The position numbers and the translations under genes were made by a program. A DNA stretch of 64,000 nt from Paragordius varius (lineage: Eukaryota; Animalia; Nematomorpha): contig OZ176057.1 in the NCBI GenBank assembly GCA_964247055.1, forward strand, positions 3,472,001 to 3,536,000, in the 5' to 3' direction. Below are positions 1 through 64,000 of the stretch, piece after piece. Positions within the stretch are counted from its first letter, which is position 1. The number at the start of each line of letters is the position of its first letter. The notes below the pieces were generated by a model. That model ran no database searches, had not been told where the DNA came from, and was given only the letters and a program-made list of their open reading frames with translations.

Positions 1-69
1 AAATTGCATTATTAAATAACTCTTTGAATAATAAATAAATTTGCAATATACTTAAATACGTACTTCCTT

Positions 70-300
70 ACAGTCATGTATCCTTTATTTTATCAAAAAT
101 TTATTTTTTTTTGTTAAATGGGTATAAATATTTGGTAAAGAATGGAAAAAACAAGAGCTCTATGGTATTAACAATATCATATTTATCAAAAAGCATAAGT
201 ATTACCATAGAGCTCATCTTTTTTCCATTTTCTACCAAATATTTATACCCATTTAACGAAAAAAATAAATTTTTGATAAAATAAAGGATACATGACTGTA
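70..300. repeat. Foldback element with about 100-bp arms; half copy at about 6015-6105
   Basis: 70-168 is the near reverse complement of 202-300. Confidence 0.85.
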
Positions 301-449
301 CCTATTTACATTATGTAATACAGGAAATATGGTAATTATTTGATTTTACAAAACAAAAAAACTAAAAGTATATATTGTTCCAAAAACATAACCATACTTC
401 TTTTTACCATATTTTTTTCCTCTACATATAAAGAGTGTCAAAAATCCAT

Positions 450-1520
450 TATATAGACTGATAAATCATGGTTCTTATAATGTTGGCCTTTACGAGTGAT
501 TTAAGAAAGTTAATAACACTTTTGTGGTAAGTCTTGCATATAAAAAATGGCAAAATTTTGGCATAGTTTTTCAATAAAAATTTTTGGGCGAAAGCTAAAT
601 GCTTTATTCCAAAAAATATCACTATACTATATCACAAACTACATATAAAAAGTAAAATAATATTTTTTTAAAAAATTTTAAATGTGGCTACGTCTTAAAT
701 TTTACGCTCTCCCAAAATAGGCTAGTTCTCATCTAATAAGGCTAAAACAAGTGTGTGATTACAATTTTAATATATGCTAAATTTTGATAAAAATATTTAA
801 AAAATGCATATATTTTTTAAAAATTTAATCTTTAGCTAAACAATTTGTAGATATATTGAGGCATGATGGCAACGATATAAAAACGTTTCAAGATATTATA
901 AACACATTTTTATACATAATTGGATGATCTGAACATTGCTATTACCTCTTAATTTTGATTACAATATCTGTTCGTTCCAAATATATGTAATTATAAATTG
1001 TGTTATTTTACAAATATCACTAAATGAAAGTAAACCTTTAATTAAACTTCAGAAGCGATAAAAATGTTCAGTATTATTAAGTTATACATTAAAATGTTTT
1101 AATATCTTAAACCGTTTTTCCCCGATAACTCAAAATAGTATGAAGTACGCTTCAGGAGCTTATAATTAATGAAAAAATATGCATTTTTGAAAAATATTTT
1201 TTGTTGATACCAATATTTATATTTAGCCATCGCGCAATATCGGCATTTTTGCGTTTATTTAAAGAAAACTAGCCCATTTTAGAAGAGCGAAAAAAATTAC
1301 GACTTTTAGAAACCACATATAAAAATTAAAATAATTTATGATATATTTCATGCTATTGTTCGGAATAAAGCATTTAGCTTTCACAAAAAAATATTAAAAA
1401 TGATATGGAGGACTAACCACAAAAATGTAAATAACTTTTTTTAAATCACTCGTAAGCAAAAACAAAAGCACCATGATAATCCTGATACGTTATCCTATCA
1501 GAATATATTAATTTCGTCAG
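450..1520. repeat. Large imperfect palindromic repeat; related sequence at about 11330-12050 and 55930-56680
   Basis: 492-530 is inverted at 1417-1455; shared internal motifs with the other copies. Boundaries are approximate. Confidence 0.55.
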
Positions 1521-3444
1521 AAGATTTTTTATACGCCCCGATTTTGTAAACTCGGTATATTCCAATTTTAAATTATATGACCAAGTGCATTTCATCTGTT
1601 CCTATTTTGCGATAAACCATGTTAAACAAGATTTTTATTATTGTCTGTAACTTTTACTATATTTATAGATCTTTATCTAAATATTAGGTAAAATTTTGTT
1701 TGATTTTTATAAACTATGTATTTGATTCTATAAACACAAAAAAATATCCTGATAATATATATTCGTATGAAAAAGCATAGCATGATAATCATGGTGAGCT
1801 TTGGGGCTTATGAGTAAGTTCAGAAATATTTTCACTCTTGTAAATGCTCCATAGTAAAAAATGGCAAAGTTAACTATTTAAAATATTTTTTGGTCGAGGC
1901 TAACCATTCCACATATGAAACCTAAAAAAGCGAAAAATCATTTATTTCATCTATCAAATTTTAGGCCATTTGTAATGAATTAATTTTAATAAACAATCCG
2001 AAGTTTCGAATAATCTTCCAATAGATACTAGTTTATGAGAAAGACTTTTTTTTAAAAGAATACCATACTTAAATTTTGTTTTATTTTATTTAAGCGTACT
2101 CCCCGCTATTTTTATGCATGTTGGAAACGGCATAATAACGGTTTAAAATGTTACAAAAACAGTTTGACTATATTATCGATGATGCTTAGTCTTTTTACAA
2201 CCTCAAAATTTTGATTAAAAGCTCAGTTTGCTTTCAAATTTAAATATTTTTTGTAAAGCGCAATTCCTATTTAACTATAAATGAAGACAAACAAATTTTT
2301 GAAAAGGCTAAATATGGTCAGCATCAACCATTTTTAAAGAGAAAGAGTTTTTTTATAATATTTAAAGCGTAATCATACCGATATTACCACATTCGAAGAA
2401 ACAGCATGAATTCCGTACGATTTAACAAAATTTTACCAATTTAATATTTGATAAAAGTATGCATTTTTTTAAAAGATATATATATATTCATTACTGCCAA
2501 TTATATATTAAATTGTGATAATCACCAAAAAATTTGTCAGACCCAATAAAATATTTTTTTGTTTCAAGGACCGTGTGACACCAATCACTATCAAAGTGAT
2601 TAACGCAAATTCTATTCTAAATGGAAAAACCGAGAATTTTGCGGGTGCATATAAATCGTAAATGCTTTTTGCGCCATTTTTTAGAATGAATAAAAAAATC
2701 AATAATAACATACTTTAACAAACCAATGGACATATTTAAATAATATTTACCAATCGTTTATTTTAACGAGCAAGCCTGGATATTTGAGTACACTTAATTA
2801 TGTTTACATATTTATTGTTGGTCTCCATCTTGCTAAAACTGAATAAATTTTTATGCTGTGCGATTTACTTTAATTTCCCTCAAATTGCGTTATTGTAAAC
2901 GATTAACAACAAAAAATTGCACATGTTTAAAATACGGAATTAAAAATAAAATTTTACAGCAACGGGTAAAAAATTAAAAACCTTAAAAGCTGTAAATTAT
3001 TTATAATCCGAAAAATTAAAAAATACCCAAATTAGTTTATTTATACTATTTATATATTGATCCAATCTAAAAATTTAAAAACAGAGCTATAAAAAGAGCT
3101 TTTAAGACCGCATAAGTAAACTGAACTAGCATATATATCTCAAGGGTGTTATTCAACACCTCAAGTTGTTGAACACTTATAGTTTATCCTTAATTTTTTT
3201 TAAAAATTATTTAACCATAATTTGTTGCAAATAACTTTCCAAAATTACACGTTAGCCAAATCCATAAAGACCATCAGAATCCTGATACTTATATATAATT
3301 ACATATATATTATGATCCAAATATTTTTATAACCACCGATTTCGTGTACAGTTTCTTATATAACAGTCAAAGGTATTTATTTTTAATAATTACAATATAT
3401 ATATATATAGGAAGGGTATCGATATTTCCGGTTAAAGAATAGGT

Positions 3445-3539
3445 TTAACACCGACAACTTACACATCTTCCATACCTCAATACTTGGCACGCAGGGCGAC
3501 AAAATTGACATTGGCCAGGACCGACCGGAGGCCTTAGAC
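3445..3539 (-). CDS. Terminal exon A3, 6-Cys peptide (G)LRPPVGPGQCQFCRPACQVLRYGRCVSCRC*
   Basis: Acceptor tttcttag|GT; 95 nt = 2+31 codons; TAA directly after Cys6; AATAAA on the - strand at 3381-3376. Confidence 0.8.
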
Positions 3540-6500
3540 CTAAGAAACATAAAAAATAAAAGAATACTTAAAAAAAGTTTTTGTAATAAACGCAGAAATA
3601 CGCGGAAAAACAGAAAATCTTAATGATTTATATCCTACTATCGCTTTTAGATTGTATACAATTAAAGATGTATCCAGTATTAGTAGTAAGTTTACATTGC
3701 CATATTTTATTAATTCCCAGGTGAGTATTGGGAAAAGACATTTATTGCTTTTTACTATTATAAGCCAAAAATATCAACCTTTGTTATCTGGCAATATATA
3801 ATGTAAAAATAGCAATGTATACTCCTATACTAGCTCATACTGTAATTTATATGTTTGTCCCTTCAGCCCTTCTATATAAATTGGGGTCGTTTGATACCCC
3901 AGACATGTCAAATAATTCAAAAAATATGGAATGAATCAAAGCAATGGCAAAAATTTGCTCTTTTATAGCATTAAGTAACCGTAATATAACAAAAGATCCG
4001 TTTAAATTACTTGATAATACTTATTACACAAGGTAATTTAGTCATGACCTGCATTAGCCATATTTAAAATAATACAAAATAAACCTTCACATTCTATCAG
4101 TGTTAGATGTGATTTAAACAAAAAATTAGCTTAATTTTAGCTTTAAAATTAAATAAAAAGGATATTAGAAAAAATGTTGTTAAATAAAATGGCGTCGAAC
4201 TAGTTTGATATGAAACTTTTTTTCAAAACCAAATTTTATTTAGTTATTTCGTTTAATTATATAATTTTTATTAGGATAAAAGCATAAAGTTAAATTGAAA
4301 CCGTTTCTTTCAGCAACTTTATAAATAATAGAAACTTAAATATACCAATTTAAATCGTAGTGTTAAAAATAAAAAATTTTGTAACTAAACTCCTTATCAT
4401 ATATTAATAATTATTTCCAGTTGAAATTAAATTTATTCAGACAAAATGTAAAGAAATACAAAAAAATATTTTTTTTAAAATACAATTACTTTATTAAACC
4501 CTATTTTTTAACAATAACAATTTTATTTGAATTTTAAATATAGAAATTTTTGGGTTAACCAATTCACATCTATTTTTATACTTTGCAGTCTAGCAACTAA
4601 TCATAATCATCAAGTTTAAAAAAAATAATTTTCTTTAAAACAAAATATTTGTCTATATGTATTTATATGTTTTATTTGTTATATAATAATTTTGCTTGTT
4701 TTTTACCGCTGAGGATGATATAATTTTTTATAACAATATATATACGGATTATTCGTATTTTTATTGGAATTTCAATTTTACACAATTTTATAAAATTAAT
4801 TTTATATTTATAATTTGAGTATATTATTAAATTCATGATATATAAAATAATTATAAGCGTATAATTACAATTAAATCCACAGACGCGACACCCAAATCTC
4901 CATTCTTGACACCAATTGGGACATCTAGCTGGGGGACAACCTCCACCTGGTCCACCGCCCCCTTGGTTACCTGGAAAATGTTTAATTTTACAAGGTTATT
5001 TATTTAACGTTAATTAAAATATGGAAAAAAAAGGTGCCAATTATAAACTATTGTCCAAAATTAACCATAACTTTTGCTTATTAAACTTTTTGACTATTTT
5101 ATCATAAACAAATTTAACGATTTTTACACTTAATGAGACTTTTTCCTACTTTTGTGTCTACGATGACATATAGGTGCAGTTTTATGAATCACCCCATAGC
5201 AAAAACCTGTAAAGAAACACTTTATAATTTAATTATCAAACATTGTTTGAAATAAAATGGCTTATATTTTTCTAAGGTTTGTGTAGAGTTTTAATCAAAA
5301 TGATTGATTAAAAATCGATAGATAATTGATTTTCCCCAAAATAACATATCTTTGTGCACATTAATTTTGATCACTTGAATAATTTTTGGCCTTTTGACAA
5401 TATACTATTGTATGGTTAGAAATCAACAAATGATTAAAAATAAACAATTCCCCTATTTTACAACACTAAATTACATCTAATTCTGGAGAAAATTTGTATC
5501 ATATGCTACTTTATTTTCAAACTTTAATGAAATTTATTTTATAAAATAACTAACATCTCCAATCACAGAAAGGACATCCTCGAGGCGGGAATCTTCTGCA
5601 CCTAGGAGAACAACCTCTTAAGGGCGGACATCCAACTGTTTATATATATTTAATTATACACAGATAAAATTTGTAAAAATTAAAATTATTCAGACAAAAA
5701 ATGTAAAAATACAAAAATCGTTTTTAATCCTTTAACACATACATTGTTTTGGTTTGCGAAATGAGAAAGCAGGGATATAAATTAGCAATATATCTAATCC
5801 ATTATAAAATTTAAATTTTAAATTAAATCGTTTGTTTAGGAAAAACAAAAGTTAATTAAATATGATTGTCTTTTCTAAAAATATTTGTCATTTTAGTATT
5901 TTGAGTTTCTCCAATTTTTGCTGTAATATCTTCAAAAAGCATTTCCAACTTATTTTACAGTGTGAGTAAAAGTATTTGCTAATAACAATATCATATTCAT
6001 CAAAAAGTTTAAGAATTACCACAGAGCTCTCGTTTTTCCATTCTTTACCAAATTTTTATACCCATTTAACGAAAAAAATAAATTTTTGATAAAATAATGA
6101 CTGTATTTTAGCATTTTATAATTGTTATTTACTACCATTAATAATAATACAGGTATTGCTTCTTATGCTATCTGACATTGGCTCTTTTATATAATAACGA
6201 AAAACTAACATATATACACATAATAATGACTGTAAATGAAATATGAACAAAAAACAAGCCTTAAATTAATAATATTAATCTGTTTGAAACGGAAACAGCA
6301 TATGATTTTATTCTTATAATTGTGAAATAAGTTTTTTTGCCAATGTACATCCCTTTTTCTTGAACTGCGTTTTAAACCTGTGGTTTTGATTAGTTATAAT
6401 CAAGGTTTTAAAAATTTGGCTCTCTTTAAATGTTAGATATATTAAATTGCAAAGTATGAAATAAAGAAGTAGATTGGTAACACAATCAATCATGTATTTT

Positions 6501-6770
6501 ACAATTTTAATTAAACAATGTGGATAAAGAGTAATCAAGATTCTATGGATGGCTTTATAAACCAAAATATTTGTCATATAGTTTTTCCGTTTTGTCTTTA
6601 TATTTATTCAATTTACATTTAAAATATAAAAAACATTCACCTCCTCCCTGCCAATTTTGTGCACTAACGGAAGAACTTAAATTATTAACCGAAATGTCCA
6701 ACAAAATCACCAATAAAACCATGGAAATAAGGGGCCAAGAATGCTGGCGTTTTGCTAACATTGTGGACAT
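3445..6770 (-). CDS. Cys-rich peptide locus A: one signal exon plus 3-4 alternative terminal exons
   Basis: Exon 1 6770/6761..6641 encodes M(STM)LAKRQHSWPLISMVLLVILLDISVNNLSSSVSAQNWQGG+G, donor G|GTGAAT, phase 1. Downstream phase-1 acceptors each open a Cys-rich frame: 5635..5550, 4970.., 3539..3445, and possibly 5206..5130. Confidence 0.85.
4672..4970 (-). CDS. Terminal exon A2, 6-Cys peptide (G)NQGGGGPGGGCPPARCPNWCQEWRFGCRVCGFNC followed by a long AT-rich read-through tail
   Basis: Acceptor ttttccag|GT at 4970; clear paralog of B2 (12912..12788); Cys6 at 4869-4867; first in-frame stop only at 4674-4672. Confidence 0.75.
5130..5206 (-). CDS. Candidate extra terminal exon, 2-Cys cationic peptide (G)FCYGVIHKTAPICHRRHKSRKKSH*
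   Basis: Acceptor tttctttacag|GT, phase 1, 77 nt = 2+25 codons; no counterpart found in locus B. Confidence 0.4.
5550..5635 (-). CDS. Terminal exon A1, 6-Cys peptide (V)GCPPLRGCSPRCRRFPPRGCPFCDWRC*
   Basis: Acceptor aaacag|TT; 86 nt = 2+28 codons; TAG after Cys6; AATAAA on the - strand at 5538-5533 and 5515-5510; paralog of B1. Confidence 0.85.
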
Positions 6771-7139
6771 CGACGTGATTGAAAGAAACTGATATGTTTT
6801 GGGATAGGATAATTTTATAAAATAAAGTTAAAATTTAAAATGATGATGAATAATTCTTAATAAATATATTATTATATTTAATTCAATTTGATAAATGAAA
6901 GGTAATAATACCTTAAAGCAATCATAATTGTGTGATTATCTATGTTGCACATAGAGGGCACGTATTTGCAGCCAAATTTTAAAAAAGTTTAAAAATATGT
7001 TATTTTTCATGTTTCCAAAATTTTAAATATCTTTATAATAACCATATAGTTGATGAATTGAATGTATAACAACGTTTCTTTATTCTTTGAAAATATTAAA
7101 GTTTGAAAATATGTGCCTATAAAAACTTAAAATAATTAT

Positions 7140-7880
7140 ATACACTTTGTGCAAAAAATTTTTTATTATGTTATAGCCTATGACCAGCGTATTCATTTGC
7201 CCCAAAATTTTTATTTGTTGACAACCTTGTTTTTGAAATATTGAGAAAAATTGAAATCAAGAAAAAAGTGAAAATTAAGGATAATTAAGAATAATTTAAA
7301 AAATAATGATAAAATATGAGATATTATGGTTTATTATCATTAAAATATATATTTTCTAGATAAAAATAGCCTAAAATCATATAGTTACGATTTCTATAAT
7401 TTCAGCTCAAAAGAGGCGTTTTTCTTGAAAAAGACTAATTATCAAACTATATTATAATAATTTTTTTTATTATTTACTATCTCACTATTAAAATCTTAAC
7501 ATTCATATTTTAATCAGTAAAAAAACATATATATCAAAATAAAACTAAAAAATATTGTTAATTTACTTGATTTTTGTGTTAAAAGAAAAACACCATCTTT
7601 GAACTGAGATTATATAGAAACCCTATTTGTATGATTTTAAGCTCTTATTTATATATATATCTATATATCTCCTTAAATGTTTAATATCTCTTTTACATTA
7701 TTTTTTGAATTTTATTTATCCTTAATTTCACTTTTTGCCCGATTTAGAAATTCTCTTAATATTTCAACAACTAGGTCGTCAACAAATTAAATCTTTGCGG
7801 CAAATGATTCACAGGTCATAGGCTATCTCATAAAAAAATTTTGTTAAAAAAATTAACCCTCTTTTTTGGACACTGTATAT
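7140..7880. mobile_element. Tc1/mariner-like palindromic MITE upstream of locus A; partial copy at about 16020-16460 upstream of locus B
   Basis: Right end ..CTTTTTTGGACACTG|TA; long imperfect inverted repeats. Confidence 0.55.
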
Positions 7881-8347
7881 ATATAAGATATTTTAAAATT
7901 TTTTTATCTGCCTTTCAAAAGACGATTACCGTCACAGTTACAGTAATAAAACCCTAAGACCAATTTTTGCTATTTTCTAAAATATATAACTATCATATTC
8001 TTGCGCAATGTTTCCATTTTATTTGTAAATTATTTATAATCATTCTTGGCGTTTTCTTCAGATAAATTCGACAGGCTATGGTTTTTGACTCTGCTATGAA
8101 AATTTTAATTAGTTTGATTGCACTATGCAAAATAATACATATTTGGTGATTTCCATTTATGATTGCGAGTTTCTTAACGACCTCAACAAATATAAAAGAA
8201 AAATAATAGGTTATTCGAAATAACACTTAGAAATTTTGTTGATAACATCTATCAGAATATTTCGATTTTGAGAGATTAACAAAAATTAATCTACATTTTT
8301 TTATAAATTTCTATAACATATTCTGATTCATAAATTTACAAAAGATA

Positions 8348-9420
8348 CTATCTGGCCCTGTCACGCGCTGTGACGATAATTATTCTTTTGCAAAAAATAG
8401 AGCTATTGGAGATAAAAAAATAATAAAAAACATATAAAAAATGTCTTTAATTAATTTTTTACAGGTTTTTGAATAGGCTCAAATATTGTTTAATTGAATT
8501 TGACCATATTTAAACTGTCCCTTATTAAAGTTAATATACAACTATCATTGGATTTACTTTAAAATTTTTGTTTTACGAAAACATGGTTAAAACTTTATTT
8601 TTGAAAGCATGTTCAGACAGCTGGGATCAAGGGATATAAAAAGTAAATTATTTATGGTCCATTTTAGGAAACATTGATATAATACTAATTCCCCAGAAAT
8701 GTGTTTAACACTGGTATCACTTCTTAGGTTTTTTGAAAATTAGCTCCAAAATCACGCCATTATTGAATGGCGTTTCAGTTTTAAACCGGTAGACCCCTAC
8801 ACCGATATACCTATGTGGAAAAGCACTGAGTTAATTTTTTTCCCTTTATAAGGCAAATATTTGGAATCATCTTTGATACCATCATGGGTTATTGGAAAAA
8901 ATGCCCACTAAATAATCGTTATATGATGTCGAATTTTTAGGGCATAAAGGCCCCAAATTAACGGCTAATAAAATAAGCCCGACCTTGATTTTATCTAGTT
9001 ACAGGTAATATTTCAAGCTTTTAATGATCTCATATGGCCATATCTGTAAACTAGCTCCAAAACAACGCAATTTCTATATAGTGGCCCAGTTTTAGCGGCT
9101 ATCGGTTTACTCAGCAGCCAATTTTAAAAAAGCGCAAGACTAAAATTTTTGCCTTTTTACAGGGAATACCTGGAATCTTCCTTAGATTTTAACGGTTTCA
9201 TACCCTGAGAAAATATTATATAGTTTATTTTTGAAAAAATGGCATTTTACAAAAAGAGAGCCTAAATTGAAAAGTAAGCCGACTATGTTCGGCGCAATCG
9301 AAAACAAGTAAAAAAATCATATTTGAAAACGACCAACTCGTATTCCGGAAATTGTCTCAAAAACACGATGTTTGTGGACTTGTGTTGAAAAACCCCGTTT
9401 TTACACAGGGTGGGCCCGAT
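8348..9420 (-). mobile_element. Helitron copy (truncated) with adjoining hAT-MITE sequence from about 8153
   Basis: Collinear similarity to 48235-49440. Confidence 0.7.
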
Positions 9421-9949
9421 GTACGAATTAATTAATTAATTAAACCATTAACATTGATCGGAAAAAATAATATTTGTAATTAACATTCAACAATCTAATT
9501 ATGATTTTTTAGAAATTTCAAAACTAAAATATGATGAATAATATATTGTGACTGAACATTTGACACAATAAAACAAAAAATAATTTTTATATTTCGCATC
9601 AGCGCTAGCAATATATATATATATATATATATATTGCAAAAATTGAAATTTTACGGATGAAACGTAAAAATATAACGACAAATATTTTTTTAAATTAATG
9701 ATAATTTTTAAATCTGGATTTATAAATAAAATTTATTGCGTAAAATGGCAAAGTGTATGTGTTGTAGAGTTATATATATCTTAGTAACACAATCAATTCT
9801 ATATTATTATAAATGTAATAAAATAGCTTATATAGGAAAAATTTAGGTTAAAACGAGTATGATTGATTTTTAGAAAAATATATGTTTTTTTAATTTTTTA
9901 CGTTTCGTCCTTATTCAGTTTCTCTCTCTATTATATATTTAGCAGGTGA

Positions 9950-11220
9950 TGTTTAATCATGAGAAACACTCAATAAAACACTATTCGATGATTCGCTTCT
10001 TACTTCGACAGCCCGGACCTTTTACTAGTCTGCATTTTCATGGCAGGCTGTTAATGAATAGTCAGAAGAATGTGATCTCTCTGCACCGACATTACAATGA
10101 TTTGTTGGGGAATAATAAAACGACCCAGGATAACGTTATCGATAATCACTCTAGGTATTAAATTTTTACGAAACTAAAAATGTCCAGGGCCAGACCACAG
10201 CACGGCGGATCTCAAGAAAAAGAAGATCGACTGGTGCACCGACAACGTCTTGCCTGTCATCAATAGTTGTTAAGAGCGTGGCACACTGATGGACAAATGA
10301 ATGGAAGAGGTAATTAATATCGCAAAGCAGGACAATCCAGGTACCCCTAATGATTACAGGGGTATAGCCCTGGTGAACACAGTGTACAAAGTATTGGTCA
10401 ACATCGCCCTGTCTAGACTGCAGTCCTTTGATGATAAACTTCATCATGCAATCTGTGGTTTTAGGCGGGGCAGGGAAACGATGGATTTATTCTTTTCTTT
10501 GGTAATATTCATCGGCACGCGCCACAAACACCCGCTCTGCTAAGGCTTTGTGGACATGGCCAAGGCTTTTGATAAGCTGGATAGGAAGCACGTGTTTGTT
10601 GAAGAGGGATGACATGGAGGAAAATTTAAGAACTTTATACTTCACTTGATAATTTGAACACGTAGTCGGGTGGCAGTTAAAACGACCCGTTGGGACTACA
10701 TCTATTCGGAACGAAGTCTGAAGCAAGGATGCCCTCTGTCCCAAAAACTCTCAACTTGGCTTCGGACTTAATAATACGAAAGTTACATGCGAGTTTTCAC
10801 AACGTCTTTTTCCAGGTGCTCTGCTACGCAGACGACCTTTGCATCTTGACGGATACGTAATAAACCAAGGACAGGCCCTTGACCAGCTGGAATCTGAACT
10901 GACGCCTATTGGTTTTATTAATAATCATGATAAGTCAAAGGTGATGATAATAGGTCGGTCTGATATGAGGATGTTTAACACTGCTGGAGGGGATTTTGAG
11001 GTTGTGGAGTCCTTTAGATGTCTAGGGGTTATGGTGAACAAAAACGGATGCTCCATTAACTCACGTCAACTCAGATTGCATTCCGCAAAGCTCATCTTTA
11101 AGGGTTTACACTGTTTATGGCGCTGGTTGGCCAAAAGAAGTTAAAAATTAAAGTCTAATCCTTACTAGGATTCTATATGGCTTGTCAGTGTAGCCATATC
11201 AAGCATACCCGCAAGTCTCA
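9950..11220 (+). mobile_element. Truncated, frameshifted non-LTR (RTE-like) reverse transcriptase remnant
   Basis: Fragments DYRGIALVNTVYKVL, CGFRRGRETMDL, VDMAKAFDKLDR, KQGCPLSP, LCYADDL, KSKVM and EVVESFRCLG are spread over several frames. Boundaries are approximate. Confidence 0.9.
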
Positions 11221-12161
11221 GGTTCAAATTTTAAATTTTATATGTTGGTTCGAACCCAGTTTTCTTCCAAAATGGGCTCTCTTAAAATAACCGTGAAATG
11301 CTGGGATTGCGAAAAAATTTAGATATATGCGAAATTTTTATATCAAAATAATATTTTTTAACACTTTTTTTCAATCTAATTTTTAGCAAAATTTTATAGA
11401 AGCGTACTAGTATTAGTTTGAGTCAAGATGGAAACGGCTTAAAAAACGCTTTAAGATATTACAAAAACTTTTTTCTATATAATTCGATATTGCTTGACAT
11501 TCATATCTCTTCAGAATTTAAAAAGGTTGAGTTGTTTGAAAATATTGGTCAATTTTCGTTAAAAATAAAATTTGAGGACGAAAAAAAGTTGAAATGTCCA
11601 GCATCATCAATTTTATAGAAAAAGTTATAATATCTTAAAGCGTTTTTAAAACGTTTCCATCAGGACTTAAAATTGTATACGCAACAAAATTTTAGTAAAA
11701 TAAATTTTTAAAAAATTTAGCTGATAATTTAGCTTATATTATATTTTTTATTGTGCAATCCCAGTTACGTTTATTGTAAGAAAACTAGCCCATTTTTGAG
11801 GAGTATAAAATTTGGGACTTTCGTTAAAAAAAATTGTTTTGTTATTTATATATAGTATTTGACATATTTTAGTATTTTTTGGAAAAACACCTGTAGCTAT
11901 ATAAAAATGTGCGCAAATTTTGCCATTTTCTAATATGGAGCACTTACCACAAAAGTGACAATATTTCTTAAATCATTTGTATTGACCGAAAGCATTATAT
12001 CTATCAATATATATATAATGTATATATATATCATCAGTTTATTCTTTTAACCCCCGATTTTGGAAGCAATGTAATTATAAAGCAAATGTATTTATTTTAA
12101 ATTGTATTATAATTAAAAGGGTATTAATGTTGTTCAAGTCATCTCAACTCAAATGATTAAC

Positions 12162-12271
12162 TCAACAGCGAGGCGAACAAAATGGACATCTCCCAGGCCT
12201 AATGATTCGACACCAGTGAGGACAAAAAAGGGGCGGGCAACCGCCTGGTCCTCCCGGACCTCCCCCACCAC
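12162..12271 (-). CDS. Terminal exon B3, (G)GGGGPGGPGGCPPLFCPHWCRIIRPGRCPFCSPRC*
   Basis: Acceptor ttttttag|GT; 110 nt = 2+36 codons; TGA after Cys6; AATAAA on the - strand at 12096-12091. Confidence 0.85.
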
Positions 12272-15200
12272 CTAAAAAATAAGACATTTGTTTAATATAT
12301 AACTATTTTTTAAAAAACAGATGTTTGAAAAACGATAAATAAACGGAGAAATATTGAAAGATATGATTGCATTCAATTTTTACATAGTAATTTATGAGTA
12401 ATCATGCTTGAAATATTAAATTTACTTAAAATATACAGTTAAAAATAAAATATTTGATATAACTCGATTACAGTAATGAACACTATTATAGGCCATATCT
12501 GTATCTATAGCTAAGGAGGTCTTTGATTTACATGTCTATTGCCAATATGATTTTTCATTTAATAAGTTTTTATATTTGATTGAACAGGGTATTATTTGTT
12601 CATAATTTCCAAATTTAAAAAATGTAATTTTATGACTATTGACATGTAAAATAAATATCCTTCATACAGATATGGCCTATAAAATTTCCTGACTACTATG
12701 TATTAAAAATATAAAGTTAAATTGCAAAAAAAATTATGTAAATCTCTTATTATATAAAAGTTATATATAATAATAATTTTAATTATATTATTGATATGGT
12801 ATAATTTTACATCCAGGTCTACAGACGCGACACCCAAAACGCTGATCTTGACACCAATGAGGACAGAAAACGGGACCACACCCTCCTCCTGGCCCCCCAC
12901 CACCGTGGTTACCTGCAAAATATTTATTTTGTTAAATTTTATTCCTATTACCATAAAAAAATAAGGCATAAAAATACTAAGATTATAGCTATATATTCCA
13001 TTCCAACATTTTAAATCTAAATTTTTTAATATAAAACCATCCTACACTTCAGGTCCTATTTAGCAACATCGAACATTGTGAAAATAATGGTTGGTTTATG
13101 GAATTCAATAAGTAAGACTTTGACTTTTAAATTACATAAATTATTTTAATATATATTTATCTCCGCCTTACCTTTTCAAATTTATTGTAATTTTTATTAT
13201 AAATAATTAAACTAACTAACATCTGTGATCACAGAAAGGACAGCCTCCGCGATGTGGAAATCTTCTGCACCAAGGAGAACAACCCCATAGGGGCCGACAT
13301 CCACCTATTTAAATATTTATTTATAAATTCTTTAGAACATGAAATTTGTACAGTAAAAATTAAAATTATGCCAAAAAATGTAAAAATGTTACAAACATAT
13401 ATTCTAACTCATCATTTTTGTTTGAAATGGGAATCAATATTGTAAATTGGTAATATACTCACTTATATAATTTAAAATTGTTAAATACTATGTTTGGGAA
13501 AACCAAAAGTGTTAATAATATGGAATGGTTTTATTTTTAGAAAATTTTTATGTTTTGTCTGTTAGTATATCAATTTTTACTGTGATGTGACAATATGAGT
13601 AAGTATACATTGCTAGAAAGTTATTATTGCCAAAAAGCATATGCAACAAAGGGCAGTCTTATTGGGTTATATTTATTTTTTTCACTTTTTACTATTATTA
13701 GCCATTATTAACTCGCTTTGCTGCATATACTATTGCAATAATTAATAACTTTTTAACATATATATTTACATACTGTATATTCAAAATCTGTTTCAAAAAT
13801 GTTTTACAGTATGAGTAAGTAAACTTTGGCTTATGCCAGTTTTTTATTAATTTTTACCAGATACAATAAACTAGAGAGAGTTATTGACTTATAGTTAATA
13901 TTTTTGCTTATTATTGCTATTAGCCAATATTAATGTTCTTTTCTGCTTGCCATCTCTGGCTATACAATATACCAGTCAATCGAAACCATTTCCAATCAAA
14001 TTTTCTCAGTCGATAAAAACTGTTTTATTTTTGAAGATAAATATCAAAATAGGAGATAATAACTTTTAATCATTAAAAGCACCCTAATAAGTATATTATT
14101 TTTTATATGAATGACATTTTTTTCTATTATATGTTAATGCATAATCATTAATAATTTATTCTTTTTTATATTTGCTACCTGGATGAGTATTTTATGGTTT
14201 TTATGATATTTATATAAAAAATATTTTTTTTTATATAGTTTTTCATTTACCAATTGAGATCGATGTTTTGCATTAATATTTGGGGTTAACCTAAAAATTT
14301 CTAGTTTCGGATAAAATAATAATATTCAAAAATACCATTTAAATTTCAAATTATTCATTTAACACTTCAAGTATTTACCCATTTCTAATTTATCGATAAA
14401 AATATCGTCGAAACGCATAATCTAACCAATATTATTTTTTTATGAAAAAGGTTTTTAAAATTTTGTAAAATAAATACATTTTCAATTGTTTGAAAATCAA
14501 TTAATCGTTAAATTCTTGAGATTAATATGGAATATTTTTTAAATTTTTATTATTTTATTCAAAACTAGAAATAATTTTGGGTTAGCCCAAATATTAATAT
14601 GAACCCTCGTTCTTAATTGTTGAATAAAATATTAAAGTTTTTTTGTATAATCAGTTAATAATATCTAAATAAAGAATAAGTTGTTAATGATTGTGTTTTG
14701 TCATATAATAACGAAAAATTGTCAATCAATTGTTTTCATATAAATAATATCCTATTTATATGCTCATAATGGTTAAAGGTTATTTTTATATCTTGTTTTG
14801 ATATCTATCATCACAAATAAAACAGTTTTTTATTGACTGGGAAAACGTTTCTATTGACTGGGAAATGATATGTTTAGTGAGAAACTATCAATGTATATTT
14901 ATTATACTGTAAATATCGGTAAAACCGCGATATTTGCATATTTTCAAAAAGCTCATTTTTAGTCGGTATTATATATGCACGGATCTGAAGACACGAAAAT
15001 ATATTTTAGCCCCCCAGCTGCTGTAAACGGAATATAAAATAAAAACAAAACATAAAAACTAAAAGACTGATGATATTATCCTTTTTGAAAAGAAACAATA
15101 TTTATTATTCTAATTATTTGGAATAGTTAAAATTTATACTCTTTTCCTTATTGTTCAGATTTTCAAAATATGGCTCGTCAAAAAACAAACAAAAATATTA

Positions 15201-15626
15201 GTCTTTGTTCATGGATGTCTAACACAAATGGCTTCGCGGGCCGCATTTAAAAATATTGGCACAAATTATATTATCTTTTGTTAGTATTAAAGCACATTGA
15301 ATGTAAAAAATGGCAAAAAGTATATGTCTTCTATTTATCTCAATAATATTTGCTGGCTGATTTATTCCATTCCAAGAACTTTAAAGAAATAAATTATAAA
15401 AATAATAATTTTCAATTTGTAATTTTTTAATTTTTCAACATGCATATGTTGCACACCCATGTTTAACTGTATATAAATATCAAAAACATTCACCTCCTCC
15501 ATGCAACTCCTGTGCACTAACGGAATTTAAATTAATCACCGAAATGTCCAGTAAAATTACCAATAAAACAATGGAAAAAAGGGGCCATGAATAATGAAAT
15601 ATGTTTTGCTGGCGTTTCGATAACAT
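12162..15626 (-). CDS. Cys-rich peptide locus B (tandem paralog of A): one signal exon plus 3 alternative terminal exons
   Basis: Exon 1 15626..15494 encodes MLSKRQQNIFHYSWPLFSIVLLVILLDISVINLNSVSAQELHGG+G, donor G|GTGAAT (133 nt = 44 codons+1). Terminal exons at 13304..13216, 12912..12788 and 12271..12162. Confidence 0.85.
12788..12912 (-). CDS. Terminal exon B2, (G)NHGGGGPGGGCGPVFCPHWCQDQRFGCRVCRPGCKIIPYQ*
   Basis: Acceptor ttttgcag|GT; 125 nt = 2+41 codons. The ORF-track hit 12703..12969 is the wrong frame of this exon. Confidence 0.85.
13216..13304 (-). CDS. Terminal exon B1, (G)GCRPLWGCSPWCRRFPHRGGCPFCDHRC*
   Basis: Acceptor aaatag|GT; 89 nt = 2+29 codons; AATAAA on the - strand at 13198-13193 and 13186-13181. 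Confidence 0.85.
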
Positions 15627-16540
15627 TGTGTAGAAACAGAATTGAGGTGGAAAAGGAAATAGTTTTGGGTAGATTTAGAAAAAAAAGATAAATTTTTGAT
15701 TCCTTATTCCTTATAAAATTATATTTTACTATTTATATTTTAATCAATTTAATAAATGAAAGGTAATTATACCTTAAAGCAGGCATAATAGTGTGATTAT
15801 CTATGTTGCACACAGAGGGCACATATTTAAAGCCAAATTTTATATACAGTTAAAAATTAGTTATTTTTTATGTATCCAAAATTTTTATGATTTATAATTA
15901 ACCTTAGGTTAGTTGATGAATTTAATATATATAACAAGCACATTTAATTTAATGCATTCTTTTAAAAATTTATTAAAGTTTATAAGCATCTTCCTATAAA
16001 AACTAAAAATATAAATTATATATATCTGTGTGCAAAATAGAGGGTATATTTTTAACAAAAAATATTATTTCCATGAGATAGCTTATAGACAGCGTTTTCA
16101 TTTGCCGAAAAAATTTTTGTTCAAAATCTTTTTTTGAAATAGAGAGATCCAAATCGACCAAAAATTGAAAATAAAAGATAATTAAGGTTAATTTAAAGAT
16201 TGATGATAAAATTTAAGATTTTATGGTTTTTTTAGGATATATTTTCAAATAAATAGCCTAAAATTATATAGTTAGGGTTTTAATAAAATTTCAGCTTAAA
16301 AGATGGCGTTTTTTTATTTCACACTTAAAAGACAAATTCTAATGAAACTATAAAATAATTTATTTACTGCCTTAACTCACTATTAAAATCTTAACATTCA
16401 TATTTTATTCAGTAAAAAAACTTATATATCAAAATAAAACCAAAATATTGTTTTTTATCTTTGCACTTTTTTGTCATCTGGTTTATGAGGGTATTTTTAT
16501 ACTGTTTTATTTTGGAATCTTACATAAGTGGTAATTATTA

Positions 16541-16709
16541 AGTATATAGTTTATGCAAAATATGATTTAAAAGTAGTGGATTATCAACCAACAATCCTTA
16601 CTAATATCTACGAAAATGTTAATTTGTCTTAAATCTTACAGCGATTTGTAAGGATTGTTGGTTGAAATTCCACTATTTTTAATCCTATTTTGCATAAATT
16701 ATATACTTA
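16541..16709. repeat. Short foldback with about 60-bp arms between loci B and C
   Basis: aagtatatagtttatgcaaaata..caacaatccttac is inverted as gtaaggattgttggttg..ttttgcataaattatatactt. Confidence 0.75.
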
Positions 16710-16735
16710 ATACCCACTCATAATCATGCCCTACT

Positions 16736-16766
<31 letters not shown>

Positions 16767-17832
16767 TAAGATATGTGCTTTCTTGTCACCTAACTTATCA
16801 TATAAAGAAATTTTATTTCTGTAACATTGAATGGCTTTTTTCGAATAATTTTGGCCTGTCGTTTGGAAATTACACTTCAATAAGGGTCGAACAAATGAGC
16901 TGTACACCTTTTGATCGTGACAAAAACAAAAAAATCCAATACTTTCATAATTATATTATGGGTTATTTAGGGTTTATCTAGCAATTCTAGACATACGATT
17001 TACCAAAGTAACCCATTATATATATATATAATATATTTATACTTTAATACGGTATTTGATACAATATTATGCATTAAATTTTTATCCGTGAAATAATATC
17101 AACCTAAAATTACTGATCATATTTAAAATAAAACTGAAAATACCAAGTAGCACAGAACAAAGTAGTTTGGTGCTGCTTGTTAGCACTTTCATATATCACT
17201 TTTTTAAAATTTAATTTTCAGTTTATATCAATATTTCTTGGTTTGAAATTTGATACAATCTTACAATATTATTTAACTATTGCTCTATTACCTATTTATT
17301 TGCAAAGTTTAAGCCATTTGATTCATATGTAAAATTTTTATAACGTTATATCTAAAAGAGCTGACACTCCTATTAATTTAAAAAATCCTTATATGCAATT
17401 ACAAAAACATACGAAAATAATAAGTATGGGATTGTATAAATAAATATGGGAAAGGAATTACAAAATTATTGCCAATTTGATAGTGAATTTAATTAAATAG
17501 ATTGATACATAACAAAATTTATCTTAGCGCTTTCCCTATTTGTCTTTAAACTCAATAGAATAAAATATTTATTACCAAAAAACTATTATCTCATAAGAGG
17601 TTTTTTTCCATAAAATTATTACAATTTATTATTGATATTGTATTTGATGGAATTGGCCCGAAATAAGAGAGAATTAATACTTATCGCATGATTCTAATTA
17701 TACATTAAATAAACTAATTAACTTTCAACAAGGTGAATGATAAATATATATTAAAATATCAATATAATTTTTGGTGATAGAACAATTTATAATTATTTTA
17801 TCAAATTTTCAAATCACAAATTTGAAATAATA

Positions 17833-18110
17833 ATGTATACTCTAATATTTTTTGTAATATTGAGTGTTAGCCACATAAGTCAATCCCAATCACAAAGTGC
17901 ACCAAGATCGGCCAGTAAATTATTGTTTATATATCCATTTCAAATAATTTTATTTTGCTCATATAAAGTCAAAATTGTAATATATATTTATATATTTTAT
18001 CCAATTTAGATAGTCCTCTGTGCCCTACATTGTTGTGTCCACCCCGTTGTATAAAGAACCCACCCCGTGGATGCTCATTTTGCATACCGAATTGTAAATT
18101 TTTTTTGTAG
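17833..18110 (+). CDS. Cys-rich peptide locus C, proximal isoform: MYTLIFFVILSVSHISQSQSQSAPRSA-NSPLCPTLLCPPRCIKNPPRGCSFCIPNCKFFL*
   Basis: Exon 1 17833..17914 (27 codons+1, donor A|GTAAAT); 95-nt intron; exon 2 18010..18110 (tttag|AT); same C-x4-C-x3-C-xn-C-x2-C-x3-C spacing as loci A and B. Confidence 0.8.
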
Positions 18111-19430
18111 TTTTACAGTAAACATTGACATTGATATACAAACAAAACGTAAAATCTAAAAGACAACCACCATGCTTTAGGTAAACCCTGATATTTCCAA
18201 CACAAACTATCTAACATTTCATTTTAATTTTGAAATATATAATTGAGTGTTACCTATCCATTTACACACCCATACCTTTATTGCGTATTTTTTAAGCCAT
18301 AATTTGAAAAAAATCAATGCTTAATAAAGTATGGTTGTCTTTAAAATAATAAATATTTGTGTAATTTATTTTTACGTTTCGTCCGTATAATTTTAATTTA
18401 GTGTATAAAAATTTAGGATTAATTTTGTTTACAAAGGGTATGTTAAAAGTAACACTTTTGGCCTTAATTTAATTTATTTTATTGGAAAAAAGATTTTAAC
18501 TAAACTTTGCGATAATCAGGGTTAGATGCCGTCTAAAAAAATTTTATTGCGAATACTCATTGACAGGGTTGAATTTTAATAGATTTTGTAATTAAATTTT
18601 ACAATATTTCCCATATTTATCAGTTTAACTTTAGAACCTTTACGGTAATTTTTTTATTCCTTATTCTTCCGTGTAATTCTCAAAGAAATATAGTTTATTC
18701 AGTTAATATTGAAAATATATAGAAAAAATGTAAAAATCAAAAATGTTTTTTATAAAAAGACAAATCTATTTTTTTGTAACATGATTATTTTATATAACTT
18801 ATTATTTTGGGTTGCGAAATAAAAAAAATAGCAATGTAAATTAGTAACAAATTATATTATTAAATATTCCACACATATAAATAAAGATAAGGAAACATCA
18901 AACTTAAAAAAAGTTGCCTTTGCAAAAAATATTTATTTATTCTAAACATTATTTTAACAAATTTTTGTGCAGAATTAAAATCAACCTAAGCCAGAGAGAC
19001 ATTTGCCGTTAAGTTTTACTAAAAACGTTATTAAAAAAATTTTTGAGACTCACACATCCATCCATTATCATAAAATTAACAAATATAAAATGGGTCGTAA
19101 AATGTAGATTAACGAACACTTAACTTAGTGCCGGGTAGTAACTCTATTTGGCTAAAATATTCAAGCAAAAAATAAATGATTTTATTTATAATTGGGGATC
19201 TCTTGCTAAGCTTTTAAATAGACTCATATAACCGGAATAACTCACATATAAATAACCCTGCTTTAAAACATTAAAAATTTAAAATTTACGGGCAACAAGT
19301 AAAAAAAAAAATATTATTTTTCAAAAAAAGACTATCATAATTTTTTAAACCTTAATTATCATATAAATTATATAAGTAAAATTGTATTGAATATTTTACC
19401 AATTACGTGTCAATTATTTACTCAGTTTAA

Positions 19431-20012
19431 CACTTCGATTCAAATTGGGGTATCTTTTTAAGCCATACTAAATTTAAATTAATTTTTTTAAAAAACTATT
19501 GAAGGAAACGGTCCCAATTTAAATTTATGCTTCTATCCTGATAAATATTATATAAATATGCGAAAATATCTTGATAAAATTTTGTTTTGAAAAAATAGTT
19601 CTACCTCAAACTACTTCGCCGCCATTTTTATTTTACAAAAATTTTGCAAAATATCGTCTTCATTTAATTTTAAGGGTAAAACTAAAGCATATTTTTTATA
19701 TAAATTACATCTAACATTGATAGAAATAGAAAAAGCGGTTTATTTTGTATTATTTTTTAATTTTACAATTTGACACATGTCAAGTTGACTGAATTTTTAC
19801 CTTTCAGTTTTAGCTCAAAATAAGTAATATCAAGTATTCTTGAATAAATTTTTTTATATATTTCGGTTTATTAATGTTATATAAGTGCAAAATTTTGCCA
19901 TGGTTTCGATTGCTTCCATACTTTTTAAACTATTTGATTTTAAACAGGCCTGGGATATCCAACTACCCCAATTTGAATCGAAGGACTAAAATGAGTGTGT
20001 TGTATTCAAGTG
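19431..20012. mobile_element. piggyBac-like MITE (TTAA-flanked, asymmetric termini); family copies at about 3870-4362, 22337-22876, 51160-51730, 56899-57999, 56969-57531 and 58200-58765
   Basis: Ends are TTAA|CACT-TCGATTCAAATTGGGGTA and TTAA|CACT-(~27-nt spacer)-TCGATTCAAATTGGGGTA. Confidence 0.8.
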
Positions 20013-20795
20013 TTAAAACAATAATTATATTTGAATTAAGATTTAAAAAGAATGGTTGTCTTTCAGGAAAAAAAAATTGTATTTATATTTTTACGTTTTG
20101 AGTCTAATTTCAGTTTTTACTGCACTTTCATTCACACTTTCTTTCTTTTTTGAGTTTTATGGTGTAAAAAGATTTCTTAAGTGGTAGCATATCCTTACTT
20201 TAAGGATTATAAAACATTTCACTGTAGCCATTCAAACGGCTCTTCTTCTAAAAATTTTAAGTTTGCTTGTGTTAAAAAAAACTTACAAAAATTTAGGATA
20301 TTAAAAAGTGTATTTAGAACCTGCAAGATGCCCAAAAATGCTTAAATTTTAGTAGACATAACATCTGATTCGCATGCCCTATATGAGTTTTAATATATTG
20401 ATCCTTATCTATTCAAATTCTATAGCATGAAAAAACATTTTAAAGCCTCTTATTTTTTTTATGGAATAGAAATAATTGGTAACACAGATCATTTCTTTTT
20501 TCACAATTGTATTCATTAAAGTTTTACAAGAAAAAACTAAGATCAAAGACTGTTCTTTGCATTATAGAATCACTATACTTTTGGTTTTTAAACGAATACT
20601 AGGTCCTAACAAGCCCTAGGAAATTATAACTGAAATTGACTCCTAAAACATTGGAACCGACCGAGAGGGTTTATAAACCGGGGTCGGAACCGCTAAAATC
20701 CTATAAAAACATTTTTCATGCTTTTTCACCTAATAGTTTCAATTTCGCTTAACTGTATTAGTCAGCCCTTTAACAAAAATGCATATTTTTATCAG

Positions 20796-20962
20796 GTCCC
20801 GGGACCGGAGGGGGCGGAATCGGAGGTGGAGGCGGCGTAAGAGGACGCTATTGCGGAGGTCCTGGAAGACCGTCAGGGTGTCCGATTCTAACGTGTGAAA
20901 AGCATTGTCAATCTCAAACTTGCGGGGAACGATGTTACAAATGTAAAACTGGCTGCAGATAA
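20796..20962 (+). CDS. Gly-rich 8-Cys terminal exon (S/G)PGTGGGGIGGGGGVRGRYCGGPGRPSGCPILTCEKHCQSQTCGERCYKCKTGCR*; likely distal alternative exon of locus C
   Basis: Acceptor ttttatcag|GT, phase 1; 167 nt = 2+55 codons; AATAAA at 21152. The upstream exon assignment (17914 or a local ATG at 20718) is uncertain. Confidence 0.75.
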
Positions 20963-21645
20963 ATATATGTCAAAAAAATCACAAAAATTTTATATTTATC
21001 ATTTTCTTCCCACAATTATTTATTAATGTATATATTGATACCACCCCAACCACATTGGTGATGCGTTATCATATATTTGTGAAATTTGCAGATAAAATAT
21101 TGATACTGTATGTATATATATTAATATATATCCCCTTTAAATAATTTACATAATAAATAAATATTTATGCTAAAGAAAGCATATTCTTTATTAGTTTGAG
21201 TCGAGAATTCGAACCATTTAATATGTTGAGAAATTACACATAACTTAACGGGTTTTATAAATTTTAAAAATGTATGAAACTATGGGGTCAATTGCATAAA
21301 GGATACCCAAATTGTCATTTTAAAAAGGATAATTTTTAATTCTGTTTTTAAAATTCTATCGAATCTTTGCTGCTCTGTTAACCCATTTATATGCATAAGT
21401 TTTTATCATTTTTAAAGTTTTTTAGATAAATAAAGGATATTTATTACATTAGCAGCATAAGTGTATCTTTCTTTAATTGTTTTTTAACAGAACGGTTAAC
21501 TTTGTTGATATGTTTATTTCACCATACAGTAAATAGAGGTCCTAAGGTGTTTAGCTAACATAAAATTGAAAATCAAATTATTAACAGAAATTTTATAATT
21601 ACATATTTACATCAGTCATTTTCTAGGAAAAAAGCAAAATATAAA

Positions 21646-24600
21646 ATGAACACTCAATATTCTCGACGATTCAAGGATAAAAATTATTCTTTTAGAATCT
21701 TTTACGTATTTTTTGGAGTCGTTATACACTGCTTAGATTCGATTGGAGCTCAATGTATGACTTTATTTTATATATGCATAAAAATTTTGGTTGAAATGCA
21801 TTTTATTTTTAATATAATTCAAAATTCAATCAATTAATTTATTTTAAAAATGTTTTTTTTAGTAATCTTATGATATTGTTAGCTTGTGAAAACACTCAGT
21901 TTCGATCATTCGATGGAAGTTGCAATAATGCTGAAAATAGCCAATGGGGACAAGCAAATACTCAACATTTAAGGTTTTTACCCGCAAATTATGCCGATGG
22001 TATGCACATTTCATAATATTATATATATATAGCAATTAAAATTATATTTATACGGCAAAAAAAATACAACCCATACTTTTTAGATGTGGATTATTTTGAA
22101 CGACTGATTGTTTCAAAATGCAAAGTACATAATAGAGATGCTAATTGGTTAAACAATCAATTATGTGTTTTACAATTCATTAAATGATGATTATAAGATA
22201 AATTAATATTTAAAAATTTATGTTTTGTCTTGTGGATAAAATTTGGTCTTTATATTTTTACGTTTTATCTCTATATGTTCTTTTTAAATATCGACATATT
22301 TTATTATTATCGCTATTTTATCGTAAAAGTGATTAAACTTGGATACATCACACTCATTTTAGTCCTTCGATTCAAATTGGGGTAGTTGGATAAGCCTATT
22401 AAAAATTAAAATACTTTAATAAGTATGGAAGGAATCGAAACCATGGCAAAATTTTGCACTTAAATAACATTAATAAACAGAAATATGTTAAAATTTTATT
22501 CAAAAATATTTGATATTACTTACTTTAAGCTGAAACCGAAAGGTAAAAATTTCCATGTGTGAAATTATAAAATCAAAAAATAATATAAAATAAACAGCTC
22601 TTTCTAATTCTATCAATGTTAGATGTAATTTAATTAATAAATTAGCTTTAATTTTAACTTTAATATTAAATGAAGACGATATTTTGCAAAAATTTTGTAA
22701 AATAAAAATGGCGTCGAAGTAGTTTGACATGGACCTTTTTTTTTCAAAACAAAATTTTATTAAGATATTTTCGCATATTTATATAATTTTTATTAGGATA
22801 GAAGCATAAATTTAAATTGGAACCGTTTCCTTCAGTAGTTTTTTAAAAATTTAAATCCCCAATTTGAATCGAAGTGTTAATATGTCGAAGCCATATGCCA
22901 TTTTTTCATTATTGTCTTTGTTGGCTATAAATTAAATAAATGTTAAGCAAAACTATGACATCATTTACCATTAGGAATATCAGCTATCAGAACTTCAAAA
23001 GTGGATGGGGAGCCTTTACCAAATGTTAGGGAAATTAGTTCCGCTATTATGGGAAATGGTGAGGACAGAGAAGATGACAATAGGAATATACTGTGTATGC
23101 TTTGGGGACAATTCATTGATCATGATATGACTAAAACGCCCATCTCTATAAGTTAATATTTATACATATTATTAAGAAATAAGACATGGGTTAGAAGTAT
23201 GCAAGAGGTTGATATTCTTAAATGATTTACTCTATAAATTTTCTTAAAGGACATAGTCGAAATAATTTTATTTCATATGCAATTTGGCGTTCGCATTCGT
23301 TTTTTTTAAGCTGGAATGCCAATCCATATTTTATGGCTATGACTGCGGAATATATATAAAACATCTGTTTTATATATATTTAAACTGGGTATTCGACCAA
23401 GCCACGAATATTGGCCAAACTGTTCAGAGGCGTAGTCTGAATCCGGGAAGGCCCCCTCTCCTCCTCCATGCAACCCCTTGCATTTTTAAACATAATCAAA
23501 TCCAAATCGTACTCATCATAAATGGGTCATTTTTTGTATTATTTAAAATAATAACTTTAAAATTATTATTTATTTAAACCAAAATTAAAATTTTTTGAAA
23601 TCCGACGTGCATCAGCTCCCTTCCCCCCTTAACTGCGCCTCTGAAACTGTTTATTGAATGACTTTATGTCACATTATCATAAAATATATAACCGAACAAA
23701 ATTTAGCCTAAATATCGGTTTGAATTGGATCAATAATTATAATTAATGTTTATTGCAAATTAGATTGTACAATAAAATTCTATTTAGGAAAAATTTATTT
23801 TAAGGTATTTTAGTCACATGACATGAATTTGTTTGACAATTTTATAATTATCTACTTTAGGTGGTGACAGACATAAATGCATTCATAACCGGTCAGGGCC
23901 ATTTCTAACTGTTAGTCTACCTATATACGTAAAAATTTGAAGATTTTATAATGTGTAAAGGCCCGCGAAAATTTCGGAAATTGAAATTTTGCAAAATATG
24001 CCTACAAAATCTTGAAATTAATATTTCTCAAACATTTTTAAATTAATCTATATTGGCAGGAACTCTATTTACAAATGCTTATAAAATTTTAAATGCGGCC
24101 CGCCAGATTTGTACGCTCGGTTTAAGCTGTAAATTGAATTGTATTGTTGAACTAACGACTTGATCTTTAATACCGCGTAATTTACCGTAAAGTTATTAAA
24201 AGCATTTTGTTTTTTTGCAAACACTAGAATCCAATGGCGATATATTGGATTGTTGTGATAGTGATGCGTCAGATCCCTTTTGTACCAGCATAGATACTAC
24301 GAATGATGCCTTCTTTTCAAACCATAGTGTTAATTGCTTGGGATTCGCTCGATCAGAACCTATCGATAAATCTTTAGGTATATCCGGCCCGCATATTTTT
24401 GTCCAAAATACATCTTTTTTTAATAAGATAACAAACCTAAATTCAAAATTTTTTTTGATCGTTTTCTAAAGGTAGCACATTTGAACAAATCAACCAAATT
24501 TCGTCGTTCATTGACGGTTCCATGATATATGGTGTCAATAATGACCAAGCTCGAGCACTTAGATCATTTAAAAAGGGTATTTTGTTGTTTTATTGTTGTA

Positions 24601-27600
24601 TCACACTAAATTAGATCTCATAATGACGAATAAAAAATAAAAATCCGTTTTTTTAAAAAATTTTTCATTTTATTCTTAACTTAAAATTTTAAAATTACAA
24701 TTATGGGCCACTCTAAACGATGAGTTGTTATGTAATTAAACGAAAACAAGGGACGAAAAAATATGCTTATTAAAAAAATTGGTCTTTTACGATATTATAA
24801 CTTTAATGACTTCGTATAATCAAATCAAATTAATGCTAATAGGTAAATTAAAAGTTAACCAGCCCAACAAAAAAACTGGGATAAAGAAAGCCGTATTGCC
24901 ATTGGGAAGGGGAAGTATTTGTGAAGGCCAACCTCAAAACACCAATGAACAATGTGTTTTAGCCGGTAATTTAACAAGAAGTTTTCAGTCAAAAATTCAA
25001 ATTTTAAAAAATTTGTAATAATTATGAAATTCATGGCATTTTAAATGATTTTTAAAAAACCCGTTTTGTAACTAAAAAAGTAAAAATAACCACAATTTCG
25101 ATTTAACAAATTTTTTGGCTTTTCCAAACATTTATTACTCTTTATCAAAATTTATAAGAATAATTTTTTACAATATAAGTTGTCATATTTAACCTTAGGA
25201 TTATTAAAATTATTACATATACTTTCAAAACTGATATTTAATCGGGAACCTTCCCCTTTTGGCCAATTCAACAACACCCTCACTGTAAATAAAATATAAT
25301 CATCATTATCATCAGATCATTGTTTCTACCAACTGTAGCTAGCTTCCGACTTCTTGAACGCCTTAATTGCGATCGAGAGAGTGGTCTGGTCCTGAATGAT
25401 GGTTTTTCCCATCATGATATGGTCTGCTCGTTTTAAATTGCCCTTCAGAAACAATCTAATCTTGTTAATCCATCCATTTGAGTGAATTGGCCCTAGTATC
25501 TGAGACGATTTTCACTTAGAAAAGAGGGCATAGGTGGATTTGAAACAGACTATGCATGCTTTTATATTATTTGTTTTATCATTGTTACTGATTAGTGAGA
25601 CATGAGTTGTGGATTTTTTTTCTATTTTACATATTATTTTTCATAGTTTAATTAAGGGCCATCATTTGCTTGCATATGTGAGGGCATAGTGAATGGCAAT
25701 CATATAAATTTTACCCTTGTTTGGGATATGGTGTCTTGGCCCAAGCTTGATGAGTTGTGTTGTTATGGCGTTTTTAATATTGATATTGGCCGCTATCGTA
25801 TCACTCAGGTAATTGTAGTTTACTCTGATGGTTATAGATAGAACTTTTTATGGATCCACAGTTGTGTGCAAATGATGGAATTAGGTTTTACTTCAGAGTG
25901 AAAAATGGAACAAGGGAATTTTATAGGTACGGGTGGTAATTAACCCCTTTTTTCGCGTTTTCGCAATTTTTTTAACGTAGATTTCTAGCGATCATAATTA
26001 TTGATGATGGCTGTTTCGCTGGTGGCTGGGTAATATGTAGTCACAGTATTTATGAAAGGTAAACCTGTTTTTATATTATTATTACATTCATAATAATGAT
26101 AAATAAATTGGGCTGAGTACGTAGGCCTGGTGTAGCCCGACAGTGACTGGGAATTGATTGGTATTTCCCACGCGAGTTCCACAACTAGCGGTGTTCATAT
26201 AGGAAATTAATTATTTTTATTATGCATTACGGAATTTCTTTTTTCGTAACCCAAAGATATTCATGAACTGCGGGATGCTTGAATACACAATCAATAAAGA
26301 TGCGACACAAGGTTTTATTATTGCATTTGTATTTCTCTTGTAATCTTCTAAGAATAAATATGGCTTCAGAGTTGCTGACACCCTGTTGAAATCCAAATTG
26401 GGTTTCGTCATCGCAAAGCTGACGTATTTTCCTTTCTATTATAACTTCGAATAATTTTGTTGCATGTTTATGTAATACTGATCTGAAGGAGGCGCAGTTA
26501 AGCATGTCCCCCTTATTTTTTATTGAAATGATGATACTTTGATTCCAGTCATTCGGGATTTTCTCCTCCCTTGTAATCAGATTAAATAATGTGAAATAGG
26601 AAATTGCTTCGCAAGTATTTTGTATATTTCAGTTTTGATTTCCGTGGAACCAGCGCTTTATTAATTTTACATTTTGCATGGCTAAGCTCGCACCTTCTGC
26701 AGTAATGATTGGGAATGACCCAATAACTGGAGATAGGTTTGGTATCTTGACGTTTGAATGCTGGAAATTTAGTGCATTTTGCATGTATTGTGTGTCCATA
26801 CATTTTAAATGCTAAGAGTGTCAGTAACTGTGTTGTTATATTTATCTTTTATGACTTTCACTACCCGAATATCCTTTTTATTACTAATGATATTTTTTAG
26901 TGTTTTGAAAACGTTTGTTTTTAATCTCTCCTCCAAGTTTTTTGGAAATTTCCAATCTTCTTTCATTCATTTTGTCAGCTTTTATTTTGACCATAATGTA
27001 AAAGTCATGTACGTTGTTAGGGGAACGTTTTAGTTCAGATGTAGTTTTGTTAATGTATTTATGCTTTAATATAGCAATGTTTAGGTACCTTAAGTTGAGG
27101 CAACTTTTTAAAGCAGGTGGGTCTTATTTATTGTTAAAAAAGCAACTTAGTTTATGTTGTGTATCTTATTCATAGTTGCTGTCAGTTATAAGTTTACTAA
27201 ATTGTTTATTCATTAACAATCTATTTAAGATGGTGTTACTTGCGATTTTTGTATGTATGTTTTAAACTGGATTTTTTTGCAAAGCGTGTTAGGTCTAAAA
27301 TAAAACACTGCTGAATTCTAAAAGCTTTCCTCTTTGTTACGGGAACCAATACCTACTCCACCGTGTATTCCTTCATAAACATTGGCGTGCATTCCAATGT
27401 GTCCATTGTAATCTCCGCCGATCAAAAGTATATCACTTGTGGAAACATTTTGTGCAATCTGATAAAGCTGATTTCAAAATTCCAGTTTGGTAGTTTTATT
27501 CTTGTTGGATAGTATGTTGAGAGTTGTTATTGAAAGCCACTCGCATTTGGATAATTCTCTCGTTTTGATGTGTTATGTCAATTTTATTTTCCTTTATCTG

Positions 27601-30600
27601 ATCGTTTATGGCTATGGTTATTCCTGATTTCCCTGTTTCTCCTCCTTAATAATAAAGTGTGAAACATTTGTGTGGATGTTATCTCCGTTTTTAAAATGTG
27701 TTTCTTGTAAACAACATATATCAAATTTTTGTTAATGGCATCTATTATCATCCAAGCTCTAAGTTCTGACATTCCATGTACCAAATTTTAATTATTTTTA
27801 TTATTTAAGGATTTTTTCTCTGGTAAAAACATTTCTTTTCGTAGATGTATTAATTATAAATATAATTATTGATATTATGCAGATAAAAATAACAAAATAA
27901 AATGAAGTTTCAAAGGACACTTTTTAAAAAGTATTTATTTATTATTATTTCGCTGTTGAAAATTGTAAAAGTAATGAGTCCTGATTTTTATAGACTATAT
28001 GCCCTCATAGCCAACCTCTTAACTCGGAGGAGAGAGTACCTTATTCGCTGTACCAGTCTAGAGAGTTTCTGAAAAAACTTCGAACTCAATCCGTTTGTAG
28101 ATTTAAGTCTACGGCCGAGGGAGGCCTCTTTCCGGGCTTTGGAAGCTCTGACTACATCTTTATTTTTGAAAATTTATATTATCGTTGCTGTCATTTGGAT
28201 TCTGGTTATAGCGCTGGTAAATCCGCTTTAAAACCATGTGTGTGAATACAGGCATTGTAGTATTTTGTAAAATGAAACAGCCAATCTCATTTCCGCCATG
28301 CCCCACTCACTAGTTTTCTTCCTTATGGGATGTTTATTGAGTGTCCTTTACAAACAGTGCCGCTCCCGTTAGCGTTACCATAGATGCCCCACGAGAAGGT
28401 GAGAGTCGGTCTTTGCATCCCAAATAAAATATAATATTTGACAAATATATTTTTTTAAATATATAGTTTATTCTCATTTGGGGTGTGTATTTATATATTT
28501 TATATAAATTATGAGAATTGTTTATACAGTGGTACTCACCAAAAAAATTTGACGGGCCAAATTAAACATATTTTTTTTCGAGGGCCATGAACCTTATAAT
28601 GGCAAATATTCCATAGCTATTTGACAACGCACATATTTATACTCTAAATCAGCACAATAAATTTTTTGCGGGTCGCATGTAAATCCAGCTAAAAATTCAT
28701 TTTGTACCATTTAGTTTTAAAAATTAAAATATATTGATAACAACATTTATTTTAATATTAACCAATAATTTTTGACAAATTTGGTTTCGCCTCATGGCAG
28801 GCCATTCTTAATACGTCGTCCATATGATCATTAGTTAAGCGATTTCTGTAAGTATTCTTAATATACTTCATTTTTGAATATGCCGTCTCACATGTGTAAG
28901 TTGATGGAAAAATAGTTAAGACAACTTGAGCACATTTTTTTATATTTTCATATTTATTTGGCACAACTTGCCAAAACTCTACATATCTTTCTTCTCTACG
29001 GTTTTCCTTAAATATAGCTTCCAAATTGGAATCATTTTTAAAATCAATGAATTCTTCAATGATAACCGCCTGATCAAAACCGAAAAGCTCAAGTTGCTTA
29101 TTGTTGGATATATCCATATGCAATGGATTTTCCACTAGCTTTAAGCAATTTTTTATATTTTTTAATTCTTGAAATCTGAATTTCATCTCATTAGATAAAA
29201 ATGTTAAATGATTGTCTATTATTAAATTAATATCCGCGGTAAATTCCATATTTTCTTTATGAATCGTTTTGAGTGTTGGAAAATGTAGGAGTGTTTTATC
29301 TATAAAATCTTGTTTATATATTATTAATTTTTCTTCAAAAGCAAATATATGATTAGCAAATTGGGTTATTATTTTGCTCCCTTGAAGACTTGTATTAAAA
29401 GTACTAAGTTTATAAGTAATGTCGCAAAGGTAGGCTAATAAAACCCACCATTTTTCACTATTAATTTCCTCGTCAAACTTTCTGTTATCCTTTATAAATA
29501 ATAGAATTTCATGTCTTAAATCAAAAAATCTATTCAATACTTTGCTAAGGCTTAGCCATCTCACATACAAAAGAATATCATCAAACTCACTGTGGATATC
29601 TTTCAGAAGGTTTTTGAATTTACGGTGATTGAATTCTCTGCCACGGATGTAGTTAACTATATCCACAACCGTTTTAATTATTAAATTTAGTGATTCATCT
29701 TTTACACGCGAAACCAAGTTTTGCTGATGAATAAAGCAGTGAAAGGATAATAGATTTTGCAAATTATATTTGTTTTTTAAAAGAGAAATAAACCCTTTGT
29801 TTATTCCAATCATAGAGGGACAGCCATCTGTGCAGATCGAAACCAATTTTTTCATAGATATACCATTATTATCGAAAAAGGTGCTAATTACTTCAAGAAA
29901 ATCACTTCCTTTCGTGGTATTATTCATTGGTAAAAATTTTAATTTATCATTGATTATGTTGTCGTTAAATCTTACGAAGAGCGCACATTGAGGTGTTGTA
30001 ATAATATCTGTGCCAGAATCAATAGCATTACTAATATATTTGCAGTTTGTCACAGCCAATAATGTATTGTTAAAAATATATTTAGACATATCTTCAATGC
30101 GTCGACCACATGTTTAATCAGAAAGTTGAAGTTTTTTAATTTGCCTCATGATTTGATCTTTATTATGGAATTTATCAGATAAAAAAGTGCAACCATTTAT
30201 TAAACCTTTTATTAGTTGGGAATCAGTAAACGGTTTCATATTTTTTCGTAAAATATAGCATATTTCATACGAAGATGGCCATAATAGATTTTTCTTTCTC
30301 GTATAATTCCTTAAAATTTTTATATTTTTCATTTCTTTCCTCAAGATTTTCTGGTAATTTATGAGAATGATGGATTTTAAAATGTCTTTCAATATTGAAT
30401 TTTTTTATAATTATATTGTCCTTGCATATAAGGCAGGTAGCAACATTGTTATTTAAAACGACAAAAAAATTAGTTTCCCATTCTTTTTTGGAGCGATTTT
30501 CATCGGATAATTTACGTTTTTTGGCATTAGATGTCATCCTTTGAATTTATGTTTAAATATTATAGAAAAAAGATAGGAATATGTCGAAATTTAATGATAT

Positions 30601-33600
30601 TGAGTTGAAAATATTTTATGAGAATGAGTTTTAAAAATGATGCAGGATAGCAATGAAATGTATGTACAATGGGTGAAAACAAAAAGAAATGCAATAAAAA
30701 TTTCAAAAAGAAAAGAAGAAGAAACTACGTGTGCCCATAAATCATAATTTTAAAATCATTTTAATGTAGAAAATTTTTCTACATTTCAAATTGGGTAAAA
30801 AATAAATATTATTTAAAAAAAATTAAATATCAGTCATAGTGCATTTTTAAAGCACACTTAGGGCCGCATGCGGCCCGCGGGCCGCGGTTTGAATACTGTT
30901 TTTTTTCTTTGTTAAGTTATTTTAAGTGAGATTCTAAGGGTGTTACGATAAAAGAAATAAATTGTGTGATATAATTGGCAGCGAAATCCCATATGCTTGA
31001 TAAAATGAATATGCTACAAACCTTTTTTATATGATCTGTTAAAAATATTTTCTCATTTCTAGGGTTTCGGATGATACTTTTATAATTGAGAGTTTAAAGT
31101 GCCAATTCTAAAGTCAATATTGATCAAAATAATTTTTATTTTAAATGTATCCAATGATAATGTTTCCAAAGAATTGATGGTATTATGTGTATAGATTAGT
31201 TCATAAGACCAAATTGTAAAATTCGATTTTAAATACATTTATTTTACCCCATTTTTCTATTATTAGGTGATGACCGATTTGCAGAACAAATTGGCTTGAC
31301 ACTGTTACACACCATTTTTCTCAGGGAGCACAATAAAATATGTGATAAACTTTCAGCCATAAATTCGGGTTGGAATGATGAAAGAATATATCAGGAAGCG
31401 AGGTAGCTTTTTATATTCGGAATATCCGTGATTTAACATCTATTTCCATGAATTTTTAGATGACATTTTTGAAAACATGCTAAAGGGCATTGAATATACC
31501 ATAATCGATCCCATTTCTAAAATCTTTTTTATTTTTAAAGTTTACTCTGACCTGAATCAATTTTAATTTTTATTAGTTATCATATTTGAAAGTCACTGTA
31601 TTAATAATTAAACCATATGTGTATAGAAAAATAGTCATAGCCCAAATACAACTCATAACATACGGTGAATATTTACCGGTTATTTTGGGGACCAGCACTA
31701 TGCGAAAAAATGGTCTAAATTTACAGGAAAACGGATTACATGCAAAAAATTATAATCCTAACATTGAACCTACGACCAGGAATGAATTTGTTACCGCAGC
31801 ATATCGATTTGGACACTCTATGATCCCTGTAGCTTATGCGTGTTTGGATAATTTTTTTGAAAGCATATCCACCATCCCACCTATCCCACTTCATAAAGTA
31901 TATATATATATATATATATATAAATATATATATATGATATACTCTAATTAAATAAATTTTTTGGAAAATTTTCAAACTATAATTTTTGGTAAAGCAACCA
32001 TGAATAATATGTTCTTTTGAGGATGTAATAAAGCATACAGGCGAAATAAATGCAAGCAAGGGATTATTATTTTAAAATAAATTTTAAAGGCAATGGCGAA
32101 GCCTAAATGTATAATCCCTTTGCCCCTTATTTTTTTACACATAATATAAGAGAGCTAAAATAAAAAGTAGTATTTATAATAATTTTATTTTTGAAGAACA
32201 AATATCATCAATATAATATAAGGTATTCTAACATACTGCTTTGATTTTAGGTGTTTCTTTCCAATTTCTTTTACTATACGCCACCAAGCTCATTAATACC
32301 ATCATCCAACACGGTTAATATTATGGATTGCTTTTTGCGTGGAATTTTAGGTTTATCTGCTAAGCGCGTAGACCAAATTTTAACAGTGGAAGTGAGGGAT
32401 CATTTATTTCAAGCAACTTCGGATAGTTTTGGTAGGTTTTTTATTAAAAGATGGGAAAATATAATTTTTACATAAACTTTACTTATTAGTAGGATTAAAT
32501 TCTAGTAAGGGTTATTTTTCTTTTGGATGAATTTTTGTATTAAAATTAAACAAAAGAGTTCAATGAAGAATTTAAAATTTTTCGCTTTAATATCTAATCG
32601 CTTATAATAATTATTAAAAATAAATCTTTCAAATATTATATATTATTATTGATTGTAGGCGTTGATTTGGGCGCCATAAATATATTAAGGGGTCGTGATC
32701 ATGGTCTCCCGACGTACGTTGAAGTTAGAAGATTTTGTGGACTTTCCGTTCCTAAAGACTTTTCAGATTTGTCCGGAATAATACCAAGTGATACCATTTC
32801 AGCTCTTGAAGGATTGTACAAAAGGTTTATTACATAACATATAAAAAAAAATTTAAGAGCATCCCTTCTTTTTAATTCCTTACTCATGCCAAGTCGCCTG
32901 GTTGAATCGAATAAGATTATTTGTTTGAAAAGTAGAAAAAGATGTTTAAACTTCAATGCCGTATAGAATAAATGACAATAATTTTAAGAAGCAAGAATCC
33001 CCGTTTAAATTTTTAAATGATAATTTGTCAAAATTTTGATACGGTAAAAAAGAAAAACTAAGGCATGAACGTGAAAGGCCGTCAAATATTAGATATAACA
33101 ATGTATTTTTGCCATAAATTATTTCTAAAGTTTGTACGATTTCAAACATATGAGAATAATGTTTTATACCCATTTTTACTACCTAACTCCTGTAGGTAAA
33201 AATTACGGTTTTCCTAATGTTTCGTTATTTATCAGTAGAGCGTTTTTTGAATTGAGGCCCATAACTAAAATATACAATTTAGAGTCTTTTTTTCCTTTTT
33301 TATTTAAGGGCAAGGGCAATTTATCAGGAAATGTTAAAGTTATAACACTCGCCTGCCCAGGGCTTAGAGTGATGATGGAAAAAATGCTTAGTTTTTGGGT
33401 TCCAACTATGGCCCTCCATAACATGGAGTCCGACGCTCTAACTACTATACCATCAGTTGATTCTCATGTTAACCCTTTTTACATCTTACTATGGGTACAA
33501 AAATATTTGGAACATTTATTTAGTGTCGAGGATATGGATTTGTTTCCGTTGGGTATAGCTGAAATCCCAAAGCAAAAAGATGCTGCCCTGGGTCCAACCT

Positions 33601-36209
33601 TTAGTTGTATAATTTCACGCCAATTTCGGGCCTTAAAATTAGGCGATTCCTTTTGGTTTGAAAACAAAGTGCCTCGACAAATCTTTAGCACAGGTAAAAA
33701 ATTTATAATTGAATATTTGAGCACATAAGTGTTTGTAACTAAAAACCCTTAATTATTTAAAAAATTGCCATTCAAACCGCGGACCTAAAGAGGCCTATTT
33801 ATGGCCTTGAATTTTTGATTTATTTGGAACATAAATATCTGCCAATGTGTCAAACTGTAAAATTTCTATATATATTATGGCCCTTGAGATAAGGAAAATT
33901 ATATATATATATATCACTTCAAATCTTCGTTAAAAATTATTTTTTGTTAAAAAGTTTTTTAAATCACTTTTATTTGCACACCATATTTTTACAAAAACGG
34001 TTCCATATGTTTCTGTAAAAAATATTTTGAAAAATTTGTTCCAATTAAATTGTTTTGGAATCAGTTCCATATATTTTTTAAAATAATAATAATATTTAAA
34101 AAATTCAGAAATTTTGTTAGAACCCTCAAACATAATGGTTACTAATAAAACCCTTTTTTAAATTTTATCATAAATCTTAAATGCTAGTTTCAGTCCCTAT
34201 TGATAAAATTTGGCAACTACATCCTTAAAAATCGAACATTGGTAGATTTTTCGGATTATCAATTGTTAAATTTAAATATCTTCCTAGGCAATAAATAATA
34301 TTTTTTAAAATTATTTTTTTAAAAATCACTCATAGTTATGATAAAATAATAGAAATGTATCTGTAAACACTTAATATTTCAAAATTGTTAATAATCAGTG
34401 TATGTGAAAAAAATCCAAGGGTAAAAAAGCATGGCTGTCTTATGCTTTTATGTTTTTGCATTTTGTCTGTATAATTTCAATTTTTGATGTATTCGGGTAA
34501 AGATATCTTTAATACTGACTTTTTGTGCATGGCATCCTTTTTTTAAATAACTCACTAAATAGTTAATAAGTTCCGAAAATGTGTCCATCTATATCATATT
34601 TAATTCGAAATAGTTTTTTTAGAACATCTGATAAAAATTCGGATAGCAAAGATGGATATGATTATCAAATATAATCATAAAAATTTAGGTATCATGAAAT
34701 AAAAATCTAAGGGCCATTTTTATTTAAGTTTATTTTTACTAATAGTAAACCGCGCTATATTAACCCAAATTCTCGAGAAAAACACATGGCTTACTATCGG
34801 GATCTGACCTCTATTTTGGAAAAATTAAATTTCGACACACTTTAAAAGATTATAACTAAAAATGTAGACGTCCTTATAAATCAGAAACGTGCAAAGATAA
34901 TTTATTGGTAAAATCAAATTAGGGAATCGGTTATTAGAGGGGGTGCATTATATCTAGTACATTTTTATTTTTTAACATCTAGATCAGTTAGCTGAAATAC
35001 GAAAAATTACATTATCCAAAATCATTTGTTCCAATATGGATGATATGCCAAGCATTCAAACTAAAGCATTTATGTTATCCAACGATGTTTGGTATATATA
35101 TATCATTAATTATATTTCATAAACTTTAAACCATCATGACCTTTTCCTTTAAGGCGCATGACAAATTTATTTATAAAAATTAAGATTACAAAAAAAGCTT
35201 ATTTCAAACTTTTTTACCGCCATCATTTTTCTTTAAATTTATTTAAGTCGCTAATATAACAGACATACAAATGATATTAGACTTAAAAAATATAAATATA
35301 ACTTTAGTGAGCTTTAAGTTGCAATTTTATCAACAAAAACTTGATTTTTATTGATTTTAAAATCAGCTGTTTAGCCCAATCATCAAGACTCTATAAATCA
35401 CACACCTGTTTGTTAAATAATTTTTAATTAAAATAACTATTAAAACAGTATTTCACAAGATTGGGCTATGGAAAAAACTACCCCAATATGTCATCTCGGA
35501 TAAAAAAGTGAAAAGGTCATGAAGTATTAAATATATTCTCAGAAAAGAGGCATGTTTTGTCAATATGAAAGAAAAGGTTAAAAGAAAAACTTTTACCACT
35601 TAAAACAATTTTTTCTAGATTGCCAAAATTCAAAAAGCGAATCGAAAAATTTGTTCAAGAAATTATTTTTACTTAAATTTCGTAATATTTTATGTAAGAA
35701 ATTTCTGGTGGGCTGCAGAAATATTTTGGAAGACCGCATGCCACCCACGGGCCGCGTGGCCGACACCCTTAACTAGAATAAAAGTTTAATTTTCTGCTAT
35801 TAGCCAAATTAACAAATCGCATTTTTCGCACAAATAAATTTTAATACCAAACGTGTGTACTAATTTTCATATGTTCTTATGTTATAATAATGCTAAACGC
35901 AATATATTTTAAGAATTTACTTTTAAAGCTATTATATTTGTTTGATTCCATGCCACAAAGATTACTAGTAAGTTTTGAACGAAGTCCATAATAATGCTAA
36001 ATTAACATATTTCCAATTAATATATTTAATTTATATGAACTGTTACATTCGAAATTGATTATGACATAATCGTTTTTTAAATTTTTACTGCAACGTTAAT
36101 TTTTGGGAAAATTATTTGTTCCAAACTATATATATAACTTTTTAGGAATCCTATAACTGATTGTTCTGTGCTGCCTTATATCGATTTCGAGGCATGGACT
36201 GAAGGCTAA
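21646..36209 (+). CDS. Secreted animal heme peroxidase (peroxinectin/chorion-peroxidase-like), 13 exons, 625 aa
   Basis: Exons 21646-21754, 21883-21999, 22975-23151, 24228-24377, 24472-24576, 24843-24965, 31267-31402, 31627-31897, 32251-32431, 32659-32824, 33524-33693, 34983-35091, 36146-36209; all GT-AG and phase-compatible, 1878 nt in total. Motifs: FRSFDGSCNN, WGQFIDHD (distal His), GDDRFAE (distal Arg/Glu), REHN, AAYRFGHS (proximal His), NILRGRDHG. Confidence 0.95.
23425..23643. mobile_element. hAT-type MITE
   Basis: TIR CAGAGGCGTAGT / ACTGCGCCTCTG; perfect 8-bp TSD AAACTGTT at 23417-24 and 23644-51. Confidence 0.85.
25301..28421 (-). mobile_element. Full-length but degenerate RTE-clade LINE in peroxidase intron 6
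   Basis: 14-bp TSD AAATAAAATATAAT at 25287-25300 and 28422-28435; (TGA)n-like 3' tail; APE endonuclease motifs GTWNVRT, DICCLQET, IGGDYNGHIG..GSRN; RT motif QFGFQQGVSNSEAIFILRRLQEKY; many stops and frameshifts. Confidence 0.9.
28363..28421 (-). ncRNA. Candidate HDV-like self-cleaving ribozyme at the 5' terminus of the RTE LINE
   Basis: Minus strand GGGATGC-AAAGACCGA-CTCTC-ACC-TTCTCGT-GGG-GCATCT(A)T-GG-TAAC-GCTAAC-GGGAG maps to P1, P2 (CTCTC/GGGAG), L3 UUCUCGU, a mini P4 with GUAA loop and J4/2 GCUAAC. There is one P3 mismatch and one extra A in P1'. Confidence 0.6.
28527..30898 (-). mobile_element. hAT DNA transposon (Charlie/SPIN, GTF2IRD2/EPM2AIP1-like transposase), N-terminus frameshifted
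   Basis: ORF pieces 30537-30265 (KKRK..CLIC..RHF..H zinc finger), 30392-30114 and 30089-28758 (AIDSGTD, TDGCPSMIG, CFIH, RWLS, STYTCETAYS). Ends are CAGTGGTACTCACC and a degenerate ..GGTTTGAATACTG; no clear TSD. Confidence 0.9.
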
Positions 36210-37039
36210 AACGATATATACCCATACCTTTATGCTTTGGCTATTAAATGCTGATTATTTCATTGATATTTTACATTTTATTGTATACCATACCGTTTTT
36301 TGTGCAATACTTTTACGACATTAGAAATTTTATAAAACATAGTTTCAAATTTGTGGGTTAGTTATTTTAAAATTTATTGTTGTCACATTTTAGGTTTTAT
36401 TTATTTGTTTATTCAAAATTTGTATACGCATTTGTAAAAAAAATTATTTGCTATTGTTATTTGCTATGCATGTATTTCATTTAGCTGCCTGCCTCAAGTG
36501 CATTTCATGTGATAATTTATATATTTTTTTCAGACACATCTTAATAAATTTACTATATAAATGTTACAAAATTTTTGACTAACTTTGAAAGTACAATTTT
36601 TTAGGAACAAACATGAACAATTAATTTAGTTTGGGGCTAAATTATAAATAGAACTTTTGTTGAAGAGGGATGAAAGAGTTATTACTATTATTAAATTTTA
36701 TTATCAATAAGAAGATGATAAAAAACAGAATTTTTCCTAGAATTTCATAAAATATATATAACATTATGCATGAATCATTTAAAATTTTGTATAAGAGCTG
36801 TCCAATACTTAGCTTTGTTTTTTGTGCGTGCCGCCTCTCTTAGAAAATATGTTTTATAACTTTATTAACATTTTGAAATTAAAGTGCTGCATATTCATAT
36901 ATAAATAAATACAACAAGATCTTCTTATTTAATTAAAATTATATTTTCAAAATTTATCTCTACTTTTCATTTTTTTGATAACAAAAGTTAATTAAAATTA
37001 ATTCTTTTTTACTCTAAAAAGGGAGCTATATATAAAAAT

Positions 37040-40000
37040 ATGCCTTCGATGTTGCATTTAAAAAATATTATAGTCATTTTAATTGTGAATTTTTACCTAT
37101 CGTGTGGTCTAACTATTACAACGCAATGGAATTCAACTTCTATACCGGGTAAAATTTCTTTAATAAAATCGATTTTTATTAACTATTTTAAAATTTAAGT
37201 TTTATAAATTCATTTCCGTTTAATAAGACTAAACATTTTAAAATGATCTGTTTCAACAGTGTTTTGTTTTACATTTTGTAATGCTACTTCCATACCCCAA
37301 AGCAATTTATTTTACATTGGGCTGACTCAAAATTATGCATGGAATGGTTTTATAACCGCATTAAAAAATACGTAAAATATCCGTGGCTTACATTTTTGCC
37401 GCATTTTTTTATCATTTTTGCATTAGAGTACAAAATAACATAAAAATTAGATTTTTGCTATTTAATTATAAGATTTGATTATTTCAAATCGTTACAATCG
37501 GATTTAAGCAATTTAAACATGCTTTTTTATCAAATATATTTATTTAATGCATGGATCTTTTAGCAAATATAATTTGATTTAAATATCGTTATTAAAAATT
37601 ACTTGTCCAGTTCAAAAATATCAATATTGGAATTTTTCTTAATTTCAAGCGTAATTAATTAGTAACATAGGATAGAAGCCCGGCCCAAGGCGAACTTCAG
37701 ATATGGACTTAAGCTATTTGCTAGTTCTGTCGGTTGAAATATGATGAAAAAACCCATTTTTTGATACCCTAATAAAGTGCCGCAAAAACGATAAAAAATT
37801 ATTGTTTATTTGTTATCAAAAAACCTTTTTCCGATTTCAAAAGGGTTGTTAAAACATAAAAACGGTTACGGATTTTTCAAAATTAAATATATTTTTTTTC
37901 ATTAATTCCATTTAAGAATTAGCTGAAAATGAGACTCGCTCTGATATTAATAACAAGAAGTTTTTAAACACTTCAATCACCTTGGGACAAAACATTAGTA
38001 ATATAGTTAATTTAACTTATGCCGCAAACCATTCTAAACATCCCCCAAACAGCTCCTTATTTCAGGATTCAGAAAATTTTAAATCAACCAACACATCAGA
38101 TTTAAATTTAAATCCTAATCAAGACAACGAAACCAACGTTTTATTTGACAAAGCTAATCATACAAAAGCGGAAAATATCGACATTGTAACTACACCAGTA
38201 AGAGGGATAGAGACGAATATTGTAAATTTGGGTAATCTTTTTTTTCAAATAATTCAAAAATAAGCATTTTTTGAAAAAAAGTCAAAAACTAATTTTTTTA
38301 TTTAAATTTCAGGCCATCGCCCTACCAAGTAACTGGAATAGAGATGTAAATTGGTGTCACAGATTACATATTCCGTTATAATGAATAAAATCAAGGATTA
38401 AACATGGTTTATATAAATATAACATAAAATATTACTTTTGGCGAGCAAACACTTAAGTTAAACCTTTTTATAGGATCAGGACATACTAACCTCCCAAAGG
38501 AAGTATATTTATCCTTTGTTTAAGAATAAAAATATTTTAAAAAGATATTATTACTACATAGATGCTTAATATATTATTTTAGGATTACACGTGCAGAAAA
38601 AGCGAAATCCTGGTCATAAACGATTTCATATTCATTTTACATCGTATAATAAATATCAAACTTTACGAAATGATAATAGCACTAAAGATCGTCGAATTCA
38701 GTATGTTGTGAATCGAATTGGTTCAAATGATAAGCAAACTATATTGGTAACAAAATTTATTTGCTATTTTTATTTATAAAATATTAATATGGTAAGCTGA
38801 AATTTACTAATATTAAAGTATCTAGTTTTAAATTTTTTAACCTAGCACTTAGATTTTTTATTTTTCTTTTAGGGTGCTTTTGCCTTTAAAGATTATAACT
38901 TTACACAACAAGGGATATACGAGGTAAGAGCTCAGATGTCAAACTCACAAAATTCTCAAGAATATGAATCGAATTCCGCCTATATATCGATTGGTAATTT
39001 TTGATTATGCAATGAATTCTTATTAGTTGTAATATTGGGTTTCAAGAAGCCGCAACTTTATAAGTAAGAATCGAATCTTTATAGTCCTAAACTATTTCAA
39101 CCCCATTTGAATAAAATAAATAGGGTTGTCAATGACATTATTTTCCCTGATTTAATAAAGAAGAATCAATCGATTTTCTATTTAAATCGGCCCTTTTTAC
39201 TTTTTGAAACTACAAAAAAATAAACACCACGTCGTAATATTAAATCTTAACCATGTGGCTATTATAATGTTAAAATTTTTGAACCATGTATTTATTAAGT
39301 TTGTATGTGTACAGGTTGTGGAATTTTATACTTAAATTAAAAGGAAAATTATTTGATAAAAAATTTAAACTGACTAATTCTTTTGGCGAAAAAATGTGTA
39401 AAACCGGGGCCATGATTGAAACCAGAGAAAAATATGCGTATGTTGAAAAGAAAAGTTTAAAACGGCTATGCAATCAGGAAATATTATTTAGTCTAAAATC
39501 TTTTATATTTAATTTCATATTTTTCGTAAAAAATCCTTATTTAGGAAACTGTGCATTATTATCCAATGTGACGACATGTTTGCAAAACAAGACAACAGCC
39601 TCGGTTGAACAAAATTTATGTAGGGACACAGTTTGTTTTATGTATCCTAATGCCAAATGTCGCGTAGTAGCAAGCAATGTTACCCCAGTTAATCAAGATT
39701 TAATAGATGTTATTAATTCAACTCTCAGTCGTAAAAAGCCAAAAGGAGAAAGCTTGCAAACAGATCAAACAACCAACTTCAATGCCAAAGGAAATTGTGG
39801 ATATTGTCCTGCTATTGAATTTGTAGATGAAGACGACACAGTTGTTGATTGCAAAAGTAATTATTTATAGTATATTTTGAGATAATGTTTTCATGACTCT
39901 TTCACATGGTCAAATTTGAGTCAAATCAATGTTTGATTCACATGGCTTTAATTTACAAAATATATACTTATTACCTCTCCCTTTATCTACCTTTGAAAAA

Positions 40001-43000
40001 AAATGCAAAGAGATTTAAATCCTTAAAAAATCGTTTATTCACGTCCAGATACTGCATTCGGATTAATTTACGATATAAACCACCATTTTTTGCCGCATTT
40101 TCTTGGTATGTTAAAGATATTCAGATCCTGTACGATGATTCTCCACCAAGTAGCTTTGAGTTTTTCTTTTGGTTTAAGGCAGGGATGTGTAAATGATTTT
40201 TTTTACATATGAGATTATACTATAGATCGTCGGCAATTTTTTTGGAGGTGGCCGTTTTTAAAAATAGAAAATTTTGGACCAGCCCTTAGCTTGAAAATTT
40301 GATTAAAATAGTACTTTATATAGTATATTAATAAAATGGAAAAAAATTATTCCTAACACTAGCTTGCCCTGTCACAACTCGCTGTGATTTAGTCTCTCCG
40401 ATAATTATTCTTAATAATTTGCAATAAATAGAGTTGATTGAGATAAAAAAAATAAAAAAAATATTTAATAAAAAGAATGATTATTCTTTTACGGGTTTTT
40501 GCATAAACACAAATATTGTCTCGAAATTGACCTTAAAATTGTCCCTTTTTAAGTTAATATTCAACTATGATTGGAATTATTTTGAGTTTTCGTTTTACGA
40601 AATTATACTTAAAAGTTTAGAAATTGTGTTCATACACCTGGGATCAAGGGATATAAAAAGTAAATCATTTGTGGTCCCTTTATAAAGGTAAGAATGATAT
40701 TATACAAACTCCCCAGTAATTTGTTAAACTGAACACGTGAGGCTTTTTAAGATTTTTGAAAATCAGCTCCAAAACTACGCCTATTTTGTATAGCGTCTTA
40801 GAAACCGGACCTTTATACATAGACCTATATGGAAAAAGCGCTGAGTCAAATTCTTTGCATTTATAGGGAAAATATTTGGAATCATCTTTGATACCATTTT
40901 CTCATGGGTTATTTGGGTTATTCAAAAAATACATCAACACTACATAATCATTATATGATGGCGTATTTTTAGGACAGGCCCAAATTAACTACTAAAAAAC
41001 GTCTGACCTCATACCTGGTTACATGTAATATTTCAATTTTAATAAGCTCATATGGCTTCATAAACTTTCTGTAAGCTCCAAAACAACGCAATTTCTATAT
41101 AGTGGCTCAGTTTTTGGCGGGTATCTCCTACCCAGGGGCAAGTATAAAAGCGTTGGGCAAAATTTTTGCCTTTTTATGGGGAATATCTAGAATATTCATG
41201 GATTCCATATGTTTCAATCAGTCTCATAGATTTTCTGAGTTTGGCTCCAAAGGCATGCTGTATCGATGTGTTGACGCAGTTTTACGCGAGTAGCTCCGTA
41301 ACCAGGGAAACAAAAAACGCTCGATTAAAATTTTTGTCATTTGGGTAATACCTGGAATCATGATTGATTCCATATGCTCTTGTGGGATTAATTACCTCAA
41401 AATTAATAAGTCATTCTATGGTGGAGCATTTCCAGTACAAGGGCCTAATTAACAGTTAATGTACAAAAAACCGAAATTTTTCCTTTTTACTGGTAATTTC
41501 AGGCCCTTATTAAACTTATATGGCCTGATAAAATATTTTAAAATTAACTCTTAAACGCAATTTCGATATGGTGTCGCAGTTTTAGGCGTGTAACTCCCTA
41601 ACCACAGGCTGATAGAAAAGACTTTTGCGGAGAATACCTGGAATCATCATTCATTCCTTCTTAATAGTTTTTGGTAGTATGGCTACAAAAGTAAATAATA
41701 GTTCAATGATAGCGTTTTTAAAGCGTAAACGGCCTAATTAACGGCTAATTTAAAACGCTCCACTTAAATTTTTGCCTTTTTACGGGTAATATTTCAAACC
41801 CTTAATAAACTTATGTGGCCTGATAAGTTTTGTATTAACTCCTTAACAATTCAATTAATATATGGTGGCGCAGTTTTAGGCGCGTAGCTATCTACCCAGA
41901 GGCTGATACAAAAGCGCTAGATTAGAATTTTTGCCTTATTACGAATAATACTTGGAATCATGATTGATTCCATATGCTCTCATTAGCTAAAAATCATTCT
42001 ATGGTGGCGCATTTTTCAGGGCATGAAGGGCCTAATTGAGGGCTAATTTTAAAAAAATGCCTTGTTACGGGTAATATTTTAAGCAGCTATTGAACTCATA
42101 TGGCCTGATAGGATTTCTGAAATTTAGCCCCAAAGGCACGCTATTTCGATATGACGGGTCAGTTTTTAGCGGATACCTCCTTACCTGGCAGCCAATATAA
42201 AAGGAACGCTCGACTAAAATCCTTTTAATAAGGAATACCTGGAATTCTTAATGAGTTTTTACGTTCCAATACCTTGGGCGTAAAATAGAATAATTATTTT
42301 GTGGACTTAGTTTTTTTGAAAAAATGGCATTTTATAGGGGGAGCGGGTAAAAGAGGGACTAAATTAAAAAAGCGAGCACCCACTATGTTTGGCGCAAAAA
42401 AAAGTAAAAAAAATTATATTTGAAATCGAATGGTCCAGCACGTTTCCCGGGAAAATTGTCTTAAAGACACAATTTTTGACTTCTGTTTTCAAAAAAACCC
42501 GTTTTTTACATGGGGTGGGCCAGAACTGGGGGCCTCAAATAAGGGCTAAGCCATTGTCGGGGCATCCATTAATGATTATTTTTATCAAGATTTGTATCTG
42601 AATGGGTCTACGGGTTTTCCGGAAATAGATCACAAAGCCACAACTTTCTATTTTTATTATTCCTAACATTTCATGCTACATAATAATAATAATAATAATA
42701 ATAATGTGACATAAGCAATTTTGCACACTTTTTTAATTAATCTAAAAATAATTTTTTTTAAATTTTCTAAATGCTATGACGAGCTATATAAAAACACCCA
42801 GCGAGCCAAATTTGATTCGCGAGCCCTAGGTTTCCGACTCCTGCTATAGATCTTTATATGTGACTAAAGTAGCCGAACTCTATAATTGTTTTAGTTTGCG
42901 TTAGCTTCAGTTTTGGTGATAATAAATATTGAATAAGAAATGTTTAATTCAAGACATTTCAACATATATAGTTTAAAAATATCTGCTAATTCCAATAAAA

Positions 43001-43093
43001 ACTTATATCCGAAGCTCTTAACTACATTTGTAGGGATATACTAGGTTAATTATCCAAATGATGTTATTATTATTGGTTTTAATAAGATCATAT

Positions 43094-43166
<73 letters not shown>

Positions 43167-45587
43167 TGGGCATCTATTAAAATTGATCACAATATATAAA
43201 ATTAGAATAAATTTATTGTTTTTTTTAATAAATTTAAAGTAATATCAAGACATACAAGTACGGTCACAACTTATTTACCAAAATTCCAATATTTACCATA
43301 AACTACGACTTTAAATACCCAAAAGCTAATATATAAATTCGGTAGATTATTTTAAATTAAAATTTAAATTATGAGAACTTTGAATTAAAATAGTTATATT
43401 AAACACCTAATTATTAAACATTACATTTTATATACATGTATCTGTATATGCGCAATTTATCTCTTAGATGAATTATTGTTAATTGATCAAATTTTCTTGG
43501 CGACAAGGGAAAAATTAAGTAATTCAACCTCGGCCCCAATCAATACTGACAAATATTTGATCAAATTTAATTTAACTAATCCCTTTACCAATATATTTTC
43601 CAACAAAACCTCAATCACCACTAATAATACCATAATTGATGCTAATATAAAAAGTAATAATGATACGCTTATGGGAACTGAAAAGGAAGGTATTGAGAAG
43701 AGTGTTGTAATGGGAATTAATGAATCTCAGCATCAGGGCTACGTATACGAAATTCAACATACCCATATGTATCCAGAAAACTTTTTTGTGACTACCCGTA
43801 AGGTAAAACATTCTGAGTATTTATCATATCTTATTGTTTTATATGATGTAAGCGAATTGGTTAAACTATTATATCCACCTCCCCGTGATTAATATTTCCA
43901 ATAATCTTAAATTTTTAAATTTAAGTTAAGTTTTGGAGAAACTATTAAATTATATATAATTACACTGTGACTTTTGGGGTTGGACGCCAATGTTATTTTT
44001 TGGACTGATACGTTACACATAATCAGGGTAATAAGTTTACAATATATAAACACAGGAAAAAATGTGGTTTTCACAACTAACAGAAAAAAAAATAAGATTT
44101 TCTTAGTTCAATAATGAGAGTTAAACGAGAGGTAATTAAAAAACTGGGAATAATTTTAGTGAAAATAAAATTTGAAGCAAGGGCGTCCAACACGCGGCCG
44201 CCAAAATATTTTTACCCGCGAGATATTTCAAATATAAAAATTTACGAAATTTAAGTAAATTGATTTCTTAATTAAATTTTCTGATAAGTCTTTCCGAATT
44301 TTTCCAATGAACCAGCAAAAATTGTTAAAACAAATACTATTCTTTAAGTGGTAAGTTTAAATTCTTATAATTTGTTTGTAAATTCCGGCCCCTGAAGCAT
44401 TTGTGTTGGACAACCCTAATTTAAAGCATGATTCTTATTTTCAAAATTCACGGATAACAGCCCAAAATTGGTTATATAATGAATTTAGAACCAAATTTTA
44501 ATATAAAAACAGCTTTTAATATATTACCATAAAACTAAATAATTTAATTTGTTTCCATTTATTTCGCCTTTTAATTAAGGTATCATGTATAAAAAATAAT
44601 TTTAAATTTTTTATATATTGATTGCTTGAGATATAATTTTTACAATAATAACTTTTACCAATAACTAGGATCACGCTATATGGCATTTTAAATTTTAACA
44701 AGATTTTGCGTAACGTTTTATTACCATTTTATAATCTAGAGCTATTCAAAATTTTAAAAGACATAAAAAAATAATGGGCTTTTAATATTTATTTTATGGC
44801 CTTTTAGCTGCATATGATCTCCGTTTTTTTACTGAATGTAAAATTTTAAAAAAATCGTCATCTAAAACTTTTTAGTTTTCATTTTTTTACTTCGGATCCT
44901 TTATCGATACAACAAGCAAAAATACGCATGTTAATTTACACATTGAATTATCAAAATTTTTAATATTTGAACATAGAAAACAAAAATAAATAAATAAAGA
45001 TTTGTTTGTTATTTTTGTACATTAATCAAAAACTTTTAAAATTGTAGTTTATCTACAAATCTAAGATCTACAAATCCTCATAATCCAATCAACAAAATTT
45101 AAAAGTTAATTCAGTGTAACTAGATTGAACAACATAATAAAAGATTTGTATGAATAATATCAAAATAAGGGTAGTTTCCATAAAATTATTTATATAACTA
45201 TATATCGCGTGATGTAAGATTCGTTGAATACAAGAATACAGCCATCTCTTTATTTGTGTTAAAACTATGACAAAAATATTTTATTTTTTTATAGAATCAA
45301 ATCACATTTTCAAATGTTACCGATTCTATCGATTGTTTCCAAGTTGTACCAATCTTTGAAGCGACAAATGTCACCGTTGACATGGCAACCATGAAATTTT
45401 GCTATGTGAATGTGGGCACAACAAAAGGTAATATTTTACCCTACTTTTGCGTGATGAAACCACAATTCGTTAATAATAGTGGGCAAACGATATAAAATTA
45501 AATGTTAAATAATGTTCGCTTAAAAGTAAATAATTTTTAATCATGGTTGACTTTTTCTATTTTATTTTAGAGACACACTTTGGATGA
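37040..45587 (+). CDS. Secreted, heavily N-glycosylated protein of unknown function with a beta-sandwich-like segment and a Cys-rich module
   Basis: Signal exon 37040-37148 (MPSMLHLKNIIVILIVNFYLSCGLT...), then 37917/37923-38231, 38583-38746, 38873-38993, 39545-39856, 43468-43802, 45295-45427, 45571-45587 (ETHFG*); phases are compatible. Possible micro-exons near 38313 and 38474 are unresolved. Confidence 0.65.
40359..42680 (-). mobile_element. Helitron copy expanded by internal tandem subrepeats
   Basis: CTAG end at 40359; motifs gggcctaattaacggctaat, ttttgccttttt and gaatacctggaatca recur several times in 41100-42250. Confidence 0.7.
43085..43161. repeat. (TA)n microsatellite; shorter ones at about 9611, 16738, 31898 and 50355, plus (AAT)n at about 42681
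   Basis: Read directly from the sequence. Confidence 0.95.
44178..44418. mobile_element. hAT-type MITE; related end fragments near 15230, 35750, 42830, 47710 and 53780
   Basis: CAAGGGCGTCCAAC..GTTGGACAACCCTA; near-perfect 8-bp TSD atttgaag / atttaaag. Confidence 0.7.
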
Positions 45588-48201
45588 GAAAAGGCATAAC
45601 TTGTAAAATTAATTAATCTGATAGCTTTTCATTTATAAACAAAAATTTTATAATTTTATAAAACTATCCCAAATGTTACCAGAACTTAAACAATCGTTTA
45701 TATATGATCGAATCCAATTCTTATATAATGCAATTTAAAAACCATATATTTTCAATTACATTATTAATTTTTAAGGCCTAAAATGGGTCAGAAATGGTAT
45801 GATCCCATCTGAAAATCAAGGCACTAATATTTGCTCCCATTGTGAAACCTTAAATCAGGTTGGAAAAACTGAAAATTTTGTGGAAAAAAACTATAGATGC
45901 TTTGGATGTGTCCCTACCCATTTCGCCAATTTAATCATAAAATCTATATAATTGTTTATAAAAAAACGTTTTTTTAATACCTCATCAACTTTTTTGTATA
46001 CCTTATTAGTCAATATCAATTTTATCAATTACTTTTCTCAGGTTTACTTTATACTAGATTAGCAATAAATAAATTTTTTAACAATTATACCGTTTGAAAA
46101 TAGGGTTAATTTTCGCAGAAAATGTTAACAGGATCAACTGTTTGAAATACAATTATTTAGGGAAATCCAGAATCGAAATTTAACAAATTTTTTAACTTCA
46201 TATTAAGTAATATATAAATGTAAATAAAATTAATTTTTAATCAAATATTTTTACATTATTAAATTTAAGTTTTTATCCATAAACCCATTCATAAGCTGTT
46301 AGAAACCCATTATATTCTTATTTAACATTGGCATCTGACGGTTTAAATTTAGCTACTACCTTATTAAAAAAATTTTGACATCTGTCAAACAGGAGAAGTT
46401 TTTTTGACTTATTACAATAAAAAGTGAAATTATACAGACAAAACTTAATATAGAGACAAATTTTTTATAAAAGGCAGCCATATTTCTCGAATTTAATTTT
46501 AATTAAAATTTGATTTAAACTGTAAAGTATGAAATAGAGATATATATTACTAACTCAATTAATTCCTTATTTTTTGAATTGTAAGTAAATGGCTTATATA
46601 GAAAAATTAAGGTTAAAAAAAGTATGGTTGTCTTTTAGATAAAATTATTAGTCTTTCTATTTTTACGCTTTGTCTGTTTTCAATTTTTATTGTACTTTAG
46701 CGATTCGCACAAATCGCATTAAAGATATTTCAATATATAAAAAAAGTTGACATTTGAAACATATCGTCATCATGTAATGTGTTTATTAGCTTGTTACGTT
46801 TCGAATTTATATCTTGATTGAATAAATTATAATTATTTATTTTTTATATTTATATTCGAAAAGATTAATTGTAGTTTTCGAAAATCCATGTTTTAAATAA
46901 TTCAATTGATACGAGATCTCGTTATTGTAAAATAATATAGTATAGTTAGTCGCAATTTTGCGGTTTAAATTTTACTATAGATTTAGTTAATGGGAGATTC
47001 TTAAATCCACAAAATCTAACAATATTATATATTACTGAAAAAAATGTAGAACTGCCTTATCAATCCTTTTATTTAGTATAAAAATAAAAACCGTAATCAA
47101 AATATGATTGAATAATGCCATAGCCATTTTTTTGATGCAAAGTCAGGGTGTAAATTCCAAATTTAATTTTAAAATATTATAAATATGAAACCAGCTTAAA
47201 ATAATTGCTGGACTATATACTTGACAAGAAAAAATAACTTTCTTTTAAATTCTCAAAAAAAAGATATCGACATATTTCTTTACGCCTCTAAAATAATATT
47301 TGCCCAATAAAAACAGCTCGTTTGATCTTATTATTTTGACTTAAAAATCCACAACCACATATAAAACAATATACTACTTGGGCATTTATAAATATTTTAT
47401 TAAATTTCTAACTAAAGATATTTAAAAAATGCAAACTCATATAACCACCCATTTTTTTATCAATTATTGCTAATTATTCAATGCTAAAAACAGCCGTAAC
47501 AGAATAATTTTACGTTAAAGAACGGATAGTGCTTAAATCCAATCTAGGCAAAAAATGGGGTATATGTAAATATTTGACCAATTAATATGCCTATTATCTA
47601 ACATTCAAATAGTGTTTTTTAAAATTTATGGTATAAATATAAATCTAATTATTTTTCTCAGTAAGTACCAGAAGTCTCAGATAAACACATGCTGGCTGCG
47701 GGCCTCCTGCTGGACACCCCTGCTTTAAGTATGCGAAATATTGATTTCAACATTAATTTTAAGTCTCCAATATTTTATATATGATTTTATAATCCATTTA
47801 GAACAGAATTATAAAAATGGGGTTTAGACTTTAATAGTTTTACAAAAAAAACGCGATTGATTGACCAAATCTTTCAAAATACACAAATCTATCATATTTC
47901 AACTAATAGAAGCTAGAAAAACCGAAGGCTCTAAATTAGATTAATTTTTACAGAAATAAGTCATGACATTCATTACAATATATCATAAAAACCGATTTCT
48001 ACGATTCGTACCAAAAACATCTGTCGAAATATCAATTTGAAAATTACTACTTTTTGAAGAACAGAAAGAAATCTTTTATACTTATAGCCTCCTATCCCTA
48101 ACTACGATTTTTTTCTATCCTCTGTAATAAACCAATGTTTATGGTTGTATTTTGAAGCAAGTAGCCCTATAATTTTCTTCCAATGGCTAAATACTTTATA
48201 C

Positions 48202-49778
48202 CAGGGCTTCTAAAACTTTTGTAGTTCGCGACCCCATTTATGATTGCGAGTTTTTTAACGACCCCAACAAATATAAAAGAAAAATAATAGTTTCTTCGAA
48301 ATAATCCTGAGAAATTTTGCTGATATATTTATCGGGAATATTTCGGTTTTGAGAGATTGACAAAAATGAATCTACATTTTTTATAATATTCTATAACATT
48401 TTCTGATTCATAGTAAATCGATACAAAATACTAGCTGGCCCTGTCACGCTTCGGTGTGGCGTAGTCTCACCGATAATTATTTTTAATAGTTTGCAATAAA
48501 TAGAGTTAATGGCGATAAAAAAATAATAACCATATTTAATAAAAAGAATAACTGTCCCTTATTAAAGTTAATATTTAACTATGATTGAATTTATTTTAAA
48601 ATCTTCGTTTTACTAAATCATGATTAGTTTTATTTTAGAATTGTGTTCACTCAGCTGGGATCAAGGGATATAAAAAGTAAATAATTTGTGGTCTTTTTAA
48701 AAAAATGATTTATACAAATTCCATAGAAATGTGATTAACTGAACTCGTATGGCTTCTTAAGTTTCATAGCTCCAAAACCACGCCATTTCCGTATGACGTC
48801 TCAGTTTTAAACAGGTAGACCCCTACCCATAGACCTATATGGAAAAAGCGTTGAGTTAAATTCTTTGCCTTTATTGGGCAAATATTTGGAATGTTTGATA
48901 CCGTGTCATGGGTTTTTTTGAAAAAATACCTCAACACTAAATAATCTTTATATGATGGCGTTTAAGGGCATAAAGGCCCCAAATTAACGGCTAATATAAG
49001 AACCCGGCCGTTTTTACCTAGTTACGGGTAATATTTCGTGAGCTCATATGGCTTCATAAATTTTATGTAAATTATCTCCAAAACAACGCAATTTCTATAT
49101 GGCGCAGTTTGAGCGGCTATCTGTTTACTCAGCAGCCAATATTAAAACGCAAGACTAAAATTTTTGCCTTTCAAAAGAGATTAACTCGAATCCTCAGAGA
49201 ATTTTAACGGTTTCATACCCTGGCAAAAAATTATTTAGTTTTATTTGAAAAATGGCATTTTACGGGGGGAACGGGTAAAAAGAGAGCTTAAATAAAAGTA
49301 AGCCGACTAGGTTCGGCGCAATCGAAAAAAAGTAAAAATAATCATTTTGAGATCGAATGGTCCAACACGTTTTCCGGAAAATTGTCTCAAAGACACGATT
49401 TTTCTGGACTTCTGTTTTCAAAAAGAAACCGTTTACACGGGGTCCCGAACTGGGAGTCTAATTCAAAAAAAGGCGAAGCTATTGTTAGGGGAATTATTTG
49501 TGATTATATTTTTTTGATAATTGGATTTGAATGGGTCTACCGGTTTTTCGGAAACAGATTACAAAGCCAGCATTTTCCATTTTTATAAATATATAGATTA
49601 TACTGATCGGAATAAAAATGCTGGTATAAACAGTCTTTCCGAAATATCATATATTTATCTACGATGATTGTTATTTTTCTTTATAACAATAATTTTACAA
49701 GTTAAAAAACATTTTTTGTTAAATTGTTTTTTTATCACTCGCGACCCCATAATTTTGCCACGCGACCCCAAAGCTCTG
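48202..49778. mobile_element. hAT-type MITE hosting the nested Helitron
   Basis: Starts CAGGGCTTC and ends ..GCTCTG; perfect 8-bp TSD CTTTATAC at 48194-48201 and 49779-49786. Confidence 0.8.
48431..49597 (-). mobile_element. Non-autonomous Helitron
   Basis: On the - strand it begins A|TCTATATA and ends CTAG|T, with a subterminal hairpin (+ strand CACGC-TTCG-GTGTG); no TSD. Homologous to 8348-9420, 40359-42680 and 59746-60824. Confidence 0.75.
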
Positions 49779-50191
49779 CTTTATACCCCTGCGAAATATT
49801 CTGAAAGCTAGTTTAAACTTAATATACGACTTTTATGGTTTTTGTTGATAGAAATATGTTAAATATTAAGTCAATTCTTAATTTAGTCGAGCAATCGCTA
49901 TGTTTTATTGTAAAAAATTGACACATCTACGCCATTAATTAGATTTTGCTTCCTACGAAGTATATAAGTTTCAAAATTGATTTTGAGTAGTTTTGCGATA
50001 TTCTAACTAAATTTTTGTTGCAAAATATTAATGTGTTAAAAAAATTAAAAGGGCTCATATATTTTGTCATTACCTTTTGTTTTTGACAAAGTTATTGAAA
50101 ATAAGTAGGTGTGTAAACATTTTGAATTATTTAATATTATCAAATTTATTATCCTACTATCTCGTAAACCGTTATAGAGAAAAAAATTCTT

Positions 50192-50353
50192 TTAATTATA
50201 AGGCAAATCAATTTCAAGAAGATTTTCTTGTTTTTTGCATTTATTTTCACAAATTCTGTCTCCATAACAATTGTCACAACTCTTAGGTTGTCTGCACTTT
50301 GAAAGGCAATTATTTCTATCAAAACACCTCTCCATACAACTGGCAAAATCATC

Positions 50354-50393
<40 letters not shown>

Positions 50394-50489
50394 TCTTACC
50401 GACTCCGGAAAAAAATTGAGTCAACGCCATATAAGACAAATAGTTGCTAATACACTAGAAATTATGAAACAGCTGTTTTTAGTTTTTTG
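50192..50489 (-). pseudogene. 8-Cys peptide gene (D)DFASCMERCFDRNNCLSKCRQPKSCDNCYGDRICENKCKKQENLLEIDLPYN* with an apparently frameshifted signal exon
   Basis: Terminal exon 50352..50192 (tatag|AT, 2+53 codons); 47-nt (TA)n-filled intron with donor G|GTAAGA at 50399; upstream exon 50489..50400 reads QKTKNSCFIISSVLATICL.. then ..MALTQFFSGV one base out of frame. Confidence 0.65.
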
Positions 50490-53400
50490 CTAAAAATTAT
50501 ATACACTGGAAATTAACCATATTTATAATGATATGAGGAACATTAAAAAAACCTTAACAATTGGAATAGCTCAAAATAAAACTGCTTTTGCGGTTTTCCT
50601 AAATTTTAACATAATAAAAACATCTAATAACGAACTTTAAATATTTTGCCATTTTTTTTTAGTTCTTTAGCAATAATCATTACAACAAAATACTAATAAA
50701 AATGAAGATTTTTTCTTATTTTACTATCTATAAACTGTTTGCTTTTATAATGCTTCCTACCTGGATTCAAACATGTGGTAAATTTAAATTTTGCCTAAAT
50801 ATACTTTGTCAAAATAATTCATTTTTCCCTAGGTTAGTGTAAAATTTTTAAGATTACAAAAAACAGGCTTTATATTTGGACCAAATATCTTTATATAGAC
50901 GTTTTAATTATTATATAACGTAAAGCTGTTTGTTGTCTGGCGTGTTTCCAATTTACGGCGGAGGGGGGAATGGTTTCGATTTCGCCTTTCATTAATTAAA
51001 TAACATCAATTTCCGTCTCCATTTTATTTATAGATAAATTATTTTGAATTCAATAATATGGACAAAAGGATTAAGTCGCGGAATCATTTAGTTTTTGGAA
51101 CATTTCGGGAAAAAAGTTTTTTAAAACTGGTCAAGGGAGTAGGGATTTGTTTTCAATTTGATTCATGGGGTATCTAGTGACCCCAGACTATATTTTTGTT
51201 AATATTTATTTAAAAATACAGAAAAAAACGTTTCTTATTTAAATTTATGCTTCTATCCTAATAAATATTAATTAAATAAGAAAAAAATCTAAATATTAGT
51301 TGTGAATGAACAAATATCCATATATTTATTTTTGCAAAATAGCGTGTTTATTTGTTTCTACGCAAAAATTAAAGCTTTGGATTTTAGGTACCCATTTTTA
51401 TTATAAAAATCGTATAAAATAAATTTTCTCAATACTTATATATAATCCCATTTAATGAATAAACAGAAAAAGTGGTTAATTTTGCAGTTTTTTTTTATCG
51501 CACGTCATATTGACTTAATTTTTTTACATAAAATGAGTATTATTAAGTTTTAATAAGTCTTTTTATATTCCGGCTCATCAATGCTATATATAAATAGACA
51601 AACTTTGCCAATGGTTTAAATTTGTTCCATATTTTAAAAAATATTTGATTTCACAAGCCTGGGGTTCCCAAAGACCCCAATGTTCGGATAAATGAAAGTA
51701 ATGTGTTGTGTCCAAAGTGAAACATGAATCGTGGTTCGAAACGGATAAAAATTATTTTATTATATTTTTCCAATTTTCGATAAATTCCTTATTTAGTTTT
51801 TGATTTACGTTAATTAAACAGGATATATTTTGTAATGGTATCGATAATGTTTTTCTATATTTACTTCGTTTGGGGCTGTCTCGAAATTTCCCTCCCCCCC
51901 CCTAGATTTTGCCAATCCCCCCTTATTGGGGAACCACTGCTTTAGTGGACTGCATTATAAGTTTTTTATCTAGTACAAAAGACCAATGTATGATAAGTAT
52001 ATAGAAACAACTTTCAAAATAGCAGTTGATTTACAAAATCAAGCTTTGGGGTTTATTACTACCCCGAATTGCGATCGTATACATAAATAAAAATCTAATG
52101 AAATGTTAAAAGTGTAATATTATCATCTTGAATATAAAACAAAATACATAATTTTTGCGACCGCCAAATCAAAGATACATACAATATTTCCTTAAATGAT
52201 AAATGATGTATCGTATTTCGTCTACAAATATTCACATATGTCAAAAAAGTAATAAATGTTATAAGTTTAAAATACCTATAAAGAGACTAGGAGCAAAAAA
52301 TATAAACAGAATAAGTTTAAACAATAGTCGGTTCAAATATCTTACTTAAATTTTTTTGCTTAATTTAAACCTATTAAACAGTGCAATGTTAACGATTAGT
52401 TAGAGTCATTTTTAAAAACACTCTTATACTTAATTAGTACCTGTATAGCAAATATTTTATATTTTTAAATAAAATGTATTTTTAATATATTAACTTTTCA
52501 TAATATGCTCCCAAAAAATATACCTGATTTAACTGCCATAATTGGTAAACATATAAGGAATACAATCAAGATATTCATAATAATTTTGTATTGTAGAACT
52601 ACGTTATAAATCAAGGTATACAAAAATGAATTAATATAGTTCTTGCCTCACATAAAACTGTTTCTATTTTTGGCTGTCAAGAAGATATAATAAGTGACCA
52701 CATCCAAAAAGGCTATAGGCTATTATTTATTAAATAAAAATAGAATATAAAAAGTAAAGCCTATAAAAAAAAATTTAGGCACCATTTCATAGATATAGTC
52801 AATGGCAATAGTATTTATAAAGGTAATAGTATTTAATTAGGAACATAACGAAATTTTTTTTACCTTTTAAGGGTTTAAATGTTAATTGTATCAAGATTTG
52901 TAAAAGCACCACTCACTGCAAAGCTGACAGATATGATAAAAAATTTCCCAATTTTAGGGGTCGAATTCTGAGATTTGAAACACACAGTTTACGAGTTCGG
53001 GCCCTAGATATTCAATTATCACGTATTTTTATACCTATTTCTAGACACTAATAGCTTTTGTTGCATTTATGACCCTTGTAGGTTTTAATCTTTAAAAACT
53101 CGCCTGCCCAGGTCCAAATCATGGAAAAACTATGCAGTATAACAGGGGTATCCAACACAAATGGCTTGAAGAGTCACATCTATCAAAAGAATTAATTATA
53201 TCAAGACATAAGTGTCAAATAATATTATCTGAACATATATAAATGTGTTTTCATATAAATAACAATAACAAGTAAAAATATAATATTGAAAAATTTTCTG
53301 TTTTATATATTAATATGTGTAAATACAAAAAATTTGATAAAATGCATGGACTTAAACTCATTTTTTTAATATACCTGTGATTCAAAGCTCACAATGAATA

Positions 53401-56400
53401 ATCGAGAAATTATGAGTTTTTCACAAAAGACAAAAGCTTACCTCTCTTATTTCTGCTAAACTGTGTTTAGCAAGCAAATTTTAAATATATTAAAAATATA
53501 TGTATAAGCTACCGAGGAATCTTTTATAATTGTATTACGAATCCGACGTATTAATAAATAATAATAACATGCAATACTTGTTTCACCTAGCATTGATTAT
53601 ATTCTTTAACAGTGACCCATGTGGTTAGATAGGTGGTTATTTTTTAATCATATGGTTTAAAGTGTAATAAAATCACATTCTCGTTTAAAAACTAAACTTT
53701 TGCAAAATATTTTTTTCGATTTTTTTAAAGAGCCACTTAAATTTTTAGTGAGCCACAATTGGCTCCGGGACCATCTGTAAGACACCCCTGCAGTATAACA
53801 TTAGTAGGATCCTTTATTTATTCACGAACACTTGTCCAAACTTGTGAGTTTTCTTTAGTAAGGACTTACAGCTTACAGAATTCAAAAATTTTATGAGACC
53901 AATATGTTAATAGATTATATTATTATATGATGATTATAGTGTAATATTATTGGCAGGTATTGAAAGTTTGAAAAATATTTATTTTACAATTTATTTTAAA
54001 TAATTGGCGACCTCAGGCAAATTTATATTTAAACTTTTATATGTTTATAGGTCAATTTTATGGCCTTTTAACCCCATAATCAAAAAACATTTTTAATTAT
54101 CCAGTTTAAAAAATTCGTTCTTTCATATTTTTTGCTGCCAAATGTTTCACGGTGGAAAATTGTTTTAGTTTGAAAGTATAGTTTTAATTCGGTAGCAATC
54201 AATAGTCATAGATTTTATACATATTAATATAGTTATATTGAAATTCAAAAGCTATATATAAAAAATTAAAAATATTTGATAATTATATTTTAGCCAAGAA
54301 CTCCAAGATTTTTAATATGATTCGCCGAATAAAGCACAACAAGGTATACATTTAAATGTATTTTTAAAATAATTAGTCCTAAATAAATTACCTCTTTTTT
54401 GTATTTGTCGTCAGCTACCAAAGAATTTAAAATGTTTACCGTTTCTTATATAGTTCTAAATGCCTGTATATCAATAATAAATTATTTTAACCGAATAATT
54501 TTTTGTCTGTAGTGTCATGCACTATATTAACAAATATCGTTACATATGCACAAACATTCCATGACCTTTCGGGTTAGTGTATATCCACGATTTAGAATTT
54601 GAAGATTATAAAAAGTATTTAAGGTATTGAGCCAAAATGTATATGCTTACTTGTCTTTTAGACCCATTATACAATATTTTTTTGGTTAGACAAATAAAAA
54701 ATTAAAAATCCTCATCGCAAACTTTTTATTAAATCGACGCAACAGGCAAATAAAGATATATGGTTATTTAATGTAAATAAGTAACTTTAATAATTCAGGC
54801 TACATTTTACCAGCAAAAACTTGATATATTATAAGCTGTCTGTTTCAATCGTGTTTTGGAGCTGTTCGAATTAGGATCTAAAATTCATACTTTTATATAT
54901 TATAATCTTTCTTTATCTGATACATAACAACAATGCTTGATAATTAAATTTTAACTAAATAATCTCAAAACTATAACACATTTAAAAAATTAAGGTCAAC
55001 GATAGAAAACTCCCCTAAAAGGTAAATTAGGACAAAATGATGTAAAGATAATGAAATGTTATATCTTGTAAAAATAGCTTTCAAAACAGCAGTTTATTTA
55101 CAGGAGTGGTACAAAAAAGTTTAGCTAGAATTTTGTTGTAATAAGCATGCTTTTTGGTATATTTGATTATAACATCTATTGCAAACCGCTTAATACGATT
55201 CAAATTGGAGTAACTGGCGACTCCAGGTCAACATTAATATATTTTATTAAAAAACTTAAATCGATGATACCAATAATGCTATCTAAAATATATATTCTAT
55301 CTAATTAAAATTTTGTTTTTAAAAAAATCATATCAATACATCGACTTTAACTTACTAAATAATATAGTTTAGAATCCTCCGAAAATTTAATCTTTATATC
55401 TAGATTTATCGCTAATATCTAAAATAGTAAAATTAGCCACGTGTTTATTTTTGCATTCAGGTTTATCCATAAAATCAAGAATATCACATTACAGAGTTTT
55501 ATATTTTGGTGATTTTATATAAATGCAGCTTTTGAAATGGTTTTAATTCCAAATATTATAAAACATTTGATTATAAAAGGACTTAGGCCTAAATGTAAAG
55601 AGTGAGTCCAATATCTTAAATAACTTAGAGGATATTTTGAAAATAGTCTAGGCTGCAAAACTTTCTAAGAAATACTTAAATACTGGACTAATGGTTCAAA
55701 ATATGAGATGTCAACATTTCAATTTGGGATAGTTATGTATCTCAGAGTTAAAATATTTAAAAAATTAATTAATATTTAGCCAAATTTAAAAATATTTTAG
55801 CTTATAGGCGCTTAACACTGTGTCCATAAAAAACAACCTGTTAAAATATATATTCTGATATAAAAAGTATCAAAATTATTAGAATGCTTTTATTGACCCT
55901 TACTAGTGTTATAGGAAAGTTATCCCTTCACACTTTTGTAGTAAGCGCGCGTAAAAAAAGCAAAATTTAGCCAAATTTTTGTATTAATTTATTTTTGGAG
56001 AAAGCTCAATGATTTATTCCAAAAAGTATCATAAAAAACAAAATTATATTAAATTGTTGATTTAGATAGAATCTCCGAACTAAATCTTTTCGCTCTTCTA
56101 AAATGGGGTAGCTCTAAAAAAACGCAAAATTGCCGAGATTGCTGGAAAAATTTTGATATGCTTAATTTTGACATAAAAAAATATTATTAAAAATCGATAT
56201 TTTTAATTTTCAGCAAAATTCTGTTGAAGTTTATTTAATAGTAGTTTAGGACGATGGCAACGTTATAAAAAGATAGATAAAATAAAAAAACTTTTTTTAT
56301 ATTATTTGATGTGCTGTACATTTCTGTTACCTAAAATATTCGTTCTCCTTTAAATTTTTTCAAATTAAATAGTGTTTTTTATATAGTTTTACCAAAATTT

Positions 56401-58992
56401 AAAAGTAGAACCTTTTTGAAATATGTCCCACATCATCAAATTATATAAAAAAATGTTATTATAATATCTAAAAGCGTATATACATCGAAAAAAGTATGAA
56501 GTATGTTTCAATGGAATTTCGTAAAATTTAAAAAAAATTTATATAAAAAATGTGCTCAAATTCTGGTATTATCTGATAAGGAGCACTTACTACAAAAAAT
56601 CACTCGTAATAGCCAAAGCCAAAATACCATGACAATCTTGATTCATTTTCAGATATTTTATCAGGTTATTTTTTGAATACCCACTTCCCATTTCGGACTC
56701 ATTGCAATACATAATTTAGTAAAAAAATAAAAAATGTAAATCATCATATTAAAATTTTTCTCTGCATTATTTCTTAAATTTTAAATCGTAATGCATTAGC
56801 CAAATATATACAAAAATTTAAATAATGTGATAATTAAAGTAAGTCAGATAATTTTAAAAGCTTGGTATATTTTGAATTTAAAAAACTGTTAATTTTAACA
56901 CTTGGATACACATTCATTTTAGTCATTCGATTCAAATTGGGGTAGTTAAATGCCGGAGGCCTGTTTAACACCTCGATTCAAATTGGGGTATCTAAATACC
57001 CCAGACTAATTTTGAGTTAGGATTTTTAAAAAAACTACTGAAGGAAACGGTCCCAATTTAAATTTATGCTTCTATCCTAATACAAATTATATAAATATGC
57101 CAAAATATCTTAATAATTTTGTTTTGAAAAAAAAGTTCCATGTCAAACTACTTCGACGCCATTTTTATTTTAAAAAAATTTTGCATATCGTCTTCATTTG
57201 AATTTAAGGGTAAATTTAAAGTAATTTTTTATTAAATTATATCTAGCATAGTTAGAAATAGAAAAAGCTGTTCAATTTGTATTATTTTTCAATTTTACCA
57301 TTGCATGCATGTCACGTGGACCAAATTTTTACCTCTCGGTTTTAGCTCAAAATAAAATATTTTTTAATAATTTTTTTTATTTCGGTTTATTAATGTTATA
57401 TAAGTGCAAGATTTTGCCATGGTTTCGATTCCTTCCATATTTTTTAAAGAATTTAATTTTAAACAGGCCTGGGGTATTTAACTACCCCAATTTGAATCGA
57501 AGGACTAAAATGAATGTGTTGTATCCAATTGTTAAAATTAAATTGTTTAAAAAATATGGAAGAAATCGAAACCATGGAAAAATTTTGCACTTATATAACA
57601 TTAATAAACCGAAATATATAAAAATATTTATTCAACAATATTGATATTACTAATTTTAAGCAAAAACCGAAATATAAAAATTTAGTCAAAGGTTAAAAAA
57701 TAATACAGAATAAACTATTTCTAACAATGTATATAAAAATTTAGCCTTAATTTCACCCTTAAACTTAAATAAAGACGATATTTTTCAAAAACTTTCTAAA
57801 ATATAAATAACGTCGAAGTAGTTTGATATGGAAATTTTTTATAAAACCAAATTTTATTTAGATATTTTGGCTTATTTATATATTTTTAATTGGATAGAGG
57901 CATAAATCTAAATTGGGACCGTTTCTTTCACTAGTTTTTTAAAAATCCTAACTTAAATTTAGTCTGGGGTATTTAGATACCCCAATTTAAATCGAAGTGT
58001 TAATAGAGTTTGGAGCTGTCTCTATGGACTCTATGTTTCAACTAATATAAGCAATCTCTAACAGGAGATTATGTTTGATAATGAAATTTTATTAAAAGAT
58101 CAGTATATTTAGAGGATTTATCTCTGGGGTAGAAACTATCCCAATATGTCAATGCGGAATGAAAAGGCATGCAATGAATTTATGTAAATATTTATTTAAC
58201 ACTTCGATTCAAATAGGGGTATTTAAATACCCCAGACTAAATATGAGTTAGGATTTTTAAAAAACTACGAAGGAAACGGTCCCAATTTAAATTTATGCTT
58301 CTATCCTAATAAAATTTATATAAATATGACAAAATATCTAAACAAAATTTTGTTTTGAAAAAAAAGTTCCATGTCAAACTACTTGGCTGCCCTTTTTATT
58401 TTACAAAAATTTTGCAAAATATCATGTTTATTTAATTCTAACGTTAAAATTAAAGCGAATTGTTTATTTAAATTACATCTACATTGATAGATATAAAAAA
58501 GTGTTCATTTGAATTATTTTTCAATTTTACCATTGCACGCATGTCACGTTGACCAAATTTTTACCTTTCGGTTTTAGCTAAAAATAAATAATATCATGTG
58601 TTTTTGAATAAAATTTTTTATATATTTGGGTTTATTAATGTTATATAAGTGCAAGATTTTGCCATGGTTTCGATTCATTCCATATTTTTAAAAAAAGTCA
58701 ATTATAAACAGGCCTGGGGTATTTAACTACCCCAATTTGAATCGAAGTGCTAAAATGAATGTGTTTTCATTTGTAAATTGTTTCTATTTATTAAATTATA
58801 TGATAGGCACTAAATTATAGCCTTTACTTTCAAAATATTATGAAATGCCACTAGAATGCTCTAAAATTACCAGGAGTTTTATAAATATTTAATTTTAATA
58901 TTTACTGACCAATTTATAAATAAACTTATAATATTTTATAGTTAATTTTTGATAAGTAACTTGAATTCAAAAAATTATGTTTTTAACTATTT

Positions 58993-61337
58993 ATGATATT
59001 TTCGACTGTATTTACTTCAGTTGGAGTTTTTTTGGCATCCCTCGTTTACTACTATCGTTATGCCTTATTCGGATTTCTAAACAGAAAATATATTTATCCA
59101 GATTATTTTAAAGACAAAGTTATTGTTATTACAGGAGCGAATTCCGGTTTGGGAGAAGGTTGGCTTGATAATATTATTGATTCGAATTTTTATTTTTTTG
59201 GTTGCAAACAATTTGGCATTTGGATTTTACTAATTTTATTTTAAAAAACGACTATCAATTTTTTTAGCATTGTCCTATGTCGGTGTTCAACTTGGTGCCA
59301 AAGTAATCATGACTGGTCGAAACATTATGAAATTGGAGGCTTCAAGGCAAAGATTATTGCAAAAAATTGGGGTAGCCGTTTTTTCGTAATATCGAATTAA
59401 TCGAACCGCAAATTTTTTAGTTTTTTATCTTTTACTTATAGGGTGTTAAGCACCAACCTATGGTTTCTTTGCTAGATGTTTCAAAACTCGAATCTTTACA
59501 ACGATTTGTGGGCGAATATTTACAGTTGTTTGAGGGTCAACCGCCTGATATACTTGTTAACAATGCTGGTATTTCATTTCGGGGCGATATTGTAAGTACT
59601 GAAACCAACGTAGACCGAATGCTTATGGAAACAAATTATTTTGGGCCTTTGCAACTTATTAAAGGTCTTTTTTCTTTTAGTTATTTTATAATTTGTTTTT
59701 AAATTCTAGGGCTAAAATAATTATAAAATTTATTATATACATAAACTAGCGTAAATCTCGTGCTGCTACGCAGCCCGAGGAAGTCCTTCGGACTTCTGGG
59801 GGGAGGGGGTTATTTGAAAAAAGGGACAATAAAATGATCTACATATGTGGATTATTTCGAAAAATTATTTAATAGCTATGATTTCATAGGAATCTTAAAA
59901 CGGTGCATTCATACTAATTTATTGTTTACTTGGGGGAGAAATAGATTTAAAAAATTATTTTTGTGGACTTTGTTTTTTTTTGATAAAAATGGCATTTTAC
60001 GGGGGTAGCGGGTAAAAAAAGGGTCTAAATCAAAAAAGTGAGTCGACTATGTTCAGCGCGATCAAAAATAAGTAAACAAAAATCATATTTGAAATTGAAT
60101 GGGCCAACACGTTCTCCAAAAAATTGACTTAACCCATTTTTCACACGGGGTGGGCCCGAACTGGGGACCTAATTCCAAAAAAGGGCGAAGCTATTGTCGG
60201 GGCATTCATTAATGATTAAATTTTTTCGATGTTTGGATTTGATTGGGTTCACCGGTTTTCCGGAAACAGATCACAAAGTTATATGAAAAATCAGTTTTTA
60301 GCGGTTAGCTCCTTACCCAGCAGCTATCATCAAATAAACGGTAGACTAAAATTTTTGCCTTTTAACAGGGAATACGTGGAATCCATATAGAATTTTTACG
60401 GTCTCATACCTAGGGCGAAAAATCGATTTAAAAAATTATTTTTGTGGACTTTGTTTTTTGAAAAAGGTGGCATTTTACGGGGGGAGCGGGTAAAAAGAGG
60501 GCCTAAATCAAAAAAGTGGCTCGGCTATGTTCGGCGCAATCGAAAATAAGTAAACAATAATCATATTTGAAATTGAATGGTCCAACACGTTCTCCGGAAA
60601 ATTGTCTCAAAGACACGATTTTTGTGGACTTCTGTTTTCAAAAAAAAACCGTTTTTCATACGGGGTGGGCCCGAACTGGGGGCCTATTTCAAAAAAAGGG
60701 CGAAGCTATTGTCGGGGCATTCATTAATGATTATATTTTTTCGATATTTGGATTTGATTGGGTCTACCGGTTTTCCTGTACCAGATCACAAAGCCAGCAT
60801 TTTCCATTTTTATAAATATATAGATTACACTCTTTCTCTATACTCGAGCTTTGTTCCTTTTCATTTTTGGTAATCAACAGAAATTATATTTATGTTATCG
60901 TAATTTGTATATATAAATTGGATTGAAAGGATCCATAGGCATGGGCATTGCTTGATATGTGATAATTATAAAGAAACTTTATTGTAGTATACCAAAAATA
61001 AGATATATTTAAGAATGATTAACAATGAGTTTTGAAATATGACCTAACCCTATAGCTTAAAGGCCTAATTTTAAAAAAATACGGATATTAAATACAGTTA
61101 ATCTTATAAAAATCAAATTTTTTGTGGTATCTTTAACAAAAAAACTTGACTTTTATGATATATAAACAGCCATTTATACTCATCAAAATGTTAATTTTTA
61201 ACCCTTTAAGAATTTTTAAACATTTTTAGCTTTCCTACCGCTCATGATTCAGAATGGTCAGGCCCGCACTCACGAATATGTCATAGTTAATGTTAATAGT
61301 TTACAAGGAAAATTGGCTATACCATTTCGATCGGCTT
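58993..61337 (+). CDS. DHRS7B: Short-chain dehydrogenase/reductase, DHRS7B-like; exons 1-4, remainder not found in the window
   Basis: Exons 58993-59158 (N-terminal anchor, VITGANSGLG), 59268-59371, 59442-59664 (DILVNNAGISFRG..METNYFGP) and 61230-61337 (VNSLQGKLAIPFRSA-Y); the intron falls inside the Tyr codon of YxxxK. Confidence 0.85.
59746..60824 (-). mobile_element. Related Helitron in DHRS7B intron 3 with an internal direct duplication
   Basis: A|TCTATATA...CTAG|T termini; 59950-60290 duplicates 60430-60790. Confidence 0.7.
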
Positions 61338-64000
61338 GTAAGCGAAATTTGTTGCATTTAAAATATTTCTATGCTCTTTTTTAAGGTTAAACTTTGTCAT
61401 ATATATCTATACGAATTTTAAAGTTTTAATGAACATATAAAATATGAATAAAGACATAAAACGAAACTTTAAGTTTTTCTAATAAAAGGGGGGTAAAAAA
61501 ATAAACGAACTGTGTTTTATCTAGAATAATAAGTAATCCTTTGGAAAAGAAGACCTCAAAAATTTAGGGGCAAAAATGCGCCCAAAAAGAAATATTCCAT
61601 TTTTTCATTTTTGACTAGAAATAGATTTTTGTTCATATTTTTATAACTTATTGAGCAAACATGATAAAACTTTTATATATTATATAAAACCTAATATATT
61701 CTTAATAAAAATAAAATTATTATTTGTTAATTACACAAAAATAGAAATTCGTAAATTTTATGACATTGTCGAAATAAATTATAAAAAAATTATTTGTAAT
61801 AACTCCATATTATTATTATTTAAGTTTATGACTTATCTATAACATACCAAAGTGTATATCTAATAAAGGCTATGTATTTTAAGTCCCTCAAAAGATTTGT
61901 ACTTTTTGAAATATTTTCTTTATTTTGTTTCATTTCTTATATGCTTCTAACTGTTTCATAAACACATAAAGCCGCAATTTTCAATGCGAAATAACCAGAA
62001 AAATTACAAGATTATGAAATTCCTATTACATTACTTTGGATAAATGTTTATATATTATTTAATCTATAGATAATAAATTTAATTAAAGACCTTTTGATAT
62101 ACAGAGGGCAGCATCGGAAATATAAATAGCTTTTTTGCAACTGCTATATTCTATATTCAGCTTATTATAAAAATTTATGTTGCAAAAAAAAATTTTTCTT
62201 GCAAAAAAATTATTCTGACATTTTTAAATAATTTACCAGAAACTCTATTGCTCAAATTATAAATCAAACAATTGTTACAATTATATATATTGGAAAACTG
62301 ATAACACTGGACAACAAATTTTTCTGCCACTCGAGTTTTTTGCATTTTCTGATATTTAGTATCATTTTAACAGTAAGTCTGAAATAAAAATTATAACTTG
62401 ATGGATGAATTTTATAAAATTTGATATATTTGATTATGCGCCATCTAAATAAAAATTTTACTAAATGTTTTTTTTGAAAATATACAAGTAATGCCCATTT
62501 GTAATATATCATTCGAAAGAGTAATAAAAACTCTATAAAATGCATACTAATATGTATTACATCGACAGTTAATATTGGACACAAAGAGCGACAAACGGCC
62601 AAGCGAGAGCATTTTTTTTAATTATTATATTTTTAAAACTAATGGATGAAAATAGCTCAAACTTTGTTTAGATGGTGATGAATGTCCAAAAAAGATAACA
62701 CAGGAAAGTTTTTTGATTAAAACATTTTTTTATAGCTTTTATTCGCTCAAAACAGCCATTTTTAAGTTTTTTATTTTTTAAAATTTACCATCTCATCAAT
62801 ATTAATTTATTTTCTTTACGAGGCTGATAATTTCGAAATTTTGAAGATAAAAACAAAGTTTAAGGTATATTTTTGATCTTTCATAGCCATTATATAAATT
62901 TACAGTTATAACTATGCATTTTAGTAGCCACTAGGTAAAATATTTATGATAATAATAATTTTTATTAAAAAAGCAAACCACAAGCCTTTTTCAAACATTT
63001 TTTTAAATTAAATACTAATATAAGCCTATTAATTATATTAAAATAATTTATATGATTTCCAAATTAGTTTGTCTGTTAAAATTTTTGACTTATTTAGGGA
63101 TTGAAAATATCGACCATTTAAATCCAAATAACTTTTACATCCGATTGATTTAAATGACTTACTACCATTAAAAGATGCAGTTTTTTGCGCTCTTTCGAAT
63201 GATATAAAATACATGGCTTCATATAAACTTTTAATTTTCGAAATTTCGAGTTTAATGTTAAATCGGGGCCAAAAATTATCGATAAACTCTAAAATAAAAA
63301 AATTTCATGCTAGACCAATTTTCTTTTCAGATATGCTAATTATGTACTTTAATGAAATAAATTTTAAATTTACAAGAATGGCAGTTAAAAAAAGTTAAAA
63401 TTTGTTGTCTAGTGTAATAAATGGATATTTTTATTCAATAGATTTTTTAGCATTCATTTACTATAAGAATATATAATTAAGTTTCTAAATTTAAAAAAAA
63501 TGTTCCGGTCTTATCAAGATAGTGTCAAATAAAAACTACGTTTGTAAAAATTGCTGCTGCAACATCTCTTTAAACACTCCCAACCATTTGATACACAATG
63601 AATCTGATTATGAAACAGTTGTTCAATTCAAATAATTAGGTCACATATAGGCTATCATGCATTCAAACAAATTCTAAATATAAACATTAATGATGCTCTC
63701 AATCGCACTTCTTGGAGAAAAAAATACGACAAACTTCAAATCTGAAGATAGTCTAACCCAACAAAAACACTTCAAATACATATAAGAATTTTAATTTATC
63801 TATACACAATGAATACATTATTCAGACATAAAATGATTCCAATAGTATTCACCAACTATTGGAACTATTATAGTTTTTTTCTATATGATTGAGCGTTTGA
63901 TGGAATTGTTCTTCATCCTGGTCTGTAGCCCTCCACCGGGAATTGGTATAATTACCTTGCTGGGGGCTCATATTTCCTTGTAATAAATTAATTTCTCAGC

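Follow-up and report, generated by a model that had tools for sequence, protein, structure and literature searches.

Three adjoining genes for small six-cysteine modules in an AT-rich stretch of the Paragordius varius genome, and how their exons may be joined

The AT-rich genome of Paragordius varius holds, within the 64,000-nucleotide stretch of contig OZ176057.1 analyzed here (the window), three adjoining unannotated genes, A, B and C, for small six-Cys modules, with one module per exon. The arrangement raises the question of how a single signal-peptide exon is connected to the several module exons lying downstream of it. The initial annotation had proposed a choice among endings, in which each signal exon is joined to a single last exon, picked from two or three alternatives, and about three genes yield eight or nine single-module peptides. 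We examined this proposal alongside the reading in which the module exons are spliced in series, and alongside further readings that the exon arrangement might invite.

The three signal-peptide exons, as initially annotated, were borne out: each opens with an ATG, encodes a hydrophobic core and breaks off after the first base of a codon, ahead of a GT, that is, in phase 1. They lie at 6641..6770 on the minus strand in gene A (43 codons plus one base; donor G/GTGAAT), at 15494..15626 on the minus strand in gene B (44 codons plus one base; donor G/GTGAAT) and at 17833..17914 on the plus strand in gene C (27 codons plus one base; donor A/GTAAAT). The minus-strand module exons of gene A comprise A1 (5550..5635), which lacks a linker and codes for a module of net charge +5, A2 (4867..4970, counted from its acceptor up to the final Cys codon), with a Gly/Pro linker ahead of the module, and A3 (3445..3539), the terminal exon, likewise with a linker and a module. 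Gene B, on the same strand, repeats this layout with B1 (13216..13304; no linker), B2 (12809..12912, to the last Cys codon; linker and module) and B3 (12162..12271; linker and module; terminal exon). Gene C, on the plus strand, has C1 (18010..18095, to the last Cys codon), an exon-1-type module without a Gly linker, and C2 (20796..20962), its terminal exon, which combines a long Gly-rich linker with an eight-Cys module and is the one exon for which an extra Cys pair had correctly been noted. A six-frame scan of positions 3445-20962 recovered exactly these eight six-Cys pieces, against a mean of 0.5 in dinucleotide shuffles; their GC content is 0.48-0.60 versus 0.10-0.27 in the flanks, and in all eight the acceptor AG leaves two leading bases, corresponding to phase 1. 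The three signal exons and the eight GC-rich, phase-1 six-Cys exons are real and far above chance, in agreement with the initial annotation. The same six-frame scan also picked up one further Cys piece, of another type, at 50192-50395.

Alignment of the eight modules, which are 27-35 residues in size, revealed six Cys and one Gly as invariant positions with the spacing C-x(2-5)-C-x3-C-x(6-8)-C-x2-C-x(1-3)-C; Pro and Arg are abundant, and the net charge per module is +2 to +6. Searches with all nine Cys pieces recovered no Pfam family, and the eight exon peptides gave a single chance-level aldolase match at E-values up to 10. PDB sequence searches with C2 and with a profile of the eight exons returned chance antibody and vicilin matches only, word-based protein searches with the signal exon of gene A and with the A2 module region returned no candidates, and scans of metagenomes, run once with the exon-2 pair and once with the exon-1 pair, yielded pattern matches with none confirmed. 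A profile search of 1.84 billion representative proteins retrieved just two long low-complexity proteins; because no relative is detectable among that collection, we regard the six-Cys module as a lineage-restricted family. An AlphaFold model of the B2 module (pLDDT 66) shows a short helix and a hairpin and found no fold match in the PDB. A CS-alpha/beta defensin, with its CxxxC helix pinned to a CxC strand, was rejected as a candidate given the lack of a Pfam or fold match and the occurrence of a CxC at the end in A3 only; a penaeidin- or hyastatin-type assignment, which would combine Pro/Gly-rich and six-Cys parts, was rejected for want of a family profile match. Rfam and tRNA scans returned nothing. 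Exact look-ups of three ORFs of the window found no recorded entry. A hAT transposase search gave best matches of about 53% identity, belonging to scorpion, moths and aphids.

Comparison of the three loci showed that they are paralogous genes, with A and B being old duplicates of the whole unit (dS 0.7-1.3) in which the exon order has been kept. Between A and B dN is below dS in every exon (dN/dS 0.24-0.40; Fisher p 0.034 in exon 1, 0.015 in exon 2, 0.016 in exon 3 and 0.001 when exons 2 and 3 are combined), showing that the exons are under purifying selection. Because the module exons are paralogues, these statistics and those of the splice pattern given below rest on about three independent lineages. 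The conservation extends to the proximal promoters: a block at 6874..6985 (minus strand) upstream of gene A, in which a GATA-type site and a near-palindrome are found and which has TATA-like letters a short way downstream, has its counterpart at 15733..15846 (minus strand) upstream of gene B, with 87% identity versus 68% over the whole upstream alignment. An immune-type promoter was rejected, as none of the three genes has a kappaB-like site upstream. A 520-bp likeness between one intron of A and one of C is a dispersed repeat rather than a feature of the genes.

The selection data bear on whether all the module exons are in use. Exon 1 of both A and B meets an immediate stop with AATAAA nearby, and one could thus suppose that only the signal exon and exon 1 are expressed in these genes, exons 2 and 3 being relics of an older, longer gene. 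We consider this most unlikely, as exons 2 and 3 have kept all their Cys, their frames, their acceptors and a dN below dS (p 0.001 combined) across a divergence of dS 0.7-1.3, and a conserved poly(A) block follows exon 3. Equally, the later module exons might belong to separate genes with unrecognized first exons or promoters. The initial annotation had reported no signal exon hidden in the gaps between B1, B2 and B3, and a scan of 2.5-22 kb for an ATG with a hydrophobic core and a phase-1 donor indeed returned the three known exons only. The scan is heuristic, and it could overlook a leader exon of very small size or unusual make-up. Separate genes are nonetheless highly unlikely: the gaps within B measure 300-600 nt and hold no such combination of ATG, hydrophobic core and phase-1 donor, and the promoter-level conserved block is found before the signal exons only. 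One candidate, a 9-codon ATG piece before B3, was rejected as a hidden first exon, being too short and having no counterpart in A.

We then consider how the exons end. The statement that each module exon has its own stop codon fails as worded: a stop directly follows the last Cys only in A1, B1, A3 and B3, and lies one residue further on in C2, four in C1 and six in B2, while the frame of A2 stays open for 64 AT-rich codons and would bring in a seventh Cys. In A2, B2 and C1 the GC content drops from about 0.5 to 0.10-0.15 as soon as the last Cys is passed, a composition resembling that of introns. Beyond the last Cys, A2 and B2 share about 12 similar bases and have a length difference that is no multiple of three; conservation of the flanks 3' of exon 2 between A and B ends after this donor-like dozen bases, which could instead be the remnant of a short coding tail. 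The presence of a nearby AATAAA, claimed for most of the exons, is largely uninformative, given a frequency of 3.2 copies of the hexamer per kb on each strand, and none is found within 600 nt of B2. The claim retains its force in two places. One is exon 1 of A and B, with two copies each (5533-5538 and 5510-5515 for A1, 13193-13198 and 13181-13186 for B1, all on the minus strand). The other is exon 3 of the same genes, where the hexamer lies at +63 in A3 and +65 in B3. The gene A copy (3376..3381, minus strand) sits within a block conserved between A and B and has a conserved G/T-rich stretch after it, and the gene B copy (12091..12096, minus strand) is its retained equivalent; it is only at exon 3 that a poly(A) region with an AATAAA block is clearly conserved between the two genes.

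A choice among alternative last exons can draw on the phase compatibility of all eight acceptors with the three signal exons, the lack of any other first exon in the gaps, the stops right after the last Cys in A1, B1, A3 and B3 (and within 4-6 codons in B2 and C1), and the AATAAA close to A1 and B1. It has to contend with the 64 stop-free codons of A2 and the seventh Cys gained there, the lack of an AATAAA within 600 nt of B2, the restriction of an own stop combined with a poly(A) signal to exons 1 and 3 of A and B, and the loss of conservation past exon 2 beyond the donor-like dozen bases. It also leaves unexplained why every later exon begins with GT and why only later exons have linkers. 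Thus, the shared signal exon stands, and exon 1 of A and B may plausibly serve as an ending, but all eight exons serving as endings fits the sequence poorly, and we judge that proposal distinctly unlikely.

The features left unexplained by alternative endings are those expected if A, B and C are ordinary genes of three to four exons for secreted cationic proteins of two to three modules, with the exons joined in the order signal-1-2-3 in A and B and signal-1-2 in C. This is the best explanation we can offer, and one that we favor slightly. The donor of each non-final module exon would sit inside its last Cys codon; in five of five such exons this codon is TGT running into donor-like letters, namely T/GTTAGT in A1 and B1, T/GTAATT in A2, T/GTAAAA in B2 and T/GTAAAT in C1. 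In quality these match the donors of the signal exons and those of a peroxidase gene in the same window, one of which is GTTTAT. Since all five following exons begin with GT, splicing would rebuild the split Cys, the GT completing the junction codon. Such a start is far from a given: GGT accounts for only 25% of the Gly codons in the module exons, and only 6.9% of the window's pyrimidine-tract AGs have a GT after them. Counted from the acceptor up to and including the T of the split codon, A1, A2, B1, B2 and C1 measure 81, 102, 84, 102 and 84 nt, all multiples of three, and each exon would thus have the same phase at both ends. Linkers are present on all five exons that would follow a module and on none of the three that follow a signal exon, suggesting that the Gly/Pro stretch of each later exon becomes a spacer between modules. 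Certain points weigh against splicing in series: the searches brought up no transcript, protein or orthologue, the T of GTTAGT is the less common base for donor position +3, TGT is in any case the usual Cys codon (33 of 41), and a stop after the Cys by itself already yields the letters GTT. Terminal use might also apply to B2 and C1, because both reach a stop within 4-6 codons. The three genes likely give rise to about three to five products, as opposed to the eight or nine initially envisaged.

Serial splicing leaves room for one optional ending. Exon 1 of A and B could be skipped or could serve as a composite terminal exon, and we see the arguments for and against such optional use as evenly balanced. 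The conserved letters there are TGTTAGTTA, and in both copies the two AATAAA fall within 35 nt. The acceptor of exon 1 is weak, having a pyrimidine fraction of 0.39 versus 0.44-0.83 in the other acceptors. If exon 1 were left unspliced, its donor letters would be read as an immediate stop with an AATAAA close behind, giving a one-module peptide beside the longer protein. This would amount to a compact competition between splicing and polyadenylation that decides the coding outcome while leaving an intact disulfide module either way. A broader version would have every non-final module exon in dual use, its donor overlapping the last Cys codon (and also the stop codon in the case of exon 1), such that the message either ends there or continues with the module whole; coupled with the skipping of phase-1 exons, a single signal exon would then feed a combinatorial set of one-, two- and three-module peptides. 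We regard this extension as possible but doubtful.

The window therefore contains at least four genes for secreted Cys-rich peptides that were missed by ORF-based tracks. Since head-to-tail splicing of the exons is the most likely arrangement, we interpret them as an orphan peptide family rather than a new machine for generating peptide libraries. Judged from composition only (signal peptide, charge, and Pro and Arg content), defence-like or secretion-product peptides are the likeliest function, and the six-Cys family is worth annotating and seeking in secretions, for example venom, saliva, haemolymph or symbiotic organs. Should the exons indeed be chained, the gene structure is an ordinary one, and the locus offers a caution, namely that in very AT-rich genomes every exon seems to own a stop codon.

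Serially joined module exons would recall the EGF-type architecture of modular extracellular proteins, in which each Cys-rich module is encoded by a symmetric phase-1 exon. Common to the two would be a single disulfide module in each exon, phase 1 on either side of it, exon duplication and a leading signal exon, whereas the present modules are much smaller (27-35 residues), have another Cys spacing and no Pfam match, and would have their junction inside the last Cys codon. The BCR peptides of aphids, too, are secreted orphans that have six or eight Cys and conserved signal peptides, and three BCR genes cluster inside 20 kb of an AT-rich insect genome; these are single-module peptides, and as the published Cys spacings of all listed subfamilies differ from that of the present module, a BCR identity was rejected. 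In the PDB search the solved BCR4 chain gave no sequence match to the modules. As cited in PMC1761135, Gmachl & Kreil (1995) described genes for apamin and the MCD peptide of bee venom that share one 3' exon; these too are small disulfide peptides in tandem units sharing an exon, although the shared exon is the last one there and would be the first one here. Insect serpin genes, despite coding for a large enzyme-inhibitor scaffold without sequence kinship to the modules, offer a precedent for a duplicated-exon array coding alternative C-terminal parts of a secreted insect protein, with exon use documented by transcripts (PMC12758981). Finally, the composite and skipped terminal exons distinguished in work on intronic polyadenylation (PMC10227441, PMC8559711) provide the terms for what may take place at exon 1 of A and B. 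As in a composite terminal exon, there is a donor, a stop that is read when the donor goes unused and an AATAAA just behind it; the difference is that here either predicted route would give a complete module as its coding outcome.

Both strands were read together with a six-frame scan, and the three signal-peptide exons and eight small cysteine exons of the initial annotation were recovered in three neighboring, unannotated genes, A and B on the reverse strand and C on the forward strand. The small exons, numbered in order after the signal exon (A1-A3, B1-B3 and C1-C2), each encode a module with six cysteines, C2 being extended to eight; the six cysteines and the glycine preceding the fourth are invariant in the alignment. 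As proposed, every signal exon ends in phase 1, with a GT after the first base of its final codon, and every cysteine exon is preceded by an AG and opens with the two bases left of a codon. The exons are GC-rich (0.48-0.60 versus 0.10-0.27 in their surroundings), and nine cysteine-dense pieces occur in the window, where 40 dinucleotide shuffles yield 0.5 on average. A heuristic scan likewise found no further first exons in the gaps. We conclude that the cysteine exons are real. The accompanying claims that each has its own stop and that most have a nearby AATAAA are weaker than originally worded: A2 is stop-free for 64 codons, while B2 and C1 reach stops 6 and 4 AT-rich codons on; with a background of 3.2 AATAAA per kb on each strand, a "nearby" signal is in most cases uninformative.

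Genes A and B arose by duplication of a single unit in which the signal exon and the three module exons keep their order; it extends from ~0.9 kb 5' of the ATG to ~150 nt past exon 3. Their synonymous divergence is 0.3-1.3 and dN/dS is 0.24-0.40 in every exon, with dN significantly below dS in exon 1 (p = 0.034), exon 2 (p = 0.015), exon 3 (p = 0.016) and exons 2 and 3 combined (p = 0.001). This indicates that selection has retained all the module exons; chance ORFs are thereby ruled out, and dead relics are unlikely. Directly 5' of a TATA-like element, a 114-column block (A 6874-6985, B 15733-15846; reverse strand) is 87% identical versus 68% over the entire upstream alignment, and contains a GATA-type site and a near-palindrome with two six-base arms. 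Conservation in this block exceeds that of the coding exons. No comparable conserved block precedes the later exons of A and B, and no kappaB-like site was found upstream of A, B or C or near the block; a TCAGT-type initiator precedes one gene in the window. Signal exon A is followed, 24 nt past its accepted donor, by another in-frame phase-1 site with donor-like letters (T|GTAAAT; 6617, reverse strand), for which B has no counterpart.

The initial annotation treated the eight modules as alternative last exons, each spliced from the signal exon of its own locus; several features instead suggest that they are joined head to tail within one message. Each of the five non-final exons has TGT, common for cysteine regardless (33/41), as its last cysteine codon, and after the first T of that codon come letters resembling a donor (T|GTTAGT for A1 and B1, GTAATT for A2, GTAAAA for B2, GTAAAT for C1). 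For comparison, GTGAAT (twice) and GTAAAT are the accepted donors of the signal exons, and GTATAT, GTTTAT and GTAAAA those of a peroxidase gene in the same window. The exon that would follow opens with GT in all five cases, so that T+GT re-forms the invariant cysteine at the junction, whereas only 6.9% of pyrimidine-tract AGs are followed by GT. As the exons are paralogous, these counts represent about three independent lineages. Splicing from the signal exon would make the junction codon glycine, and GGT accounts for only a quarter of the glycine codons in these exons. GC content drops sharply immediately 3' of the last cysteine in A2, B2 and C1. Past this point A2 and B2 have about a dozen bases in common, and their length difference is not a multiple of three; no more than one of the two can thus use a coding tail. 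Gly/Pro linkers occur on all exons that would follow a module and on none that follow a signal exon, a rule that also holds in the diverged locus C. Finally, an aligned AATAAA is clearly kept between A and B only in the exon 3 flank (+63/+65), with a conserved G/T-rich block behind it. In combination, the donors, GT starts, GC drop, A2/B2 tails, linkers and exon 3 AATAAA point to serial gene models: A and B would be four-exon genes encoding three-module proteins, and C would have three exons and encode a two-module protein.

The idea of alternative last exons might survive in reduced form at exon 1 of A and B. In A1 and B1 the letters across the last cysteine codon and the stop are identical; the stop is TAG, the rarer choice, and with the T behind it makes a hexamer as donor-like as a stop allows. 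Both exons have two AATAAA within 35 nt (~0.1 expected), and their acceptors are the weakest of the set. This anatomy may represent a composite or skipped terminal exon, a candidate optional ending. The architecture predicted from these sequence features is most likely an ordinary one, and exon 1 may provide an optional ending.

The predicted products have signal peptides with plausible cleavage sites, leaving a predicted N-terminal glutamine in A and B, and their modules, abundant in proline, arginine and glycine, have net charges of +2 to +6. One module, modeled with AlphaFold at moderate confidence (pLDDT 66), shows a short helix and a hairpin, and no fold match to the model was found in the PDB. 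We tentatively infer secreted defence-like or secretion-product peptides, the weakest part of this account.

The window is strongly AT-rich (23-36% GC per 2 kb) and has no tRNA or Rfam matches. Its composition, the TCAGT-type initiator and the relatives of a transposase that it carries are arthropod-like, and nothing in it resembles human DNA. Outside the three genes it includes an animal haem peroxidase gene (exons within 24215-33728, forward strand), between whose exons lies an opposite-strand hAT transposase ORF of 443 codons (28758-30089; closest relatives ~53% identical). A fourth secreted cysteine-rich gene, of another type and without a Pfam match, combines a signal exon of 18 codons with a phase-1 end (52578-52524, reverse strand; donor G|GTATAT) and, 2.2 kb downstream, a phase-1 exon (50352-50192, reverse strand) that encodes eight cysteines paired as CxxxC/CxxC and closes with a real stop; a (TA)n run directly precedes the acceptor of this second exon. 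A dispersed repeat of ~520-600 bp (3862-4344, 19425-20018, 22333-22880, 51154-51715, 56963-57537, 57532-58003 and 58195-58765; copies 72-87% identical) sits in the pre-A3 and C1-C2 introns and elsewhere, which accounts for the similarity between introns of A and C. A motif of ~50-60 nt (5665-5760, 13335-13420, 4405-4515, 18300-18405, 18690-18765, 20030-20135 and 46598-46702), probably the end of a small mobile element, recurs in the introns of all three genes, including 40-90 nt upstream of the A1 and B1 acceptors, with one copy outside the genes. A second repeat family of 0.8-1.3 kb has copies 70-81% identical (8153-9419, 40355-42657, 48234-49604 and 59929-60831). One of the large inverted-repeat stretches (14001-14845, 7155-7842, 11263-11802 and 16536-16712) lies within the first intron of B and explains much of its extra length relative to that of A. 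In a GC-richer stretch between A and B, a short ORF piece (10301-10543, forward strand), whose match to reverse transcriptase stays below threshold, probably represents a decayed retroelement.

Searches run exon by exon found no related Pfam family, PDB chain, representative protein or metagenome locus; the six-cysteine family is new. It resembles the aphid BCR peptides in clustering and orphan status but differs from them in cysteine spacings. Shared or alternative exons have precedents among insect secreted proteins, in the apamin/MCD pair (Gmachl & Kreil 1995, as cited in PMC1761135) and in serpins (PMC12758981). A1 and B1 share the anatomy of the composite or skipped terminal exon as these terms are used elsewhere (PMC10227441, PMC8559711), a likeness seen here at the level of sequence.
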